The notes under the pieces: generated by a model
Told to the model about the DNA's origin: nothing
Database searches by the model: none
What the model saw: only the letters and a program-made list of their open reading frames with translations
Assembly (NCBI GenBank): GCA_018820085.1
Contig: JAHJOV010000034.1
Location: 1 to 63,776, forward strand
Length of the DNA: 63,776 nucleotides
Reading direction: 5' to 3'
From: Patescibacteria group bacterium
GTDB lineage: Bacteria > Patescibacteriota > Minisyncoccia > Portnoybacterales > UBA2143
Shown here: in pieces, positions 1 to 63,776 of the stretch
Numbering within the stretch: the first letter of the stretch is position 1
Layout: each line of letters opens with the position of its first letter
Made by a program: the position numbers and the translations under genes

Positions 1-1122
1 ATCTGTCGCTGTGCCCTTAATTAGAATAATGGCTTTGGTTTTTTTTCTAATTACTTTAACTACTTCTTTATAATCTAATTCCTTGTCATTTCCTCCAGCG
101 ATAAGAATAACCTTTTTGTTAAAAGAATTAAGAGCAACCATGAGAGCATCAGGCGTGGTTGAATTAGTATCATTGTAGTAATCAACTTCTTTAAAGGTTC
201 TAACAAATTCCAATCGACCAGGCATACCTAAATATGTTTTTAATTCTTTTTTAATAACTAACTTATTAATCCCTAAGATTTTTAAAACTTCTACCGCTAA
301 ATTAATATTATTCTGATTATGCTGACCAAGTAATTTTGTCTCCCATTTATTATCAGATATCTTAATAATCTTACTCTTAATTTTACTTTTAAATCTTTTT
401 CTAATCTCCTGATTAGCTTGTTGACTAATAATTAAATAATCATCCTTGCTTTGATATTTAAAAATATTAGCTTTGTCATCAAAATATCTATTCATGCTAT
501 TACGATAATAGTTCATATGATCAGATAAAAAGTTAGTAAAAACAGCAATATGAGGACTAATTTTTGAATCACCAAATCCTTGCATCTGCCAAGAATCAAG
601 TTCCATAACAACAATATCTCGTTCTTTAACTTTATTCAAAAAAGGTAAAGTAGCTATCCCCTTAATATTACCACCTAAAAAAACATCTCCTTTCTTGTAA
701 TGTTTTTTAAGAATTTGATAAACAATATCTGTGACAGTTGATTTACCTCGAGTACCGGTAATACCAATTATTTTAACCGGAGCTAATTTAGCAAATAAAG
801 AAGCATCCATTTCTATAGAAATCTTATTTTTCTTTGCTTCTTTAATATATTTAGAATCAAACGGAACACCAGCTGATTTAATAATTAAATCTCTATTTTC
901 AAAATCAGCTAAACGATGTTGACCCAAAACATATTTAACGCCTTTAAACTTACTAAGTTTCTTTAAAGAATCAGTCAATTCTCTTTTGGTTTTTAAATCA
1001 GTAATAGTTAATTGAGCACCCTGCTCAATTAAAAATCGGGCCACCCCCAAACCGCGACCCAAAAGACCTAAACCCATAAGGGTAATTTTCTTGCCTTGAA
1101 AATGGCTGAAATAGTTAATCAT
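1..1122 (-). CDS. murD: UDP-N-acetylmuramoylalanine--D-glutamate ligase MurD (3' end cut by window edge)
   Basis: Not in ORF track (no stop inside window). Minus-strand translation from ATG at 1122-1120 gives MINYFSHFQGKKITLMGLGLLGRGLGVARFL...IIGITGTRGKSTV...YYNDTNSTTPDA...ILIAGGNDK. This shows the Rossmann N-domain, Mur-ligase P-loop and MurD-type C-domain motifs. Confidence 0.85.
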   Translation of the reverse strand, partial: MINYFSHFQGKKITLMGLGLLGRGLGVARFLIEQGAQLTITDLKTKRELTDSLKKLSKFKGVKYVLGQHRLADFENRDLIIKSAGVPFDSKYIKEAKKNKISIEMDASLFAKLAPVKIIGITGTRGKSTVTDIVYQILKKHYKKGDVFLGGNIKGIATLPFLNKVKERDIVVMELDSWQMQGFGDSKISPHIAVFTNFLSDHMNYYRNSMNRYFDDKANIFKYQSKDDYLIISQQANQEIRKRFKSKIKSKIIKISDNKWETKLLGQHNQNNINLAVEVLKILGINKLVIKKELKTYLGMPGRLEFVRTFKEVDYYNDTNSTTPDALMVALNSFNKKVILIAGGNDKELDYKEVVKVIRKKTKAIILIKGTATD

Positions 1123-1212
1123 CTCTTGACTCTATCATAAAATACCAAAACTGCCAATTAATTAACGACTCTGGATTTTTTTAAAGTTTCCTGTTAGGAT
1201 ACAATTAGTTGC

Positions 1213-1286
1213 GGGCGGTTAACTCAGCTGGCCAGAGTGTCTCGTTTACACCGAGAAAGTCGGGAGTTCGAATCCCTCACCGCCCA
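1213..1286 (+). tRNA. tRNA-Val (anticodon TAC)
   Basis: Hand-folded cloverleaf: acceptor GGGCGGT/ACCGCCC, anticodon loop TTTACAC, T-arm GGGAG-TTCGAAT-CCCTC. No encoded CCA. Confidence 0.9.
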
Positions 1287-1362
1287 CTAAATATTTATCT
1301 AAATCTCTGATTTAGTGATAAATATTAGTCCCGACTTTATGTCGGGACCAAACACCGTGCAT

Positions 1363-1452
<90 letters not shown>

Positions 1453-1544
1453 CGTAAGAAATTGTTTTGCAATTTCAACGTGGCTGTCACGTTTAAATTT
1501 TTATTAAAATTTATTACGCGACGCCATAATCATAGTAATTTATA

Positions 1545-2036
1545 ATGTTAAACACTTTAATTCAAAATCCTATATATCTTATCTCTCTATCTATTTTAAT
1601 CCTCTTAATTATCTGGAATGTTTTTCTTCATCTCCAGCTTTCTCAAATTAAAAAAAGATTAAAAGTATTTTTCAATGGTAAAAAAGCGACTGATTTAGAA
1701 GGCGTCCTATTTGAAGAAATTAAAAGATTAAAAAAAGCTGAAACAGATATTCAGGAACTTTTTAATTCAGCAAGATTTTTAAAAAAAATGGCTAATCAAA
1801 GTATCCAAAAAGTTAGTATTGTTCGTTTTAATCCTTTTAAAGAAACAGGTGGCGACCAAAGCTTTGCCATTGCTCTACTTGATCTTCATGATAACGGCCT
1901 GGTCATCTCTAGTTTATTTACCCGCGATGGAAATAGGATATATTCTAAACCGATTAAATCTGGCCAATCAACTTATCCTCTATCCAAAGAAGAATTAGAA
2001 GCCCTAAAAAAAGCCGGAGCCAAGATTAAAAAATAA
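1545..2036 (+). CDS. DUF4446-like membrane-anchored protein
   Basis: 163 aa with an N-terminal TM helix. The core VSIVRFNPFKETGGDQSFAIALLD...GLVISSLF matches my recollection of DUF4446. No database check was possible. Confidence 0.55.
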   Translation: MLNTLIQNPIYLISLSILILLIIWNVFLHLQLSQIKKRLKVFFNGKKATDLEGVLFEEIKRLKKAETDIQELFNSARFLKKMANQSIQKVSIVRFNPFKETGGDQSFAIALLDLHDNGLVISSLFTRDGNRIYSKPIKSGQSTYPLSKEELEALKKAGAKIKK

Positions 2037-2056
2037 CTAAAATCTAACGACTAAAA

Positions 2057-2085
2057 AACAACTATCTCTGGTTGTTTTTAGTTTT
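2057..2085 (+). terminator. Rho-independent terminator after DUF4446 gene
   Basis: Stem AACAAC(2057-2062)/GTTGTT(2071-2076), 8-nt loop, followed by a T-run. Confidence 0.55.
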
Positions 2086-2125
2086 ATTTGACCAAAACCC
2101 TTAAAAATGGTATTTTAAGCCATAT

Positions 2126-3637
2126 ATGGCTAAGAAAAAGGAACAAAAAAAGAAGCTTCAAACCAGACCACCTGTCGTGGTCATTTTGGGTCATGTTGAT
2201 CACGGAAAAACTTCAATTCTTGATTATATCCGTAAATCTAAAGTCGCCGAGAAAGAATCTGGCGGCATTACTCAACATATTGGCGCTTATCAAGTTGAAC
2301 ATCAAGATAAATTGATTACCTTCATTGATACGCCAGGTCATGAGGCCTTTTCAGCTATGCGTTCAAGAGGAGCTAAAATAGCAGATATTGCTATTCTAGT
2401 TGTAGCCGCTGAAGAAGGAATTAAACCTCAAACTAAGGAAGCTATTCAACATATTAAAAAAACAGGTATTCCTGCTATTGTCGCTATTAACAAAATAGAT
2501 AAAAAAGAGGCCCAGCCAGAAAAAGTTAAGGGAGAATTAGCTAAACAGGATATCCTTGTTGAATCTTTTAATGGTTCTGTCCCTTCAATTAACGTCTCAG
2601 CTAAAACCGGCCAAGGTATTGATAATCTCTTGGAAATGATTAATTTAGTCTCTGAAATGGAAGAATTAAAAGATGATCCTAATCAACCCACTTCAGGAGC
2701 AATTGTTGAATCAAATTGTAATAGTCAACGAGGTAATACAGCTACTCTTCTAGTTAGAGAAGGAATTTTAACTAATAAAGACATTATTGGCACTGATTCA
2801 GCTTTTGGCAAAGTTAAAATTATGGAAGACTTTCAAGGTAAGCCGATTAAAGAAGCGACTGCTTCAACACCGGCTGTGGTAACTGGATTTAATCAAGTTC
2901 CTCAGGTTGGAGAGAAATTCTATATTTTCGATAATTTAAATGAAGCCCAAGCTAGAGTTAATCGAAAATCAGCTAAAAGACAACCCGAAGACAATAAAGA
3001 AGTTCTTGTCTTTGAAGCAAATAAAAAAATATTGAATATAATTCTAAAATGCGATGTTTATGGTTGCTTAGAAGCAATTAAAGAATCACTTAGAAGTATT
3101 CCCAGTGAAGAAGTAGCTATTAGAATTCTTAAGGCTGATGCCGGTGAGATTAATGAATCAGATATTAAATTAGCTGAATCAGCTAAAGCTAAAATAATCA
3201 GTTTCCGGAACAAGACCAGTTCCGCCATTCAAAGACTAGCTAATCAAAAAAAAGTAAAGATTATTACTTTTGATATTATTTACGAATTAATTCAAGCTGT
3301 TAGAGAGTTACTTTCTAAACTTTTAGAACCAGAGATTACCAGAAATGTTATTGGTCAATTAAAAGTTTTAGCCGTTTTCCGAACCGAAAAAGATAAACAG
3401 ATTATTGGGGGCAAGGTAACTAATGGACAAGCCAAACAAGGTATTCAAACTGATATTATTAGGGGAACCACAAAAATAGGCAAAGGTAGAATTGCTCAAC
3501 TTCAAAGAGACAAAAAAGAGATTGATGAAGTTAATAAAGGTCAAGAATGTGGTATTCAATTCAGAGGTGATACAATTATTGAAGAAGGAGATATTTTAGA
3601 ATTCTATCAAGAAGAAAGAAAAAAGAAAGAAATTTAA
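2126..3637 (+). CDS. infB: Translation initiation factor IF-2 (short form)
   Basis: G-domain motifs GHVDHGKT, DTPGHEAF, NKID. At 503 aa it lacks the long N-terminal extension of E. coli-type IF-2. It is followed by rbfA. Confidence 0.95.
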   Translation: MAKKKEQKKKLQTRPPVVVILGHVDHGKTSILDYIRKSKVAEKESGGITQHIGAYQVEHQDKLITFIDTPGHEAFSAMRSRGAKIADIAILVVAAEEGIKPQTKEAIQHIKKTGIPAIVAINKIDKKEAQPEKVKGELAKQDILVESFNGSVPSINVSAKTGQGIDNLLEMINLVSEMEELKDDPNQPTSGAIVESNCNSQRGNTATLLVREGILTNKDIIGTDSAFGKVKIMEDFQGKPIKEATASTPAVVTGFNQVPQVGEKFYIFDNLNEAQARVNRKSAKRQPEDNKEVLVFEANKKILNIILKCDVYGCLEAIKESLRSIPSEEVAIRILKADAGEINESDIKLAESAKAKIISFRNKTSSAIQRLANQKKVKIITFDIIYELIQAVRELLSKLLEPEITRNVIGQLKVLAVFRTEKDKQIIGGKVTNGQAKQGIQTDIIRGTTKIGKGRIAQLQRDKKEIDEVNKGQECGIQFRGDTIIEEGDILEFYQEERKKKEI

Positions 3638-3639
3638 CA

Positions 3640-3963
3640 ATGTCTCAACGAATTCAACGAGTTAATGAATTACTCAAACAAGAAATTAGTCAATTACTTT
3701 TAAAAGAGATTGATTTTGATGATGTCTTGGTAACAATTACTAATGTTGATACTTCACCTGATTTAAAAAACTGCAAAGTTAAAATTAGTGTCATCCCAAC
3801 AGAAAAAAATAAACTAGCTCTTGAAATAATTGAAAAAAATATTTATCATCTTCAACAAGCGCTTAACAAAAGAATACGCTTAAAATTCACCCCTAAGATT
3901 AGTTTTGAAATAGACCAAATTGAAGCCAAGGCTCAAAGGATTGAAGAAATTTTAAGTCAATGA
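3640..3963 (+). CDS. rbfA: Ribosome-binding factor A
   Basis: 107 aa, starts 3 nt after infB stop (conserved infB-rbfA synteny). N-terminus RVNELLKQEISQLL is typical of RbfA. Confidence 0.85.
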   Translation: MSQRIQRVNELLKQEISQLLLKEIDFDDVLVTITNVDTSPDLKNCKVKISVIPTEKNKLALEIIEKNIYHLQQALNKRIRLKFTPKISFEIDQIEAKAQRIEEILSQ

Positions 3964-3977
3964 TAGGATAAGAATAA

Positions 3978-4048
3978 GGTCACGTGTCCGAGTGGTTAGG
4001 AAACGGTCTGCAAAACCGTCTACACCGGTTCGAATCCGGTCGTGACCT
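3978..4048 (+). tRNA. tRNA-Cys (anticodon GCA)
   Basis: Acceptor GGTCACG/CGTGACC, anticodon stem ACGGT/ACCGT with loop CTGCAAA, T-arm ACCGG-TTCGAAT-CCGGT, discriminator U. Confidence 0.9.
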
Positions 4049-4066
4049 CAAGTTTGACAAAATACT

Positions 4067-4149
4067 GCCGAGGTGGTGAAATGGCAAACACGCATGACTT
4101 AAAATCATGTGGGCGCAAGCCCTTGAGGGTTCGAGTCCCTCTCTCGGCA
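4067..4149 (+). tRNA. tRNA-Leu (anticodon TAA)
   Basis: Acceptor GCCGAGG/TCTCGGC (one G-U), anticodon stem CATGA/TCATG with loop CTTAAAA, long variable arm, T-arm GAGGG-TTCGAGT-CCCTC. Confidence 0.9.
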
Positions 4150-4154
4150 CAATA

Positions 4155-4184
4155 TAAAAAAGACCCGATGTTGGGTCTCTTTTA
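4155..4184. terminator. Bidirectional hairpin terminator (tRNA cluster / 3D-domain gene)
   Basis: A-run, then stem AGACCC(4161-4166)/GGGTCT(4173-4178), then T-run. Sits between convergent transcription units. Confidence 0.7.
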
Positions 4185-4655
4185 TATTTTCAGAACTTCA
4201 ACTTTAAGTTGTCTAACTCCAAACTGGATGGCTTCCCCACGAGAGGTAAACCAAATATCTATCTTATGACTATTCTTAAGGGCCATTCGGTCCTTAACAA
4301 CGAATATCTTATCTCCATAGATATCAGGGAATCTAACCCTGGTCCCAAACCTCAAAAAGTTACAAGCAACTGTCCCATCATTAACACGAGATCCAGAAGC
4401 AGTAATAAACGGAGTTGAGTCAGTCTGGTCTTCTGTACTAGAATATCCAGTCACAATCACCCAACGTTGATTAATAACTACAGGTGTATCAGGATTAGTC
4501 GATTGAACCAAAGCTTGACCATGGATAGTAGTAAGTTGCTCAACAGGTTTTAATTGATCTAAATCAACTTCAACCTGAGGTTGAGATATAAACAGATTGG
4601 AAATTAAACTAACTAAAGCTAAAGATGCTGAAATCTTAGGATTAGTTATAAACAT
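4182..4655 (-). CDS. 3D-domain (MltA/RlpA-like double-psi beta-barrel) secreted protein
   Basis: 157 aa with an N-terminal signal-like hydrophobic segment. C-terminal VIVTGYSSTEDQTDSTPFITASGSRV...DGTVAC...DRMALKNSHKIDIW resembles the 3D domain. Confidence 0.6.
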   Translation of the reverse strand: MFITNPKISASLALVSLISNLFISQPQVEVDLDQLKPVEQLTTIHGQALVQSTNPDTPVVINQRWVIVTGYSSTEDQTDSTPFITASGSRVNDGTVACNFLRFGTRVRFPDIYGDKIFVVKDRMALKNSHKIDIWFTSRGEAIQFGVRQLKVEVLKI

Positions 4656-4699
4656 ATTTTTTTGTCAAATTAAAAAACCCCGCTTTGGGATTTGTCTAC

Positions 4700-4728
4700 A
4701 TACTAACATATCCAATCCATTTTGTCAA
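4700..4728 (-). promoter_or_regulatory. Sigma70-like promoter for 3D-domain gene
   Basis: Minus strand TTGACA (4728-4723), 17 nt spacer, TAGTAT (4705-4700). Confidence 0.5.
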
Positions 4729-4752
4729 GGGTTTTTGGGCGTTTTTAATATC

Positions 4753-4827
4753 TGGAGCGGGTAGAGGGAGTCAAACCCTCATTATCTGATTGGCAACCAG
4801 ATGTAATAATCGCTATACGATACCCGC
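4753..4827 (-). tRNA. tRNA-Gly (anticodon GCC)
   Basis: Reverse complement folds: acceptor GCGGGTA/TACCCGC, anticodon loop TTGCCAA, T-arm GAGGG-TTTGACT-CCCTC, CCA encoded. Confidence 0.85.
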
Positions 4828-4828
4828 G

Positions 4829-4903
4829 TGGTGCCGAGGGTGGGGGTCGAACCCACTACCTCTTCCTTTTCAGGGAAGCACTCTACCGTTGAGTTACCTC
4901 GGC
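4829..4903 (-). tRNA. tRNA-Phe (anticodon GAA)
   Basis: Acceptor GCCGAGG/CCTCGGC, anticodon stem CTTCC/GGAAG with loop CTGAAAA, T-arm GTGGG-TTCGACC-CCCAC, CCA encoded. Confidence 0.9.
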
Positions 4904-4918
4904 ATAAATTTAATTGTG

Positions 4919-4990
4919 TGGACCCAGAGAGATTCGAACTCTCGACCTCCTGGCTGCCAGCCAGATGCGCTACCGCTGCGCTATGGGCCC
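4919..4990 (-). tRNA. tRNA-Ala (anticodon GGC)
   Basis: Acceptor GGGCCCA/TGGGTCC with the G3-U70 Ala identity pair, anticodon loop CTGGCAG, T-arm GAGAG-TTCGAAT-CTCTC. No CCA. Confidence 0.9.
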
Positions 4991-5009
4991 TTTTATAGCT
5001 TTAACCGAG

Positions 5010-5083
5010 TACCCTCGGCAGGAATTGAACCTGCGAACCTGCGCGTTAGGAGTGCGCTGCTCTATCCTCTGAGCTACGAGGGC
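5010..5083 (-). tRNA. tRNA-Arg (anticodon CCT), slightly non-canonical
   Basis: Acceptor GCCCTCG/CGAGGGT (G1-U72), anticodon loop CTCCTAA, T-arm GCAGG-TTCAATT-CCTGC. My fold needs an A31-C39 mismatch and a 6-nt variable loop. Confidence 0.7.
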
Positions 5084-5102
5084 AGTTTTCCCCACATTCC
5101 TT

Positions 5103-5131
5103 ATCTTATCTTATTGACTATTCCAAGTCAA
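5103..5131 (-). promoter_or_regulatory. Sigma70-like promoter for the four-tRNA operon
   Basis: Minus strand TTGACT (5131-5126), 17 nt spacer, TAAGAT (5108-5103), about 20 nt upstream of tRNA-Arg. Confidence 0.5.
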
Positions 5132-5142
5132 TGGAATATACT
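5114..5142 (+). promoter_or_regulatory. Sigma70-like promoter for htrA
   Basis: TTGACT (5114-5119), 17 nt spacer, TATACT (5137-5142). The ATG is at 5164, preceded by AAAGGAAAC. Confidence 0.5.
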
Positions 5143-5163
5143 TGAATCAAAGGAAACAAATTC

Positions 5164-6231
5164 ATGCAAAAATCACCTCTTATAAACGTTATTAAAAAAG
5201 TTGGTCCTGCTGTTGTCAGTATTATTATCAGCAAAGATTTACCTAAAATCAGAAAATATTACGTTCAACCTTTTGATGAATATCTTGGTCCTTACGGTCC
5301 CCCTATCACTCAATACCGCCAAGAAGGAAAGCAGAAAATTAAGATTGGCGGTGGAAGTGGTTTTTTTGTTTCTTCAGATGGAATTATTGTAACTAATCGA
5401 CATGTCGTTGTTTCCCCTGATGTTGAATACACTATTATAACCCCTGATGAAAAAGAATACCAAGCAGAAATTCTGGCTCGCGATCCTGTTCAAGACGTAG
5501 CTATTTTAAAAATTAAAGACGCTAAAAAAAGAAAATTTCCTATTTTAGAATTAGGCGATTCCAGCAAAGTAGAATTAGGCGAAGACGTTATAGCTATTGG
5601 CAATCCTTTAGGATCTTTTCCTAACACTGTTTCGCGAGGAGTAATTTCCGGCTTAAGTCGTCTAATAACAGCTCATGATGGTGTTTCTGGACGAACAGCT
5701 GAATTAAGAGGACTAATTCAAACTGATGCCGCTATTAACCCCGGAAATTCGGGAGGACCTCTTTTAACGCTTGACGGCAAAGTTATTGCTATTAATGTTG
5801 CTATTGTTATGGGCGCTCAAAATATGGGTTTTGCTATCCCAATTAACAATGCTAAAAAAGACTTAGAAGATCTTAAAAAACACGGCCGGATTATTCAACC
5901 ATTCTTAGGTGTTCGATATATTTTAATTAACAAAGAACTTCAAAAAGAATTTGCCACTCGACTTAATCTTCGTTTACCGGTTGATCATGGAGCTTTAATT
6001 ATCCGAGAACCAGGCGCTGGCGATTCAGCTGTTGTTTCCGGCAGTCCGGCAGATAAAGCTGGATTAAGAGAACATGATATTATCTTAGAATTCGGCAAGA
6101 AAAAAATTAATCATAAAAACCCTCTTCAAGAAATGATTCACAAGCAAAAACCTGGTAGTATTATTGAAATTAAGATTCTCCGTGATGACAAAATTGGAAC
6201 TACTTCAATAAAACTTGAAGAAAGAAAATAA
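5164..6231 (+). CDS. htrA: HtrA/DegP-family serine protease with PDZ domain
   Basis: Trypsin-like triad context TNRHVV, D(V)AILKI, GNSGGPL. C-terminal PDZ-like segment GSPADKAGLREHDIILE. Confidence 0.9.
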   Translation: MQKSPLINVIKKVGPAVVSIIISKDLPKIRKYYVQPFDEYLGPYGPPITQYRQEGKQKIKIGGGSGFFVSSDGIIVTNRHVVVSPDVEYTIITPDEKEYQAEILARDPVQDVAILKIKDAKKRKFPILELGDSSKVELGEDVIAIGNPLGSFPNTVSRGVISGLSRLITAHDGVSGRTAELRGLIQTDAAINPGNSGGPLLTLDGKVIAINVAIVMGAQNMGFAIPINNAKKDLEDLKKHGRIIQPFLGVRYILINKELQKEFATRLNLRLPVDHGALIIREPGAGDSAVVSGSPADKAGLREHDIILEFGKKKINHKNPLQEMIHKQKPGSIIEIKILRDDKIGTTSIKLEERK

Positions 6232-6275
6232 TTTAAATTTTGATAGAGTGAGGAACGAACCTCTGCCTGAGAACT

Positions 6276-6310
6276 AAAAAACCCCTTCGGTCTACCGAAG
6301 GGGTTTTTTA
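6276..6310. terminator. Bidirectional hairpin terminator
   Basis: AAAAA-ACCCCTTCGG-TCTA-CCGAAGGGGT-TTTTT between convergent htrA and the M50 protease gene. Confidence 0.8.
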
Positions 6311-6325
6311 TACCTTAAGACATTC

Positions 6326-6952
6326 CTAACCAACAATCAATCTAAAAATTCCTAAAACTATTGGTAAAATCCATTGGAAAGCAAAGAAGATGAAAAAGAG
6401 TAAGATAAACATACCATACTGCTCCAAAAAAATCCTTAAATTATCTAAAGAACGAGGTAAAAAGGTAAAAAGAATCTTAGAACCATCTAAAGGAGGTAAG
6501 GGAACTAGATTAAAAATTGCTAAAAGAATATTTAAAAATACAATTAAGCCAAAAATTTGAACTAAACCAGTACTAATTAATATATCTATAGGTATAAAAC
6601 GTAGGCTGAGGCCAAAAATTAAAGCGATTAGCAAATTAGCAGCTGGACCAGCAAAAGCAACTTTAGCTTCTCCATATTTTTGATCTTTAAGATTATATGG
6701 ATTATATGGAACAGGTTTAGCCCAACCAAAAACCATCGTTCCACTAGAAAAAAAGTAAAGCATCATAGGAACCATAAAAGAACCCCAGAAATCTAAGTGT
6801 TTAATAGGGTTTAAAGTTAATCGGCCAGAATATTTTGCCGTCGAATCACCTAAACGAAAAGCCATCCAGCCATGAGCAAATTCATGAATGACTACTGACA
6901 TTAGAAAAATGGCTAACTGAAAAATTAAAATAACAATATTAGAACTGTCCAT
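6326..6952 (-). CDS. Site-2 protease family (peptidase M50) membrane metalloprotease
   Basis: HEFAHG zinc motif in the first TM region, multiple TM helices, and an LPPLDGS motif. Confidence 0.8.
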   Translation of the reverse strand: MDSSNIVILIFQLAIFLMSVVIHEFAHGWMAFRLGDSTAKYSGRLTLNPIKHLDFWGSFMVPMMLYFFSSGTMVFGWAKPVPYNPYNLKDQKYGEAKVAFAGPAANLLIALIFGLSLRFIPIDILISTGLVQIFGLIVFLNILLAIFNLVPLPPLDGSKILFTFLPRSLDNLRIFLEQYGMFILLFFIFFAFQWILPIVLGIFRLIVG

Positions 6953-6996
6953 GAGACTTGATAACTTATATATTTAATGATAGAATACGAACTAAT

Positions 6997-7185
6997 ATGT
7001 CTAGAAGATGTTCAATTTGCGGTAAAAAATCAATGATAGCGGTTATTAGAAAGAAGCTTCGTGGTAAGTATAACCCAACCGGAAAAAAAAGAAAATACCC
7101 CAATTTACAATTGGCTACTCTTGCTAATGGTAAAAAAGTTAAGGCCTGCACTAAATGTATCAAGACAATGAGTAAGAGTAAATAA
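6997..7185 (+). CDS. rpmB: 50S ribosomal protein L28
   Basis: ORF-track start trimmed to ATG 6997: MSRRCSICGKKSMIAVIRKKLRGKYNPTGKKRKYPNLQ... This is the L28-type basic small protein. Confidence 0.8.
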   Translation: MSRRCSICGKKSMIAVIRKKLRGKYNPTGKKRKYPNLQLATLANGKKVKACTKCIKTMSKSK

Positions 7186-7213
7186 ACTATCTGATTTAAT
7201 ACTTGTTTAAATG

Positions 7214-7250
7214 AAAACGCCCAGGTGATTCAATTCACTCGAGGCGTTTT
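7214..7250. terminator. Bidirectional hairpin terminator (rpmB / Zn-finger miniprotein)
   Basis: AAAACGCC (7214-7221) pairs with GGCGTTTT (7243-7250). T-runs are available in both orientations. Confidence 0.65.
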
Positions 7251-7269
7251 TCTCAATCATATTAACCGT

Positions 7270-7371
7270 TTAACCGTGTTTTGATAAACCGCATTCATGA
7301 CATGTTTTACGAGACTTTTTGTTAGTGGCCCCGCACTTTTTACATTTCCAGCAACCCCTATTTGACATCAT
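7270..7371 (-). CDS. 33-aa zinc-ribbon miniprotein with RanBP2-type zinc-finger spacing
   Basis: Below ORF-track cutoff. Minus strand has GAGGAGGGGGG then ATG: MMSNRGCWKCKKCGATNKKSRKTCHECGLSKHG*. The pattern W-x-C-x2-C-x3-N-x6-C-x2-C is present, with a strong SD and its own terminator. Confidence 0.6.
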   Translation of the reverse strand: MMSNRGCWKCKKCGATNKKSRKTCHECGLSKHG

Positions 7372-7425
7372 CCCCCCTCCTCAATCTTTAAACAGGTTAA
7401 TAAAAAATAACTATATATTTTAAAA

Positions 7426-8034
7426 TTACTCCATTATTCCATTTAAGTCAACATCATACAATACTTCTTCCTGAACTAAACGATATTTAACAATTTCACT
7501 TGGTTTAAACCAAATCTTAATTTCTTTATTCGCTTCTTCTGAACTACCTGAGGCATGAATTAAATTTCTAACTGCTCGTCCATCAATATCAGCTAAAATA
7601 ATAGAATCAAGAGTTAAATCTCCCCTAATGGTACCAACATCTGAAGTTAATGGTTCAGTGCCACCAGTAATTTTCCGAACAATACCAACTGCTTCATTGC
7701 CTTGCCAAACCATAGCCACGACTGGCCCAGCAGATAAATATTTCTTTAAAGTTTCTAAAATTCTTAATCCACATTTTTTAGAATCGCTAAAAGGCAATTT
7801 TTTACCTCTTTTCTTATAAGAAGCAATAGATTTATTTCCAACTGCTTCCAACCAACCTTTATCCATAAGATAGTGTTGTTCAACTAATTTTGTGCTTGGC
7901 GTAAAAAATTTTAAACCAACTAATTTTAACCCAGTTCGTTCATAGCGATGAATAATCTCGCCAATTAAAGAACGCTGGACTCCATCCGGCTTAATTAAAA
8001 CTAAAGTTTTTTCTTGAGGTCTATTGTTTTTCAT
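7426..8034 (-). CDS. ndk: Nucleoside-diphosphate kinase (with internal insertion)
   Basis: LVLIKPDGVQRSLIGEII..., SGPVVAMVWQG, and catalytic-His context NLIHASGS. It is 202 aa versus about 140-150 typical. Confidence 0.85.
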   Translation of the reverse strand: MKNNRPQEKTLVLIKPDGVQRSLIGEIIHRYERTGLKLVGLKFFTPSTKLVEQHYLMDKGWLEAVGNKSIASYKKRGKKLPFSDSKKCGLRILETLKKYLSAGPVVAMVWQGNEAVGIVRKITGGTEPLTSDVGTIRGDLTLDSIILADIDGRAVRNLIHASGSSEEANKEIKIWFKPSEIVKYRLVQEEVLYDVDLNGIME

Positions 8035-8888
8035 AATTCAGTTAATATATCAAATAAAATCCCGTCTGTCAAAATTTTAATATCTCCATTTTGATCAGTT
8101 CGATAAGTTAAAATATCTTTTATTCGCTCCAAAACTTCTGGACTAGGATGATTATAGCGATTATTTTCACCGACTGAAATAACAACTGCTCCTGGATTAA
8201 CAATTTTTAAAAAATTATCGCCTGTGGATGTCTTGCTGCCGTGATGAGCTAATTTCAAAATATCTGATTCAATATTCTGGTCGAGTAAAATATTCTCTAC
8301 TTTTTTTTCAATATCACCGGTTAAAAGAATTTCTGTCTTTCCATAAACTAATCTGCCAACCACAGAAACATTATTAGTTGGGTCAGAATAAGAATCAAGT
8401 AAAGATTGTTCTGGCCAAAAAACCTCAAAAATAATTCCTTCTTCTAAAATAATATTCTGCCCAGCTTGAGCTAAAGTTAAAGGAATTTGATTTTGTTCAA
8501 TTAATTCTTTCCACTTTTGATAAACAACTGTGTCTTTTTCTAAACCACTGGTTAAAATGTGGTCTATTTTATAATAATTAAGAACTTTAACCAAACCAGT
8601 CAAATGATCAGCATCAGGATGAGTTAAAATAACCAGATCAATAGTCCGATCATAAAGAGGCATTTCCTGACCTAATTTTTCTAAAATACTTTTATCTGGT
8701 CCGCCATCAATTAAAATTTGTTTTCCTGCTGGGGTTTCAATAAAAATAGCATCACCCTGGCCAATATCAAAGAAGGTAACTTCCAAAATATTATCTGAAA
8801 CCTGCTCAAAAACGGCTGACCAGATAAAAACCGCACCGCCTAGAAAAACAATTAAAATAAAAAACCTAATTCTTCTTATAAAAAACAT
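8031..8888 (-). CDS. MBL-fold hydrolase, ComEC C-terminal-domain-like, own N-terminal TM anchor
   Basis: FFDIGQGDAIFIE, ILTHPDADHLTG, LAHHGSK. These are metallo-beta-lactamase motifs as in the ComEC/Rec2 C-terminal domain. Confidence 0.8.
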   Translation of the reverse strand: MFFIRRIRFFILIVFLGGAVFIWSAVFEQVSDNILEVTFFDIGQGDAIFIETPAGKQILIDGGPDKSILEKLGQEMPLYDRTIDLVILTHPDADHLTGLVKVLNYYKIDHILTSGLEKDTVVYQKWKELIEQNQIPLTLAQAGQNIILEEGIIFEVFWPEQSLLDSYSDPTNNVSVVGRLVYGKTEILLTGDIEKKVENILLDQNIESDILKLAHHGSKTSTGDNFLKIVNPGAVVISVGENNRYNHPSPEVLERIKDILTYRTDQNGDIKILTDGILFDILTEL

Positions 8889-8920
8889 ATCTATATTTTA
8901 GCATATTCTCTGAGGTTATT

Positions 8921-9100
8921 AGAGATCGGACACTATTTTATAAGGTTCGCATTGATAAGGTCAGACATTATTTTGTCTGAACCTTCAGTAAAGGTTCAGC
9001 AAAAGAAGGTCCGACCTTAACTCTGTAGTAGGTTGCTACATTCTATAGAGGTCAGACCTTTGGAGAAGGTCTGACCTCATATCAGCTGACCTCATATCAG
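8921..9100. repeat. Composite palindromic intergenic element (AGGTC-N-GACCT family), copy A
   Basis: Contains AAGGTCAGACATTATTTTGTCTGAACCTTCAGTAAAGGTTCAGCAAAAGAAGGTCCGACCTT and then ATAGAGGTCAGACCTTTGGAGAAGGTCTGACCTCATATCAG. About 85% identical by eye to 10798-10956. Confidence 0.85.
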
Positions 9101-9196
9101 ACTTCAATTCCCCCTCATCTATTGACAATTTGAGAAAATTATATAAATATAGATAATATTGGTTCATTCACAAAAACTTTATAAGGAGGATTTTTT

Positions 9197-9430
9197 ATGC
9201 CAAAAGCAGTTTTCGTAATCGACAAGATGGCCCATGAGAAAATCGTTCCGGTTCAAGTTTCCGAAAAAGATTGGCAAAAAGGGATTTTCGACGTACGGAT
9301 TAATGGTAAAACTGTGACAGCCCAGCGGCCGGAATTTTCCAATCCGGGCAAGGGGGTTTATACTACCCACGTGGCTTTTTGGAGAAAACATGAAGCCCAT
9401 ACATATAAGACTCAAACAAGAGACGATTAA
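9197..9430 (+). CDS. Hypothetical 77-aa protein (GC-richer orphan)
   Basis: Strong SD TAAGGAGG 8 nt upstream of the ATG. Has an upstream TTGACA (9122-9127) and its own terminator. I recognise no family. Confidence 0.55.
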   Translation: MPKAVFVIDKMAHEKIVPVQVSEKDWQKGIFDVRINGKTVTAQRPEFSNPGKGVYTTHVAFWRKHEAHTYKTQTRDD

Positions 9431-9437
9431 ATAATCA

Positions 9438-10775
9438 TCACAAAGAAATCGTTTTAGGGGAATGCAGAATTTTGCATTCCCTTTTTTTATTTCCTTGCCA
9501 AATTATCCAAATCAAAATTAAATAATATCCTATCAAAAAAAACCAAGAAATATTATTAAAATCAATCGTGGCTAAAGGGACAGAAGATAAATAATTAACT
9601 ACTTTAACTAAATAAGTTAATAAAAACCAAATTGGCCAAACAATAATTTTTCCTAAGGGTAACCAAATAAGTCCAAAAAAAATTAAAATCATCCCCCCTA
9701 TCATGATAAAAGACAAAATAGGAACAATTAATATATTAGCTATTGGAGAAATCAAAGAAAGACGGCCAAAATGAAAAATCAAAATAGGTAGAGTCCCTAA
9801 TTGAGCAGCCAAGGTCATAGTTAAAATATCTTTTAAACGCCAAGGATTAGGCCACTTAGATGTTTTTTTATCAAAGATCGGCTTAAGATAAATAATACTT
9901 AAGGTAGCGGCAAAAGAAAGTTGAAACCCGACATCGGATTTTAAAAGCAAAGGATTAAATAAAAGCATAATTGTAGCCGCAAAAATCACAGTTCTATCAG
10001 CGCTCCTTAGTCGTCCAATTTTCTGAGCAATTAAAAGTAAACCAGCCATAATCCCAGCTCGGATAGCCGAAGCTGGAGCCCCTATCATAATAATATATAG
10101 AACTAAGAGGATAAGCACGAAATAGAAGACCTGACTACGCCAAAGACCAATACCTAAACCCAAGAATAACAAAATCTGGGTCATAATAATCATGTGCATC
10201 CCAGAAATAGCGACAATATGTCTTGTCCCAGATATATTTAATTTTTCTTTTAATTGATTAGAAAGTCCAAATCTATCTCCCAGAAATACAGCTTTAAGAA
10301 TACTTGATTGAGGCGGTAATAAAGTTTGCTCAATTACTTTTCTTAATTTATCTTTGAAATTAAAAACTTTTCCAAAAAACCAATTGCCCTGATTTTGTTC
10401 AATTAATTTGATACTGGGATAATAGATAGTTAAATATATTTTATCTTTGGCTAAATAGGCCTGATAATCAAAATCATCAAAGACAGTTGGTTCTGTTAAT
10501 TTTCCGAAGATTTCTAATTTATCTCCGTATTGATACTCTGGATATATTTCGGTGGTAATTAAGATTTTACCCTGAATTTCTTCTGATTTAAACTCGAATT
10601 TCTGCTGGTTAATTCTCTGTTCTGGTTCACCTGTAATAATACCTATAAAATTGATTTCCTGATTATAAAAAGAGGAAAGCTCCTCATTTTCCTGAGGAGC
10701 TTTAAGCAAAGAATAGACAAAAACACCAATGATAAATAATAAACAGAGATAAAGAAATATCCTAGATGCGGTCAT
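9438..10775 (-). CDS. comEC: ComEC/Rec2 competence channel, N-terminal (DUF4131 + competence) part only
   Basis: 445 aa polytopic membrane protein. GTRHIVAISGMHMIIM and the following TM bundle are typical of the ComEC competence domain. It has no MBL domain in this ORF. Confidence 0.8.
   Translation of the reverse strand: MTASRIFLYLCLLFIIGVFVYSLLKAPQENEELSSFYNQEINFIGIITGEPEQRINQQKFEFKSEEIQGKILITTEIYPEYQYGDKLEIFGKLTEPTVFDDFDYQAYLAKDKIYLTIYYPSIKLIEQNQGNWFFGKVFNFKDKLRKVIEQTLLPPQSSILKAVFLGDRFGLSNQLKEKLNISGTRHIVAISGMHMIIMTQILLFLGLGIGLWRSQVFYFVLILLVLYIIMIGAPASAIRAGIMAGLLLIAQKIGRLRSADRTVIFAATIMLLFNPLLLKSDVGFQLSFAATLSIIYLKPIFDKKTSKWPNPWRLKDILTMTLAAQLGTLPILIFHFGRLSLISPIANILIVPILSFIMIGGMILIFFGLIWLPLGKIIVWPIWFLLTYLVKVVNYLSSVPLATIDFNNISWFFLIGYYLILIWIIWQGNKKRECKILHSPKTISL
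9458..9488 (+). terminator. Terminator of the 77-aa orphan gene (overlaps comEC 3' end)
   Basis: Stem GGGAATGCA (9458-9466)/TGCATTCCC (9473-9481) followed by TTTTTTT. Confidence 0.65.
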
Positions 10776-10797
10776 TATTTACATAATAACATACTCT

Positions 10798-10956
10798 TAG
10801 AGGTCCGACCTTATTTTGTATGGTAAGGTCCGACCTTATTTTGTCTGAACCTTCAGTAAAGGTTCAGCAAAATGAGGTCTGACCTTAATTCTGCTTAATT
10901 CTGTTGCCACATTCCATAGAGGTCAGACCTTTACTGAAGGTCTAACCTCATATCAG
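10798..10956. repeat. Composite palindromic intergenic element, copy B (direct repeat of 8921-9100)
   Basis: TAGAGGTCCGACCTTATTTTGTATGGTAAGGTCCGACCTTATTTTGTCTGAACCTTCAGTAAAGGTTCAGCAAAATGAGGTCTGACCTT...CATAGAGGTCAGACCTTTACTGAAGGTCTAACCTCATATCAG. Confidence 0.85.
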
Positions 10957-10980
10957 ATTTCATTCTCAAACCACCGCTTT

Positions 10981-11682
10981 TTATATCCCTCTTAATTCCA
11001 CTTGCTCAAAATACTTTTGGGCAATCTTGGACATTTGTTTTAATTCTTCGTCTAGGAGAGGTCTACTTTTCTGCCATGACTGGTCTAGAGTTTTTTCTGG
11101 ACGGAATTGCTGAAGAGCGAATTTCTTTGATCCCTTAAGCCATTGTCCTATTTTCTTAATTTCTTCGTTATTAATTAAACCTGGCGCAATAGTTGTCCTA
11201 AATTCGTAATCAATTTTGTTTTCTCTGATTAAATCAATACTTTTCTGAATGTCTTGTGGATTAATTTTAATACCAGCTGTTTTAGAATAATTTTCTTGAG
11301 ATGATTTAATATCCATAGCTACAAAATCTAAAAGATTTTGATTGAAAAGTTTTTCTAAGATTTTTGGTTGACTACCATTGGTATCTAATTTAACTAAAAA
11401 ACTTAACTTTTTAATCTTTTTAATAAAATCTATAATATCTGGCTGGATACTTGGTTCGCCACCAGTAATGCAAATCCCCTCTAAAAGATCTTGTCTTGAT
11501 TTTAAAAAATCAAAAAAGACCGCCTCAAATATTTTAGGCTGCCTCTTAATTTTCTTTAAATCAACTAATTCCGGATTGTGGCAAAAAGGGCATTTAAAAT
11601 TACAACCAATAGTAAAAATCGTTGCCGCTACCTTCCCTGGGTAATCAATTAAAGTTGATTTTTGCAAACCGCCAATCAACAT
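10981..11682 (-). CDS. nrdG: Anaerobic ribonucleoside-triphosphate reductase activating protein (radical SAM)
   Basis: CNFKCPFCHN cluster motif. Overlaps the nrdD stop by 7 nt. Confidence 0.85.
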   Translation of the reverse strand: MLIGGLQKSTLIDYPGKVAATIFTIGCNFKCPFCHNPELVDLKKIKRQPKIFEAVFFDFLKSRQDLLEGICITGGEPSIQPDIIDFIKKIKKLSFLVKLDTNGSQPKILEKLFNQNLLDFVAMDIKSSQENYSKTAGIKINPQDIQKSIDLIRENKIDYEFRTTIAPGLINNEEIKKIGQWLKGSKKFALQQFRPEKTLDQSWQKSRPLLDEELKQMSKIAQKYFEQVELRGI

Positions 11683-13793
11683 TCTTTCTTAATCTTAAAT
11701 ACTTTTCTCTCTTTAAACTCCTCCCTTTTGCCAATATGCCATTGCTGAACTGGTCTAATGTATCCAACTATTCGTGAATACACTTCACAAGGCTGTTCAA
11801 TAACACATTTAGGACAAATAAAGTGTTCTCCAGCAATATATCCATGGTGAGGACAAATTGAAAAGGTTGGCGTTAAAGTAAGATAAGGCAAATGAAATTT
11901 GCTAAAAATCTTCTTGATTAAACTTTTAACTGACTCTATATCATTAATTTGCTCACCCAAAAATAAATGCATAACTACTCCACCTGTATATTTCACCTGA
12001 ATATCATCTTGTAATTTAAGAGCTTCAAAAATATCATTCGTGTAATTAACTGGCAACATAGTTGAATTTGTGTAATAGGGAACTTCTTTGGTTCCAGCTG
12101 TAATGATCTTAGGAAATTCTTTTTTATCCTTTAAAGCTAAACGATATGATGTTCCTTCGGCTGGTGTGGCTTCAAGATTGTAAAGATTATCAGTTTCTTT
12201 CTGATAACCAACCAAACGATCTCGCATAAAATCTAAAATCTCTAAAGAAAACCTCTTTCCTTGATTAGAGGCAATATTAACGCCTATAAAATTTAAAAGA
12301 CATTCATTCATACCAACTAAACCAATAGTTGAAAAATGATTACCGTAATAATCGCCTCGTATTTTCTTGACTTCAGCTAAATAATATTTTGAATAAGGAT
12401 ATAATCCATTATTCATAAAATTATCTAAAACTTTCCTCTTAATTTCTAAAGAACTCCTAGCCAAATCCATTAATTCAGCTAAACGACTAAAAAATTCTTT
12501 TCGTGTCTTAGAAAGATAACCCAATCGAGGTAAATTAACTGTAACCACACCAATTGATCCAGTTAATGGATTAGCTCCAAACAATCCGCCACCTCGCTTA
12601 TAAAGCTCTTTATTATTTAAACGTAATCGACAACACATAGAACGAACATCATCTGGACTCATATCTGATTGGATAAAATTTGAAAAATAGTTAACACCGT
12701 ATTTAGCTGTCGCCTCCCACATTGCATCAAGAGCTGGATTGTCCCAATCAAAATCATTAGTAATGGAAACTGTAGGAATAGGAAAAGTAAAAGGCCGACC
12801 ATTTTTATCCCCCTCTGTTAAAACTTCATAAAAGGCCTTATTAAGCATATTCATCTCCTCTTGAAATTCACCGTAATTTTCTTTTTGTATTTTACCTCCA
12901 ATAATAACAGGTTGATCAGCATAAACCGAAGAAGGCTTAGTATCTAAAGTAATATTTATAAAAGGCGTTTGAAATCCGACCCTGGTTGGCACAGCGCAAT
13001 TAAACAAGAATTCCTGCATAGCTTGTTTAACTTGATTATAGTTTAAATTATCATAACGAACAAAAGGAGCTAATAAAGTATCAAAATTACTAACTGCTTC
13101 AGCTCCAGCCGTTTCTCCTTGAAGAGTATAAAAAAAGTTAACTAATTGACCCAGGGCAACTCGTAAATGTTTAGGCGGTTTTGATTCAACCTTTCCTTTG
13201 ACTCCGCTAAAGCCACGTAATAAAATATCAAACAAATCCCAACCCTGACAGTAACAACTCAAACTATCTAGATCATGAATATGAAAATCACCACTGGCGA
13301 CTACATCCCTAATCTGCTTGGGATAAATCTTGTTAAGCCAATACCTTTTAGCCACTCTGGAAACAATATAGTTATTCAATCCTTGCAAAGAATAAGCCAT
13401 GTTAGCATTTTCTTTAACTTGCCAATCTGATTCTTGAAGATATTGATCAACCATTTCCACTTCTTCATCAATAGCTGTAGCCGATTCTCTAGTTCGTCGT
13501 CTCTGTTCACGATAAAGGATATATGACTTAGCTGTTTCAGAATAATCATTAATAATTAAAACCTCTTCAACAATGTCTTGAATCTGTTCAATTTGGAGAA
13601 TATCTTCTTTTTTAAATCTTCGGCTTAAAAGATCAATTACTTGATCTGATAATTTTTGAGCAACTCTTTTTCCACCCTCTTTAGTAGCAGTTAGGGCTTT
13701 AAAAATTGCATCTGTAATTTTAGACTGGTCAAAATCTAAAGCACGACCATCTCTTTTTCTGATCTGATTAAATTTTATTTTTTTCTCAAGCAT
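11676..13793 (-). CDS. nrdD: Anaerobic ribonucleoside-triphosphate reductase
   Basis: N-terminal ATP-cone (IRKRDGRALDFDQSKI), C-terminal Cys cluster CPHHG...CPKC, and glycyl-radical motif YSRIVGY. Confidence 0.95.
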   Translation of the reverse strand: MLEKKIKFNQIRKRDGRALDFDQSKITDAIFKALTATKEGGKRVAQKLSDQVIDLLSRRFKKEDILQIEQIQDIVEEVLIINDYSETAKSYILYREQRRRTRESATAIDEEVEMVDQYLQESDWQVKENANMAYSLQGLNNYIVSRVAKRYWLNKIYPKQIRDVVASGDFHIHDLDSLSCYCQGWDLFDILLRGFSGVKGKVESKPPKHLRVALGQLVNFFYTLQGETAGAEAVSNFDTLLAPFVRYDNLNYNQVKQAMQEFLFNCAVPTRVGFQTPFINITLDTKPSSVYADQPVIIGGKIQKENYGEFQEEMNMLNKAFYEVLTEGDKNGRPFTFPIPTVSITNDFDWDNPALDAMWEATAKYGVNYFSNFIQSDMSPDDVRSMCCRLRLNNKELYKRGGGLFGANPLTGSIGVVTVNLPRLGYLSKTRKEFFSRLAELMDLARSSLEIKRKVLDNFMNNGLYPYSKYYLAEVKKIRGDYYGNHFSTIGLVGMNECLLNFIGVNIASNQGKRFSLEILDFMRDRLVGYQKETDNLYNLEATPAEGTSYRLALKDKKEFPKIITAGTKEVPYYTNSTMLPVNYTNDIFEALKLQDDIQVKYTGGVVMHLFLGEQINDIESVKSLIKKIFSKFHLPYLTLTPTFSICPHHGYIAGEHFICPKCVIEQPCEVYSRIVGYIRPVQQWHIGKREEFKERKVFKIKKEC

Positions 13794-13830
13794 AGATGTA
13801 TTTTACTCCAATAAAAAATAGAAGTAAACA

Positions 13831-13864
13831 GAGACAAAAAACACCCCACAACACTGCAGGATGT
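13831..13864 (-). terminator. Possible terminator after ftsZ
   Basis: Minus strand ACATCC-loop-GGGGTGT followed by TTTTTT. The stem is short with one G-U pair. Confidence 0.4.
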
Positions 13865-13879
13865 TATCATTGCCAAAAA

Positions 13880-15016
13880 CTATTTCATCTTCCTTCTAAT
13901 GAAGGCGGGAATATCCCATTCGCTTTCTGACTCTTCAGTTATTGGAGCTGTCGTTTCTCTTGACTTAAAGTCTGTCTTTTTCGTAATATGTTGAAGATTA
14001 GATTGATTGATAGGTGAGATATCTTGAATCCTAGTTTCGCCCAACTTTTTATTAATTATTTCTTCATCAAAGCCAGTAGCAATAACAGTAACTTTGATTT
14101 CTCCTTTCTTTAACTTGTCATCCATAACAGCGCCGAAAATAACTTTAGCCTCTGGATCAATTGATTCAGTAATAACTTTAGCGGCATCGTTAATTTCAGT
14201 CATAGATAGATCAGGTCCACCACTAATATTAAAGAGAACTCCCTTAGCTCCATCAATTGAAAGTTCAAGAAGTGGTGAATTGACAGCTGCTTTAGCCGCT
14301 TCAACTGCTCGATCTTCACCAGTAGCTCGACCAATTCCCATTAAGGCTGAACCAGTGTTTCCCATAATTGCCTTAACATCAGCAAAATCAACATTAACAA
14401 TACCAGGTGTAATAATTAAGTCAGAAATACCTTGAACAGCCTGTCGTAAAACATCATCAACTACTGCAAAAGCATCGAGTAAAGGTGTTTTGCGATCAAT
14501 AAAGGCAAGTAGTTTATCGTTAGGAATAGTAATTAAAGTATCAACTCTATCTTTAAGTTGAGCTAACCCTTCTTCAGCAATTCGGGCTCGCTGTTTTCCT
14601 TCAAAAGAAAAAGGTTTAGTTACAACAGCAACAGTAAGAGCTCCTGAATCTTTAGCTGCTTCAGCAATAACTGGACCAGCCCCACTACCAGTACCACCAC
14701 CTAATCCGTAAGTAATAAAAACCATATCAGCGCCTTTGACTGCTTCATGAATTTCATCACGATTCTCTTCAGCTGCCTGACGACCTATTTCCGGATTCAT
14801 ACCAGCGCCCAATCCTTTAGTTAGATTTTTACCAATATGAAGTCGCTCAGGCGCCTTGACGTGGTGGAGATCTTGAGCGTCGGTATTGATAGCCACAAAA
14901 TCAACACCTTGAATTTTACAGGCTAACATTCTAGAGATACTATTGCCTCCGCTTCCTCCAACACCAACTACTTTAATTTTAGCAAAAGTTTCTACGTCTG
15001 GTCTTATTTGTGCCAT
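13880..15016 (-). CDS. ftsZ: Cell division protein FtsZ
   Basis: Tubulin signature GLGGGTGSGAGPV. ORF-track TTG start (15028) trimmed to ATG 15016 (MAQIRPDVE...). Confidence 0.95.
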   Translation of the reverse strand: MAQIRPDVETFAKIKVVGVGGSGGNSISRMLACKIQGVDFVAINTDAQDLHHVKAPERLHIGKNLTKGLGAGMNPEIGRQAAEENRDEIHEAVKGADMVFITYGLGGGTGSGAGPVIAEAAKDSGALTVAVVTKPFSFEGKQRARIAEEGLAQLKDRVDTLITIPNDKLLAFIDRKTPLLDAFAVVDDVLRQAVQGISDLIITPGIVNVDFADVKAIMGNTGSALMGIGRATGEDRAVEAAKAAVNSPLLELSIDGAKGVLFNISGGPDLSMTEINDAAKVITESIDPEAKVIFGAVMDDKLKKGEIKVTVIATGFDEEIINKKLGETRIQDISPINQSNLQHITKKTDFKSRETTAPITEESESEWDIPAFIRRKMK

Positions 15017-15119
15017 AATAATAAACAAAGAGGAGTCCCTAGTCCCCCCTCAATGCATTTAAATATATGTTAAAATCTTATTTAGAAAATTATCACAATT
15101 ACGAAAATAATGCAAGTGT

Positions 15120-16364
15120 TTAAGGCAAAAATCCACGAAACCAGTGTTTGAGTTTACCAATCGTTGAGCCAACCGAAAATTCAGGAAGAGAAATACCTTG
15201 ACTGCCTGATTTTTTCTGACTATCCATATTCCAAAGAACTAAACCAATAGCTGTAGCAAAAGACGGATCTTCAATTTCATCAACAATTCCTTCCAACTCC
15301 ATTGGAAAGCCAACTTGAACTGGTAACTTTAATTCTGCTTTAGCTAAATCAACTAAACCTGGTACTTTAGCACCACCACCTAAAAGAACTACTCCAGCTG
15401 GTAATAATCCTTGTCGATCAATCTTTTTCAACTCTTTATTAGTTAACTCTAAAATTTCGCTAAGACGAGCCTCTACTATTTCAACTACTTGAACTCGAGG
15501 AATTATACCCGTCTCGCGAGAACCCATCTTAGCTAAATCAATTACATCTTTTTTGTTAATTTCTGAAAGTAAAGCCGAACCATATTCTAATTTAACTTTT
15601 TCTGCTAGATCAATATCACTTCTTAAACCAATAGCAATATCATTAGTAATATGAGCTGAACCAACTGGCAAAACACAACTATGAATAATATTACCTTCTT
15701 CAAAAACTGTTATCCCAGCTGTTCCTCCGCCCAGATCTAAGACCAGGACGCCTAATTCTTTTTGTCTTTTACTTAGAGCTGCCCGACTAGCCGCTAAAGG
15801 GGCTAGAACTAATTCATCTATTTCTAATCCTGCTTCTGAAATACATTTAGTCAGATTTTTAATAAAAGGGCTTGAACCCTCAATGACTAAAGCATCTACT
15901 TCTAAACGAACTCCATTCATACCAACTGGATCTTTAACACTATTTTGTTCATCAACTAAAAAGCCTCGAGGAATAACGTGAATAATTTCTCTATTAGGTA
16001 AGACTGAAACAGCTGAAGCAGCAGTCATAGCTCGATCAACATCTTCCTTAGAAACTTCTCCATCAGCTCGTGAAATCGCAATAACTCCCTTGCTAATTCT
16101 AGGAGTAATATGATTACCGCTTAAACTAACGACTACTCGATCAATAGAAATACCGCTGTTTCTTTCTGCTTCTTGAACCGATTCACTAATATTCTTAACT
16201 GTTTCTTCAACATCAACAACTACTCCTTTGCGTAAACCAAAAGAAGGTGCTTGACCTATACCAAGAATCTGCGGCTTAGTTTTATCAGCCCGTATTCTAG
16301 CAACAACTGTTCTAATAAAACAGCTGCCTACATCTAATCCAGCAATAATAGTTTCTTTTGGCAT
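15120..16364 (-). CDS. ftsA: Cell division protein FtsA
   Basis: Actin-like ATPase (GLDVGS..., LDLGGGT, VLLGGGA), immediately upstream of ftsZ. Confidence 0.95.
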   Translation of the reverse strand: MPKETIIAGLDVGSCFIRTVVARIRADKTKPQILGIGQAPSFGLRKGVVVDVEETVKNISESVQEAERNSGISIDRVVVSLSGNHITPRISKGVIAISRADGEVSKEDVDRAMTAASAVSVLPNREIIHVIPRGFLVDEQNSVKDPVGMNGVRLEVDALVIEGSSPFIKNLTKCISEAGLEIDELVLAPLAASRAALSKRQKELGVLVLDLGGGTAGITVFEEGNIIHSCVLPVGSAHITNDIAIGLRSDIDLAEKVKLEYGSALLSEINKKDVIDLAKMGSRETGIIPRVQVVEIVEARLSEILELTNKELKKIDRQGLLPAGVVLLGGGAKVPGLVDLAKAELKLPVQVGFPMELEGIVDEIEDPSFATAIGLVLWNMDSQKKSGSQGISLPEFSVGSTIGKLKHWFRGFLP

Positions 16365-16372
16365 TTGACACG

Positions 16373-16436
16373 CTAGAGGTCCGACCTTATTTTGTCCGCA
16401 CCTCAGCAGAGGTTCGGCAAAACGAGGTCCGACCTC
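16373..16436. repeat. 64-bp palindromic element (type I)
   Basis: CTAGAGGTCCGACCTTATTTTGTCCGCACCTCAGCAGAGGTTCGGCAAAACGAGGTCCGACCTC. Lies between the ybeY stop and the ftsA start. Confidence 0.9.
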
Positions 16437-16439
16437 AAG

Positions 16440-16925
16440 TTAAATTAAATCTAGCACTTTCCTCTCTATCTCTTCCATTCTTTCTGCCTCTGATTCATTT
16501 TGCTCATGATCGTATCCAGATAAATGAAGTATACCATGAATTAGCAAAATGGTCAGCTCTTTTTCTAAAGAATGACCTGCTTTCTTAGCTTGCTTTTTAG
16601 CCCGAGAATAACAAATAATTACTTCACCTAAACGCTTAATCCCATCGGGCGTTTCAATAAATTCCATATCTTCCCCTTTTTTCATTCGCGGGAAAGCTTT
16701 AGCTAAATAGGGCATGACTGTTTTATTCTGAAACGAGAGAACATCTGTAACTCGATTTTTACCCCGATACATCTTATTTAACTTTCGTATCCGGCCATCA
16801 CCAACAATAGCCAAGCTAATTTCTGTTTTTTTATCAATATTAACAACTTTTAAAACAACATCAGCCACTTGCTGGAAAAAAATTTCGTCTATCTGATTCT
16901 GCGTAAAATTATGAATCTCCAGCAT
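16440..16925 (-). CDS. ybeY: rRNA maturation endoribonuclease YbeY
   Basis: HGILHLSGYDHE zinc motif. The GTG start in the ORF track (16931) lies inside the repeat, so I prefer ATG 16925. Confidence 0.9.
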   Translation of the reverse strand: MLEIHNFTQNQIDEIFFQQVADVVLKVVNIDKKTEISLAIVGDGRIRKLNKMYRGKNRVTDVLSFQNKTVMPYLAKAFPRMKKGEDMEFIETPDGIKRLGEVIICYSRAKKQAKKAGHSLEKELTILLIHGILHLSGYDHEQNESEAERMEEIERKVLDLI

Positions 16926-16930
16926 ATACA

Positions 16931-16994
16931 CTAGAGGTCCGACCTCATTTTGTCCGCACCTCAGCAGAGGTTCGGTAAAACGAGGTCCGACCTC
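16931..16994. repeat. 64-bp palindromic element (type I)
   Basis: CTAGAGGTCCGACCTCATTTTGTCCGCACCTCAGCAGAGGTTCGGTAAAACGAGGTCCGACCTC. Lies between the YqeY-like gene stop and the ybeY start. Confidence 0.9.
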
Positions 16995-17003
16995 TGGGCT
17001 AAA

Positions 17004-17468
17004 TTATTTCTTCAACTCTTCCTGGACAATTTTATTAACTAAACCGCCGTTGGCCTTACCTTTCAATTGACCCATAATAGCGCCCATAACCTTACCAATA
17101 TCTTGAGGACCGCTAACTCCTAATTCCTGAATTTTATCTGTGATAATTTTTCTGACTTCATCTTCATTCATTTGTTCTGGTAAATATTCTTCTAAAATTT
17201 TTAATTCTGATTTTTCTTGATCAGCTAAATCTTGACGATTACCTTTCTCAAATTGTTCAATTGAATCCTTCCTTTTTTTAGCTTCACTAGTAATAACTTC
17301 TAGAACTTCTTCATCTGTTAATTGGCATTCTTCACCAGTTTTAGCCCTTTTTTGTTTTTCTTTATTAATAACAGCAGCTAAAACCATACGCAAAACAGAA
17401 AGCTTCTCGACTTCCTTCTTTTGCATAGCTGTCTTAATCTCTAATTGAAATGTTTCTTTAAGAGACAT
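17004..17468 (-). CDS. GatB/YqeY domain-containing protein
   Basis: 154 aa. ...LSVLRMVLAAVINKEKQ...EKSELKILEEYLP...KVMGAIMGQLKGKANG is typical of the YqeY family. Confidence 0.8.
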   Translation of the reverse strand: MSLKETFQLEIKTAMQKKEVEKLSVLRMVLAAVINKEKQKRAKTGEECQLTDEEVLEVITSEAKKRKDSIEQFEKGNRQDLADQEKSELKILEEYLPEQMNEDEVRKIITDKIQELGVSGPQDIGKVMGAIMGQLKGKANGGLVNKIVQEELKK

Positions 17469-17714
17469 CTATTTACGTTTTCCCCACTTAGGTTCTTCCT
17501 CCAAAAGACCTAACTTTCTTAATTTTTCTTTTTCTCCAACGATTTTGACTCGTCTTAAAGCGCTATTCCTTCTTTCTGTTTTACTTTTTTCTTTTTCTCT
17601 AAATCTTGATTTACGAGCACGAATCAAAACGCCACTTTGTTGAATCCTTCTGGAAAAGCGTCTTAATAAACTTCTAGTTGTTTCTCCTATTTTTTTCTTA
17701 ACTTCGATAGCCAC
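17469..17714 (-). CDS. rpsU: 30S ribosomal protein S21
   Basis: Small, very basic protein (LLRRFSRRIQQSGVLIRARKSRFREK). AAGGAGG sits 8 nt before the in-frame GTG at 17714, so the ORF-track start 17723 was trimmed. Confidence 0.7.
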   Translation of the reverse strand: MAIEVKKKIGETTRSLLRRFSRRIQQSGVLIRARKSRFREKEKSKTERRNSALRRVKIVGEKEKLRKLGLLEEEPKWGKRK

Positions 17715-17734
17715 ATGATTCACCTCCTTTTCTT

Positions 17735-18481
17735 TTAGTAATTAACATCATCTCTTGTCCTTGATTTTTTAATTATTTCAAAAGCTTCCTCAGCCGAATC
17801 AACTAAATGGTACAAATCCTCGTCTTTTTTGTCGATAAATTTGTAATGCTGATAAACTGTTTCTTCAATCCATTTAGCAAATGGCTTCCAGTAATCATTA
17901 CCGACGCAAACAATCGGAATATATTGAGGCATCTTTTCTGTCTGAATTAGAGTTAAAATTTCAAAAAATTCATCTAAGGTACCGAATCCACCTGGGAAAA
18001 AAATATAGGCCTGGGCTGAATAAGAAAGCATTATTTTTCTAGTAAAGAAATAATGAAAACCCATTGCTTTTTTAATATAATCATTAATTCTTTGTTCATA
18101 TTTCAATTGAATATTTAAACCGACTGAATCTCCTTTTTTTGATTCATAAGCACCACGATTAGCTGCTTCCATAATTCCAGGACCTCCGCCTGAAAAGACA
18201 GCGAAATTTTCATCAGCCAACATTTTAGCAAGTTTTTTAGCTTCTTGATAATAAGGATTAGAAGGTATAGTTCGAGCTGAACCAAAAAAAGTAACTGACT
18301 TTTTAAAATCACTTAAAAACTCAAAACCATCAACAAATTCAGCCATTATTCTGAAAATACGCCATTGAACTGACTCTTTAAAATCATCTCTCTCTTTTAA
18401 ACTCTCTCCTTGAGCAATTTTAGGAAGTTTTGAAGCTGGAACTAATATTCTCTTTTTTAATTCCTCTTGATGTTTAGTCAT
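17735..18481 (-). CDS. LOG-family (TIGR00730) Rossmann protein
   Basis: GGGPGIMEAANRGA and PGGFGTLDE motifs. Confidence 0.85.
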   Translation of the reverse strand: MTKHQEELKKRILVPASKLPKIAQGESLKERDDFKESVQWRIFRIMAEFVDGFEFLSDFKKSVTFFGSARTIPSNPYYQEAKKLAKMLADENFAVFSGGGPGIMEAANRGAYESKKGDSVGLNIQLKYEQRINDYIKKAMGFHYFFTRKIMLSYSAQAYIFFPGGFGTLDEFFEILTLIQTEKMPQYIPIVCVGNDYWKPFAKWIEETVYQHYKFIDKKDEDLYHLVDSAEEAFEIIKKSRTRDDVNY

Positions 18482-18485
18482 ATTT

Positions 18486-19874
18486 TTAATTAAGTTTACT
18501 ATTTTTATTGTTTTTTGTCAAAATGATTGATTGACCTAATACTGGAACAATAACATTCAAACCTAAATCTTGGGTTATCTTATCAGATAAAACTTGAGAT
18601 GGATTTTCTTCACCATGACAAACAAAAACTTTTTTAAGTTGAGAGGATCTTTTGGATATACCACCAACCCATTTGAGTAAACTTTTCTGATCAGCATGTG
18701 AAGAATAACCATCAACTCTAGCTATTTCCGCGTTAACTTCAACATTATGACCTAATATTTTAACATTTTTAGCCCCTTCAAAAATTTTTCTACCTAAAGT
18801 TCCTTCTACCTGATAAGTGACAAACAAAAGCATGTTTTTAGGATCAGATAAATATCTTAATTCATGATGGATAATTCTACCTCCTTGAGACATACCCGAA
18901 CCAGCGATAATAATCTTTGGACCAGCCACTTCATTTATTTCCTTAGATTTTTTAGTTGTTAATGTTAATTCTAAACCAGGAAAATTAAAAATATCATCAC
19001 CTGAAGAAAAAAGATCATAAGCCTCTTGATCATAATATTCAGGATATTTCCTGTAAATCTCTGTTAATTTAATAGCTAAAGGACTATCAACAAAAATAGG
19101 GACTGATGGAATTTTTTTATTTTCAACTAAATCATTAAAGTGATAAAGCAACCGTTGAGTTCTTTCTAAAGCGAAACTAGGGATTAACAAAACTCCATTC
19201 CGATTTATTGTCTTTTCAATAACCTCTTCTAGTAATTCTCTGGTATTACCCCTAACTTCGTGAATCCTATCTCCATAAGTTGATTCAACAATTAAATAAT
19301 TGGCATCCTCTATCTCAGCCGGATCATTAATAATTGGAGCTTGAGGATAACCGATGTCACCAGAAAAAACAATTTTAATACCTTTGGCCTCTAATTCAAC
19401 ACTAGCTGAACCTAAAATATGCCCAGCTTCTCTAAATTTAAATTTAATCTGATTACCTAAATCAACTTCCTCTCTATAGCCAACTGCTTCAAATCTATCC
19501 ATTAATTCTTTAATTTGTCGGCCATTCCAATTAAAACTTAAACCCTTACGGACTGCTTTTCGATGCAAGATTTTCTGACTATCTTCAAGCATAAAACCCA
19601 CAAAATCAACTGTTGGAGCTGTAGCAAAAACCTTACCTTTAAAACCATCGTTAAACAACTTAGGTAAACGACCAGTATGGTCAAGATGGGCGTGAGTAAT
19701 TAAAACAAAATCAATATCCTCTACCCGATAAGGAAAAGGTTCGTAATTTTTCTCTTCTATTCTTCTTGGTCCCTGAAAAAGACCACAATCAATCAAGATT
19801 TTTTTATCCCCGATTTCTAATAAATAGTTAGAGCCAGTCACCATTCTAGCTGCCCCATGAAAAGATAGTTTCAT
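18486..19874 (-). CDS. MBL-fold beta-CASP ribonuclease (CPSF73/RNase J-like)
   Basis: HAHLDHTG motif, followed by a beta-CASP-type region and C-terminal ...GYSSHAD. Confidence 0.8.
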   Translation of the reverse strand: MKLSFHGAARMVTGSNYLLEIGDKKILIDCGLFQGPRRIEEKNYEPFPYRVEDIDFVLITHAHLDHTGRLPKLFNDGFKGKVFATAPTVDFVGFMLEDSQKILHRKAVRKGLSFNWNGRQIKELMDRFEAVGYREEVDLGNQIKFKFREAGHILGSASVELEAKGIKIVFSGDIGYPQAPIINDPAEIEDANYLIVESTYGDRIHEVRGNTRELLEEVIEKTINRNGVLLIPSFALERTQRLLYHFNDLVENKKIPSVPIFVDSPLAIKLTEIYRKYPEYYDQEAYDLFSSGDDIFNFPGLELTLTTKKSKEINEVAGPKIIIAGSGMSQGGRIIHHELRYLSDPKNMLLFVTYQVEGTLGRKIFEGAKNVKILGHNVEVNAEIARVDGYSSHADQKSLLKWVGGISKRSSQLKKVFVCHGEENPSQVLSDKITQDLGLNVIVPVLGQSIILTKNNKNSKLN

Positions 19875-19883
19875 AAAATTATT

Positions 19884-20384
19884 CTATGTGTATTTATCAG
19901 CGACGGTGGAGGCAGCGTAGGATTCGGGTTTAATCATGGCTTTGAATCCATTACCTCGAACCATACCAACTACTTCTTTAATCATTTCTCTAGTTGGACC
20001 ATTTTGACCAACATCAATATGAATCTGAAAATCATAACTCGGTTCAGAAGTTTTCATTAATGGTTTTAATCGGTCCAAGATATTTTGAGCGCATTGTAAA
20101 GACAAAGCTACTTCCTGATGGATCCTATCTCTTAAAGTATGATAAACCTTTCCTCCATTATTTTTTTTCCAAAAATAGCGGCCGCCTTTACCAATTCGAT
20201 AAACAATAATAGCCGTGACAAAATCAGATGATTTATTCCCATTAACCCCATTGGAATCAGTTCCAACAATCAAACGATATTTTGATTGAGAATCTTCATT
20301 AATAAATCCAGAAATTTCCTGAGCTACTCTAATTAATTTTATCTGCCCACTACTCGGACTAAGAAAAGTATCTTTATCTTTCAT
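19884..20384 (-). CDS. RNase H-like YkuK/DUF458 family protein
   Basis: YRLIVGTDS...FVTAIIVYRIGKGGRYF...HIDVGQNGPT...IKPESYAAS resembles B. subtilis YkuK as I recall it. Confidence 0.6.
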   Translation of the reverse strand: MKDKDTFLSPSSGQIKLIRVAQEISGFINEDSQSKYRLIVGTDSNGVNGNKSSDFVTAIIVYRIGKGGRYFWKKNNGGKVYHTLRDRIHQEVALSLQCAQNILDRLKPLMKTSEPSYDFQIHIDVGQNGPTREMIKEVVGMVRGNGFKAMIKPESYAASTVADKYT

Positions 20385-20398
20385 TTTTTCACTATACC

Positions 20399-21538
20399 CT
20401 ACAAAAAGAAATAAATCAACTCATAAGCAGCGCCAATAACAAAGAAAATTATTAGAGAATAGACAAGAATTTTAGGCAAATTTAAAGAATAAGCTGGTTC
20501 TAAGTCTCCTTTAGTTTTGGCTTTAAGATAAATAAAAATCATCAAAATAGCGCTAATGGCTAGAAGAACCCCTCCACTAATACTAATAATTTTAATAAAA
20601 TCAGTTAGGCCTAAGATGAATAAAAATATCGGTAAAAAGCAAGCTAGAGCCCAAGAGATGTGCTTATTTATTTTAAAATCATACCAAAGAATTTTTTTAA
20701 GAGTTAAACCACAAGTTAAAAATGAAGTAAAAGTAGCCAAAACGCCAAAAAGCAAAACTAAAACAACAATCCCGTTACTAAGATGGTTTTTTAATCCAGC
20801 AATAGCTTCGGGCGTAGTTTCAGAACCAGTAATACCCAAGATTATAAAAACAAAAAAGAGAGAAATCAAAGCAGCTAAAGAAGTGGCTAAAATAATTACT
20901 TTTCTAAGATTTTTTGGTTTTTCAATTAGATATTCTCTGATTTCTGGAATAACGGAAAAACCAGCTAAAGAAAAAAGAATAGCCCCGTAAGGCAAAAATA
21001 AATATTTAGAATCAAAAACGAATAAGTGGACTGGATTAATTACTGAAGCCCCTTTGTAAAAAATAAGCCCTAAAATAATTAAGAAAAAAACTAACATAAC
21101 TGACTCAACTCTAGCAATGCTTTTAACGCCAAAGAAGATCAAAAAAGCCCCTAAAACAAAAAAGGTATACACATAAAGAGTGCTATTACCTCCTAAAATA
21201 GGAACAAGAATAGAGCCCAAAAAGCCACCGCCAACAATGATATAAGCTAGAACCGCTATAATCAAACCAAGTCCACTGGAAAAAAGAGCCAGGTTTTTTG
21301 CCCAACCACCTAAATATTTTTTAGCATAACCAGGTAAACGATGCTTTTCCCTGGTTCTTAAAATCACTTCCCCATAAAGTAACTCAAAAAGAATAGTTAT
21401 TCCACCCAAAATGAGAAAATAAAAAAGCATTGTCCAAATACCAACTCGAGAAGCAATAAATGGTAGACTAAAAATACCAACACCAATAATATGCCCCATC
21501 AAAATGGCCAATGCTTGAAAAAATCTTTTGTTCATCAA
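20399..21538 (-). CDS. Polytopic membrane transporter, amino-acid permease-like
   Basis: 379 aa with about 11 predicted TM helices. The family assignment is tentative. Confidence 0.4.
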   Translation of the reverse strand: MMNKRFFQALAILMGHIIGVGIFSLPFIASRVGIWTMLFYFLILGGITILFELLYGEVILRTREKHRLPGYAKKYLGGWAKNLALFSSGLGLIIAVLAYIIVGGGFLGSILVPILGGNSTLYVYTFFVLGAFLIFFGVKSIARVESVMLVFFLIILGLIFYKGASVINPVHLFVFDSKYLFLPYGAILFSLAGFSVIPEIREYLIEKPKNLRKVIILATSLAALISLFFVFIILGITGSETTPEAIAGLKNHLSNGIVVLVLLFGVLATFTSFLTCGLTLKKILWYDFKINKHISWALACFLPIFLFILGLTDFIKIISISGGVLLAISAILMIFIYLKAKTKGDLEPAYSLNLPKILVYSLIIFFVIGAAYELIYFFL

Positions 21539-21810
21539 TAAGTTGGCAAATATCCTTGCTCAACCGCCCAGTTAGTTAAAAGGAGAAAAGCTATTCCCAA
21601 AAAAATAGAAAAAACAAAGATAGTCCGACCCTGTTTTTTTAAATCTGGCTCAGTCCAAAAAGCAACGGCTAAAATAATTCCAGCAATGGGACTAATTATG
21701 GCAACAGTAATGCCCATCCAAAACCACTTCCGACTGGAAGTCAAACTAATTTTCTCTTTTCCTTTATCTGAAGAATCGGTTAAAGGTGATACAGATTTTT
21801 CGTTATTCAT
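21535..21810 (-). CDS. Small membrane protein, hypothetical
   Basis: 91 aa with two hydrophobic helices. Translationally coupled (4-nt overlaps) with both neighbours. Confidence 0.5.
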   Translation of the reverse strand: MNNEKSVSPLTDSSDKGKEKISLTSSRKWFWMGITVAIISPIAGIILAVAFWTEPDLKKQGRTIFVFSIFLGIAFLLLTNWAVEQGYLPTY

Positions 21811-22172
21811 AATTTTTTTTCTGGCAAAGCATGGATATCTTCATAAAGCGGAGCTCCACCAATTAGATGAAGATGAATATGATCTATTTCCTGCCCACCA
21901 TATTTTTTTACTCTAAATAATAATTTATATCCATTAGTTGATAAATCAAAATCATCAGCTATTTTTTTAGCGACCAGAATCATTTGACCCATTAAATCTT
22001 TATCTTTTTCTACAATATCAGAAATAAAAGAAATATGCTTTTTGGAAATAATTAAAATATGAATAGGAGCAATCGGATGAAGATCTTTAAAAGCAACCAC
22101 CTGCTCATCCTGATAAATAAAATCAGTCTTTATTTCCCCAACTATAATCTTGCAAAAAATGCAGTTTTTCAT
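21807..22172 (-). CDS. HIT-family (histidine triad) protein
   Basis: HIHLHLIGG triad and N-terminal CIFCKI. The ORF-track N-terminal 19 aa are read out of the palindromic repeat, so I trimmed to ATG 22172. Confidence 0.85.
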   Translation of the reverse strand: MKNCIFCKIIVGEIKTDFIYQDEQVVAFKDLHPIAPIHILIISKKHISFISDIVEKDKDLMGQMILVAKKIADDFDLSTNGYKLLFRVKKYGGQEIDHIHLHLIGGAPLYEDIHALPEKKL

Positions 22173-22184
22173 AGTTCTAACCCC

Positions 22185-22248
22185 GAGGTCGGACCTTATT
22201 TTGCCGAACCTCTGCTGAGGTGCGGACAAAATAATGTACGACCTCTAA
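22185..22248. repeat. 64-bp palindromic element (type I, inverted orientation, one degenerate arm)
   Basis: GAGGTCGGACCTTATTTTGCCGAACCTCTGCTGAGGTGCGGACAAAATAATGTACGACCTCTAA. Confidence 0.85.
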
Positions 22249-22273
22249 ACACCACCTCTAAACAAAACCCCCT

Positions 22274-23545
22274 TTATTTCTTTAATCTCTTTTTAATTTT
22301 CGCAATTACCTTACTTAAAGGTACTGTTTCCTGACTACTAGAATTCATATCTCGAATAATAATCGTCTCATCTAAGGCTTCTTTTTGCCCTAAAATTAAA
22401 GCAAAACGAGCGCCCATTTTATCAGCTCTTTTTAATTGAGCTTGCATAGTATTACGACTAAAAGAACTAGCTACTCCTAGACCAGATCGACGAAGCTCTT
22501 CAAATAGTTTTAAAGATTTTTTCTTACCTAATTCACCTAATTGAATAAGGAAAATTATTGGCTTGGTTCTAGTATTAATCTTAATACTTCTTTCCTGTAT
22601 TAAATTAATCATTCTATCTAAACCTATAGCAAAACCAACTCCTGACATATCTTTACCACCCAATAGTTTAATCAATCCATCATAGCGACCGCCTCCGGCC
22701 AAAGCGATTTGACGACCTTCTTCATCATCGGGCCAAATTTCAAAAACCGTCTTGGTATAATAGTCTAATCCTCGAACTAAATGAGGATTTAAAATGTAAG
22801 GAATTTCCATCTCGTCTAGATATTCTAAAACACTTCTAAAATGACTATGACAATCATCGCAAAGATGATCGATAATCTGAGGAACGTTTTCAGCTATCTT
22901 AATACATTTAAGTTCCTTACAATCCAACAATCTTAAAAGATTTCGTTGAGCGCGTTTCTGGCAATCGCTACAAAGATGTTTTTTCTTGCTTCGATAAAAA
23001 CTGACTAACATTCTTCGATAATTAGGTCGACAACGAGAACAACCAATACTGTTAATTTGAGTAATTAGATTTTTTAAACCTAAATCCTTACTAATTGAGA
23101 AGAATAATTGAATTAACTGAGCATCTAAAATAGGATCCTTTTCACCAATAACCTCAAAATTAGCTTGATAAGATTGTCGATATCGTCCTTTTTGTTTTCT
23201 TTCATAGCGAAAAATTGGACCAAGACTAAAAAGTTTTACTGGATGAGGCAAGCGAGATAATCCATTTTCTAAATATGCTCGAATAACAGCCGGAGTAAAC
23301 TCTGGACGCAAAGTTAATTGATCGCCTCCTTTAGTTCTTAAACTATACATTTCCTTTTCAACGATATCAGTGTATTGACCAGTTCCTTTGATAAACAAAT
23401 CAACCTCCTCAAGAATTGGTGTTTCCAAAAAACCAAAACCATAATCCTTAGCTAAATTCTTAACTACTTGCTTAATTTTTTCCCAATAAACCTGATCTTC
23501 AGGCAGAATATCCCTCATTCCTTTAGGAGCTTGAAATTTTGGCAT
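22274..23545 (-). CDS. hisS: Histidine--tRNA ligase
   Basis: MPKFQAPKGMRDILPED..., class II motifs, and GGGRYDGL. Trimmed to ATG 23545, just after the lepB stop. Confidence 0.95.
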   Translation of the reverse strand: MPKFQAPKGMRDILPEDQVYWEKIKQVVKNLAKDYGFGFLETPILEEVDLFIKGTGQYTDIVEKEMYSLRTKGGDQLTLRPEFTPAVIRAYLENGLSRLPHPVKLFSLGPIFRYERKQKGRYRQSYQANFEVIGEKDPILDAQLIQLFFSISKDLGLKNLITQINSIGCSRCRPNYRRMLVSFYRSKKKHLCSDCQKRAQRNLLRLLDCKELKCIKIAENVPQIIDHLCDDCHSHFRSVLEYLDEMEIPYILNPHLVRGLDYYTKTVFEIWPDDEEGRQIALAGGGRYDGLIKLLGGKDMSGVGFAIGLDRMINLIQERSIKINTRTKPIIFLIQLGELGKKKSLKLFEELRRSGLGVASSFSRNTMQAQLKRADKMGARFALILGQKEALDETIIIRDMNSSSQETVPLSKVIAKIKKRLKK

Positions 23546-23549
23546 AAAT

Positions 23550-24086
23550 TTAAAATATTTTAGCTGTATCGAAAGGCCAAGCCCGCAACCAAACTCGACC
23601 AATAATATTATCTCCTGGTAAAACTCCCCATTGACGTGAATCAGAACTTTTTCCGCGATTATCACCCAAGACAAAATATTCATCTTCGCCTAATTTAAGA
23701 TGTATATTACCTTGAGTAATAATTCCTTCTGATAAATAAACTGACTCATCTAATAATTGACCCTCAGGGAACTCCTTATTATAAATAATAACTCGTCCAT
23801 CTTTAACCTCAACTGCTTCATCAGGTAATCCAATTATTCTCTTGATATAATATTCTGATGGATTAATTGGATTTTTGAAAACAATTACTTGACCCCGAGT
23901 TGGATCTTCAAAACGATAGCCAATTTCATTAATAACCAAATATTGCCCATTATCAAAATTAGGTTCCATAGAGGAACCCCGAACAAAAAACGGTTGAATT
24001 AAAAAATATCTAATAGGAATTATAATTGCTAAGGAAATAACAACAATCTTAACAACTTCCCAAATAAAAATAAATACCTTTTTCAT
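23550..24086 (-). CDS. lepB: Signal peptidase I
   Basis: N-terminal TM, GSSMEPN (catalytic Ser box), and GDNRGKSSDSR box. Confidence 0.9.
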   Translation of the reverse strand: MKKVFIFIWEVVKIVVISLAIIIPIRYFLIQPFFVRGSSMEPNFDNGQYLVINEIGYRFEDPTRGQVIVFKNPINPSEYYIKRIIGLPDEAVEVKDGRVIIYNKEFPEGQLLDESVYLSEGIITQGNIHLKLGEDEYFVLGDNRGKSSDSRQWGVLPGDNIIGRVWLRAWPFDTAKIF

Positions 24087-24095
24087 AGTTAATTC

Positions 24096-24124
24096 ATTCT
24101 AACTTTTTTCACAAAAAAAATCAA
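24096..24124 (-). promoter_or_regulatory. Sigma70-like promoter for lepB-hisS (near-leaderless)
   Basis: Minus strand TTGATT (24124-24119), 17 nt spacer, TAGAAT (24101-24096), then 9 nt to the ATG. Confidence 0.45.
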
Positions 24125-24170
24125 ATTTTTGCAATCTTTGCACTTACTTATTGAACTAACCCTTTTTGAA

Positions 24171-24199
24171 TTGACAAATATATCGCATTATGCTATATT
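24171..24199 (+). promoter_or_regulatory. Sigma70-like promoter for the DGR target gene
   Basis: TTGACA (24171-24176), 17 nt spacer, TATATT (24194-24199). Confidence 0.55.
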
Positions 24200-24272
24200 A
24201 ACAGAAAGTTAAAATTCTTTGAAATATGAATATTTTTTAGAAAAAACCAAAACCAAGCAAAGGAGGTTTGTC

Positions 24273-25004
24273 ATGACAAAGAAAGAATTGTGTAAAGATC
24301 AGCGCGAAGGATTGATTGCCAAGCTAACGGCCTTTTTCAAAGGCCTGGGAGCCGAGGTAATCGACGATGTGGTGGCCGAGGCCAAAAAACAGGCCAATGC
24401 CGAAACGGTTGAAGACCGCAAGAATGGACTGGCCAAACTATTTGATAACCAGCTCGAAACCCTGAAATCCCAGAACTGCCCGCAAGCCATTCTGGAAGCG
24501 TTCCAGAACAAAAAGAGCGATGTGCTCAACAAGGCGGCCGAGATGGAAATTCCCGAAGGGAATATTCCTTTCGTGCCAGTCATCCCCCGTTCTTACATGG
24601 GTATTTACGGACTTATGCCCATGGTCCGCAATGACGACAAGATGGGTTACACCTACCTTAATCCGAACGAGATGACCGACAACGAAGAAGAAATCCCAAA
24701 AAATCCATATTACATCTATGATATTGAGCCCGGGAAAGTCACCCTCGGTAAATCGCCAGAAGACGCCGAGAAGATTATCAAAAAACAGAACCGTCTGCGC
24801 CACATCACTGATGAAGACATTGCTGTTTGCGTTCACACGGACGTCTTATCGGATCACTATCTCTGGAGCACCGGTTCCCGCTACGAGCATTCCGACGAGG
24901 TGCCGTTTGTCTGCCTCGGCGGCGACGGGCCGGTGCTCGTCTGGGTCGGCGCTGGCAGCTCGTTTGACGGGTGGGGTTCCGCTTCGTGCCGTAGTCGGGC
25001 TTAG
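24273..25004 (+). CDS. DGR variable (target) protein, orphan N-terminal region, C-terminal VR
   Basis: AGGAGG at 24261-24266 then ATG 24273 (ORF-track start 24219 trimmed). Visibly GC-rich compared with neighbours. The last 42 codons are the VR. No signal peptide or TM segment is apparent. Confidence 0.85.
   Translation: MTKKELCKDQREGLIAKLTAFFKGLGAEVIDDVVAEAKKQANAETVEDRKNGLAKLFDNQLETLKSQNCPQAILEAFQNKKSDVLNKAAEMEIPEGNIPFVPVIPRSYMGIYGLMPMVRNDDKMGYTYLNPNEMTDNEEEIPKNPYYIYDIEPGKVTLGKSPEDAEKIIKKQNRLRHITDEDIAVCVHTDVLSDHYLWSTGSRYEHSDEVPFVCLGGDGPVLVWVGAGSSFDGWGSASCRSRA
24872..24996 (+). repeat. DGR variable repeat (VR)
   Basis: 125 bp matching the reverse complement of 26762-26886. 24 mismatches by hand count, all at TR adenines, falling in 15 codons at positions 1-2. 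The last 26 nt (GTGGGGTTCCGCTTCGTGCCGTAGTC) are invariant. Confidence 0.9.
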
Positions 25005-25096
25005 GTTCTTGGCGCCTTGGACCTTTTGGTTTTTTGTTCTTTGTTTTCGCCGAAGGCGACCGCTACAAATTTTTACGCTAAACGCGTACACCCCAA

Positions 25097-25135
25097 GGGT
25101 AGGTCAGAAATGATCTACCCTTCTTTATTTTCAAT
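25097..25135 (+). terminator. Terminator of DGR target gene
   Basis: GGGTAG-GTCAGAAATGAT-CTACCC followed by TTCTTTATTTT. Confidence 0.6.
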
Positions 25136-25157
25136 AATTTTTATAGTACAATAAAAA

Positions 25158-25306
25158 TGCTGCCTATATTGACTGGGAATACCCCATGGGCGATTGCTTC
25201 TTTAGTTCCAATTGCGGGCTGAAAGGGGCAGTCGCACTTCCACAATTGGAGCCCTTTGGGGTTTCAGTCAATGTGGGCAGCAGGTCGGCTGTCCCTTTTT
25301 GTTTTT
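25158..25306 (+). ncRNA. Candidate structured RNA (rod-like, nested helices) with competing intrinsic terminator
   Basis: P1 is 25158-25175/25265-25282 (18 bp, two U-G pairs valid only in plus sense). P2 is 25181-25191/25251-25262. P3 is 25207-25214/25243-25250. The apical stem is 25217-25221/25229-25233. The terminator stem 25275-25281/25288-25295 plus T-run shares its 5' arm with the P1 3' arm. Confidence 0.4.
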
Positions 25307-26355
25307 CATGGATTTTTCAGCCACTCCCACATTTTATGTCTTAGCTCTTGCTCCAACTTATAGCTATTGGCGTGACTTAATACTCCTAGATAAGAATTGA
25401 ATGATTGCATCAGTGTTTTCTCATCTATTTTCCCTCTTTTATATTCTTTAACTCTTTGCCTCAATTTCTTGAAAATTCTTTGTTTGGTTTTAGTTCTTAA
25501 AACAATGGCTTTGGGCAGGATTACATAACCCAGAAAATCAATTCCCTGCTGGTATTTGCGGATAGTGACTTTGTCGGGATGAAATGATAATTTCAGTTCT
25601 TTTTTAAGAAAAACTTCAATCTGATTCTTTAAATCAGATAAGTAGTCCTGATTATGATGAACAATAATAAAATCGTCGGCATAGCGAACATAATATTTCG
25701 CTTTGAGCCGATCTTTAATAAACTGGTCCATTTCATTCATATAAACATTGACCAGTATTTGCGAAGCAAGATTGCCAATCGGAGTTCCCTTTTTATTTCT
25801 TTTGGTGGTGAATTCCGACTCAAAACTTTTGACAATCTTTTTTATCAGCCATAAAGCGTTTTTATCTTTAATTCTTTTAGCAATAATATTCATTAATATT
25901 TTGTGATCAATAGTTGGAAAGAACTTCTTAATATCACACTTTAAAACAAAACATTTGCCGTAGGTTTGGTAAACAGCTTTTAACATTTTGTCCAACTTGA
26001 TAACCGCCCGGTGAGTTCCTTTTTCCTTTCGGGATGAATAAGAGGTATAAACAAAGGTCGGATTAAAAATAGGGTAGAGTTTTCGGTGGATGGCATGATG
26101 AACGATTCTGTCTCTGACCGTTGCTTTGTGGATGTGCCTTCTTTTTGGGTCGTTAATGTAAAAACCGACATATTGGCCATGCTTGTATCTCTTGCTTTTT
26201 AATTCCTGGTGAAGGGCAAACAGATTATCTTCCAGATGAAGCTCAAATTCCTGAACATCTAATTTCTCTCTCTTGCCTTTCTTGAATTCATCCCAAGCCA
26301 AAAGCAAATTCTCCATTGAAATTATATCCTTAAAAATGTCTTTATAAATCTTCAT
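25306..26355 (-). CDS. DGR reverse transcriptase
   Basis: TPIGNLASQILVNVY (the IGxxxSQ motif characteristic of DGR RTs), YADDFIIV, GIDFLGYVI. Alignable by eye to Bordetella phage Brt. I prefer ATG 26355 (MKIYKDIF...) over the TTG 26394 of the ORF track. Confidence 0.9.
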   Translation of the reverse strand: MKIYKDIFKDIISMENLLLAWDEFKKGKREKLDVQEFELHLEDNLFALHQELKSKRYKHGQYVGFYINDPKRRHIHKATVRDRIVHHAIHRKLYPIFNPTFVYTSYSSRKEKGTHRAVIKLDKMLKAVYQTYGKCFVLKCDIKKFFPTIDHKILMNIIAKRIKDKNALWLIKKIVKSFESEFTTKRNKKGTPIGNLASQILVNVYMNEMDQFIKDRLKAKYYVRYADDFIIVHHNQDYLSDLKNQIEVFLKKELKLSFHPDKVTIRKYQQGIDFLGYVILPKAIVLRTKTKQRIFKKLRQRVKEYKRGKIDEKTLMQSFNSYLGVLSHANSYKLEQELRHKMWEWLKNP

Positions 26356-26357
26356 AT

Positions 26358-26717
26358 ATGCAAAATTTAAACCAAATTCAAAGCGAGGCGCCAATCCTCA
26401 AAAAGACAACTGATCTTTATAAGGAGTTCTATGAGTGTTTAAAAACCTTTCCCAAAAAAGATCAACATATGCTGGGCAAGAAATGCGAGGAAAATATCAT
26501 TGATTTTATGGAATTGATATTATCCGCAGTCAGCTCGTACAAGCAAGAAAAAAAGGCAAAGCTCTTAGAAGCGAATAATAAGTTTGATCTTTTAAAGGTT
26601 TTACTTAGAATGGCCCGGGAGTTTAAGATGATAGATAATAAAAAATACCTAAATCTGGAAGAAAAGATTCAGGAAATCGGCCGAATGCTCGGCGGCTGGA
26701 TTAAATCCCTAAACTAA
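26358..26717 (+). CDS. avd: Avd-like four-helix-bundle protein (DGR accessory variability determinant)
   Basis: 119 aa and helical. FPKKDQHMLGKK...LLRMAREFKMI...IGRMLGGWIK is typical of Avd / 23S-rRNA-IVS four-helix-bundle proteins. Adjacent to the RT and TR. Confidence 0.8.
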   Translation: MQNLNQIQSEAPILKKTTDLYKEFYECLKTFPKKDQHMLGKKCEENIIDFMELILSAVSSYKQEKKAKLLEANNKFDLLKVLLRMAREFKMIDNKKYLNLEEKIQEIGRMLGGWIKSLN

Positions 26718-26743
26718 AAGCGTCCTCCAATTGGACGCTTTTT
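26718..26743. terminator. Hairpin terminator after avd (also 20 nt downstream of TR on the other strand)
   Basis: GCGTCC (26720-26725)/GGACGC (26733-26738) then TTTTT. Flanked by an A-run, so it is formally bidirectional. Confidence 0.6.
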
Positions 26744-26761
26744 GTAAATTCTGATTTTAGA

Positions 26762-26886
26762 GACTACGGCACGAAGCGGAACCCCACTTGTCATTCGAGT
26801 TGTCAGCGTTGTTCCAGTTGAGCTTCGGCTTGTCGTCGTTGAGGTAGACATTCGGCACCTTGTCGGAATGCTTGTAGCGGGAACCG
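26762..26886 (-). repeat. DGR template repeat (TR)
   Basis: The reverse complement carries A at every VR-mismatched position. Variable codons are AAC/AAT/AAG/GAC/TAC with no A in third positions. By hand count, 24 of 33 adenines are substituted in the VR. Confidence 0.9.
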
Positions 26887-27212
26887 TAATTTTACTGATT
26901 CTCGTCTATTACCACTGGAAGCAGAGGCTTACTTCCCGCCAAGGCGGGACTATATACTCAAGCTTCCTGTATTTAATCTGGCGGCAGTCAAAAAAGACGC
27001 CCGCTCTAAGAACCAGTAAGTAGTATCTAAAATCTCTCTTACACACTCATGGCAACCGTAATTACTATGATTCTGGCAATTTTAGAGACTTAGGATTTCG
27101 GCGACCCCGATCCTTGAACCAAGGTGCAGTAGCCTACTTTCATTACTGTTTATACATCTTTTAGTTCTAAAATGCCACCCACATATTACATTACATATGC
27201 CCCCGCACCAAA

Positions 27213-27241
27213 TTGAGTAAAAAAATCAAATCTGTTATAAT
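27213..27241 (+). promoter_or_regulatory. Sigma70-like promoter for LCP gene (leaderless type)
   Basis: TTGAGT (27213-27218), 17 nt spacer, TATAAT (27236-27241), then 7 nt to ATG 27249. The ORF-track TTG start is this -35 box. Confidence 0.55.
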
Positions 27242-27248
27242 AAATACA

Positions 27249-28319
27249 ATGAACAACAATAAAGAAATTGATCGCTTAATAAAAAAGGGGCTTTTTAATA
27301 AACAATTAAAAAATCTAAGACAAAAGAAAAAACAGAAAAATTTAAAAATATTATATCTTCTCATTTCCATTCTTGTTATCGCTTTTGGTTCGGTTTTAGC
27401 TGTTCAATTAATTTCTACTCCTGAAATAATAGAAACTAATCAAATAGAACCGGAAACAGAAAAAACAAATATTATTAAATCAATCTTAACGTCTAATTCT
27501 AGTAAAGATAAATCCCCATCTAACATTTTAGCCTTAGGCAGACCTGGACAAGGATATTCTGGTCAAAATTTAACAGATACTATTATCATAATTCACTTAG
27601 AACCAAATCAAGAAAAAGCAACTCTAGTTTCTTTGCCCCGTGACCTATTAGTTAAAGTTCCTAATACAGGCCAATTAACTAAAATTAATGCCCTTTACAA
27701 TTTAATCGGTATTGAAGGACTTAAAGAAAAAATATCAGAAATTACTGGACTAACCATTGATCATTATGTTTTAATTGATCTTGTTGTTGCTCAAGAAATA
27801 ATAGAACTAATTGATGGTCTTAATATCTATGTTCCTCAAAATATTAACGATCCATATTTCCCTGGACCAAACTATACCTATCAAACCTTTAGTTTAGCCG
27901 CTGGTTGGCGATACTTAGACGGACCAACTGCTCTCCGATATATTCGAACCCGTTACACTTCGCCTAATGGAGACTTTGACCGAATGGCTCGACAACAACA
28001 AGTAGTTACCCTTTTAAAACAAAAAGTATTAGAGCTTAATCTCCTTTGGGATTTTCCTACTTATCTGAAAATGTTTAATTCTCTTAAAAACAATATTGAA
28101 ACTGACTTAGGTATTCTAGAATTAAAAGATCTTTGGCAAACAGCCAGAAAGATTAAAGCTGATCAAATTACTCATTTAGTTATTGATAAAAAAGAAACTA
28201 ATCTTTTAATCGGCAGCCAAGTCTCTTTTGGCAACCAAATGGCTTCAGTTGTTTATCCTCTAGTCGGCCAAGGTAATTATGAGGAAATTAAAAAATATAT
28301 TCAGGAATATATTGAGTAA
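27249..28319 (+). CDS. LCP (LytR/CpsA/Psr) family protein
   Basis: N-terminal TM, then LGRPGQGYSGQNLTDTIIIIHL...LVSLPRDL...RYIRTRY...GDFDRMARQQ, which are hallmarks of the LCP domain. Confidence 0.85.
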   Translation: MNNNKEIDRLIKKGLFNKQLKNLRQKKKQKNLKILYLLISILVIAFGSVLAVQLISTPEIIETNQIEPETEKTNIIKSILTSNSSKDKSPSNILALGRPGQGYSGQNLTDTIIIIHLEPNQEKATLVSLPRDLLVKVPNTGQLTKINALYNLIGIEGLKEKISEITGLTIDHYVLIDLVVAQEIIELIDGLNIYVPQNINDPYFPGPNYTYQTFSLAAGWRYLDGPTALRYIRTRYTSPNGDFDRMARQQQVVTLLKQKVLELNLLWDFPTYLKMFNSLKNNIETDLGILELKDLWQTARKIKADQITHLVIDKKETNLLIGSQVSFGNQMASVVYPLVGQGNYEEIKKYIQEYIE

Positions 28320-28326
28320 ATAAATG

Positions 28327-28401
28327 TGAGGTCAGACCTTTCCCAAAGGTCTGACCTCTGAGGAATGTAGCAACTTCAGAATTAAGGTCGGACCTCTAAA
28401 A
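28327..28401. repeat. Palindromic element (type II hairpin + single box, inverted orientation)
   Basis: GTGAGGTCAGACCTTTCCCAAAGGTCTGACCTCTGAGGAATGTAGCAACTTCAGAATTAAGGTCGGACCTCTAAA. This is the reverse complement of the right half of the 8921-9100 composite. Confidence 0.85.
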
Positions 28402-28404
28402 CTT

Positions 28405-28884
28405 ATGAAATTAATCGTTGGTTTAGGCAATCCAAGAAGTAAATATGAAAAAACACGCCATAATCTTGGCTTTATGGTAATTGATTTTTTAATTGAAGAT
28501 GAACAAATTGATTCTAAAAAAGCCAAGCTTATCAAACCGCAAACCTTCATGAACAACTCTGGTTTAGAAGTAAAGAAAAATTCTGATTATTACAAAATTA
28601 AACCAGAAGATATTATTGTTATCCATGATGATATTGATTTACTATTAGGAGAAATTAAAGTTCAACAAGGACGTAACTCAGCTGGGCATAAGGGAGTTCA
28701 ATCAGTTATTGATGCCTTAGGGACTAATAACTTTACTAGAATCAGAATCGGGATTAGACCGATTGATCCAGAAATAATTATTGATACAGAAAAATTTGTC
28801 CTTCAAAAGTTTACGCCCGAAGAACAAAAAATCATTAACCAAACAATAAAAAAGGCCGCCCAGATAATTCAGGCGACCCTTTGA
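28405..28884 (+). CDS. pth: Peptidyl-tRNA hydrolase
   Basis: MKLIVGLGNPRSKYEKTRHNLGF..., ...HDDIDL..., and GHKG motifs. Confidence 0.9.
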   Translation: MKLIVGLGNPRSKYEKTRHNLGFMVIDFLIEDEQIDSKKAKLIKPQTFMNNSGLEVKKNSDYYKIKPEDIIVIHDDIDLLLGEIKVQQGRNSAGHKGVQSVIDALGTNNFTRIRIGIRPIDPEIIIDTEKFVLQKFTPEEQKIINQTIKKAAQIIQATL

Positions 28885-28898
28885 CTTTTCTTTTTAAG

Positions 28899-29129
28899 CT
28901 AGACCTTTTTGAGTTTCCGATTGGACCGAGCAGAAGACCCGGCAATACCTAACATGACATTCCTAGCCTTTTGCCAGTTTTTGTCAATCACACCCTTTCT
29001 GTTAAATTCGTTGGAATTTTCGATCCTTTTCAATATGATAATTACCCATACAAGAAAAACAAAAACAAGGATCAAAGCCAAAGCGAAAACATAGATATTC
29101 CTATCCATTAAATCAAAGAATTGTAGCAT
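28899..29129 (-). CDS. Small single-TM protein, hypothetical (GC-richer orphan)
   Basis: AAAGGAGG SD 7 nt upstream of the ATG. One central TM helix and a basic C-terminus. Confidence 0.5.
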   Translation of the reverse strand: MLQFFDLMDRNIYVFALALILVFVFLVWVIIILKRIENSNEFNRKGVIDKNWQKARNVMLGIAGSSARSNRKLKKV

Positions 29130-29198
29130 TTTATACCTCCTTTTATTTGAAGATTTTTGTGAAAAAACAATTTTATACTATATCCACATTATACCAAA

Positions 29199-30128
29199 AT
29201 GACATATTTTGTCAACCCCCAAGCCAAATATTACAACGCTTTTAATTTAATCAACGGAATTGGTCCGGTTACTTTTAAAAAACTCTTAACTCACTTTGAA
29301 TCTTTAGAAAATGCTTGGTCAGCTAATATTAATGAATTTACTTCTTTAGGATTAAATAGACCAACTCTTGAACAGATTAGAACTCAACGGCTTAAAATCA
29401 ATCCTGATTGGCAAATGGAAAGATTAGCTAAAGAAAAAATTGACTTAATTACAATTGAAGACAAAAATTATCCTAAATTATTAAAAGAAATATATGCTCC
29501 GCCAGCTCTTCTATATGTCAAAGGTAAATTTGAACCAAACGATGAATCTAGCTTAGCTATAGTTGGTACCAGAAAATTAACTGATTATGGCCGTCAAATT
29601 ACTTCTTTAATCACAACTGACTTAGTCAAAGCTGGCCTAACTATTATTAGCGGCTTAGCCAAAGGAATTGACACCATAGCTCATGAGACTGCCCTTAAAG
29701 CCAAAGGAAGAACTATTGCTGTTCTAGGTACTGGTATAGACAAACAAAGTATTTATCCTACCGTTAATAGATATTTAGCCGAAGAAATTACCAGATCCGG
29801 AGCCTTGATTAGCGAATTTCCTATTGGAACTCAACCATTAGCCCAAAATTTCCCACAAAGAAATAGGATTGTTTCAGGATTAAGTTTGGGCGTTTTAATT
29901 ATTGAAGCTCCAATGAAAAGTGGCGCTCTCATCACCACTCGAAACGCTTTAGAACAAAACAGGGATGTTTTTGCCATCCCAGGACATATTCTTTCACCTA
30001 ATTCATTAGGACCTAATAGCTTAATTAAAATGGGTGCTAAACTAGTTAGCCAAGCAGATGATATTCTCAAAGAGCTAAATCTTCCAAATACTTTTTCTCG
30101 AAAAAAAGAAAATTTGTTTGGGAATTAA
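29199..30128 (+). CDS. dprA: DNA-processing protein DprA
   Basis: Rossmann-like core ...LAIVGTRK...SGLAKGIDTIAHETAL...VLGTGID...PQRNRI. Confidence 0.9.
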   Translation: MTYFVNPQAKYYNAFNLINGIGPVTFKKLLTHFESLENAWSANINEFTSLGLNRPTLEQIRTQRLKINPDWQMERLAKEKIDLITIEDKNYPKLLKEIYAPPALLYVKGKFEPNDESSLAIVGTRKLTDYGRQITSLITTDLVKAGLTIISGLAKGIDTIAHETALKAKGRTIAVLGTGIDKQSIYPTVNRYLAEEITRSGALISEFPIGTQPLAQNFPQRNRIVSGLSLGVLIIEAPMKSGALITTRNALEQNRDVFAIPGHILSPNSLGPNSLIKMGAKLVSQADDILKELNLPNTFSRKKENLFGN

Positions 30129-30185
30129 GATTAAGTTTTAGTCTTAAAAATCATTGAAATTATGTCATGTCTTGCTAATTGTTGC

Positions 30186-30213
30186 TTGACAAGTATTTTG
30201 TAAGAGTTATAAT
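30186..30213 (+). promoter_or_regulatory. Consensus sigma70 promoter, leaderless type
   Basis: TTGACA (30186-30191), 16 nt spacer, TATAAT (30208-30213), then 6 nt to ATG 30220. Confidence 0.6.
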
Positions 30214-30219
30214 TAAGTA

Positions 30220-30393
30220 ATGAACAAACTTTTCACCCCAAAACAAATAGCAAATAAATTAGGGGTTAGCGAATTTACAATATGGCGATATATTAAAGCT
30301 GGCAAACTTAAAGCCATTAAACTAACTAAAAGAAATTTTAGAATTGAGCAAAAAGACCTAAATCAATTTCTTAAAAAACATAAAACTAAATAA
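30220..30393 (+). CDS. Excisionase/MerR-type helix-turn-helix DNA-binding protein (57 aa)
   Basis: Below ORF-track cutoff: MNKLFTPKQIANKLGVSEFTIWRYIKAGKLKAIKLTKRNFRIEQKDLNQFLKKHKTK*. This fits the excisionase-family HTH pattern. Confidence 0.6.
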   Translation: MNKLFTPKQIANKLGVSEFTIWRYIKAGKLKAIKLTKRNFRIEQKDLNQFLKKHKTK

Positions 30394-30397
30394 ATCT

Positions 30398-30562
30398 ATG
30401 AAAGATAATACTAAAATAATTTTATTTGCAATTGGTCTTATCGGATATGTTTTATTCGGCTATTATATTTTTAGAGAGGATGGTATGTGTGCCTTTTTCT
30501 TCGGAACTTTTTTAGGAGCCGGAATCACAACATGGTATTTTGAAAACGAAAAATTAAAATAA
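30398..30562 (+). CDS. Small two-TM membrane protein (54 aa), hypothetical
   Basis: MKDNTKIILFAIGLIGYVLFGYYIFREDGMCAFFFGTFLGAGITTWYFENEKLK*. Starts 4 nt after the HTH stop. Confidence 0.4.
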   Translation: MKDNTKIILFAIGLIGYVLFGYYIFREDGMCAFFFGTFLGAGITTWYFENEKLK

Positions 30563-30619
30563 AAATAGACAATATCGAATTCAGAGTTTTCGCTTTAATT
30601 TTAAATTATTTAATTAACA

Positions 30620-31624
30620 ATGTATAAATATTGGTCCCTTAAAGAAATTTTTCTTTTAAAAAAGTATTATCCTAAATTGCGAGTTAAAGATTTGGCAAAA
30701 ATGTTTCCAAACCGAACTAAAGCTACAATTGCAATTAAGGCACTAAGTTTAGGCCTTCTATCAGCAAAGTTATGGCAACCAGAAGAAAATAATATACTTT
30801 ACAAAAATTTTGCCGAAACATCAGAAGAAAAGCTTACGAAACTTTTACCAAAAAGATCATGGTTGGCAATCTTAGCTCAAGGAGAAAGGTTAAATTTAAA
30901 ACGCAAAATAGATAAACCCAAATTAAAGGTTAACGAAGATTATTTTAAAAAATGGTCTCCTAACATGGCTTATATTCTTGGTTTTATTTTCGCTGACGGC
31001 AGTATTACTAAGATTACACACAACGGGTCTAGTGATAGACTAAGCTTTGGTCAAAATAAGAAAGATATAGACATATTAAGAAAAATAAAGCAAGAACTTT
31101 CAGCAGAACATGCCCTATCGATAACGCAAAACGCTGTTTATTTTTCTATTTTCAGCCAAACAATTGTTGACGACTTAAAAAAAATAGGGGTTTTATATAG
31201 AAAAAGTTTTAGAAAAAGTCCTGGGAAAATCCCAGATATTCCTCAAAAGTATATACGAGATTTTATTCGAGGTATAGTAGACGGAGACGGAAGCATCAAC
31301 TTCAGTAAAAGTGGCCAACAAAAGAGCTATCCGAACTTAAGTATTTGTGGTAAAAAAGAAATTATGACTTTTATTCGAAATTACTTTCTTTCCAATTTTA
31401 ATATTTATTCTAAAGTTACTCAAGCAAAGAAAAAAGGAGAGTTATATAATCTTTTTTATATTAGTTATAGGTCTAACTCAGCTAAAACACCAATAAGTCA
31501 TCTTTATACCAATGCTAGTTTGTATCTTGAAAGAAAATTTCGATTAGCAAAACAGTGTTTAAATATAGAAATAAAACACAGAAAAAATTATAGTAAGCCA
31601 AAGATTAAATCTATAGAAATATAA
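30620..31624 (+). CDS. Free-standing LAGLIDADG homing endonuclease-like protein with N-terminal Myb/SANT-like repeats
   Basis: Two LAGLIDADG motifs (YILGFIFADGSI, FIRGIVDGDGSI). The N-terminus has two W-containing helical repeats (WSLKEI...; WQPEENNILY...). Confidence 0.75.
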   Translation: MYKYWSLKEIFLLKKYYPKLRVKDLAKMFPNRTKATIAIKALSLGLLSAKLWQPEENNILYKNFAETSEEKLTKLLPKRSWLAILAQGERLNLKRKIDKPKLKVNEDYFKKWSPNMAYILGFIFADGSITKITHNGSSDRLSFGQNKKDIDILRKIKQELSAEHALSITQNAVYFSIFSQTIVDDLKKIGVLYRKSFRKSPGKIPDIPQKYIRDFIRGIVDGDGSINFSKSGQQKSYPNLSICGKKEIMTFIRNYFLSNFNIYSKVTQAKKKGELYNLFYISYRSNSAKTPISHLYTNASLYLERKFRLAKQCLNIEIKHRKNYSKPKIKSIEI

Positions 31625-31633
31625 AATTAAAAT

Positions 31634-33697
31634 ATGCGTTTGATTGTAGTAGAGAGCCCCACAAAAGCTAAAACAATTTCAGAATTTTTGGGCCGTGGTT
31701 ACATGGTGCTTTCTTCGTATGGCCATATTCGTGATTTACCAGCTAGGACTTTTGGCGTTGATTTAGAACACGATTTTAAACCCAAATATGTTATTCCGCC
31801 CAAAGCTAAAAAAACAGCTCAAGAATTAAAAGCAGCTGCCAAAAAAGCAGATTTAGTTATCCTAGCTACTGATGAAGACCGAGAAGGAGAAGCTATTGCT
31901 TGGCATATTCTTCAAATTCTACCAAAAAATAAAACTAAGAATTATCAAAGAATTGCTTTTCATGAAATAACTAAAAAGGCAATTGAAAAAGCGTTAGAAG
32001 ACCATCATCAAATTGATATGAATCTAGTTAATGCTCAGCAAGCCCGACGAATTCTAGATCGCGTGGTCGGCTACAAACTATCGCCTTTTCTTTGGAAAAA
32101 AGTAGTTAAAGGATTATCAGCTGGCCGAGTCCAATCAGTAACCGTCCGATTGGTTGTTGACCGAGAAAAAGAGATCAAAGATTTTAAACCAGAAGAATAC
32201 TGGACAATTGTCGCTTCATTCCTCAAAGAACAAGAATTCCAAGCTGAATTGATAAAAATAAATGAGAAAAAATTATCAAAACTAGATATTAAGATCAAAA
32301 CAGAAGCAGATCAAATATTAGAAGATTTAAAAGAGGCCGAATACAAAATTACTGATATTAAGAAGAAAGAAGTTCAAAGACATCCTCAACCGCCTTTCAC
32401 AACCAGCACTTTACAACAAGAAGCAGTCAGCCGATTAGGTTTCTCAACTAAACAAACCATGATGATTGCCCAAAGACTTTATGAAGGTATTAAATTAGGC
32501 GGAAAAGTAAGAACTGGTTTAATTACTTATCATCGTACCGATTCTTTAAATCTTTCCAATGAAGTATTAAACGCTGCTCAGAAATTTATTAAAAATAAAT
32601 TTGGAGAAAAATATTGTCCAACCAGTCCTAAATTTTATAAAACAAAAAGTAAAGGAGCTCAAGAAGCGCACGAAGCCATTCGACCAACTTCGGCCAGCCG
32701 TCACCCAGATAAAATCAAACAGTATTTGGATCCAAAACAATATAAATTATATAATTTAATTTGGCGCCGATTTATCGCCTGTCAGATGAATCCAGCTATT
32801 CTTGATGCCACTTCAATTGATATCCAAGCCAATGGTTCAACAGACTCACCATACACTTTTAGAGCTAACGGCTCAACTATTAAATTTGATGGTTGGCTTA
32901 AGGTTTACCCTAATAAATTTAAAGAAAATATTTTGCCTCAATTAACTAGAGACGAAATTCTTAAACTAATCAAGCTCATTTCCGAACAACACGATACCCA
33001 ACCACCAGCCCGCTATACCGAAGCATCTTTAGTTAAAACCTTGGAAGAATACGGTATTGGCAGACCTTCAACTTATGCGCCAATTATCAATACCATTCAA
33101 ACTCGTGGCTATGTTCAAAAAAACGAGCAAAAAAGATTTATCCCCACAGAGATTGGATTTATTGTTATTGACCTACTTAAAGAAAATTTTGCACAGATTG
33201 TTGATGTTAAATTCACTGCTTATATGGAAGAAGATCTTGACCGGGTTGCTCATGGTAAACAAAATTGGTTAGCTGTTCTTAGGGAATTTTATGAACCCTT
33301 CGCAAAAAACCTTGAGAAGAAATATGAATCAGTTGAAAAAAAGAATACCGATGAACCGACTGACAAGAAGTGTCCAGAGTGTGGCAAAAATTTAATTATC
33401 AAACTGGGTCGCTTTGGTAAATTTTACGCCTGTCCCGGTTTTCCTGATTGCAAACATACCGAAGCAATAGTTACCAAAACCGGCGTTAAATGCCCCGAAT
33501 GCCAAGAAGGAAATATAGTTGAAAGACGAACAAAAAAGGGCAAGATTTTTTATTCTTGCTCCAGGTATCCTAAATGTAAATATGCTCTCTGGGATAAACC
33601 AATTGATGAAAAATGCCCTAAGTGTAAATCAATCTTAGTTGAAACAAAAAACAAGAAAATTAAATGTAGTAGCAAAGAATGTGATTACAAACAATAA
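31634..33697 (+). CDS. topA: DNA topoisomerase I
   Basis: TOPRIM (LIVVESPTKAKTI, ATDEDREGE), catalytic-Tyr region (ITYHRTDS), and C-terminal Cys4 zinc ribbons. Confidence 0.95.
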   Translation: MRLIVVESPTKAKTISEFLGRGYMVLSSYGHIRDLPARTFGVDLEHDFKPKYVIPPKAKKTAQELKAAAKKADLVILATDEDREGEAIAWHILQILPKNKTKNYQRIAFHEITKKAIEKALEDHHQIDMNLVNAQQARRILDRVVGYKLSPFLWKKVVKGLSAGRVQSVTVRLVVDREKEIKDFKPEEYWTIVASFLKEQEFQAELIKINEKKLSKLDIKIKTEADQILEDLKEAEYKITDIKKKEVQRHPQPPFTTSTLQQEAVSRLGFSTKQTMMIAQRLYEGIKLGGKVRTGLITYHRTDSLNLSNEVLNAAQKFIKNKFGEKYCPTSPKFYKTKSKGAQEAHEAIRPTSASRHPDKIKQYLDPKQYKLYNLIWRRFIACQMNPAILDATSIDIQANGSTDSPYTFRANGSTIKFDGWLKVYPNKFKENILPQLTRDEILKLIKLISEQHDTQPPARYTEASLVKTLEEYGIGRPSTYAPIINTIQTRGYVQKNEQKRFIPTEIGFIVIDLLKENFAQIVDVKFTAYMEEDLDRVAHGKQNWLAVLREFYEPFAKNLEKKYESVEKKNTDEPTDKKCPECGKNLIIKLGRFGKFYACPGFPDCKHTEAIVTKTGVKCPECQEGNIVERRTKKGKIFYSCSRYPKCKYALWDKPIDEKCPKCKSILVETKNKKIKCSSKECDYKQ

Positions 33698-33698
33698 A

Positions 33699-33747
33699 AA
33701 AAGCCGCCTTTTGTCATATCGTTCCGATATTCTATAAAAGTGGCTTT
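33699..33747. terminator. Bidirectional hairpin terminator (topA / P-loop gene)
   Basis: AAAGCCGCCTTTT pairs with AAAAGTGGCTTT around an inner hairpin ATATCG-TTC-CGATAT. Confidence 0.55.
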
Positions 33748-34380
33748 TTAATGTGGAATCAAAGAGATTAATTTCCGAACAATAATAGCTCGGCATTTTT
33801 GCATTAGATCAGCATCTTTGTCTTTGTCTAAGTTACCGTTCACCAATTTAACTTTTGATATCGGCAAATGCTCTTTACAAAGACATTGATAGGATTCCTG
33901 TAGGATATCAAGAAATTCAGGAGAAATAATTGTCCCGGGCATATTCCTTCCAGCCCGGCGGTCTCTTTCAAGAGCGGTTTCTATAGAAACATCAACAAAG
34001 ATAAAAAAATCTTCTTCTTGCTTGATCATATTCAAAGCTTCAATTATGTTTGTCTCAGCTCTTTGTCTATCTCCTTTTTGATTAAGATGCTGTTTCTGTT
34101 TTAGAAATGATCCCAAAGAAGCAAACACGGCGCCAGCACCTCTTTCGATAATAATCAAATCGCGGTCTTGCTGCTTCGCTTCAAGAAAAAGAGTTTTGAG
34201 TCGTCCAACAGTCCAGATGTTTTTATCCAACTGACCTTCAACAGGGGCTTCCCGAATCGGATCTTGAATAAACCGAATTTTATATCCTTCGTTAAAATAT
34301 CTTTCCAAGTAACGCACTAGTTCGGTCTTACCTGCATTTGGCAATCCGAAAATTTCAACCACCTTTGGCTTAACCTTCAT
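33748..34380 (-). CDS. P-loop NTPase, nucleoside/nucleotide-kinase-like (GC-richer orphan)
   Basis: Walker A GLPNAGKT. 210 aa. SD AAAGGAGGTG upstream. The specific family is not recognised. Confidence 0.5.
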   Translation of the reverse strand: MKVKPKVVEIFGLPNAGKTELVRYLERYFNEGYKIRFIQDPIREAPVEGQLDKNIWTVGRLKTLFLEAKQQDRDLIIIERGAGAVFASLGSFLKQKQHLNQKGDRQRAETNIIEALNMIKQEEDFFIFVDVSIETALERDRRAGRNMPGTIISPEFLDILQESYQCLCKEHLPISKVKLVNGNLDKDKDADLMQKCRAIIVRKLISLIPH

Positions 34381-34465
34381 TTTTCAATCACCTCCTTTTC
34401 ACTTTGATTTTTAATTTTTAAGATACAATAATACTTTCATCTAAAGATAACCCCAAAACCAGGTC

Positions 34466-34494
34466 TTGTCAAGGAATTAAACTTATTGTAAGAT
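34466..34494 (+). promoter_or_regulatory. Sigma70-like promoter for relA/spoT homolog (leaderless type)
   Basis: TTGTCA (34466-34471), 17 nt spacer, TAAGAT (34489-34494), then 6 nt to ATG 34501. Confidence 0.55.
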
Positions 34495-34500
34495 AAAGAC

Positions 34501-35991
34501 ATGACCATTGAGCAGGTTATTAATAAATTCCGCCAAACCCATCCATTAACTGATACTCAAATAATTGAGAAAACATATCTCTTTGTTAAAGAAGCTCATC
34601 ATAATCAAATAAGACTTAATGGAGAACCTCGCTTAGAACATCTTCTCCAAACTGCCTATACTTTAGCCGAATTAAAATTAGATACTGCATCATTAGTTGC
34701 TGGACTTTTACATGACATTTTAGAATATACTCCTATAAAATTAACTCAAATTGAAAAGCAATTCGGGAACGAAATTGCTTTTTTAGTTGAAGGAATTACC
34801 TATATTGATAAAATTCGATACCACAAAAGAGACAAAGCAGCTAAAGATCAAGTAGAAAATATCCGTAAAATTCTATTAGCTATGGCTAAAGATATCCGAG
34901 TAATTCTCATTAAGCTAGCTGATCGTCTCCATAATATGAAAACGCTAGACGCTCTACCAAAAGAAAAGCAGAAAAGAATTGCCTTAGAAACTTTAGAAAT
35001 TTACGCCCCTTTGGCCTATCGCTTAGGTATTGGAGAACTTAAAGGCCAATTAGAAGACTTAGCTTTCCCTTATGTTTATCCTAAAGAATATCAAGAAATC
35101 GTTGATCAAGTTAAAGATAGATATTCTCAAAATAAAAGATACATTGAAAAAATTACTCCTTCAGTTAAAAAAACTCTAACTAAAAAAGGAATTCGAGTTA
35201 TTGAAATTCATTCTCGAACTAAACATTATTATAGCTTATACAAAAAACTTCTCCGTTACGATATGGATTGGCATAGAATATATGACTTAGTCGCCCTACG
35301 AATTATTGTTCCTGATATTGAAAATTGTTACGCTGCTTTAGGAATTATCCATAAAAATTGGCGACCGTTAATTGGCCGCATCAAAGATTATATTGCTATT
35401 CCTAAACATAATGGCTATCAATCTATCCACACAACTGTCTTCTGTCAAGAAGGTAAAATAACAGAATTTCAAATTCGAACTCCTCAAATGCACCAAAAAG
35501 CTGAACATGGTATCGCTGCCCACTGGCACTATACTGAAAAAAGAGGCCTTAAAGATTATATTAGACAAGCAATTTTTCGAGAAAAATCAGAAAAAAAGAG
35601 CCATCAATTAATAGAAGAGCTTACTTGGGTAAAACAACTTCAAGAATGGCAAAAAGAACAGTTTTCTTCACCAGATGAATTTATTAACTCCCTCAAAATC
35701 GATTTTTTGAAAGACCGAATTTTTGTTTTTACACCTAATGGCGATGTTATTGATTTACCTGAAGGAGCTACACCTATAGATTTTGCCTATGAAATCCATA
35801 GTGACGTCGGTGATCAATGCACCGGCGCCAAGATTGATGGTAAAATGACTACTTTGTCTGAACAATTAAAAAACGGACAGGTAATTGAAATCATTACTCA
35901 AAAAAACAAAAAGCCAAGCAGAGATTGGCTTAAGTTTGTTAAAACTAGTCAGGCAAAAAGCAGAATTAAAAATTATTACAAGAAGAATTAA
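34501..35991 (+). CDS. relA: RelA/SpoT-homolog (p)ppGpp synthetase/hydrolase
   Basis: HD domain (GLLHDILEYT), synthetase domain (...YRSIHT-like QSIHTTV), and TGS domain (VFTPNGDVIDLPEGATPIDFAY). Confidence 0.9.
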   Translation: MTIEQVINKFRQTHPLTDTQIIEKTYLFVKEAHHNQIRLNGEPRLEHLLQTAYTLAELKLDTASLVAGLLHDILEYTPIKLTQIEKQFGNEIAFLVEGITYIDKIRYHKRDKAAKDQVENIRKILLAMAKDIRVILIKLADRLHNMKTLDALPKEKQKRIALETLEIYAPLAYRLGIGELKGQLEDLAFPYVYPKEYQEIVDQVKDRYSQNKRYIEKITPSVKKTLTKKGIRVIEIHSRTKHYYSLYKKLLRYDMDWHRIYDLVALRIIVPDIENCYAALGIIHKNWRPLIGRIKDYIAIPKHNGYQSIHTTVFCQEGKITEFQIRTPQMHQKAEHGIAAHWHYTEKRGLKDYIRQAIFREKSEKKSHQLIEELTWVKQLQEWQKEQFSSPDEFINSLKIDFLKDRIFVFTPNGDVIDLPEGATPIDFAYEIHSDVGDQCTGAKIDGKMTTLSEQLKNGQVIEIITQKNKKPSRDWLKFVKTSQAKSRIKNYYKKN

Positions 35992-36899
35992 TTCTTTGAC
36001 AAATTCACAACTAATTTATCTAATTCTTTTTGACTAGCAAATTCAATATTAATAAAATTACGATCGCCTCGTTTAAGAATACTAACCCGGCGACCCAAGA
36101 CCTCTCCAAGATCTTTTTCTATTTGTTTAAAAAGAGGGTTTTTAGGACCAGCACTTTTTGGCTTATCTAACGAAGCTAAAACTCTCGCTTTATCTTCGGT
36201 CTGACGAACACTCAAACCATTCTTAAGAACTATCTGAAAAAGTGTTCTTTGAGCTTTTGGATTAGCCATTAAAATAGCTCGACCGTGCCCTTCGCTAATT
36301 TTACCATTAGATATCGCTCTCTGAGCTTCATTCGGTAAAGTTAAAAGACGAATAATATTTGTTATAGCTGTTCGGCTTTTACCTACTTTTTGAGCAATCT
36401 CTCTATGTTTTAAACTAAAATCATTCTGAAGTTGCTTATAAGCCATAGCCGATTCTATAGCGCTAAGATTTTCTCGTTGAATATTTTCAACTAAAGCAAT
36501 TTCTAATTTTTCTTGAGCAGCACTATCTCTGATAATGACTGGAACATGAGGCAATCCAGCTTTTTGAGAAGCTCGCCATCTTCTTTCTCCGGCTATTAAT
36601 TCATATTCTACTTGTTGTCCTCGATCAGTTGGCGTTTCAATTTTAGTAACAATCAAAGGTTGAAGAACTCCATGTTGTCTAATAGAATTAGCTAATTCAA
36701 TTAACCCTTCTTCATTTAAATCCTTACGAGGTTGATTGGGGTTAGGCCTAATTTTATCAACCTCAACATTAAAAATGCTTTCTTTTCTAGATTTTAACCA
36801 ATTAATTGATTTGCTCTGACCTTTAATCAAAGTAGTTATCTTAGATTCTTTTTTTGGAATAAGAGATTGAAGGCCTTTGCCTAATATTTGTTTTACCAT
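35988..36899 (-). CDS. parB: Chromosome partitioning protein ParB
   Basis: ParB box LQPLIV...LIAGERRWRA, plus an HTH and a C-terminal dimerisation region. Confidence 0.9.
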   Translation of the reverse strand: MVKQILGKGLQSLIPKKESKITTLIKGQSKSINWLKSRKESIFNVEVDKIRPNPNQPRKDLNEEGLIELANSIRQHGVLQPLIVTKIETPTDRGQQVEYELIAGERRWRASQKAGLPHVPVIIRDSAAQEKLEIALVENIQRENLSAIESAMAYKQLQNDFSLKHREIAQKVGKSRTAITNIIRLLTLPNEAQRAISNGKISEGHGRAILMANPKAQRTLFQIVLKNGLSVRQTEDKARVLASLDKPKSAGPKNPLFKQIEKDLGEVLGRRVSILKRGDRNFINIEFASQKELDKLVVNLSKN

Positions 36900-36904
36900 A
36901 ATAT

Positions 36905-37669
36905 TTATCTGTCTAGGTTAATAACTTCTTCAGCTAATTGCCGATAGGCCTTAGCCCCTCTAGAATGAGGATTATATTGAATAATAGCCTGACCAAAACT
37001 AGGTGCTTCAGCTAATTTAATACAACGAGGAATAATAGTTTCAAAAACATAACCGGCAAAATTTCTCTCCATTTCTTTACGAACTTGGCGAGAAAGCCGA
37101 TTACGTCGATCATACATAGTTAACAAGGCACCCTTTATTTTTATAGGACTATCTAAATTTTCCTGAACCAACTCAATAGTTTTCAAAAGTTGACCCAAAC
37201 CCTCTAAAGCATAATATTCACACTGGACTGGGACGATAACTTCATCAGCTGCTACTAAACCATTAATTGTTAAAAGACCTAAACTAGGTGGACAATCAAT
37301 TAAAATATAATCATAATTAGTTCGGATACGGCGGAGTAATTCGTAGAGCTTAAATTCTCTATTCTTCATATTAACTAATTCAATTGTTGCTCCAGCTAAA
37401 TCAGGAGACGATGGCATAATATCATAAGCAAAAAGGCCTGTCTGACGAATTACTTCTTCAGGTAAAAGACCGCCAACTAAAGAATGATATAAATTCAAAG
37501 GTGTGGTTTGAGAGTCAACTCCTAGTCCAGAAGTAGCATTAGCTTGAGGATCAATATCAACTAAAAGGACATACTTGCCCATAGCAGCTAAAAAACTAGC
37601 TAAATTTACGGCTGATGTTGATTTTCCAACGCCTCCTTTTTGATTGACTAAAGCTATAATCCGAGCCAT
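36905..37669 (-). CDS. parA: Chromosome partitioning ATPase ParA/Soj
   Basis: Deviant Walker A NQKGGVGKST. Lies upstream of parB. Confidence 0.9.
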   Translation of the reverse strand: MARIIALVNQKGGVGKSTSAVNLASFLAAMGKYVLLVDIDPQANATSGLGVDSQTTPLNLYHSLVGGLLPEEVIRQTGLFAYDIMPSSPDLAGATIELVNMKNREFKLYELLRRIRTNYDYILIDCPPSLGLLTINGLVAADEVIVPVQCEYYALEGLGQLLKTIELVQENLDSPIKIKGALLTMYDRRNRLSRQVRKEMERNFAGYVFETIIPRCIKLAEAPSFGQAIIQYNPHSRGAKAYRQLAEEVINLDR

Positions 37670-37677
37670 ATATTCTA

Positions 37678-37706
37678 ATTATAATCCAATCTCTCTTAAT
37701 TGACAA
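37678..37706 (-). promoter_or_regulatory. Sigma70-like promoter for parAB (near-leaderless)
   Basis: Minus strand TTGTCA (37706-37701), 17 nt spacer, TATAAT (37683-37678), then 8 nt to the ATG. Confidence 0.55.
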
Positions 37707-37728
37707 GAAGAGTGTTTTAAGAGAGAAT
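37700..37728 (+). promoter_or_regulatory. Possible promoter for tRNA-Leu(CAA)
   Basis: TTGACA (37700-37705), 17 nt spacer, GAGAAT (37723-37728). The tRNA starts 10 nt later. Confidence 0.4.
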
Positions 37729-37737
37729 GAAATGTAT

Positions 37738-37821
37738 GGGGATGTGCTGGAACTGGTATACGGGGTGGTCTCAAACACCACTGGACGCAAGTCCGTGAGG
37801 GTTCGACTCCCTCCATCCCCA
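37738..37821 (+). tRNA. tRNA-Leu (anticodon CAA)
   Basis: Acceptor GGGGATG/CATCCCC, anticodon stem GTGGT/ACCAC with loop CTCAAAC, long variable arm GGAC-GCAA-GTCC, T-arm GAGGG-TTCGACT-CCCTC. Confidence 0.9.
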
Positions 37822-37825
37822 CTTT

Positions 37826-38449
37826 TTATTTCAACATCTCCATTAGGTCCTTTTTGCTGATAGGACCGACTCGGGTGATTTTAGGCTGAGAACTAGTCAA
37901 ATCTAAAACAGTTGAAGGTGGGCTCAATGGTAATTCACGGGCATCCAAAATTAAATCTGGCCGGGGATAAGCATTGTTAAAAATCTTAATAATTTCAGCC
38001 GCCGAACCTAAAGATGGTTCTCCAGAAAAATTAGCTGAGGTAGCTGTAATTGGCTCATTTAAATTCTCCATTAAAAGCTGAGTAAAATAATGATTAGGAA
38101 TCCTTAAACCAACTGTTTTTAATCCAGCAGTTAAAATATCTGGAACAATTGATCTTTTTTCTAAAACAACAGTCACCTGTCCGGGCCAAACTTCTCTTAA
38201 AATCCTTTCTGTTTTGGCATCAATGTAAGCTAATTTTTTAGCCATTTCAATATTCTTAACCATAATCGGAGCCGGCTTACTTTCTGGTCTTTTTTTAATT
38301 TTAAAAAGCCGCTCTACAGCATGCAAGTTTAAAGCGCTAACACCTAATCCATAAACAGTATCAGTTGGATAGATAATACTCCCTCCTCTTTTAATCACCT
38401 TAACAGCCAGTTCAATAGCATGATCATCATCAAATTTAATAATTTCCAT
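37826..38449 (-). CDS. tsaC: L-threonylcarbamoyladenylate synthase (TsaC/YrdC/Sua5 family)
   Basis: YPTDTVYGLG, ...KKRPESKP..., and SANFSGEP motifs. Confidence 0.85.
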   Translation of the reverse strand: MEIIKFDDDHAIELAVKVIKRGGSIIYPTDTVYGLGVSALNLHAVERLFKIKKRPESKPAPIMVKNIEMAKKLAYIDAKTERILREVWPGQVTVVLEKRSIVPDILTAGLKTVGLRIPNHYFTQLLMENLNEPITATSANFSGEPSLGSAAEIIKIFNNAYPRPDLILDARELPLSPPSTVLDLTSSQPKITRVGPISKKDLMEMLK

Positions 38450-40866
38450 TAAATTACTATATTAATTAATCTATTAGGAATGTAAATAACTTTTTTTGGT
38501 TTTTTATTACTTAGCCATTTTTGAATTTTTTCTTGAGAAAGAGCTAACTCTTTAGCTTCTTTTTCAGAGATTCCTTTTTTAACTTCTACTTTATCCCTAA
38601 CTTTGCCATTAATCTGAATAATTAACTGTTCAATTTCTTCTTGAGTTAATTTCTCATTATATTCCGGCCATTTTTCCTTTAAAATACTTGTTTTGTTCCC
38701 TAATATTTGCCATAATTCTTCAGAAATAAAAGGAGCAAAAGGAGAAAGCAGATAAAGAAAAACTTGAGCGTCTTTTTTAGATAAAACTCTTTTCTTTTCA
38801 GACCAAAGATTGATGAATTCCATCATCATAGCCACAGCCGTATTAAATTTCATATTCTCTATATCTTGACTTACCTTTTTAATCACCTGATGTAATTTAG
38901 TAATTAATTCTTTATCACTTTGCTTATTTATTTTATTTTTATCGTTATATAATACCCAAACCTTATTCAAAAAACGAAAAACTCCTTGGACACCCTTGGT
39001 ACTCCAAGAAATCATTTGATCAAAAGGACCCATAAACATTTCGTAAATCCGTAAAGAGTCAGCTCCGTATTCTTTAACAACATCATCAGAATTAATAATA
39101 TTGCCAAAACTTTTACTCATTTTACGACTATCCTCAGCTAAAACAACACCATGAGAGTAACGTCGTTGATATGGTTCAATGGTTGGAACTACTTTAATAT
39201 CATACAAAAACTTATGCCAAAAACGAGAATAAAGTAGGTGAAGAGTAGTATGCTCCATTCCTCCATTATATAAATCAAGTGGTAACCAATACTTTAATTT
39301 TTTAAAATCAGCCAATTCTTTATCATTCTTAGGATCAATATATCTCAAAAAATACCAAGAAGAACCAGCCCAGTTAGGCATAGTATCAGTTTCTCTCTTA
39401 GCTAAACTATCACACTTGGGACAATTAACTTTAACCCAGTCTTTAATACTTACTAAAGGAGATTCACCAGTATTGGTTGGTTCATATTTTTCGACATAAG
39501 GCAATTCTACTGGTAAATCTTTTTCTGGAACCGGAACAATCCCGCAATCCGGACAATGGATGATTGGAATTGGTTCGCCCCAATAATGCTGACGAGAAAA
39601 TATCCAATCTCGTAATTTGTATTGAACAGTTTTCCGACCTGTTTTATTTTTAGCTAACCAATCGGTAATCTTTTTAATCGCTTCTTTAGAAGATAACCCA
39701 TCAAATTGACCAGAATTAATTAACTTGCCATATTCAATATAAGCTTTTTTAGAAACATTTCCTCCACTGACTACTTCTCTAATCTTAATGTCATACTTTT
39801 TGGCAAACTGATAGTCTCTTTTATCATGAGCCGGAACAATCATAACAGCCCCGCCACCATAAGTAGCGATAACATAATCAGAAACCCAAATAGGAACTTT
39901 TTCTTTATTAACTGGATTAATACAATAAGAACCGGTAAAAACACCTGTTTTTTCTTTATCTAATTGAATTCTTTCAAATTCGCTTTTCTTTTTAGAAACT
40001 AAAATATATTCTTTTACTTTTTGCTCATTCTCTTTAACAGTTAATTTATTTATTAAAGGATGTTCAGGCGCAACAACCATAGCTGTAATTCCAAAAGAAG
40101 TATCAACTCGAGTAGTAAATACTTTGATAATGTTATTGCGAGGAGCCGAAGGTGACGCGGCAATCTCAAAATCAATTTCTGTTCCATAACTTCGACCAAT
40201 CCAATTAATCTGCTGAATTTTAATTTTTTCTACATAATCAACTTTATCCAAATCTTCTATCAATCGATCAGCATAAGCTGTAATTTTCAGCATCCATTGT
40301 TTTTGAGTTTTTCTAATTGTTTCTGCTCCACAACGTTCGCATTTACCACTGATAACTTCTTCATTAGCCAAACCAATCTTACAACTCGGACACCAGTTAA
40401 TCGGCATTTCTGATTGATAGGCCAAACCTTTTTTAAAAAGCTGGATAAAAATCCATTGAGTCCATTTATAGTAATTAGGATCAGTTGTATTAATTTCTCG
40501 AGACCAATCAAAAGAAAAACCTAAAGAATTCATTTGCTTTTTAAAAATCTTGATATTTTGCTCAGTTAATTCAGCCGGATGGATACCGGTTTTAATGGCG
40601 TAATTCTCTGTCGGTAAACCAAAAGCATCCCAACCCATAGGATAAAGAACATTATATCCTTCCATTCTTTTTTTACGAACCAAAACATCTAAAGCGCTAT
40701 AACTCCGAACATGACCAACATGCAAACCATCGCCTGAAGGATAAGGAAACTCAACCATAATATATTTCTTTGGTTTTTTATCGAAATCCTTGGCCTGGTA
40801 TAAATTTTGACCTTTCCACTCCTTTGACCATTTCTTTTCAATTTTTTGCGGATTATATTTAATCAT
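38449..40866 (-). CDS. leuS: Leucine--tRNA ligase
   Basis: HVGHVRSY (HIGH-type), KMSKSFGN, and a CP1 editing insertion. 805 aa. Confidence 0.95.
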   Translation of the reverse strand: MIKYNPQKIEKKWSKEWKGQNLYQAKDFDKKPKKYIMVEFPYPSGDGLHVGHVRSYSALDVLVRKKRMEGYNVLYPMGWDAFGLPTENYAIKTGIHPAELTEQNIKIFKKQMNSLGFSFDWSREINTTDPNYYKWTQWIFIQLFKKGLAYQSEMPINWCPSCKIGLANEEVISGKCERCGAETIRKTQKQWMLKITAYADRLIEDLDKVDYVEKIKIQQINWIGRSYGTEIDFEIAASPSAPRNNIIKVFTTRVDTSFGITAMVVAPEHPLINKLTVKENEQKVKEYILVSKKKSEFERIQLDKEKTGVFTGSYCINPVNKEKVPIWVSDYVIATYGGGAVMIVPAHDKRDYQFAKKYDIKIREVVSGGNVSKKAYIEYGKLINSGQFDGLSSKEAIKKITDWLAKNKTGRKTVQYKLRDWIFSRQHYWGEPIPIIHCPDCGIVPVPEKDLPVELPYVEKYEPTNTGESPLVSIKDWVKVNCPKCDSLAKRETDTMPNWAGSSWYFLRYIDPKNDKELADFKKLKYWLPLDLYNGGMEHTTLHLLYSRFWHKFLYDIKVVPTIEPYQRRYSHGVVLAEDSRKMSKSFGNIINSDDVVKEYGADSLRIYEMFMGPFDQMISWSTKGVQGVFRFLNKVWVLYNDKNKINKQSDKELITKLHQVIKKVSQDIENMKFNTAVAMMMEFINLWSEKKRVLSKKDAQVFLYLLSPFAPFISEELWQILGNKTSILKEKWPEYNEKLTQEEIEQLIIQINGKVRDKVEVKKGISEKEAKELALSQEKIQKWLSNKKPKKVIYIPNRLINIVI

Positions 40867-40868
40867 AA

Positions 40869-41675
40869 TTATATCCTAAACAAATCTCTGGCGTTTTTAG
40901 TTGTTTGTTTAGCAACATCTTTAAATTTAATTTTCTTGATCTCGGCTATTTTTTCAGCTATGTATTTAAGATTAATTGGATCATTTCTTCTGTCTCGATG
41001 TGGTTCCGGAGTTAAATAAGGCGCATCAGTTTCTAAAAGAATTCTGTCTAAAGGCATCTTTTCTATTACTTTATCATAATCTCGAGCATAAGTAATTAAT
41101 CCGTTAAAACTAAGATAAAATCCAATTTCTAAAAGTTTTTCTGCTTGAGACCAGCGACCCATAAAACAATGAACCATGCCTCTTAATCCTGGCGCGCAAG
41201 CATGAGGACAATGCGCGCAACCAACACTGAACATGATTAATAATTCAATTAAATCATCATATGCCTTGCGACAATGAAAAATAACTGGCTTATTCATTCT
41301 CCGAGCTAAATCAACTTGCTGTAAAAAAATATCTCTTTGTTTATCTTTCGTTTCTTCAGTCATATCATCTTCACCGTAATCCAACCCTATTTCACCAAGA
41401 GCGACAACTTTTTCATTTTTCAATAATTCCTCATATTTGGCTTCATCAAACTTTTCATTATAAATGTGACTTGGATGGAGACCAACGGCAGCATAAACTC
41501 CTTCTTTATATTTATCAGCATAATCAACCGCTCTTTTACTAGTACTATATTGAGATCCAACATTAATCATCCAAATGCCATTCTTAAGAGCGCGATGAAT
41601 CACTTCGTCACCATCGTCCTTGTAAGGATTAAAATTCACATGAGTATGAGTATCAATTAGTATTGGCTTAGACAT
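40869..41675 (-). CDS. tatD: TatD-family metal-dependent hydrolase
   Basis: IDTHTHVNF at the N-terminus and ...LETDAPYL. Confidence 0.85.
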   Translation of the reverse strand: MSKPILIDTHTHVNFNPYKDDGDEVIHRALKNGIWMINVGSQYSTSKRAVDYADKYKEGVYAAVGLHPSHIYNEKFDEAKYEELLKNEKVVALGEIGLDYGEDDMTEETKDKQRDIFLQQVDLARRMNKPVIFHCRKAYDDLIELLIMFSVGCAHCPHACAPGLRGMVHCFMGRWSQAEKLLEIGFYLSFNGLITYARDYDKVIEKMPLDRILLETDAPYLTPEPHRDRRNDPINLKYIAEKIAEIKKIKFKDVAKQTTKNARDLFRI

Positions 41676-41676
41676 A

Positions 41677-43113
41677 TTATAATCGCGGGAATAAAACCGT
41701 GCTTTTATTTTTCTTAACCTGCTCTAAAATCTTAGCTGATGTTTCCGGAATAAATGGTTCTATTAAATTAGCGACTTCTTTTATAACTGTTAATAACTGA
41801 GAAATAATTTCTTTGGCTTTATCCTGATCGTTTTTAATCAATTCCCAAGGTTTTGTTTTTTCAATCTTTTCATCACAAAAACCAATCAATTGCCAAACTG
41901 ATTCTAATGCTTCGTTAAATTTAATTTCTTCCATCGCTTGCTTATATCTTTCTTGAGTTGATTTAATCTTTGACTCAAATTCTTTATTAAATTTTTCTGA
42001 TTTGGCTTCTACTTTATTAGATAAAGTTAAAACTCTACTAACTAAATTGCCTAAACCATTAGCCAAATCAGAATTGTAACGCTCTTCTAATCTTTTAATG
42101 GAAAAATCGCCATCTTCGGTACTAGAGAACTCCCGAAGCAGAAAATGACGAACTGGGTCCACGCCATATTTCTTAACTAACTCAAATGGATCAATAACAT
42201 TACCTAATGATTTAGACATTTTCTGACCTTCAATAGTCAAATAACCATGAACGAATATTTTTTTAGGCAAAGGTAATCCAACCGATAGGAGCATCGCGGG
42301 CCACAAGAGAGCGTGGAAACGCAATATATCTTTGCCCAGACAATGGATATCGGCTGGCCAATATTGATTAAACTTATCTTGGTCTCTGCCATAACCAAGG
42401 GCTGAAATATAATTAACTAAAGCCTCCAGCCAAACATAAACAATCTGAGAATCATCACCTGGCACCGGCACCCCCCAAACAAGTTTCTCTTTTGGCCGAG
42501 AAATACTAATATCTTCAACTCCCTGTTTTATCAGACCTAACATCTCGTTTTTTTTGGCCTCGGGGATAATAATTAATTTATCTTTTTTAATAACATTTTC
42601 AATTTCTGGAATATACTTTGATAATCTAAAAAAATAATTCTCTTCTCCCAGAATTTCCGGTTCTTTTTGGTGTATTGGACATTTGCTATCAATCAAATCA
42701 ATTTTCCTAAGATAAGCCTCACAGCCAACACAATAAAGCCCTTTATATTCTCCTTTATAAATATCAGCTTTTTTATCCAGCTCTTGCCAAATTTTGTGAA
42801 CACCTGGCCAATGTCTTTTCTTATCCGTTGTTCGAATAAAATCGTCGTTAGACAAATTTAAAATCTTAGCCGAATCTCTAAAAGAAGCTGTATTTTCATC
42901 AACCAATTCTTCAACTTTTCTGTTTAATTCTTCAGCCTTCCTAACTATTTTTACTCCATGTTCATCGGTTCCAGTCAAAAAGAAAACATCTTCACCTTTT
43001 TGACGAGAATATCGAGCCAAAACATCTGCCTGAACCATTTCTAAAGCACTGCCTATATGAGGAGCAGAATTCACATAAAAAATACTGGTAGTAATGTAGA
43101 ATTTTCTAGTCAT
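41677..43113 (-). CDS. metG: Methionine--tRNA ligase
   Basis: FYITTSIFYVNSAPHIGS and KMSKSLGN. Trimmed to ATG 43113. Confidence 0.95.
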   Translation of the reverse strand: MTRKFYITTSIFYVNSAPHIGSALEMVQADVLARYSRQKGEDVFFLTGTDEHGVKIVRKAEELNRKVEELVDENTASFRDSAKILNLSNDDFIRTTDKKRHWPGVHKIWQELDKKADIYKGEYKGLYCVGCEAYLRKIDLIDSKCPIHQKEPEILGEENYFFRLSKYIPEIENVIKKDKLIIIPEAKKNEMLGLIKQGVEDISISRPKEKLVWGVPVPGDDSQIVYVWLEALVNYISALGYGRDQDKFNQYWPADIHCLGKDILRFHALLWPAMLLSVGLPLPKKIFVHGYLTIEGQKMSKSLGNVIDPFELVKKYGVDPVRHFLLREFSSTEDGDFSIKRLEERYNSDLANGLGNLVSRVLTLSNKVEAKSEKFNKEFESKIKSTQERYKQAMEEIKFNEALESVWQLIGFCDEKIEKTKPWELIKNDQDKAKEIISQLLTVIKEVANLIEPFIPETSAKILEQVKKNKSTVLFPRL

Positions 43114-43780
43114 GATTAATAACAACAACAAACTCGCCTTTTACTTTTCCATTAAGAAGTGGAGTAAGCTGTTTAATAGTATCTTTAATTTTACCTCGAT
43201 AGGTTATTTCAAATTTCTTGGTTAATTCCCGGCAAACCACTATCTGCTTATCTATACCAGTCAATTCATTTAATGTTTTCAAGATCCGATGGGGTGATTC
43301 GTAAAAAACAACCGTGTATTTCGAATCAATTACTTCCTGGAAAAACTTTTTCCTTTTTTTCTTAATCGGAGGAAAACCAAAAAAAACAAATTTATCAGCT
43401 GAAAATCCAGAAATACTTAAAGCGGCCGTTATAGCAGATGGACCAGGAATAGAAATGATTTCTAAGATAGCCATTTCTTTAACTAGATAATCAATTAGCT
43501 TAGCGCCTGGATCACTAATAGTTGGTGTTCCAGCATCTGAAACTAATGCAATATCTTTATTCTCTTGCAGCTTTTTTAGAATATACCTATTCTTATTTAA
43601 CTTACTATGCTGATGATAACTGGTTGTTGGTTTAGAAATCTCGTAACGAGTTAATAGTTTTTTAGTTACGCGGGTATCTTCACAAAGGATTAAATCAACT
43701 TCTTTTAAAATCCGCAAAGCTCTTTGACTAATATCTTCCAAATTCCCAATCGGCGTGGCAATAACATATAGTTTAGACAT
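43106..43780 (-). CDS. rsmI: 16S rRNA (cytidine1402-2'-O)-methyltransferase RsmI
   Basis: MSKLYVIATPIGNLEDIS..., and LVSDAGTPTISDPG. The ORF-track N-terminal 54 aa run through repeats, so I trimmed to ATG 43780. Confidence 0.9.
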   Translation of the reverse strand: MSKLYVIATPIGNLEDISQRALRILKEVDLILCEDTRVTKKLLTRYEISKPTTSYHQHSKLNKNRYILKKLQENKDIALVSDAGTPTISDPGAKLIDYLVKEMAILEIISIPGPSAITAALSISGFSADKFVFFGFPPIKKKRKKFFQEVIDSKYTVVFYESPHRILKTLNELTGIDKQIVVCRELTKKFEITYRGKIKDTIKQLTPLLNGKVKGEFVVVINHD

Positions 43781-43786
43781 AGTTCT

Positions 43787-43816
43787 ATTGTATATAAAAA
43801 GAGCCCTATTTGACAA
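43787..43816 (-). promoter_or_regulatory. Sigma70-like promoter for rsmI-metG operon (leaderless type)
   Basis: Minus strand TTGTCA (43816-43811), 18 nt spacer, TACAAT (43792-43787), then AGAACT and the ATG. Confidence 0.5.
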
Positions 43817-43825
43817 GGAGACAAA

Positions 43826-43892
43826 CAGAGGTCGGACATTATTTTGTCTGCACCTCAGCAGAGGTTCGGCAAAACAAGGTCCGACCTCTGGG
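43826..43892. repeat. 64-bp palindromic element (type I)
   Basis: CAGAGGTCGGACATTATTTTGTCTGCACCTCAGCAGAGGTTCGGCAAAACAAGGTCCGACCTCTGGG. Confidence 0.85.
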
Positions 43893-43909
43893 TACGTGGC
43901 TTCAACTTT

Positions 43910-43972
43910 AAGGTCAGACCTAAAAAGCGGAACCTTTCGCAAAAGGTTCCTACTTTTTGAGGTCTGACCTTA
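43910..43972. repeat. Palindromic element variant (two boxes flanking an inner hairpin)
   Basis: AAGGTCAGACCTAAAAAGCGGAACCTTTCGCAAAAGGTTCCTACTTTTTGAGGTCTGACCTTA. Confidence 0.8.
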
Positions 43973-43981
43973 TCACAATCC

Positions 43982-44986
43982 TTACTTATGAAAATCTCTA
44001 AAAAATTCCATAGCCGCTGCAGCTAAAGGTACAGAAAGAATAATTCCCATAATCCCAGCTAATTTAGCGCCAATCAACATAACAATAATAACAACGATTG
44101 GATTAAGGCCAACTGTTTTTTTCATTACTTGCGGAACAATAACATATCCTTCTAACTGTTGAATTACTATGTATAAAATAATAACTAATAGAGCTAATAG
44201 AGGCGATTGAATAAAAGTCAGAACAACTGCTGGAGCTAAAGCCACAAACGGACCGATATAAGGGACTATTTCCAAAAGTCCTGCCACTAAAGCTAGAGTC
44301 AAAGCATATTTTACACCTAAAAAATAAAGGCCGATATAAACTAAGATGCCAACAATTAACATAAGTATTAACTGTCCTCTTAGCCAACCGCCTATTTTCC
44401 CATAAATTCGCTCAATTAAGTCAGAAACATAATGTTTATGTTCAGTCGGCGTCATAGAAATCATAAATCTCTTAACGCCTTTTTCTTGAACTGCCAGATA
44501 AAAAGAAATTACTAAAACAACGCCAGCTGAAAACAAACCACCAAATAAATTAATAATTGTACCAAAAACATTTGTTGTCGCCTGATTTAAACTATTACTT
44601 AATTTATCCAAAAGACTCTGTAAATTACCCTCTATCTTATACTTACCCGATAATTCCTGAAAACTTAAACTTATTTTCTCCATAAATTCCGGAAAATGGT
44701 TAGCCAATTGTTTAACTTGAGCAGACAAGGGAGGAAAAATTAAAGTGACCACAGAAGCGATTAATAATAAGAGAAGAAGATAAATGAAAATCACTCCTAA
44801 AATCCGAGGAACCTTGTAACGCTGCATCCAGCTAACAGGTCCATTGATAGCCGCCGCGATAATTATCGCTACAAAAACAATTAAGAGAATATCTCTGACT
44901 AGATACAAAAAAACCAATCCAAGCAAAATAAGAATCACTCGAAAAATGGTTGAAGTGGAAATATTAATTGTTTGTGAATCATTCAT
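43982..44986 (-). CDS. AI-2E family transporter (PerM-like)
   Basis: 334 aa, polytopic, with the characteristic ...GLLEIVPYIGP... segment. Confidence 0.8.
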   Translation of the reverse strand: MNDSQTINISTSTIFRVILILLGLVFLYLVRDILLIVFVAIIIAAAINGPVSWMQRYKVPRILGVIFIYLLLLLLIASVVTLIFPPLSAQVKQLANHFPEFMEKISLSFQELSGKYKIEGNLQSLLDKLSNSLNQATTNVFGTIINLFGGLFSAGVVLVISFYLAVQEKGVKRFMISMTPTEHKHYVSDLIERIYGKIGGWLRGQLILMLIVGILVYIGLYFLGVKYALTLALVAGLLEIVPYIGPFVALAPAVVLTFIQSPLLALLVIILYIVIQQLEGYVIVPQVMKKTVGLNPIVVIIVMLIGAKLAGIMGIILSVPLAAAAMEFFRDFHK

Positions 44987-46260
44987 TATATCTTTAGTAA
45001 TTTATCAAACTTATTTTTATCCTTAAACGGTCCGATTAAAGCTAAATTAAGCTTTTCTGGCTTAAAAATATCTTTAGCTACCCGTTGAATATCATTAATA
45101 GTAACCTTATTTATTTTACCTAATTTCTCTTCTAATGTCAAAATTTCGTTTGTTAACAACTCTTGAGAAGCATAAAACGAGGCCTTGGCATCAGACGCCT
45201 CCATGCCAATCAAGGTAGATCCCTTAATATGATCTTTAGCTTTCTGTAGTTCTTTTTGACTAACTTTTTTCTCAGATATTTTCTTAAACTCATTCAAAAT
45301 AGTTTCTATGGCTCTATCAACTTTTTGATTATCAACACCAGCGCTAGCAACTAAAACACCCGTATCTGTATCCATATCTGCCCCTGCGCTGATATAGTAG
45401 GCCAAACCCTGTCTTTCTCTAACAGATATAAACAAACGCGAACTCATATATCCCCCTAATATCGTTCCTAAAATACTTAAAGCGTATCTATCTGGATGAA
45501 ACATATTATATGCTCGAACACCTAAACGAAGATGAGTCTGATCAGTTTTCTTATAATTAACTAAAATCTCTGGTTTAGTTTGCCTTTCCTTAACTGACTC
45601 TTTAGTTTCCACTTTTTGATCATTAATTAAGGTAAAATACTTTTTAATTTTATTAATAACTATTTTCTGATTAACATTGCCTGCTACTGCAATAACAGTA
45701 TTTTTAGCTGAATAATGATTTTGAAGGTAGTCTATAAACTGATTTCTTTTAATATCTTGAATTATTTTTTTAGTTCCAAGAACCGATCGACCAGCTGGTT
45801 GATCTCCATACAAAAGATGTGACCAAAGAAAAACTATATGACTCATTGGCGTATCCAGATACATATTCATTTCCTGTAAGATTGTTCCCTTTTCTCTGTT
45901 AATTTCTTTCTCTTCAAATTTAGAATTCAAATAAATATCTGAAACCCAGTCCAATGCCAAATCTAAATGACTTGCATCAATCTTAGCCCAATAGCCAGTG
46001 TACTCTTCTCCAGTAAAAGCATTATACTCTCCACCAATTTGATCTAGGGGTTCGATTAATTTTAAAGTGCTAGGATATTTTTTAGTCCCCTTAAAAAACA
46101 TATGTTCCAAAAAGTGGGAGATGCCATTGATATCTTTAGTCTCATACTTAGAACCAGTCCCAACCAAAACCAAAACAGCGGCTGTCTTAGTGTTTTTGTC
46201 CGGAACTGTAATAATCCTTAATCCGTTTTTTAAAGTCGTTTTCTTATAATTATTTGCCAT
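44986..46260 (-). CDS. M16-family (insulinase/pitrilysin-like) zinc peptidase
   Basis: Inverted zinc motif HFLEHMFFKGT. Confidence 0.85.
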   Translation of the reverse strand: MANNYKKTTLKNGLRIITVPDKNTKTAAVLVLVGTGSKYETKDINGISHFLEHMFFKGTKKYPSTLKLIEPLDQIGGEYNAFTGEEYTGYWAKIDASHLDLALDWVSDIYLNSKFEEKEINREKGTILQEMNMYLDTPMSHIVFLWSHLLYGDQPAGRSVLGTKKIIQDIKRNQFIDYLQNHYSAKNTVIAVAGNVNQKIVINKIKKYFTLINDQKVETKESVKERQTKPEILVNYKKTDQTHLRLGVRAYNMFHPDRYALSILGTILGGYMSSRLFISVRERQGLAYYISAGADMDTDTGVLVASAGVDNQKVDRAIETILNEFKKISEKKVSQKELQKAKDHIKGSTLIGMEASDAKASFYASQELLTNEILTLEEKLGKINKVTINDIQRVAKDIFKPEKLNLALIGPFKDKNKFDKLLKI

Positions 46261-47626
46261 ATTGTTCTTTAAGATAAGAATCTAATTCTTTTATCTTTAT
46301 CCTTTCTTGTTTCATAGTGTCGCGATCGCGAACTGTGACATCGTTATTATCTAAACTATCAAAATCAACAGTGATACAATAAAAAGTTCCGATCTCATCT
46401 TGACGACGATAACGTTTACCAATATTACCATTATCATCAAATTCACAAGTATAACCAGTCTTAAGCTCGTCAAAAATCTCTTTAGCTTTCTTGACTAATT
46501 TCGGTTTGTTTCTCAAAAGAGGGAAAACAGCTACTTGAATCGGCGCTAACCGCTTGGGGAATTTCATAACCACTCTTGTTTCTTTATCTACTTTTTCTTC
46601 GGTATAAGCTTCAGTTAAGACAGCGAATACTGTTCGGCCAACACCAACTGACGATTCAATAACATGAGGAATGTATTTTTCTCCAGTTTTAGAATCTAGA
46701 TACGATAAATCTTTACCGGAAAACTTGGCATGTTGTGATAGATCATAGTTACCCCGAGCGTGAACACCTTCTAATTCATCAAAACCAAAAGGAAACTTAT
46801 AATTTATATCATAAGCGGCTTTGGCATAAAAAACTAAATTCTTATGCTTATTCCATTTCAAATGTTCTTTTTTAAGACCAAGGTCTAAATAATACTGCCA
46901 ACGAGCTTTTCTTAATTTTTCATACTCTTCCATTTCCTTATCAGGATGAACAAAATACTGCATTTCCATTTGCTCAAATTCTCGCGTTCTAAAAAGAAAT
47001 TGACGAGCCGTTATTTCATTACGAAAGGCCTTACCAATTTGAGCTATGCCAAAAGGAATTTTGACTCTTGTTGAATCCAAAACATTTTTGTAGTTAACAT
47101 AAATACCCTGACAAGTTTCGCCACGCAAATAGGCCGGCTCTTTATCCCAATTACCGGTAAAATTTCCTAGATTGGATTTAACTAATAAATTAAATTTCTT
47201 AGCATCGGTAAAATTTTTCTTGCCGCAATTAGGACATTTAATTTTCTCTTTGTTTTCAGAAAAAATCTTGTTAATTTCTTCTTCAGACATTTTTTCATCA
47301 GCTTCTATCTTGATTTCCGTCAATAAATGATCAACTCTAGAACGAGTATGACAATCTTTACATTCAACCAAAGGATCTGAAAAACCAGCTACATGACCAC
47401 TAGCTTCCCAAATCTTAGGATGCATAAAAATAGCTGAATCTAAACCAACTATATCTTCTCTTTGGAGAACTACCTTTCGCCACCAAACATGTTTAATGTT
47501 ATTCTCTAGCTCAACCCCATAAGGACCATAATCATAAATCGCGGCAAAACCACCATAAATATCCGAAGATGGATAAATAAAACCCCGTCGTTTAGCTAAA
47601 GATACAATTTTTTCCATAGTCACCAT
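46250..47626 (-). CDS. glyQS: Glycine--tRNA ligase (alpha2 type)
   Basis: RRGFIYPSSDIYGG..., class II motifs, and a C-terminal anticodon-binding domain. An alternative ATG lies at 47617. Confidence 0.95.
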   Translation of the reverse strand: MVTMEKIVSLAKRRGFIYPSSDIYGGFAAIYDYGPYGVELENNIKHVWWRKVVLQREDIVGLDSAIFMHPKIWEASGHVAGFSDPLVECKDCHTRSRVDHLLTEIKIEADEKMSEEEINKIFSENKEKIKCPNCGKKNFTDAKKFNLLVKSNLGNFTGNWDKEPAYLRGETCQGIYVNYKNVLDSTRVKIPFGIAQIGKAFRNEITARQFLFRTREFEQMEMQYFVHPDKEMEEYEKLRKARWQYYLDLGLKKEHLKWNKHKNLVFYAKAAYDINYKFPFGFDELEGVHARGNYDLSQHAKFSGKDLSYLDSKTGEKYIPHVIESSVGVGRTVFAVLTEAYTEEKVDKETRVVMKFPKRLAPIQVAVFPLLRNKPKLVKKAKEIFDELKTGYTCEFDDNGNIGKRYRRQDEIGTFYCITVDFDSLDNNDVTVRDRDTMKQERIKIKELDSYLKEQYGK

Positions 47627-47632
47627 ATTTTT

Positions 47633-49504
47633 TTATTCAATAACCCTCCCTTGCTGTTGAGAAATCATTAAATCATCTGGCAGATCAGTATCAATTGACT
47701 CATCAGTATTGGTTAATGCTAAATCAACAAAATTATCCTGACCACTAGCTTGAGATTGACTAATCAACTCAACCAAATTACCCAAATGAGCTAAACTAGG
47801 AGTAATTGATATTTGAAAAGCCACTTCTTTAACAGGAAGAAGAACGCCAGTAGCCGCTTGTAAATCACCAACCGACCAAATTATTTGTCCAGTCTGTGAA
47901 TTATATGTCAAACCAGTACCACTAACCCTATTATTCCAATTAACATGAGGTGGCAAAGAACCAATTACTTTAACATTTTTTAAATCATTACTTGTATTTA
48001 CCAAACGCCATTTAATCGTGTAACTAGTTGTCTGACTAACCTTAGGCGGAATCGGCCCGCTATTGGTAATTAAATCATCGTAATAATAACCCTGAGATTG
48101 AAGAGTTAGCTGACTAGCAATCTTTGTTGTCATCTTACTTTGTCCAGTAATCTCAATATCCTTTAAAGAAAGGGGTACTTCCAGGGAATCAATTTTAACC
48201 TCATTGTTAACAATAAAATTTTTATCACTATAACCATTAATCGGCAAAGGATTTTTGATTCTAATTGAAAAACTTAATTGGCCTTTTTGATAAGGACCAA
48301 GTAAGGCTAAATTTGACACATTACTAGCATTCCAAGTGATCGTCTGAGTATCCCCATTAAAAGAACCACTTCCTAACTCCAAACTAGTAAAATCTAAAAC
48401 TTTACCCTCTAGTTTTGAAGTAATAACAACATTTTTGATCCCAATATCGGTCGTATTCTGATAATTAATCTGATAAGTTAATATCTGATTAGCTTGAGCT
48501 ATATAATTAGTACTTTCGTTAACTGTTTGACTAATTGACAAAGGAGAATTGGAAATTTGCAAAGCACCTACCGTTTCAGAATAAGGAGTAAACTCTTCAT
48601 TTTGAAAAATACCTAATTGAGCCTTAAATGATTTGACTTCGCCCTCTTTTCCTTGAATATTACCTCTAATGGAAATCCTACTTTGCTCACCAGCCATTAA
48701 TTTACCCAGAGACCAAACATTATTATTTTCGTCTTCTAAAGGATTAAGATTAGCCGATTCAAAAACAAATCCTGCTGGATAGTCTATCCGAATCCGAATA
48801 TCATCAAAAGAAACTTCAGCCTGATTTAAATATCTTAGAGAAAAATCAAAATCCTGACCAGTTACTAATTTTTCTGGTAAATCAAAATCTAAAATTAAAG
48901 GAACAGAAATCACCTGGCTAATAAATTCTGCCACATTAGTATATTGGGAACTAATACCTACTGGCTGATAACTCAACTCAACCCAGGCTTTTTGATTCTC
49001 TCCTCTTAAACCGATAATTCTAACTAATAGTTCAATTTCTTTTTCTTGACCAGGCGCTAAATCAGGTAAATCAATAGTTTCATCTAAACTTTGTTGATTA
49101 GCTGGAATTGAGTCTTTTGGATAATGAAAAACTAATTTAAGATTTTCTAAAACTAAACGAGTATTATTATTATATTTAATTAAATATTTAACCTCTTCAC
49201 CACTAACTACTCTTTCTGCTCCATAAATTTCTATTACAACTCCATTTTTATCAAAAGAAGTAAAACCACGCCAAATAAAAAACCCGGCTGTAATTAAAAA
49301 AACGATTATAACCGAGATACTAATAATCCGTATTTTCTTTTTCCATTGAGGTGACAACTGTCGTTTCTCTATTTTTTGCCATTCTTGAGCTACATCCTTT
49401 TTTTCTCTTTTTCGATCTATATCAAAAGCTTCTGGTCCTTCTAATCTATCTTCAAATTCAGCTTCTGGTTTGTATAATTTTTTTTGTAATTCGTCTAACT
49501 TCAT
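47633..49504 (-). CDS. Large membrane-anchored surface protein with repeated beta-sandwich (DUF11/CARDB-like) modules
   Basis: Charged N-terminal tail and a single TM (IISISVIIVFLITAGFFIW). About 540 aa of Ser/Thr/Asn-rich repeated beta-type sequence follow. The family call is tentative. Confidence 0.4.
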   Translation of the reverse strand: MKLDELQKKLYKPEAEFEDRLEGPEAFDIDRKREKKDVAQEWQKIEKRQLSPQWKKKIRIISISVIIVFLITAGFFIWRGFTSFDKNGVVIEIYGAERVVSGEEVKYLIKYNNNTRLVLENLKLVFHYPKDSIPANQQSLDETIDLPDLAPGQEKEIELLVRIIGLRGENQKAWVELSYQPVGISSQYTNVAEFISQVISVPLILDFDLPEKLVTGQDFDFSLRYLNQAEVSFDDIRIRIDYPAGFVFESANLNPLEDENNNVWSLGKLMAGEQSRISIRGNIQGKEGEVKSFKAQLGIFQNEEFTPYSETVGALQISNSPLSISQTVNESTNYIAQANQILTYQINYQNTTDIGIKNVVITSKLEGKVLDFTSLELGSGSFNGDTQTITWNASNVSNLALLGPYQKGQLSFSIRIKNPLPINGYSDKNFIVNNEVKIDSLEVPLSLKDIEITGQSKMTTKIASQLTLQSQGYYYDDLITNSGPIPPKVSQTTSYTIKWRLVNTSNDLKNVKVIGSLPPHVNWNNRVSGTGLTYNSQTGQIIWSVGDLQAATGVLLPVKEVAFQISITPSLAHLGNLVELISQSQASGQDNFVDLALTNTDESIDTDLPDDLMISQQQGRVIE

Positions 49505-49511
49505 TTAGTCT

Positions 49512-49579
49512 AGAGGTCCGACCTCATTTTGTCCGAACATTAGAAAAGGTTCGGCAAAATGAGGTCCGACCTCGAATTA
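49512..49579. repeat. Palindromic element (type I, AACATTAGAAAAGGTT loop variant)
   Basis: AGAGGTCCGACCTCATTTTGTCCGAACATTAGAAAAGGTTCGGCAAAATGAGGTCCGACCTCGAATTA. 68/68 identical to 50341-50408. Confidence 0.9.
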
Positions 49580-49591
49580 CCTATACCCTAA

Positions 49592-49620
49592 ATTATATTA
49601 CACTCCATCAAAAAAGGCAA
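49592..49620 (-). promoter_or_regulatory. Sigma70-like promoter for the surface-protein operon
   Basis: Minus strand TTGCCT (49620-49615), 17 nt spacer, TATAAT (49597-49592). The palindromic element would form most of the 5' UTR. Confidence 0.45.
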
Positions 49621-49658
49621 AAAAAATACCCCGTAGAGCTATGTTTGTCTACGGGGTA
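49613..49658 (-). terminator. Rho-independent terminator downstream of recO
   Basis: Minus strand CCCCGTAG-12 nt loop-CTACGGGG followed by TATTTTTTTT. Confidence 0.7.
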
Positions 49659-49811
49659 GTATCAGTCACAGCAGGATAATTTATGTTAGCGCCATCTGCC
49701 AGTGGCGCTCAAACCCCCATCTCTAACCTCATAATGGCCTCCAGTGCGTCATGCGGTTTCAAAAAAGAACTACGATCACTAAACCTACGATAATACCTAT
49801 AATCTACACCA

Positions 49812-50333
49812 CTAAAAATACTTTGTCAATTGTTGATAACTATTTATTCTATCATTCGTTAGTTCTTGAACAAACTCAATAAAATTATTTTGCTGACCAT
49901 AGCCTAAAAATTCCAGTAACTTACTCTCAAAACCACTAATTATTGGCTTAACTTCTTGTTCCTGATTAAGCTGATTAAAACTACCCAGAAGCAATTGCCA
50001 AATCTGTTCGTCTTTTTCCGGGCCAGCAACTAATTTATCAATTAATTCTGAAAAATAATAAGCGACGAATAAAAACGGTAGACTCTGATGAAGATAGGGG
50101 AAACTTTCAATTGTTTCGGCCCCAGTTATAATATCAAATCCTCGACCCGGAGCAATCATTAAATGAGAATACAAAAAAAGCTCAAGATGACCTTTGAGCT
50201 TGGCTTGATTTTTCCGAACTGCTTTCCCTTTGATTATTAATTTACCAAAATCTTGGGTATAAACAGTTATTAATTTATCAAACTCTCCCAAATTTGAATT
50301 TTTAATAATAATCCCCTCTGTCTTATACAACAT
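49812..50333 (-). CDS. recO: DNA repair protein RecO
   Basis: MLYKTEGIIIKNSNLGEFDKLITVYTQDFGKL..., the OB-fold N-terminus typical of RecO. Trimmed from the repeat-derived extension. Confidence 0.8.
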   Translation of the reverse strand: MLYKTEGIIIKNSNLGEFDKLITVYTQDFGKLIIKGKAVRKNQAKLKGHLELFLYSHLMIAPGRGFDIITGAETIESFPYLHQSLPFLFVAYYFSELIDKLVAGPEKDEQIWQLLLGSFNQLNQEQEVKPIISGFESKLLEFLGYGQQNNFIEFVQELTNDRINSYQQLTKYF

Positions 50334-50340
50334 GCAGTCC

Positions 50341-50408
50341 AGAGGTCCGACCTCATTTTGTCCGAACATTAGAAAAGGTTCGGCAAAATGAGGTCCGACC
50401 TCGAATTA
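50341..50408. repeat. Palindromic element (type I), identical twin of 49512-49579
   Basis: Same 68-nt string. Lies between the ileS stop (50414) and the recO start (50333). Confidence 0.9.
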
Positions 50409-50413
50409 GCGAA

Positions 50414-53272
50414 TTAGCGAATCCCCAGCCAAATTTTCTGACCGTCTAGATCAATTTCTTTCTCTACTAAGAGCCCTTTTTTATCTTCTTTAGGTTCTAT
50501 CTTAGCTGTAACTTCTTCTTCAATTTCTGATTGATGTTCTTTAATTATTTTTTCTAATTCTAAACTAGTTGAGTAATATAAAATAATTTTATCTTGAGGG
50601 TTAAGTCCGCCTTCTTTTCGCATTCCTTGAATAGAACGAATTAGATCTCTAATCATTCCCTCTACTTTAAGTTCTGGAGTAATTTCAATATCCAATTCAA
50701 CTTCCTGCCCAAAAACAACTTTTTTAACATTAACTTCTTCTTTGATTAAATCAATTAATTCTTTATTCTTAATTAATTCTTTATTCTTAATTCTTAATTC
50801 CTTTAATGGCTGTCTAACTTTAATCCCGAGTTCGGCTCTTTTAGCTAAAGCTGAAACAACTGTTTCTCTAACTTCTTTCATGCTTTCCTCTAACTCTAAA
50901 TCAATCAATTTTTTATCGGCTTTCGGATAATCACATAGGTGAACAGATTCAGCGTCTTTGTTTGTTTTTAATCCTTGATAAATATCTTCGGCTATAAAAG
51001 GAGCAAAGGGCGCAATTATTTTAGACAAATTAAACAGAACAGAATACAAAACTTGAGTTGCTTTTTCTTTATCTTTTTTGTCTTTTGATTTTTGTAACCT
51101 TGCTCTTGAACGACGAATATACCAATTTGAAAACTCGTCAATAAAAGATTGGATTGAACGAGCAGCTGAAACAACATCATATTTCTCTAGATTTTTAACA
51201 ACTAAATCATTTAATAGGTTAAGTCGAGAAATAATCCACTTATCTAAAATATATTCTGATTTTAATTTTTTAGACTTAAAATTCTTTTCCTTATATGTCT
51301 CAAAAAAGACAAACGAATTAAACAAAGTGCTAAAAACTCTTCTATTTGTATCAGCCACATTCTTAACATCAAATTTCTTTGGTTCTCCGGCTTGATTAAC
51401 AGTATAAAGATACCAACGCAAAGTATCAGCTCCAAATTGGTCGCACATTTCCCAAGGATCTACTATATTACCCCGTGATTTTGACATTTTTTTACCATTT
51501 TTATCTAAAACATGACCAAGGCAAATAACATTATTAAAACAATGGCCTTGTTTAATCACTCCAGCATATTCCATTAAAGTAGCAATAGCTAAAAGAGAAT
51601 AAAACCAACCTCTAGTTTGATCCACTGCTTCACAGATATAGTCGGCTGGGTAATGTTCTTTAAATTTCTCTTGGCTACCTTTTTGATATGGATAACCCCA
51701 TTGAGCTAAAAACATAGCTCCGGAATCAAACCAACAATCAATGACGCTTTTATCACGAATCATTTGTCCACCGCACTTGCATTTAAACTTAATTTGATCA
51801 ATATAGGGTCGGTGCAAATCTTTGAGTTTTTTACCTAGCTCCTTAACGCTACCAATACATTTCATTTCTCCACATTTCTGACATTGCCAAATAGGAAGGG
51901 GAGTCCCCCAATATCTTTCACGAGACAAAGCCCAATCCCTGGCTTCTTTAATAAATTCTCCAAATCTACCCTTTTTAATATGAGCCGGCTCCCAAAAGAT
52001 TTTCTGGTTATTATCTATTAGATTCTTGCGCAACTTAGACATTTTAATAAACCAAGAATCTCTTGCATAATAGAGTAAAGGGGTCTCACAGCGCCAGCAA
52101 AAAGGATAATCATGTTCATATTCTTCTTCTTTAAAAAGGAATCCGCTCTTTTTTAAATGAGCTAGAATCTTATTCTCTATTTCCTTATCTTTAACAAATT
52201 TGTTTAATAAATCATATTGAGCTAAATCTTTAATGAAAAATCCTTTTTCAGTTACTGTATGAACCATAGGTAAATCTATTTTCTTGCCCAACTCATAATC
52301 TTCTTCACCGTACATAACCGCTGTATGGACGACACCAGTTCCGTCTTCGGTAGAAACAAAATCCGCTGGAACAGTATAATAAGCTTTTTTACCGGTTTTT
52401 TTAATTGATTCAATTTCAAATAAGGGCTGATATTCTACGCCTATTAAATCCTTGCCTTTAAATTCAGATTCTATTTGATAATCTCCATCAATTATTTCCA
52501 ATCTACTTCTAGCTAAAATATATTTCTTGCCTTGATATTTAATCTTAACGTAATCAATCTTTTCTCCAACTGCTAAAGCAACATTGCCAGGTAAAGTCCA
52601 TGGTGTCGTTGTCCAAGCGAGAATATTATCGTTTTTCTTAACTTTATCGTTTCCTTTAGTAATTCTGAAATTTAAATAAACAGAATTTTCTTTGACTTTT
52701 TTGTATCCTTGAGATACTTCATGAGTTGAAAGTCCTGTTTCACATCTTGGACAATAGTGAAGAATTTTGAATCCCTTATAAAGAAGTTTCTTATCCCAGA
52801 CTTTTTTAAGAATATACCAGACTGATTCAATATATTGATTTTCGTAAGTAATATAAGGATCTTTCATATCAATCCAAAAAGCAATCCGCTCTGTTAATTT
52901 TTCCCATTCATCTTTATATTCCCAAACACTGGTTTTGCATTTTTGATTAAATTTAGTAATTCCATATTTTTCAATATCGTCTTTGTTTTTAAAACTAAGT
53001 TGTTTTTCTACTTCTAATTCAACTGGTAAGCCCTGGGCATCCCAACCAGCCTTACGATCAACAAAAAACCCTCGCATTGTTTTGTAACGCGGAATAACAT
53101 CTTTAAAAGCCCTGGCTTCAACATGGTGTATGCCTGGCCGACCATTAGCTGTAGGCGGACCCTCAAAAAAAACAAATTTCTTTTTGTCTCTGTTTTTTTC
53201 TAAACTTTTCTCAAAAATCTTATCTTCTCGCCAACATTTTAATATTTTTTCTTCGTTTTTTGATAAATCCAT
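50414..53272 (-). CDS. ileS: Isoleucine--tRNA ligase
   Basis: PPTANGRPGIHHV, KMSKSRGN, a CP1 editing domain, and Cys clusters. 952 aa. Confidence 0.95.
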   Translation of the reverse strand: MDLSKNEEKILKCWREDKIFEKSLEKNRDKKKFVFFEGPPTANGRPGIHHVEARAFKDVIPRYKTMRGFFVDRKAGWDAQGLPVELEVEKQLSFKNKDDIEKYGITKFNQKCKTSVWEYKDEWEKLTERIAFWIDMKDPYITYENQYIESVWYILKKVWDKKLLYKGFKILHYCPRCETGLSTHEVSQGYKKVKENSVYLNFRITKGNDKVKKNDNILAWTTTPWTLPGNVALAVGEKIDYVKIKYQGKKYILARSRLEIIDGDYQIESEFKGKDLIGVEYQPLFEIESIKKTGKKAYYTVPADFVSTEDGTGVVHTAVMYGEEDYELGKKIDLPMVHTVTEKGFFIKDLAQYDLLNKFVKDKEIENKILAHLKKSGFLFKEEEYEHDYPFCWRCETPLLYYARDSWFIKMSKLRKNLIDNNQKIFWEPAHIKKGRFGEFIKEARDWALSRERYWGTPLPIWQCQKCGEMKCIGSVKELGKKLKDLHRPYIDQIKFKCKCGGQMIRDKSVIDCWFDSGAMFLAQWGYPYQKGSQEKFKEHYPADYICEAVDQTRGWFYSLLAIATLMEYAGVIKQGHCFNNVICLGHVLDKNGKKMSKSRGNIVDPWEMCDQFGADTLRWYLYTVNQAGEPKKFDVKNVADTNRRVFSTLFNSFVFFETYKEKNFKSKKLKSEYILDKWIISRLNLLNDLVVKNLEKYDVVSAARSIQSFIDEFSNWYIRRSRARLQKSKDKKDKEKATQVLYSVLFNLSKIIAPFAPFIAEDIYQGLKTNKDAESVHLCDYPKADKKLIDLELEESMKEVRETVVSALAKRAELGIKVRQPLKELRIKNKELIKNKELIDLIKEEVNVKKVVFGQEVELDIEITPELKVEGMIRDLIRSIQGMRKEGGLNPQDKIILYYSTSLELEKIIKEHQSEIEEEVTAKIEPKEDKKGLLVEKEIDLDGQKIWLGIR

Positions 53273-53273
53273 A

Positions 53274-54791
53274 TCACATCTTCTCTGGAGCGGAAATACC
53301 CATTAGCTCCAAAGCATTTCTAAGAACTATTTTAGTTGCTTTGATCAAACTAATTCTAGCTTGAGCAATTTTTTCATCTTCGCCTAAAATTCTACAATTT
53401 TCGTAAAAACCATGAAATTTATTTGCTAATTCTAGGGAATAATAGGGGAGACGCTGAACCTGATAATCCCCCGCTATATCCTCAATAATTTCAGGAAACT
53501 TACTTAATTCTTTAATTAACTCTAATTCAGCTGGATGAGTTAGCATTCCAAAATCTGATTTTGATGACTTTGTTTTTTTCAAAATACTACAAATTCTGGC
53601 GTGGGCATACTGGACATAGTAAACCGGATTTTTCTTTGTTTGCTCTTTGGCTAATTCTAAATCAAAATTCAAATGTGTATCAGGAGATTTTTGTAAAAAG
53701 AAAAACCTAGTTGCATCCTTCCCTGTTTTGTCTAAGAGTTCATTCATATATACATAATTACCAGCCCTTTTAGACATTTTTTTAGCTTTCCCTTTTTCTA
53801 AAATAGTCACAAACTGATGCAAAACTATTTTTAGCTTATCCTTGTGCCCAATAACCTCGACTCCGGCCATTAACCCAGAAATATCTCCATAGTGATCGGT
53901 GCCCCATTCATTAATGACTGTAGCAAACTTTTTATCGTTAAACTTGTAATAATGTAAGGCAATGTCGCCGGGCAAATATGTCTTATTCCCATCCTGCTTA
54001 ATAACTACCCTATCCCTATTATCGCCAAATTTTTTTGATTTAAACCATTTAGCTCCTTCTTTCTCGTAAATTAAACCTTTTTTCTCTAACAACTCCAAAA
54101 TTTTATCAACTTTGCCTGATTTATACAAATCAGATTCAAAAATCCACTCATCATATTTAATACCCATCTGCTTGGTCGTTTCCCGAATTATATTTTTAAT
54201 AATATATTTAGCAGCCCACTGTCCTGTTTTAAAAACATCTTTATTTTTATTTAATTTATTTAACTTATCAATATAATCCCCTTTGTATTTAGCTTCATCG
54301 TCTTTTAAGACTGAATGTCCCAAAGCTACAATTTGTTGACCTACATCATTAACATAATATGCCTTTTCTACCTTATATCCAGCTTTTTTTAAAACATTTC
54401 CCAAAACATCGCCGAATGGGCCTCCCCTAGCATTGCCCACGGTTAAAGGTCCTGTTGGATTGGCAGAGATAAATTCAACTTGAACTTTTTTCTTCTGACC
54501 AATTTCCAATTGCCCATAATTGTCTTTTTTATCTAAAATTTCAGTTAACTCACTTTGCAATGCTTTCTGAGATAAATAGAGATTAATAAAACCAGGACCG
54601 GCTTTTTCAACTTTTTCGAATAAAGGATTGTCTTTTAATTCAGAAATTATCTTATCTGGATCAATTTTAACCTTAAGGGCAATATTAGTAGAAAAATCAC
54701 CGTGTTCAATCACATTTGGATGTTCCAAATCGGTTTTTTGACCAACTACTCCTTCAATTATTTTTTCTATTTTCTTTCTTAACATACTCAC
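53274..54791 (-). CDS. argS: Arginine--tRNA ligase
   Basis: SANPTGPLTVGNARG (HIGH-type region), KMSKRAGN-like motif, and a DALR C-terminal domain. Confidence 0.95.
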   Translation of the reverse strand: MSMLRKKIEKIIEGVVGQKTDLEHPNVIEHGDFSTNIALKVKIDPDKIISELKDNPLFEKVEKAGPGFINLYLSQKALQSELTEILDKKDNYGQLEIGQKKKVQVEFISANPTGPLTVGNARGGPFGDVLGNVLKKAGYKVEKAYYVNDVGQQIVALGHSVLKDDEAKYKGDYIDKLNKLNKNKDVFKTGQWAAKYIIKNIIRETTKQMGIKYDEWIFESDLYKSGKVDKILELLEKKGLIYEKEGAKWFKSKKFGDNRDRVVIKQDGNKTYLPGDIALHYYKFNDKKFATVINEWGTDHYGDISGLMAGVEVIGHKDKLKIVLHQFVTILEKGKAKKMSKRAGNYVYMNELLDKTGKDATRFFFLQKSPDTHLNFDLELAKEQTKKNPVYYVQYAHARICSILKKTKSSKSDFGMLTHPAELELIKELSKFPEIIEDIAGDYQVQRLPYYSLELANKFHGFYENCRILGEDEKIAQARISLIKATKIVLRNALELMGISAPEKM

Positions 54792-54835
54792 ATCATAGCT
54801 TATTTATTTATTTTTCTCAATACTAATGCTGTTCT

Positions 54836-54860
54836 CAGAGATCCGACCTTAGATTGTACA
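54836..54860. repeat. Degenerate half-copy of the palindromic element
   Basis: CAGAGATCCGACCTTAGATTGTAC upstream of the argS start. Confidence 0.5.
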
Positions 54861-54896
54861 AAAAAATCCCTTAAATCCTAAAAGAATCTAAGGGAT
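54859..54896 (-). terminator. Terminator of the 199-aa orphan gene
   Basis: Minus strand ATCCCTTA-loop-TAAGGGAT followed by TTTTTTT. Confidence 0.65.
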
Positions 54897-54901
54897 TAAC
54901 A

Positions 54902-55501
54902 TTAAAGTTCTGGAACCACGATCCGACGCCGACTCTCGGCGTCCCAGATGCGAGAGCGTCCAAAATGCCGAACATACACGCCACGATAACTATTAAAATT
55001 TAAACGCAGTACATCGACAACGAAGAAATGTCCGTTTACTTCACATAGGAAAAATGTTGAATGTTTGTCTTTGCGTAACCAAACGGAATATTTCATTACA
55101 AAGTTCTTGATTTGATGCTGTGTGAGGCATATTTTTTTCACATCAGCATTCAGCTTGCTAAACATTTCTGGATAGGTCGCGTTTCCTATCATCTCATACA
55201 CAGCAACCGGAGTTTTTGGGGTTTCTGCTGCTCTCTCATTTAAACCCCATTCTTTAAAACATTTATCAATGACATCAAAATATTCTACTGCATCTACCAG
55301 GGTTTCAGTTCCATCCACAGCATCAAGGAAGAGATCCGCACCACCAGAGATAAGCTTGGTAAATTTATTCTCATTCCCGCTAACAATGCTTTTGATCTGC
55401 TCGAGTGTTATACTCTTATCATGTATCTGCCTGAAAAGATCTTTTAGTACGCCAGACCAAGGCCAATCCGACACACTTCCGACCACTTGTCTTTTACTCA
55501 T
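54902..55501 (-). CDS. Hypothetical 199-aa protein (GC-richer orphan)
   Basis: SD AAGGAGA 7 nt upstream, and its own terminator. No family recognised. Confidence 0.55.
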   Translation of the reverse strand: MSKRQVVGSVSDWPWSGVLKDLFRQIHDKSITLEQIKSIVSGNENKFTKLISGGADLFLDAVDGTETLVDAVEYFDVIDKCFKEWGLNERAAETPKTPVAVYEMIGNATYPEMFSKLNADVKKICLTQHQIKNFVMKYSVWLRKDKHSTFFLCEVNGHFFVVDVLRLNFNSYRGVYVRHFGRSRIWDAESRRRIVVPEL

Positions 55502-55618
55502 AGCCAGTTCTCCTTTTATTAAATTGTTTTGGTACTATTGTCTACTGGAAACCAGCAGGTTATTATTACAATATCATTTTCTTGATAATTTGTCAATGTC
55601 TCGGCTCCTTCTCTTTTG

Positions 55619-55627
55619 TGATATAAT
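55619..55627 (+). promoter_or_regulatory. Extended -10 promoter for smpB (leaderless type)
   Basis: TG-A-TATAAT (55619-55627), then AGAACT and ATG 55634. Confidence 0.5.
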
Positions 55628-55633
55628 AGAACT

Positions 55634-56083
55634 ATGACTACTTTAGTAACTAATCGCAGGGCTAAATATGACTATACTATCCTGGAAAAATTCGAGGCTG
55701 GTTTAGTTTTAGCCGGTCACGAAGCCAAAGCTATTAAAAAAGGACACATGAGTTTAAAAGGATCCTATGTAACTATTAAAGATAAAGAAGCATGGTTGAT
55801 TAATTCCTTAGTCTCCCTTTATCAACCCAAGAATACCCCAGAAGATTATGAACCAACTAGAAGCCGAAAACTACTTCTCCATAAAAAAGAAATAAAAAGC
55901 TTGATTAGTAAGAAAAAACAAAAAGGCTTGACTTTAGTCCCTTTGCGGGTCTATACTAAACACAATAGAGTTAAACTGGAATTTGCCTTAGGTCAAGGCA
56001 AAGGTAAAATAGATAAAAGAGAAAAGATTAAACAGCGCGAAACTAAAAGAAGTATTGACCGAGCTCTTAAAAATCGGGGATGA
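55634..56083 (+). CDS. smpB: SsrA-binding protein SmpB
   Basis: NRRAKYDYTILEKFEAGLVLAGHEAKAIK... is typical SmpB. Followed by the tmRNA. Confidence 0.95.
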   Translation: MTTLVTNRRAKYDYTILEKFEAGLVLAGHEAKAIKKGHMSLKGSYVTIKDKEAWLINSLVSLYQPKNTPEDYEPTRSRKLLLHKKEIKSLISKKKQKGLTLVPLRVYTKHNRVKLEFALGQGKGKIDKREKIKQRETKRSIDRALKNRG

Positions 56084-56421
56084 CGGGCATCGATGAAAGT
56101 TTTCCTCTTTAATACGCAAGTTCCCGCGTAACGGGACTAAACATTACACAAACACAACTGCTAAACCTAATTTAGCTTTTGCTACTGCTTAAAGTCAGTA
56201 GCCATCCAAACTCTTAATTCCTGATAGGGAGTACGGGTGTTATTTTTTCAGGATAGATAATTAGTTTTGTCTCTGGCTAATTATTAAAAACCTTGAGACG
56301 AGAATTAAGAATATTTTGCTTGGCTTTTAGTTCTTCTTTCTCTAATTTAAACCAAGCTAAACTTGTAGAATTATTAAAGAATAACTTTTAGACGAGGGTT
56401 CAACTCCCTCCGTCTCCACCA
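56076..56421 (+). ncRNA. ssrA: tmRNA (SsrA)
   Basis: 5' GGGGATGACGGGCATCGA. 3' tRNA-like end GACGAGGGTTCAACTCCCTCCGTCTCCACCA with a G3-U pair. The tag reading frame ...GCAAACACAACTGCTAAACCTAATTTAGCTTTTGCTACTGCTTAA gives ANTTAKPNLAFATA*. Confidence 0.9.
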
Positions 56422-56471
56422 TCGCCTCGCCGAAGCTTTAGCGAAGGCGGGTAGTAAACAAATTAAAAACT

Positions 56472-57029
56472 ATTTACAAACGAAGATACAATAAAAGAGT
56501 TTGGAAACCACGTACTCGAATCAATCATTGGATTAGAATTAGCCCTATCAGGTTGATTGATCAAGACGGTAAAAACGTTGGCGTTGTCGAAACCTCTAAG
56601 GCTCTGGTTATGGCCAGAGATGCGGGGCTTGATTTGATAGAGATCGCTCCTAATGTTAAACCGCCTGTTTGTCGAATCATGGATAGCGGCAAATTCCAAT
56701 ACCAGAAATCCAAGCAAGAGAAAGACCAACGCTCTAAACAAAAAAATATTGAAACTAAAGGAATTAGAATCAGTATGAGAACTGGAAAACATGATTTGGA
56801 TACTAAAATTAAACAAATAGAGAAATTCTTTAGCAAAGGTCACAAAGTCAGAGTTGAAATGATTCTTAAAGGGCGAGAAAAAAGTCTATTTGATTTAGCT
56901 AAAGAAAAATTAAAACAATTTATTGAATCAATCCCAACAGAGACAAAAATTGATCAAGAAATTAGAAAACAGCCAAGAGGATTAAGTATAGTTATTGGAG
57001 AATCCCTTACAAGCGGAAATAAAAAATAA
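56472..57029 (+). CDS. infC: Translation initiation factor IF-3 (non-canonical start, position uncertain)
   Basis: IRLIDQDGKNVGVV...LDLIEIAPNVKPPVCRIMDSGKFQY. The conserved N-terminus extends upstream of the ORF-track TTG (56553). There is no in-frame ATG/GTG after the stop at 56439-56441. Candidate starts are ATT 56472 or ATC 56520. Confidence 0.85.
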   Translation: MYKRRYNKRVWKPRTRINHWIRISPIRLIDQDGKNVGVVETSKALVMARDAGLDLIEIAPNVKPPVCRIMDSGKFQYQKSKQEKDQRSKQKNIETKGIRISMRTGKHDLDTKIKQIEKFFSKGHKVRVEMILKGREKSLFDLAKEKLKQFIESIPTETKIDQEIRKQPRGLSIVIGESLTSGNKK

Positions 57030-57226
57030 TGCCAAAATTAAAAACAAGAAAAGCCTTACTTAAAAGAATTAAAATAACTGGCCGAAAGAAAATACTCGCA
57101 AGGAAAACCCATCAAGGACATTTCAACGCCAAAGAATCAGGTAATCAAACCCGGAATAAAAGAAGAGATAACAGAATTTCGCCAGCTGATAATAGAAAGA
57201 TTAGAAAAATATTACCAAACATATAA
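57029..57226 (+). CDS. rpmI: 50S ribosomal protein L35
   Basis: MPKLKTRKALLKRIKITGRKKI.... Forms the infC-rpmI-rplT operon. Confidence 0.9.
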   Translation: MPKLKTRKALLKRIKITGRKKILARKTHQGHFNAKESGNQTRNKRRDNRISPADNRKIRKILPNI

Positions 57227-57243
57227 TTTGGTTTTTTAATAGT

Positions 57244-57588
57244 ATGACCAGAGTAAAAAGAGGCGTTATGGCCCACAAAAGAAGAAAGAATGTTCTCAAG
57301 CAAGCTAAGGGCTTCAAGTGGGGACGTAAATCCAAGTATAAATTAGCTAAGGATGCTGTTAAACATGCCTTAACTTATGCTTACCGAGACCGTAAAGCCA
57401 AAAAACGTGATTTTCGACGTCTCTGGCAAATAAAGATTAATGCTGCTTCAAGATCTCACGGAATCGCCTATAGCCAATTCATTAATAAATTAAAAAAAGC
57501 CAATATTGAAATTGACCGAAAAATACTTGCCTACTTAGCAGAAAAAGAACCAAAAATCTTTGAAAAAATTGTTGAGAAGATTAAATAG
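57244..57588 (+). CDS. rplT: 50S ribosomal protein L20
   Basis: MTRVKRGVMAHKRRKNVLKQAKGF...RDRKAKKRDFRRLWQ. Confidence 0.95.
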   Translation: MTRVKRGVMAHKRRKNVLKQAKGFKWGRKSKYKLAKDAVKHALTYAYRDRKAKKRDFRRLWQIKINAASRSHGIAYSQFINKLKKANIEIDRKILAYLAEKEPKIFEKIVEKIK

Positions 57589-57589
57589 A

Positions 57590-58522
57590 TTAAATCTCCC
57601 CGATTAAGAGATCTAAGGCGGTTGGGCCATCCCAGCGGCCTTTTTTAATTCCTAAATCAATTTCTAATAATCTCCGATAGATTTTCTTTAATTGATCTAA
57701 ACTAAAATTCCTTAATTGATCTGAACTCTTTTGAACGACAAAAGGATGAAGTCCTGCCTTTTTAGCTAGATCGTAATAAGAAGTACCTCTCTCCATTAAA
57801 TCTTTAAGTTTAATTAAAGTTCTTAATTGATAAGTAAACATTGTTAATAAATAAATTTCATTCTCGCCTTGTTCCAAATGCTGATGCAAGAATTTAAAAG
57901 CAGATCTCTTATCTCTTCTAGCTAAAGCATCAATGGTTTTAAAAATATTAGTATCTAATTTAGCTCTAACTAATAAATCTATGTCTTGCTCATCAATTAT
58001 TTGTCCCGCTTTATAACTCCCTAATTTATTGAGCTCGTTACTCAATTGCCATAAATCATCACCTACATAAGCAACTAATTTACTAATTGCTATGGGACTA
58101 ATATTAATTATATTCTTAGTTGCTTCCTTCTTCAACCAATTAATTAACTCTATCCCTTTTAATAATTTGAATTCTTCAACCATGCTGGCCTTATTTTTGT
58201 AAGAAGGACTAGTTAACTTCCCTTCTTGATGCAAAACAACAATAACATCATCATTGTTTTTTAATTTACTCTTAGTAATGTATTTGGAAAATTCTTCAGA
58301 AAAACTTTTGTTTTTTAAAATGTTTTCTATAATCAATAGCTTTTTTTCATCAAACATTGAAACCGATTCAATAGTTTGTTTAACCTTATCAAAATCCAAA
58401 CTATTTTCTCTAAAACAAACCAAATTAAGACCGGTCTTATGTTTAGTCTTGTATTGTTCAATAATCTGATTTAATTTTTGGCGTGAGCGAAAGGTATCCT
58501 CGCCATAAAGTAAAATAAGCAT
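57590..58522 (-). CDS. holA: DNA polymerase III delta subunit
   Basis: MLILLYGEDTFRSRQKL... The length and helical C-terminal domains fit HolA. The assignment is by pattern only. Confidence 0.65.
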   Translation of the reverse strand: MLILLYGEDTFRSRQKLNQIIEQYKTKHKTGLNLVCFRENSLDFDKVKQTIESVSMFDEKKLLIIENILKNKSFSEEFSKYITKSKLKNNDDVIVVLHQEGKLTSPSYKNKASMVEEFKLLKGIELINWLKKEATKNIINISPIAISKLVAYVGDDLWQLSNELNKLGSYKAGQIIDEQDIDLLVRAKLDTNIFKTIDALARRDKRSAFKFLHQHLEQGENEIYLLTMFTYQLRTLIKLKDLMERGTSYYDLAKKAGLHPFVVQKSSDQLRNFSLDQLKKIYRRLLEIDLGIKKGRWDGPTALDLLIGEI

Positions 58523-58622
58523 TTTTTATATATATTATAGCGAGTTATTTTGTTTTTTTTGAGAGCGTAGGGCGCCCTTTAGGGCTAAAGCGCGAGAAAA
58601 AAATAAAATAACAAGCTAGATT

Positions 58623-59642
58623 TTAATTCCAGGTTACTTCTTGATTTGGTTCAACTATTTCAATCCAAGTTTGACCAGGAACAAAAGGAATTTCTTGACC
58701 ATCGCTATCTACAAATTTAAGTTTACTAAAAGGCTTAATCTCACTTTTCTGCCAAGTACAGTCAAGGACTACTCCGTTTTGATAAATTTGACAATCGCCA
58801 CCCCCTTCAAGATCAAGATCATTGTAATCCGGTCCTTCAATCTGTTTAGAAAAAACCCTCATGACAACAATATTTTTAGCTTCAATTTGTTTATCATTAC
58901 TAACATCCATTTCTCTTAAATTATCTCTGTAACGAAGATATGAATTAGTACCGGAGTCATATTGATAAGAAACGTAATAAGGGCGGGAATAGCCAATTCC
59001 TAAAACCCTATTAACCGCCCCTTGATTATTTTCTTTAATGAAAGAATACCCTTCAAAAAGATTAGTTGAACGATAATTTAATTTTGAAGCTGCGCTAGTT
59101 AAACGATCTATTGAAGTAAAACCATTATGAGGTTGAGGTTTACTATTATCTCGATAAAAAGAATTATATGGATTTTTCAAAGCATCAATATTATCCATAA
59201 TTCCAGCATCTAATTTATCCAAAGCAAAATGAGAACCACCCCAGTGAACCAAAATAGCATCGAGGCCTTGAGCTAAGGGAATGAAATCGTGACGAGCGCT
59301 TCTTAAAGAACCAATTTTTTCTGGCTGATTACAAACAAAGAAAGCCATTAATCGAGTAATACTATTAGTAATAACTAGCATTTCAATAACTAAATCAGCT
59401 TGAGAAAGTCCAGATAAGGGTCTGGTGACTGGATCATTAGCTAAAACTATAGCCAAAGGTCTTTGTTGATAATTCTGGCAGGAAAGACCACTTAAAGGAC
59501 TAAGACCCTCTCCTTCAACTGGAATTAATTGAGCCAATTGACTGTCAATTTCAATTGTTCGATCACTTTTTTGCCAAATAAAAACTAGCCCCGCGGCTAG
59601 AATGACCAACAATGGAATAGTAATAAGTCTCTTATTAGTCAT
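58623..59642 (-). CDS. DUF3048 (YerB-like) secreted/lipo-protein
   Basis: N-terminal TM/signal, then ...PLAIVLANDPVTRPLSGLSQADLVIEM...LRSARHDF...HWGGS, as I recall for DUF3048. Confidence 0.6.
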   Translation of the reverse strand: MTNKRLITIPLLVILAAGLVFIWQKSDRTIEIDSQLAQLIPVEGEGLSPLSGLSCQNYQQRPLAIVLANDPVTRPLSGLSQADLVIEMLVITNSITRLMAFFVCNQPEKIGSLRSARHDFIPLAQGLDAILVHWGGSHFALDKLDAGIMDNIDALKNPYNSFYRDNSKPQPHNGFTSIDRLTSAASKLNYRSTNLFEGYSFIKENNQGAVNRVLGIGYSRPYYVSYQYDSGTNSYLRYRDNLREMDVSNDKQIEAKNIVVMRVFSKQIEGPDYNDLDLEGGGDCQIYQNGVVLDCTWQKSEIKPFSKLKFVDSDGQEIPFVPGQTWIEIVEPNQEVTWN

Positions 59643-59652
59643 TGAAACAAAA

Positions 59653-60054
59653 TTAATTATTCTTTAAAACAGCTTTAACTTTCCTAATGATTTCATCAGG
59701 CGTAAAATGGGCCTTAATCAAATAATCGTTCGCCCCCAAATCTAATCCTTTTTTTACCTCCTCTTCTTGTCCAAGGTTACTTAAAATAATAACTGGAATT
59801 TTGCTGGTTTGAGGATCTTGTTTAATCTGTTTAAGAATATCGTATCCATCAAGGCTGGGTAGAACTAAATCCAACAAAATTAATTGAGGTAATTCTTCTT
59901 TTACTTTTTTTAAAGCCTCTTGTCCGTCAACCGCTATTAAGATATTAAAACCAGTCCCCTCTAACTTACGGACTAAAAGCTCCCGTAGAAATTTATCGTC
60001 TTCTATCACTAAAATAGATAATTTTTTTTCTTTATTTTCTAAATTATTAGACAT
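59653..60054 (-). CDS. Stand-alone response-regulator receiver protein
   Basis: The DD...D(LDL)...K receiver pattern (VIEDD, LILLDLVLP, LSN, KAHF). No output domain. Confidence 0.85.
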   Translation of the reverse strand: MSNNLENKEKKLSILVIEDDKFLRELLVRKLEGTGFNILIAVDGQEALKKVKEELPQLILLDLVLPSLDGYDILKQIKQDPQTSKIPVIILSNLGQEEEVKKGLDLGANDYLIKAHFTPDEIIRKVKAVLKNN

Positions 60055-60078
60055 AATATTTTTTTAATGATTAAAAGA

Positions 60079-60444
60079 TTAATCTAATTGCTTTTTAACC
60101 TTATCGACCACCTCTTGAGGATCAAAGTTAGTTTTAATTAGCCAATCCCTAACCCCTAATTCTTTAGCCCGATCTAATTCAACCGGTTGGCCAGAATTAG
60201 AAATGATAATAATAGGAATCTTTTTTAATTCTTCATCCAGTCTAACTTTTTCCATTAATTCAAAGCCACCCATTTTGGGCATAACAATATCTAAAAGGAT
60301 CAAATCCGGCTTGTTGGCTTTTATTCTTTCCAACCCTTCCTGACCGTCCTTAGCTACTTCAACTTGATATCCTTTTTGGATCAACTTTCTCTGAAGAAGA
60401 TTTGATAAGGTCTCTTCATCTTCAATAATAATGATTTTTTTCAT
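60079..60444 (-). CDS. Stand-alone response-regulator receiver protein
   Basis: Receiver pattern (IIIEDE, LILLDIVMP, ISN, K). No output domain. Confidence 0.85.
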   Translation of the reverse strand: MKKIIIIEDEETLSNLLQRKLIQKGYQVEVAKDGQEGLERIKANKPDLILLDIVMPKMGGFELMEKVRLDEELKKIPIIIISNSGQPVELDRAKELGVRDWLIKTNFDPQEVVDKVKKQLD

Positions 60445-60453
60445 AATTTTGAT

Positions 60454-62019
60454 TTACGACTTAATAGGTAAGGTAAAACAAAAAATACTTCCTTTATCTT
60501 TTTCGCTCTCAAACCAAATTCTGCCGCCATGAGCCTTAATAATATTTTTACAAATAAACAAACCTAAACCAGTTCCTTCAGTTTCTAATCTAATCGCATT
60601 ATTCGTCCTAAAAAACTTGTCAAAAATTCTTTTTTGTTGATCTTTGGGAATTCCAATTCCATCGTCTTTAACTATCACCTTTAGATTAATTTTATCATAT
60701 TCCATTGAAATTGTCACTTTTCCGCCCGGATTATTAAAACGAATAGCGTTATCCAAAAGATTTTGAATGACAATACTAATTTTTTCTTTGTCAACTTCGA
60801 CTTTGGGTAAAGTTCGCTTTGGTTTATCAAAAATAAGCTTGATCTTTTTTTTCGCAATTACTTTGCTTAATTCATCGATTTCCTTCTTAATAATTTCTTC
60901 TAAAGATTGGCTGGTTAAATCGTAAACAAAACGCCCTTCTTCAATTCGTGCCACATTAAGCAAATCATTGACTAAAGTAATCATTCTCTCGTTGCTCTCA
61001 TATCCTTTTTTTAAAAAATCGAGCTGTTCTGGCATTAAACTGCCAACATCTCCGTCCAAAAGCATCTTTAAAGACCATTTTATAGCCGAAAGGGGAGTTC
61101 TTAATTGATGGGCGGCAATAGAAACAAATTCGGTTTTAAGCCGTTCAATTTCTTTTCCCCGAGTAACATCATGCAAAACAATCATTAAACCGACTACTTC
61201 TTTTTTAATTACCACCGGGGCAATTGAAACCTGGAAAAATCTCTGAAGAGGCTCGTCCAAAACTAATTCGTATTTCTGGCCAGTCCATTCTATCTTTCCG
61301 CCCAGAGTCTGATAAAGCTTGGTTAGGTTGGGAGATTTAGAAACCTGACTGATTGTTTTGTTAAGCACGTCTGCTTCTTTCAAATTTAAAACTCTTTCTG
61401 CTTCAGAATTAATCTGAATAATCCTCCCCTGTTTATCAAAAACAATCAAACCATTGGGCAAATTAACTAAAATCGCTCTAGTTTTATTTCTTTCCTGTTC
61501 AATATTCTTTCTCGCCTCTTCCGTGTCTTCTAATATATTTAACAAAGAGCTCTTAGCTTCTTCTAATGCCTTAGTTCTATCTTCCACTTTTTTTTCCAAA
61601 TTCTCCTGTAATTTTTTAAGTTCACTAATATCAAAAATAGCCCAAAAACAACCAATGATATTCCCTTGAGAATCTTTTCTTGCCCTGGCAGAAACATTTA
61701 CCGTAATATCACATTTATCCTGAAAACACAAAACCATTTCTTGATATTCAACTTTCTCTTCTTCAAAAACTCGCTTTAAAAAATCTCTGACTAATTTTTT
61801 ATCTTCAAAAAGAGATTCTATTCCCTGACCAATAATATATGATTCTTTATGTTTGGTTAAATCCTTAAATGCCTGATTAGCATCGATAATCAGTCCGGCT
61901 GGATTAATTGTGCAAACTGGCAAAGGCAAAAAACCAGAAAGTTCTTCAATATATCTTTCCAGATTTTCCAAATCTTCTCTTGCTTGTTGTGATATAAAAC
62001 AATCTTCTTCTCTCTTCAT
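60454..62019 (-). CDS. PAS-domain sensor histidine kinase (cytoplasmic)
   Basis: Two PAS-like modules, H-box FVSIAAHQLRTPLSAI, N-box QNLLDNAIRF, and G-boxes DDGIGI / GTGLGL. No TM segments. Confidence 0.9.
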   Translation of the reverse strand: MKREEDCFISQQAREDLENLERYIEELSGFLPLPVCTINPAGLIIDANQAFKDLTKHKESYIIGQGIESLFEDKKLVRDFLKRVFEEEKVEYQEMVLCFQDKCDITVNVSARARKDSQGNIIGCFWAIFDISELKKLQENLEKKVEDRTKALEEAKSSLLNILEDTEEARKNIEQERNKTRAILVNLPNGLIVFDKQGRIIQINSEAERVLNLKEADVLNKTISQVSKSPNLTKLYQTLGGKIEWTGQKYELVLDEPLQRFFQVSIAPVVIKKEVVGLMIVLHDVTRGKEIERLKTEFVSIAAHQLRTPLSAIKWSLKMLLDGDVGSLMPEQLDFLKKGYESNERMITLVNDLLNVARIEEGRFVYDLTSQSLEEIIKKEIDELSKVIAKKKIKLIFDKPKRTLPKVEVDKEKISIVIQNLLDNAIRFNNPGGKVTISMEYDKINLKVIVKDDGIGIPKDQQKRIFDKFFRTNNAIRLETEGTGLGLFICKNIIKAHGGRIWFESEKDKGSIFCFTLPIKS

Positions 62020-62041
62020 TAAACTGATAATAGATTATGGG

Positions 62042-62641
62042 TTATTCCCAATCAATAACAAACTCGTGATATTGATCGCCTTTATTAACGCATTTAGTTT
62101 CTTGAATATTTATTTGGCTCGCTCTAATTATTAAGCTGGTTAAGGATTTAAAATATCCTCGGTAATAAATACAAAGAATAGGATGACTTTTAAAGTCACT
62201 GAGCCGGAGAACTAAATGGTGCTTCTTTATATCTATTTCCGGAGCCTCTAGTTTGCCGATTGAATAATGTTTTTCCCAATATTTAGCGGTTTCAGCAAAA
62301 GTTTTTTCCAAAGAAATAAAATATCTCAAAATGGTTTTAACGATAAAAGAATGTTTAGGGGCAACCTCGCCCATTTTAAATATTTCCTGCTCGCCCCAGT
62401 CGAAAGTTTCTTGGATAACCAATAAAGATAAAATGCGCCAACCCAAAGGATACCAATCAGTTGTTTTGAAATCTTTCCGATATTTAATAGCTTGACCGGT
62501 CTTCTTAATCTCCTCCTCTAATTTTTTAAGACCAGCTTCGCCTTTTTCCTCTAAAACATACTCTCGATCGGTTTGAAAAACCACTCCCCTAACTAGGCCC
62601 TTTATTTCTAATATTTTTTGGATTTCTTGGTCTTCTAACAT
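62042..62641 (-). CDS. Hypothetical protein, possibly DUF2378/H-NOX-fold-like ligand-binding module
   Basis: 199 aa. The overall layout (KGLVRGVVF... N-terminus, ...HEFVIDWE C-terminus) resembles my memory of TIGR02265/DUF2378. This is weak. Confidence 0.3.
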   Translation of the reverse strand: MLEDQEIQKILEIKGLVRGVVFQTDREYVLEEKGEAGLKKLEEEIKKTGQAIKYRKDFKTTDWYPLGWRILSLLVIQETFDWGEQEIFKMGEVAPKHSFIVKTILRYFISLEKTFAETAKYWEKHYSIGKLEAPEIDIKKHHLVLRLSDFKSHPILCIYYRGYFKSLTSLIIRASQINIQETKCVNKGDQYHEFVIDWE

Positions 62642-62667
62642 TAATTTAATTGTTTTATCTTTTGTTT

Positions 62668-63648
62668 TTAATTTCTTTTTTTATTGTTTTTAATTTCTTT
62701 TTTTAGTTCGATCATTCTTAGTTCTCGACCAATAGTTAGTTTATGGAATCTCTCTAATTCATTGACTCTCTCCCGAAGAGTTTTGGTTCTTTCTTTGACT
62801 TGTTCTTCCAGGGTTTCGGTTAATTCTCTCAATTCTTTAGTTCTGACCTCAACCTTTATTTCCAAGTTAGCTTTAGATTCCTCTATAACTAATTTAAAAT
62901 GTTCTAAGTTTTCTGCCATTTGATTAAAAGAATCAGCCAGTTCTTCTATTTCATCACCCGTCTTTATCTTAATCCGATAATTAAGATTTCCTCCGCCAAT
63001 AATCTCCGCCCCTTTGGTAAGTTGATCGATGGGTTCTCCCATTCTTTTAGCTAAAAAAATAGAGATGACCAATCCTAAAAGAATAAGTAAAATAGTGATC
63101 GCCAGACCAATAAAAAACATTTGTCTATTTTGAACAGCCACCTCTTCTAATGACAAACTTACTCTGACAAAACCACCGATTTTTTCTTCTTCCATTTGCG
63201 CAATAGGAACTAACTCCCCGCTTATGGAAACAAGAGCAAAGAAATCATAAATCTCTTTTCCTTCTTGAGTAAGACCGAATCTTTTTACAATATCCCCATT
63301 TTTTGACAATTCCTCCATTACTTCCTTGGGCATCCTTTCTTCAATTTCTGTTTTTTTTTGGGAAATAATAATATTACCATCTTGATTATAAAGGACAACC
63401 AAAATAATATCTTCTTGTTTAAAAATCCCTTGCAAAAATGGCATAATAAGAACTTCGTCTTCGGAAGCTATTGCCAAACGAGCAGAATAGGACAAATCTC
63501 TGACCAAAGAAGATCCCAATTCTTCTAATCCATGTTCAATCAAATGACTTGAACGGTTGATAAAAAAACCTAAAAATGACAAAGAAACAAAAAGAATCAG
63601 GGGAATTATATAAACTATGAATTTTACTCTAAAGCTCTTTAATCGCAT
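62668..63648 (-). CDS. Membrane sensor protein with HAMP domain and coiled-coil tail, no catalytic output
   Basis: TM1, then an extracytoplasmic region of about 150 aa, then TM2, then HAMP (PIDQLTKGAEIIGGGNLNYRIKIKTGDEIEELADSFNQMAENL), then a heptad-rich tail. Confidence 0.75.
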   Translation of the reverse strand: MRLKSFRVKFIVYIIPLILFVSLSFLGFFINRSSHLIEHGLEELGSSLVRDLSYSARLAIASEDEVLIMPFLQGIFKQEDIILVVLYNQDGNIIISQKKTEIEERMPKEVMEELSKNGDIVKRFGLTQEGKEIYDFFALVSISGELVPIAQMEEEKIGGFVRVSLSLEEVAVQNRQMFFIGLAITILLILLGLVISIFLAKRMGEPIDQLTKGAEIIGGGNLNYRIKIKTGDEIEELADSFNQMAENLEHFKLVIEESKANLEIKVEVRTKELRELTETLEEQVKERTKTLRERVNELERFHKLTIGRELRMIELKKEIKNNKKRN

Positions 63649-63776
63649 AAGAAATCGAGAAATATGAACAATAACTTCGGGTATGAAGTTTCTTAATAAT
63701 TTTATTTAACAACAATTAAATTAATTTTTACTAAAAATTATCGCCGAAACGGTTATTTCTGTATATTTATTTCCCA

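Follow-up and report, generated by a model that had tools for sequence, protein, structure and literature searches.

The window, which is the whole 63,776-nt stretch of DNA analysed here (contig JAHJOV010000034.1 of a Patescibacteria group bacterium), carries a cassette of ~3.1 kb in which the genes of a reverse transcriptase (RT), an Avd accessory protein and a DUF5701 protein lie together with two copies of a repeat, the template region (TR) and the variable region (VR). The features of the cassette, from left to right, are the following:

24114-24126, no strand: left copy of the 13-bp direct repeat AAAAAAATCAAAT (D12), target-site-duplication-like, 100% identical to the right copy
24127-27218, no strand: inserted segment, which sister genomes lack at this intergenic site (locus comparison)
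24163-27143, no strand: conserved cassette core (cassette comparison)
24171-24199, plus strand: sigma-70-like promoter of the target gene, TTGACA-17-TATATT with TG (11/12 matches)
24273-25004, plus strand: target (variable protein) gene, 243 aa, Pfam DUF5701 (profile match)
24872-24996, plus strand: VR (TR/VR alignment, allele comparison)
24971-24996, plus strand: IMH-like anchor of 26 nt, the same in VR and TR, its first 20 nt adenine-free and GC-rich
25095-25122, plus strand: intrinsic-terminator-like hairpin following the target gene (conserved in other cassettes, with compensatory changes)
25150-25305, plus strand: hairpin element of ~150 nt and very high stability that separates the target terminator from the RT stop; only some cassettes have it
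25306-26355, minus strand: DGR reverse transcriptase, 349 aa, with IGNLASQ and YADD (translation, profile and structure-sequence matches)
26358-26717, plus strand: Avd accessory protein, 119 aa, in opposite orientation to TR and RT, its start 2 bp from the RT start
26762-26886, minus strand: TR (TR/VR alignment; same sequence in the window and in the near-identical contig L001)
27219-27231, no strand: right copy of the 13-bp direct repeat, the same as 24114-24126

The VR forms the final 42 codons of the target open reading frame. In the pairwise alignment, it matches the reverse complement of 26762-26886 over 125 nt without gaps and with 24 mismatches, and the minus-sense TR copy holds an A in 24/24 of them. 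The original prediction, based on a count by hand, had claimed just this pattern with zero non-A differences, and the alignment agrees. With 33 A among the 125 nt, 24 positions drawn at random would all hit an A with a probability of 1.2e-18. The adenines were also said to be replaced by G, T or C, of which the first two are found (A>G 17, A>T 7), but C is not (A>C 0). The changes are spread over 15 codons (AAG, AAT, TAC, AAC, GAC), and a recount of the 33 TR adenines in the target frame, with 13 at the first codon position, 20 at the second and 0 at the third, gives the same codons and the same restriction to positions 1 and 2. The 3′-terminal 26 nt, described earlier as invariant, are indeed identical in both copies, and the homology ends abruptly at 24996/26762. 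Because the 3′ ends of TR and VR match in the alignment, an IMH/IMH* difference within the repeat is absent. The fold of 24965-25060, where a hairpin or cruciform after the VR was sought, is no better than shuffles (z -0.48). According to the text of Wu et al. (PMC5758913), the GC-rich inverted repeat after the IMH occurs in only 34% of DGRs and is therefore not a universal feature of them. An adenine-tolerant scan of both strands of the window detected no VR or target other than the known pair, and adenine-only TR/VR mismatches are also present in 5 further distinct cassettes.

The RT start codon is the ATG at 26355, the ATG of avd (26358) follows at a distance of two bases, and the longer TTG-start reading frame reaching 26394 is probably not used. 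The IGNLASQ and YADDF motifs named in the original prediction are present in the translation. The best match among solved structures is 8ub7 (2e-37, 132.7 bits), and the best group II RT reaches 97.8 bits. We take 8ub7 to be BPP-1 bRT, since its length of 328 aa fits and this is the complex described in the cryo-EM preprint. Judged by such match scores, the RT is of the DGR lineage, nearer to bRT than to the group II or retron RTs. The gene at 26358-26717, previously called Avd-like, exceeds the cut-offs of both Avd profiles (NF033474 with 94.6, cut-off 80; PF22296 with 84.6, cut-off 40), and a sequence search of its product against the PDB gave no matches. A locus of another kind, in which a retron, group II intron or defence RT happens to stand beside an ordinary diverged inverted repeat, would agree with the partial, sub-threshold similarity of the RT to the group II, Drt3a, Drt2 and retron models. 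Those scores are, however, far under the curated cut-offs (177 vs 300, 80 vs 200 and 62 vs 235). The adenine-only mismatch pattern (P~1e-18), the adjacent Avd equivalog and the same pattern in 50+ related loci also speak against it, and the probability of such an explanation is practically negligible.

The activity of the element can be followed through the comparison of assemblies. Between the window and L001, the VR differs at 16/125 bases, all of them at TR-adenine positions, while outside the VR there are 5 differences in ~4,575 bases and the TRs are the same. The VR heterogeneity limited to TR-adenine positions, which had been proposed as a check on population reads, is thus seen between independent near-identical assemblies instead. 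Among the sister cassettes, the RT is intact in the P0002 cluster, whose 8 proteins are the same outside the last 45 residues and differ from P0002 at 8-12 positions within them, which corresponds to at least 8 VR alleles. In the P0005 cluster, the RT is split by a frameshift in three independent assemblies; its VR is unvarying, 1-14 changes lie outside the VR, and 2 TR/VR mismatches are at non-adenine positions. Such a pair of clusters is a natural demonstration that VR turnover tracks RT integrity: the intact RT is accompanied by many VR alleles on unchanged backgrounds, and the frameshifted RT by a frozen VR gathering ordinary mutations.

These comparisons of sequences support recent activity of the DGR in the window lineage. 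The opposite possibility is a fossil, in which the parts are intact by sequence, the lineage has lost mutagenic homing and the differences between VR and TR date from the past. Just two VR alleles are known in the window lineage (P0119=P0120 vs P0001), and decayed cassettes and orphan DUF5701 genes are common among its relatives, as a fossil would have it. Yet the two alleles are separated by 16 changes at TR adenines against 5 in the surrounding 4.6 kb and 0 in the TR, the RT, Avd, TR and RNA helices are all intact, and a truly broken relative (L003 type) displays the opposite, namely a frozen VR and non-adenine mismatches. A fossil is therefore very unlikely, and the cassette can be regarded with high confidence as a chromosomal, recently active DGR of the Patescibacteria (CPR) type. 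The DGR kind itself and the TR / reversed avd / RT type of Patescibacteria are already known, and as a DGR alone the locus adds little, since such elements are known to be enriched in CPR bacteria.

The borders of the insertion bear on a possible mobility of the whole unit. The empty S26/LytR sites in the sister loci L002 and L003 contain one copy of the 13-bp repeat, and no comparable duplication was seen at the sites of the L002 and L003 cassettes. The cassette core is 88% identical to that of L002/L003, the flanking housekeeping genes 68-75%, and the cassette is found in at least 7 chromosomal contexts. Its conserved core begins on the left with the target promoter. Neither a transposase nor an integrase was found, as the family-matched reading frames of the insertion are the target, RT and Avd only, and the ends of the insertion, judged by reading the cassette comparison, are not inverted repeats. 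That the adenine-mutagenic RT itself had retro-mobilised the entire cassette was considered and rejected, because the substitutions between cassettes are symmetric transitions with no adenine bias.

The target gene has a GC content of 52% vs ~33% for the genome. Its product consists of a helical N-terminal part and a C-terminal alpha/beta domain, with no obvious signal peptide, and matches PF18959 (DUF5701) with 40.2 bits (cut-off 27.4) over model positions 20-203 of 206; 115/118 of its homologues are already annotated with this family. Two AF2 models were obtained with pLDDT of 92.5 and 87.6. Their Foldseek neighbours are mostly C-type-lectin-like domains, the fold of the variable proteins Mtd, TvpA, TaqVP and archaeal AvpA, and the target resembles these proteins in its C-terminal VR on a beta-hairpin-rich alpha/beta domain. 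The matches are weak (best E 0.013, TM 0.35-0.65, none at E <= 1e-3), and none of the four proteins gives a significant structure or sequence match to the target. Known DGR variable proteins are not among the 50 best target structure matches listed, and the sequence search against the PDB gave no matches. Such models suggest a fold that is at best distantly C-type-lectin-like, and the best guess would be a binding protein that is soluble and bears a divergent lectin-like tip. Another difference is the C-terminus, which usually reads ...GFRC/V... in variable proteins and here ends with WGSASCRSR. No mention of DUF5701 was found in the DGR literature searched, which included the supplements of Roux et al. 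Naming DUF5701 as a recurrent DGR target gives the domain a likely role as a variable ligand-binding protein.

The RNA of the element is predicted to be read from the minus strand, and its parts are listed here in the 5′ to 3′ direction:

27148-27156, minus strand: candidate extended -10-like element TGTATAAAC for the DGR RNA, at the right edge of the conserved core
26887-27141, minus strand: conserved structured leader of the DGR RNA, ~255 nt (conservation, covariation, fold z -3.9)
27101-27127, 27047-27070 and 26981-27004, minus strand: leader hairpins P1, P2 and P5 (conserved structure)
27020-27034, minus strand: leader strand of helix P3, GAUUUUAGAUACUAC (pairing and covariation), predicted primer strand
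27007-27019, minus strand: leader strand of helix P4, UUACUGGUUCUUA, which directly continues the P3 strand and is the predicted counterpart of the cPRT-Stop strand in BPP-1
26960-26980, minus strand: conserved A-rich single strand of the leader (conservation)
26892-26904, minus strand: sequence directly 5′ of the TR, CGAGAAUCAGUAA, partner of P4 (covariation), predicted cDNA stop
26753-26767, minus strand: TR 3′ boundary, GUAGUCUCUAAAAUC, partner of P3, with the predicted first templated base C26768
26716-26742, minus strand: hairpin directly 3′ of the TR, at the position of the BPP-1 Avd-binding stem-loop

Other cassettes have TGCTAAACT and TGATAAGAT at the position of the candidate promoter element, and the promoter scan made no call at 27148-27156. 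By analogy with the BPP-1 complex (10.1101/2023.10.23.563531), the hairpin at 26716-26742 may act as the Avd-binding stem-loop, and it looks as if it doubles as a bidirectional terminator for avd. No Rfam family was found on the leader or the TR at gathering and permissive thresholds, the sole match being a chance-level one elsewhere (RT-3, 15 bits vs 40.5, at 25284-25429).

The helices P3 and P4 were examined in two sets of loci. In the derivation set of 10 cassettes, 94% of cells pair, compared to 32-49% when the strands are slid, and double-sided changes occur in 27 pairs, which 0/500 shuffles match. In the independent set of 36 loci with the other cassette type, a de novo search recovered P4, with 97% pairing and covariation in 11/12 pairs. 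P3, whose columns were located there by a complementarity scan, is paired less than P4 (76%), and 11/14 of its pairs covary; 0/500 shuffles reach any of these measures. An RNAduplex-type search for the clamp was dropped because it was too permissive (long internal loops, high shuffled scores), and a strict contiguous-helix scan took its place, in which 32/51 loci beat all 40 shuffles and no signal appeared downstream of the TR in the 51 loci. In the antisense avd sequence downstream of the TR, an Sp-like partner was looked for and rejected, as the scores there equal those of shuffles.

The proposed mechanism starts with a minus-strand RNA of ~430-520 nt from about 27145, which would include the structured leader, the 125-nt TR and the 3′ hairpin. 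The RT and Avd would copy the TR into cDNA with misincorporation opposite the 33 TR adenines, and the cDNA would replace the VR, recoding as many as 20 of the final 42 codons of the DUF5701 protein, namely those that contain adenine. We infer that the cDNA synthesis is cis-primed as in BPP-1, from a permuted RNA. The leader strand 27034-27007 would first pair with the TR 3′ boundary, forming a template:primer duplex with priming near C27020 (predicted priming nucleotide C27020/U27019), and at once thereafter with the 13 nt directly upstream of the TR, forming a stop duplex, so that the TR would be looped out between the two helices. One leader strand thus seems to pair with both TR ends in the primer/stop topology of BPP-1, but from a position upstream of the TR.

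Alternatively, the leader is not a priming device, and the cDNA is primed otherwise, e.g., from downstream sequence or the target DNA. The complementarity would then be a by-product of duplications of the TR boundaries (D4, D15), or serve stability or regulation. The leader does contain direct copies of both boundaries (26754-26765 = 27079-27090; 26879-26902 ~ 27051-27074), the single-sequence minimum free energy fold joins the P3 strand to the internal copy, and the literature searched yielded no biochemical data for any CPR DGR. On the other hand, the compensatory changes keep both helices in loci of entirely different sequence, including the 36 outside the derivation set, and no equivalent complementarity exists 3′ of the TR. 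The strand order, polarity and 0-3-nt spacing match the BPP-1 primer/stop strand. A decoy helix, in which the P3 strand would pair with the copy of the TR 3′ boundary located upstream, was tried as a possible switch. It is 86% paired with zero covariation and is not supported; changes in the leader strand are matched by the TR boundary and not by the decoy. The non-priming explanation retains a small but real share of the probability, and the priming clamp is preferred.

A broader joint reading is favoured at slightly better than even chances. Its first part states that in the whole Patescibacteria clade with inverted avd the DGR RNA would be a circular permutation of the BPP-1 RNA, in which the primer strand, stop strand, short stem-loop, A-rich strand and long stem-loop are shifted from the 3′ spacer to the 5′ leader and the geometry of the RNP is kept. 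According to its second part, the 3-kb cassette, composed of two inward-facing promoters, the target, RT, avd and the RNA, would be a self-contained mobile unit. It would change its place in the chromosome and pass from one lineage to another, and the soluble DUF5701 protein that it diversifies would have a lectin-like fold of a new form. No mention of a 5′ leader with a priming clamp was found in the literature and supplements searched, and such a permuted RNA would have gone undescribed because earlier surveys covered only 40 nt upstream of the TR. If the 5′ primer/stop clamp is true, the cis-priming RNP, known from cryo-EM of one phage system, is conserved in a very distant clade despite the permuted RNA. 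It would also explain how avd can sit inverted between TR and RT, and an RNA of ~430 nt with two small proteins would be a testable, possibly engineerable, mutagenesis module.

The original prediction compared the locus to the mutagenic retrohoming of BPP-1 (mtd-VR/avd/TR/brt). All the defining DGR parts pass the tests, and the likeness extends to the adenine-specific transfer from TR to VR at AAY-type codons, the RT with I/LGxxxSQ and YxDD motifs, the Avd partner and the A-free, GC-rich 3′ end of the repeat. It also includes the predicted RNA, in which one strand would pair with the TR 3′ end and, after a gap of 0-3 nt, with the stretch that directly precedes the TR. Next in the predicted RNA come a short stem-loop, a single-stranded A-rich part and a longer stem-loop, and a hairpin adjoins the TR on its 3′ side. 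The gene-order analogy is loose, because here avd is inverted between TR and RT and the target is encoded past the RT, in the other orientation; the lack of an IMH/IMH* difference inside the repeat and of a significant cruciform after the VR loosens it further. The BPP-1 DGR is phage-borne, while the present cassette is chromosomal, and its target is DUF5701 instead of Mtd. The connectivity of the RNA is circularly permuted, since the primer/stop strand precedes the TR by ~130-150 nt, whereas in BPP-1 it is in the downstream spacer.

The organisation resembles that of the DGRs of CPR bacteria. CPR/Patescibacteria DGRs are reportedly the subject of Paul et al. 2017. The element is cell-encoded, its homologous loci are all in Patescibacteria MAGs, and its target has no signal peptide or characterised domain, as in other CPR DGRs. 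Among 80 relatives of the RT, the TR / reversed avd / RT module is present wherever avd and TR are detectable. Most of these relatives have their VR and target on the strand of the TR and upstream of it, and in contrast the present subgroup has DUF5701 downstream of the RT in convergent orientation. As far as the texts of Wu et al. and Roux et al. go, DGRs of this architecture already abound in Patescibacteria (PMC5758913, PMC8144416). The arrangement TR(-), avd(+), RT(-) in a Patescibacteria host would correspond, from the wording of the text, to type B3 of Wu et al. (PMC5758913), and the cassette is a CPR-type DGR of clade 2 of Roux et al. (PMC8144416).

The variable region (VR, 24872-24996, plus strand) aligns over 125 nt, and without gaps, to the reverse complement of the template region (TR, 26762-26886). 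The two copies differ at 24 positions, and at every one of them the minus-sense copy carries an adenine. The TR contains 33 adenines, and the probability that 24 random positions would all fall on them is 1.2e-18. The gapless alignment and the restriction of the mismatches to template adenines therefore hold as the original prediction had described them. Its further statement that the adenines are replaced by G, T or C has to be narrowed, as the gene copy carries G at 17 positions, T at seven and C at none. When the TR is read in the same frame as the 24273-25004 ORF, its adenines occupy the first codon position 13 times, the second 20 times and the third never, and 15 codons of the VR are recoded; the count of codons and the limitation to the first two positions had both been foreseen, as had the identity of the last 26 nt in the two copies. 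The homology stops sharply on both sides. An adenine-tolerant scan of both strands of the window found no second VR. The proteins of the diversity-generating retroelement (DGR) are encoded between the repeats and next to the TR:

25306-26355, minus strand: reverse transcriptase (RT), which matches RVT_1 and carries the IGNLASQ and YADD motifs
26358-26717, plus strand: accessory gene avd, which scores 94.6 against a cut-off of 80 with the NCBIfam DGR-Avd equivalog and also passes Pfam bAvd

The prediction of an RT with these motifs and of an adjoining Avd-like gene is thereby borne out. Among solved structures the RT matches 8ub7 best (2e-37); this 328-aa reverse transcriptase is presumably the Bordetella phage bRT, and the group II RTs rank behind it. 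With the group II, Drt and retron models the RT scores far under the curated cut-offs. The start codons of RT and avd lie back to back on opposite strands, divergent and 2 bp apart (26353-26360), so a transcript reading through from the TR to the RT would be fully antisense to the avd mRNA. Such an overlap could couple or oppose the expression of the two genes.

The DGR is surrounded by housekeeping genes, including those for HisRS, signal peptidase, LytR, Pth, DprA, tRNAs and tmRNA in a genome of ~33% GC. The tmRNA gene (56076-56421, tag AKPNLAFATA) and the two tRNA clusters, with eight tRNA genes in total (1213-5083), confirm the window as ordinary chromosome and not phage or plasmid. All homologous loci come from Patescibacteria MAGs. 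Roux et al. (PMC8144416) described a Patescibacteria-restricted clade of cellular DGRs, whose targets usually lack recognisable domains, and the element of the window belongs to this clade. Comparison with 80 metagenomic loci (RT 49-79% identical) gives the same gene order, TR, opposite-strand avd and RT, in every locus where avd and TR are detectable. In most of these relatives VR and TR share a strand, with the VR upstream, and the target is not DUF5701. It is only in the subgroup closest to the window, with RTs 54-79% identical, that a DUF5701-like target lies beyond the RT and converges with it.

The target of the window passes the Pfam DUF5701 threshold, and 115 of its 118 homologues had already been annotated as DUF5701, a family not named in the DGR literature searched. 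The homologues vary mostly within the C-terminal motif GSRYxxxDxVPxVYLxxDxPxLxWxxxDxSxxxWGSASCRSR. A sequence search of the PDB with the target gave no relative. The AlphaFold models, which are confident (pLDDT 92.5 for the whole protein, 87.6 for residues 92-243), place helices in the N-terminal part and an alpha/beta domain at the C-terminus, where the VR folds into beta-strands. The Foldseek neighbours are mostly C-type-lectin-like (Bd2740 CTD, DCAR2, langerin, EMS16, CLEC5A, MBP-A), with TM-scores of 0.35-0.65 and none at E <= 1e-3; no known DGR variable protein is among the best 50 matches listed. The GC content of the target is 50-62%, compared with 29-40% for RT/avd and 30-46% for the host flanks, in all 12 cassettes compared (the window, L002, L003, L011, L012, L040-L044, L078 and L085), and the GC content of most orphan DUF5701 genes likewise exceeds that of their own genomes. 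For many DUF5701 genes no RT, Avd or TR lies within 6 kb, which implies either the loss of the DGR or diversification in trans. Four of the family (L009, L013, L017, L031) adjoin RT fragments only, of 26 to ~180 residues, and their C-termini still look diversified, which suggests decayed cassettes.

The turnover of the VR tracks the integrity of the RT, since varied VRs accompany an intact RT and a fixed VR accompanies a split one. The first case is illustrated by L001, an independent assembly (SRR7058708) colinear with window positions 22220-26919. Of its 4,700 bases, 21 differ from the window: five belong to the HisRS/peptidase region and 16 to the VR, the latter all at TR-adenine positions, and the TRs are identical. 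Similarly, the L002-type target has a 90%-identity cluster of eight proteins that do not differ outside the last 45 residues; within these residues each departs from P0002, a target of this type, at 8-12 positions. The second case is the L003-type RT, which is split by a frameshift into ORFs of 202 and 144 aa in three independent assemblies (L003 11037-12087; also L005 and L015). The three members of the 90% cluster of its target, P0005, share the same VR and carry 1-14 substitutions elsewhere. P0005 was found on contigs from five different samples, and two mismatches of the L003-type TR/VR pair lie off adenines. Both the original observation and its interpretation as a DGR stand: the element of the window is a well-preserved, recently active DGR of known kind. 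Two L002-type targets, P0121 and P0125, which represent two VR alleles, have Tyr instead of the otherwise invariant Cys in WGSASCRSR. The underlying G-to-A change falls where TR and VR are otherwise identical, so adenine mutagenesis would not produce it unless the TR differs too.

The cassette appears to behave as a portable unit. Its core (24163-27143) shares 88% identity with L002 and L003, compared with 68-75% for the flanking housekeeping genes, and it occupies a different site in each; four more cassettes give four more contexts. The sites and boundaries are as follows:

Window: cassette between S26 and LytR
L002: cassette between FtsZ and RNR
L003: cassette between beta-CASP and LDcluster4
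24114-24126 and 27219-27231: perfect 13-bp direct repeat AAAAAAATCAAAT, flanking the DGR insertion in the window
Left edge of the core: target promoter
Right edge of the core, minus strand: putative extended -10-like element for the minus-strand RNA, recognised by its conservation among cassettes
25150-25305: near-perfect hairpin of ~150 nt with a T-run, just past the RT stop codon

The empty S26/LytR sites of L002 and L003 contain a single copy of the 13-bp repeat, and no comparable duplication is present at their own cassette sites. The insertion holds no transposase, and its ends are not inverted repeats by eye. Copying of the cassette by the mutagenic RT was also considered; the substitutions between cassettes are ordinary transitions and so give no sign of it. 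The 25150-25305 hairpin (-72.6 kcal/mol; z -6.3 on the plus and -4.2 on the minus strand) might be a bidirectional terminator or insulator. It also stands beside the RT in L001-L005, L009, L011, L015, L053 and L055, and is absent from the other cassettes of the subgroup. Two neighbouring genes deserve mention. The L002 ribonucleotide reductase (13070-16369, 1,099 aa) has an intein with a LAGLIDADG endonuclease, which its L003 orthologue (17645-19840, 731 aa) lacks. In L041 a ThsB-like TIR-domain gene (7268-7771), encoding a Thoeris-type defence protein, adjoins the cassette, the other contexts being housekeeping genes.

The leader of the DGR RNA, ~255 nt upstream of the TR (27141-26887, minus strand), is conserved even between cassettes whose RTs are 54-66% identical. 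RNAalifold on ten distinct cassettes predicts the leader hairpins P1, P2 and P5 and two long-range helices:

27034-27020 with 26767-26753, minus strand: P3, predicted pairing of the leader with the 3′ boundary of the TR
27019-27007 with 26904-26892, minus strand: P4, predicted pairing of the leader with the segment just 5′ of the TR, contiguous with P3

In this derivation set 94% of the cells are paired, compared with 32-49% when the partners are slid, and 27 pairs show double-sided changes, compared with 5-10 in the slid controls; none of 500 shuffles reached the observed values. A strict search of 51 loci from across the clade located such a bipartite clamp 100-185 nt upstream of the TR, made of unrelated sequences. 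The clamp scores 44 on average, shuffled leaders score 30 and an equally long region downstream of the TR scores ~31 (read from listed values); in 32 of the loci the clamp beats 40 of 40 shuffles. The 36 loci of the other cassette type, unused in deriving the model, form an independent set in which RNAalifold recovered P4 de novo. The explicit test on this set found P4 97% paired, with covariation in 11 of 12 pairs, and P3 76% paired, with covariation in 11 of 14; no shuffle out of 500 reached any of the five measures.

The predicted helices recall the priming RNA of BPP-1 (PMC6182149; 10.1101/2023.10.23.563531). There, the spacer lies downstream of the TR and provides a single strand with two partners. 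Paired with TR117-129 it makes the template:primer duplex, with the 2′-OH of Sp A56 as the priming site; two nucleotides further along, its pairing with the bases immediately upstream of the TR yields the 'cPRT Stop' duplex, and the TR loops out between the two duplexes. Beyond this strand come a short stem-loop, unpaired adenosines, the single-stranded 'thumb ring' and a long stem-loop that binds the RT, and a stem-loop bound by Avd directly adjoins the 3′ end of the TR. In the window, priming is predicted near C27020, and the first template base would be C26768. An earlier survey that covered other DGRs took in only 40 nt on the upstream side of the TR and 100 nt on the downstream side, so a strand at -120 to -150 lay outside its view; our literature search found no description of a 5′ primer/stop strand in DGRs. 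The novelty lies in details: the use of DUF5701 as target, the portability of the cassette and, most of all, the putative permuted priming RNA. All three rest on comparative computation. The CPR leader presents, in the order and polarity of BPP-1, the P3 strand, the P4 strand, the P5 stem-loop, a conserved A-rich strand (26980-26960) and a further stem-loop, and a hairpin directly 3′ of the TR is likewise present. Unlike in BPP-1, where they belong to the downstream spacer, the putative primer and stop strands and the elements that follow them are attached on the 5′ side of the TR. The CPR arrangement would result if the ends of the BPP-1 RNA were joined and the circle were cut between the primer strand and the Avd-binding stem-loop.

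Follow-up and report, generated by a model that had tools for sequence, protein, structure and literature searches.

The ~150-nt stretch at 25156-25306 is, judging from comparative sequence evidence, an independent plus-strand small-RNA gene that would be expressed from its own promoter and ended by its own intrinsic terminator. The predicted RNA represents an undescribed family of a known kind, namely a structured RNA with attenuator-like logic, and appears to be carried by integrative mobile elements of Patescibacteria rather than being specific to the DGR in which it was found. The explanation preferred here as a whole, that it is a mobile-element small-RNA gene acting as a two-state transcription gate, is given about even chances of being right.

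The window, i.e., the whole stretch of DNA analysed (63,776 nucleotides), belongs to a Patescibacteria genome of 556 kb in 42 contigs that is 94% complete and whose closest relatives are all Patescibacteria/CPR MAGs. The RNA element is placed in the 300-nt space between the converging target and reverse transcriptase (RT) genes of the DGR, ~160 nt past VR (Table 1). The hairpin and T-run at 25095-25122 are predicted to divide the target transcript from the RNA gene, and equivalent hairpins or T-runs occur in relatives upstream of the RNA promoter. The RT stop codon occupies 25306-25308 and its probable start is the ATG at 26355, the frame being open to 26394 and the alignment of relatives beginning at residue 13-14. 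Just upstream of the target gene, a near-consensus promoter (TTGACA-17-TATATT, with TG) is observed at 24171-24199.

Table 1. Features of the RNA element and of the surrounding DGR cassette (positions in the window)
Feature	Position	Strand	Remarks
DGR target gene	24219-25004	+	VR 24872-24996; same strand as the RNA, upstream of it
Intrinsic terminator of target gene	25095-25122	+	12-bp hairpin followed by T-run; from terminator scan
-10 region of RNA promoter	TATAGT 25143-25148, overlapping TACAAT 25147-25152	+	6-10 nt before the closing helix
Predicted RNA transcript	25156-25306	+	~145-150 nt; ends placed from promoter and T-run
P1	25158-25177/25263-25282	+	20 bp, four G-U pairs in the plus sense
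P2 and P3	25181-25185/25258-25262 and 25188-25191/25251-25254	+	10/10 pairs changed on both sides
U-rich strand GAUUGCUUCUUU, helix P4	25192-25203/25222-25233	+	In MFE fold; G-U-rich
P5 hairpin	25204-25208/25216-25220	+	U-A to C-G covariation between clades
Purine strand GAAAGGGGCAGUCG	25221-25234	+	5' arm of terminator stem PT; alternatively 3' strand of P4
Conserved CUUCCACAAUUGGA segment (CCUCCACAAUUGG in relatives)	25237-25250	+	Three alternative partners
Terminator 3' arm (CGGCUGUCCCUUUU) and T-run	25286-25299 and 25296-25306	+	Ends at RT stop codon
DGR reverse transcriptase	25306-26355	-	Pfam RVT_1 1.3e-27; convergent with RNA gene
avd	26358-26717	+	Pfam bAvd 8e-24
TR	26886-26762	-	VR/TR mismatches all at TR adenines

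Fold, strand and family of the RNA element

Folding of 25140-25310 yielded -73.1 kcal/mol for the plus strand, compared with -47.7 +/- 4.2 kcal/mol for 200 dinucleotide shuffles (z -6.1, with none of the 200 as good), and -55.0 kcal/mol (z -4.3) for the minus strand. That the plus strand is structured, as put forward in the original prediction, is thus borne out, both against shuffled sequence and as the stronger of the two folds. Among 23 distinct sequences, 93.5% of the cells of the model structure are paired, versus 37-47% when the partner column is slid, and 34 of the 46 pairs are altered on both sides, so that covariation, which had been proposed as a check, is present in related loci. 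The rod formed by P1-P3 has 27 of its 30 pairs altered on both sides and 89-97% of its cells paired, the corresponding values for P1 being 17 of 20 pairs and 97% of cells. The 18-bp closing helix first described (25158-25175/25265-25282) is contained in the 20-bp P1, and the second helix (25181-25191/25251-25262) matches P2/P3. The 3' arm of P1 also holds a conserved UGUGGG (25272-25277), for which UCCACA at 25239-25244 is an alternative partner. DNA of this organism occurs in the groundwater runs X1-X12, and a deep contig from run X2 (depth 92, possibly the source sample) has A, not G, at 25162, a change that would convert a G-C pair of P1 to A-C.

Towards the apex the fold has to be redrawn. 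Of the apical stem once suggested at 25217-25221/25229-25233, RNAalifold retains two pairs only and relatives show an A-C mismatch; covariation supports instead a hairpin formed by 25192-25203/25222-25233 and capped by P5. A-U to G-C and other compensatory changes are read from the alignments at the base of P4. The P5 loop CAAUUGC (25209-25215), which caps this long P4 hairpin, is complementary to CAAUUG at 25243-25248, and its partner shows an A-U to G-C change in four relatives (L113, L114, L120 and L107). The complementarity noticed earlier between TCCAATTG (25207-25214) and CAATTGGA (25243-25250) is likewise real, its centre showing compensatory A-U to G-C change in 4 of the 23 relatives. 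Because the flanks of this CAATTG/CAATTG pairing are frequently mismatched (10 and 15 of 23 cells), it may be a loop-to-strand tertiary contact and not a 12-bp helix. The conserved segment at 25237-25250 can pair alternatively with the P5 loop, with 25207-25214, or with the UGUGGG in P1. A small hairpin at 25238-25251 (CUCC/GGAG) was discarded, as it is lost in the integrase-linked clade.

Regarding the strand, variable positions place C or U facing G and G or A facing U, combinations that pair in the plus sense only, and the covariance model scores the window at 164-166 bits on the plus strand (model positions 1-157) versus 33 bits on the minus strand. The G-U asymmetry, the score of 166 against 33 bits and the conservation of a plus-strand promoter and terminator all agree with the initial assignment to a plus-strand structured RNA and not to the 3' UTR of the RT. 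Every copy of the family has a -10 box, often extended (TGnTATAAT), 6-8 nt upstream of P1; the -10-like box originally noticed in front of the element therefore recurs with the same spacing in every relative, and the integrase-linked clade presents a full promoter (TTGAGA-17-TAAAAT). A simple promoter scan missed the promoter of the RNA because its -35 region is weak. A T-run follows the element in every copy except L085, where an IS66 transposase stands in its place. As for expression, one groundwater metatranscriptome (X20) shares 6% of words with the window, and its single 168-nt contig maps to 24324-24491, inside the target gene and off the RNA element.

The same data bear on whether the conserved feature acts as DNA rather than as RNA, either as a recombinase attachment site, as a cruciform for DGR target recognition or as a bidirectional terminator. 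Such a role, though suggested by the proximity of serine recombinase genes, by the position ~160 nt past VR and by several contigs that end in or at the element, is barely credible considering that (i) the element is asymmetric between strands, G-U pairs becoming A-C on the other strand (166 vs 33 bits, -73 vs -55 kcal/mol), (ii) only one of the strands shows a conserved promoter and T-run, (iii) it is internal to mobile elements whose modules are shuffled on both sides, and (iv) the DGR of L003 looks working without it.

The family was delimited by several searches. Two related DGR loci hold the element at ~85% identity and in the same position, while the contigs sharing an exact 24-mer with it numbered 13 from metagenomes and 3 from genomes. 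Ten copies were used to build a covariance model, which detected diverged members in 8 of 151 related genomes, and a motif scan retrieved 13 further Patescibacteria contigs; a class-wide scan with a second model added no genomes, and a pattern scan of viral contigs gave no matches. Distant members score 47-134 bits with model R2 and down to 37 bits with R1, DGR-linked and integrase-linked copies being recovered by one covariance model. The apparent hyper-conservation of the 3' half within the DGR clade was set aside as largely a matter of ascertainment, since an exact 24-mer of the 3' arm had served to retrieve these copies.

No Rfam 15 family reached its gathering threshold over the element, even when the isolated stretch was searched at E 10. 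The best score over it was that of MIR537 (18.8 bits, threshold 100), and a match to RT-3 (15 vs 40.5 bits) falls beside the element and not on it. SRP RNA and 6S RNA had been considered because of the rod-like fold and the GGGGCAGC block, and both were rejected given that RF00169, RF01854 and RF00013 have no match on the element and that the RNA is present in only 8 of the 151 relatives. Separately, six-frame and covariance-model searches of the host genome (G000, 94% complete) returned no SRP54-type GTPase (PF00448; neither Ffh nor FtsY), no SRP_SPB M domain, and neither a small nor a large bacterial SRP RNA. RF00169 matched none of the 41 genomes of the same order, in which the PF00448 cut-off was reached by three hits only: one covers the domain (240 bits, in a genome 84% complete), and the other two are short pieces of 23-24 bits. 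All control genomes scored in this search. The SRP pathway may thus be missing from the order, or be very divergent in it.

Mobile elements and the DGR cassette

Three genomes of 97-100% completeness contain the RNA and no DGR RT, two other RNA-bearing genomes have a DGR RT elsewhere in the genome, and the RNA is found at none of 78 related DGR loci. The neighbours of the non-DGR copies are those of mobile elements, including a Toprim primase-like protein and unknown ORFs, and on the same strand the RNA is followed by a YceG-like or unknown gene and then by a large serine recombinase. The next gene runs in the same direction as the RNA in all 14 non-DGR relatives examined. In L106, L120 and L087 the upstream gene is divergent, so that the RNA heads the transcription unit. 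The ~200-aa gene upstream of the RNA in the integrase-linked copies shows no homology to the DGR target. Six integrase-linked loci (L110, L113, L117-L119 and L121) share a conserved TTGACT(T) within the 20-40 nt directly after the T-run, a possible -35 box serving the YceG/integrase genes behind it, or else a protein site.

DGR and mobile-element genes are found together in L093, where ~7.5 kb between infB/DUF4446 and the NIF3 gene hold a complete set consisting of target, RNA, RT, avd, TR, a DnaD/HTH gene, a CI/LexA-like repressor and a serine recombinase; the locus of another DGR-linked lineage, L083, likewise closes with a fragment of a recombinase. The carrier elements would typically encode a large serine recombinase, and some of them also a Toprim primase-like protein, a DnaD/HTH protein and a CI/LexA-like repressor. 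A DGR lineage with members in or beside such elements in two lineages would have taken up the RNA once and kept it between target and RT. Grouping of the RNA-linked DGRs into one clade of the RT tree has support of 100/98, and within it the RNA was lost once, in L003, whose DGR looks working without the RNA, has kept avd and has target and RT split only by a terminator. Read on this tree, one DGR sub-clade gained the RNA once and lost it once.

Within this clade the RNA has been retained across RT divergence down to 56% identity. It is intact where only a C-terminal remnant of the RT survives (L084, L090 and L091), where an IS66 transposase occupies the place of the RT (L085) and where no DGR is left (L087). 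On the minus strand of L085 (2247-2290), the terminator tail from GGTCGG on is replaced by GTAACCCC..., which suggests an IS insertion exactly at the terminator tail. The window contains no large serine recombinase, the only one of the genome being on another contig. In the region 36482-43070 of contig C5 in G000, a second RT (RVT_1, 9e-16) is found ~4.5 kb from that recombinase, and no copy of the RNA is present there. That the RNA might be a cofactor, as scaffold or specificity factor, of the large serine recombinase and/or of an RT-Avd complex is highly improbable in our judgement; such a role would explain both its travel with the two modules and its near constancy while the proteins diverge.

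The genes avd and RT are arranged divergently, their start codons being separated by 2 nt (CAT AT ATG, 26353-26360), and avd is therefore antisense between TR and RT. The same arrangement, with avd on the opposite strand just upstream of the RT, was found in 75 of the 80 related CPR/DPANN DGR loci fetched (L002-L081), at distances from a small overlap to ~230 nt, the five remaining contigs ending at or just before the RT; it is thus the rule in this DGR clade rather than peculiar to the window. Between the avd stop and the 3' end of TR, a hairpin with T-runs on both strands (GCGTCC-TCCAATT-GGACGC, 26720-26738) looks like a bidirectional terminator, which would end the TR transcript ~25 nt past TR and before the RT. 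A kissing interaction between the RNA and the loop of this avd/TR terminator (CCTCCAATTGG, 26724-26734) was dismissed as chance, since the motif is confined to the window and its closest relative, L016.

This layout had led to the proposal of a riboswitch or attenuator whose read-through, antisense across the RT, would supply the avd transcript. The contiguity of the avd and RT start codons, the position of avd on the strand of the RNA, and the terminator/antiterminator logic of the element are all in its favour. However, the avd/RT layout is the same in ~78 related DGRs that have no copy of the RNA, L003 lost the RNA and kept avd, and the RNA exists without avd in many genomes; the helix thought to be shared with the terminator, moreover, is not the conserved partner (see below). 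As the RNA is missing from ~78 DGRs of this layout and found in DGR-less genomes, avd does not need it, and control of avd through ~1 kb of antisense read-through, which finds no support, is very unlikely. Nor is the idea of a DGR riboswitch supported, for the RNA occurs without a DGR RT, no ligand-type conserved core was found in it, and the next gene in the window is the convergent RT.

An alternative confined to the DGR cassette derives from the convergence of the RT and RNA genes, by which an RT transcript running past its stop codon would be fully complementary to the RNA. The latter could then act in cis as an antisense RNA on the RT mRNA, the duplex being cleaved or blocking RT expression and so setting the rate of mutagenesis. 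Besides the convergence itself and the end of the RNA T-run at the RT stop codon, this would agree with the lack of a convincing minus-strand terminator between the RT and RNA genes (the T-run of the hairpin is not kept in relatives, as read from the sequences) and with retention of the RNA through RT divergence to 56% identity. Nonetheless, the family is older and wider than its DGR link, most members have no convergent partner, and the fold, including its G-U pairs, is selected, something not required for pure antisense action. This alternative is regarded as unlikely.

Terminator stem and the purine strand

Stem PT joins 25221-25234 to 25286-25299 through 14 bp, with 96.9% of cells paired, compared with 42-71% when slid. 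Three of its positions show compensatory change, one of them a CAG-to-CGA replacement matched by CUG-to-UCG in sequences with an unaltered P1 arm; covariation is modest in that at least three compensatory pairs were reached by shuffles in 30 of 500 trials. The window shows the GAAAGGGGCAG...GCUGUCCC-U-run terminator pairing that serves to recognise the family. The terminator sequence is conserved in non-DGR members too, hence RT coding does not explain its conservation. The T-run that had been expected after a hairpin and up to the RT stop codon is found at 25296-25306. On the contrary, the hairpin first assigned to it, formed by GGGCAGC (25275-25281) and GCTGTCCC (25288-25295), is only partly sustained: it pairs with one bulge, but reaches 7 of 7 pairs in the clade of the window only, and 4-6 of 7 elsewhere. 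Similarly, the notion of a closing helix and a terminator that exclude each other was right as to a terminator competing for a shared strand, and wrong as to the strand, which is 25221-25234 and not the closing helix.

Since 25221-25234 is complementary to the U-rich strand as well as to the terminator tail, the purine strand has two partners, the U-rich strand at 25192-25203 being the proposed antiterminator strand. Mean duplex energies are -20 kcal/mol for PT and -11.6 kcal/mol for P4. The invariant blocks CCUCCACA, UGUGGG and CAGG pair mutually when the 3' domain is folded alone, as would be expected of segments doing double duty in two folds. At the level of aligned sequences, both sets of pairings, P4 and PT, are shown to be under selection.

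In the gate envisaged here, a first state would have the rod P1-P3 closed and the U-rich strand, through the weak and G-U-rich P4, holding 25221-25234, so that the terminator tail would be left unpaired and the polymerase would read through. In the second state, pairing of 25221-25234 with 25286-25299 (14 bp, exceeding P4 in strength by ~8 kcal/mol) directly upstream of the T-run would bring transcription to a stop. Genes behind the gate are co-directional in the integrase-linked copies. In the window the gate faces the convergent RT, and it would set whether the plus-strand transcript ends at the RT stop codon or continues antisense into the RT, its output being either a ~145-nt RNA or antisense transcription into that gene. 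Alternation of the two folds in vivo, like read-through itself, is an inference.

Several aspects speak against such a gate. By nearest-neighbour estimates the nested terminator fold is less stable than the rod fold by ~15 kcal/mol, and the rod is also the first to form during transcription. Either some factor would then have to free the purine strand for the terminator to win, or P1 and PT would coexist as a compact pseudoknot, and in the latter case the product would be a plain terminated sRNA. The TTGACT after the T-run in the integrase-linked clade could give the genes behind it a promoter of their own, and the modest covariation of PT, which 30 of 500 shuffles equal with three compensatory pairs, is a further point against. 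In addition, more than nine DGR-linked copies have no co-directional gene directly downstream and the RNA is still conserved, a situation that a trans-acting role fits at least as well.

The RNA would in that case be a trans-acting small RNA, or the RNA of an RNP, of the mobile element; it would always terminate, PT being a terminator or part of a pseudoknot, and it would act elsewhere through its exposed CCUCCACAAUUGG and CAAUUGC loop, for example in immunity or maintenance of the element. This explanation is held to be somewhat improbable. In its favour are the promoter and terminator conserved across all gene contexts, retention of the RNA where the RT has decayed or is absent, conservation in DGR cassettes without a co-directional downstream gene, and strongly conserved non-helical blocks. 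Against it, targets of CCUCCACAAUUGG sought within 6 kb in all loci gave nothing consistent, with a single 10-nt match in L087; alternative intramolecular pairings account for all the conserved blocks; and no partner protein is common to every context.

Significance and relation to known systems

The element defines a new and well-supported structured RNA family in candidate-phyla bacteria, in which, to our knowledge, hardly any regulatory RNAs have been described. It further connects one DGR lineage with mobile elements of the serine-integrase type, suggesting a route by which hypermutation cassettes move. Should the two-fold gate be true, the RNA would constitute a compact and self-contained terminator switch, which at the 3' end of the RT could set antisense entry into that gene and, with it, the frequency of DGR firing.

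ON-type transcriptional riboswitch platforms and attenuators, such as the pbuE adenine riboswitch, consist of a promoter-proximal structured RNA followed by an intrinsic terminator. As in pbuE-type platforms, one terminator arm of the RNA element is shared with a helix of the structured domain, and the two folds would exclude each other. Unlike them, it has no conserved junction core that could be found, its conserved bases being those that pair in double duty, and it differs from riboswitches in its 20-bp closing helix, in the lack of a co-directional downstream gene in the window and in having no Rfam riboswitch match. The lambda OOP RNA acting against cII, and antitoxin RNAs of the RatA/txpA type, are convergent, 3'-overlapping antisense RNAs of mobile elements. 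The element resembles OOP and RatA in being a short RNA with its own promoter and terminator, borne by mobile elements and directed against the 3' end of a convergent protein gene; on the contrary, most members of the family have no convergent partner, and the RNA is far more structured, with a fold under selection.

Finally, the template RNA of the Bordetella phage BPP-1 DGR is flanked by a spacer, Sp, which is reported to adjoin the 3' end of TR on the strand of the RT and to be required for cDNA priming (bioRxiv 10.1101/2023.10.23.563531). The RNA element differs in lying on the opposite strand, downstream of the RT and ~1.5 kb from TR, and in being missing from ~78 related DGRs and found in RT-less genomes. 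What it shares with Sp is its nature as a structured non-coding RNA within a DGR cassette.
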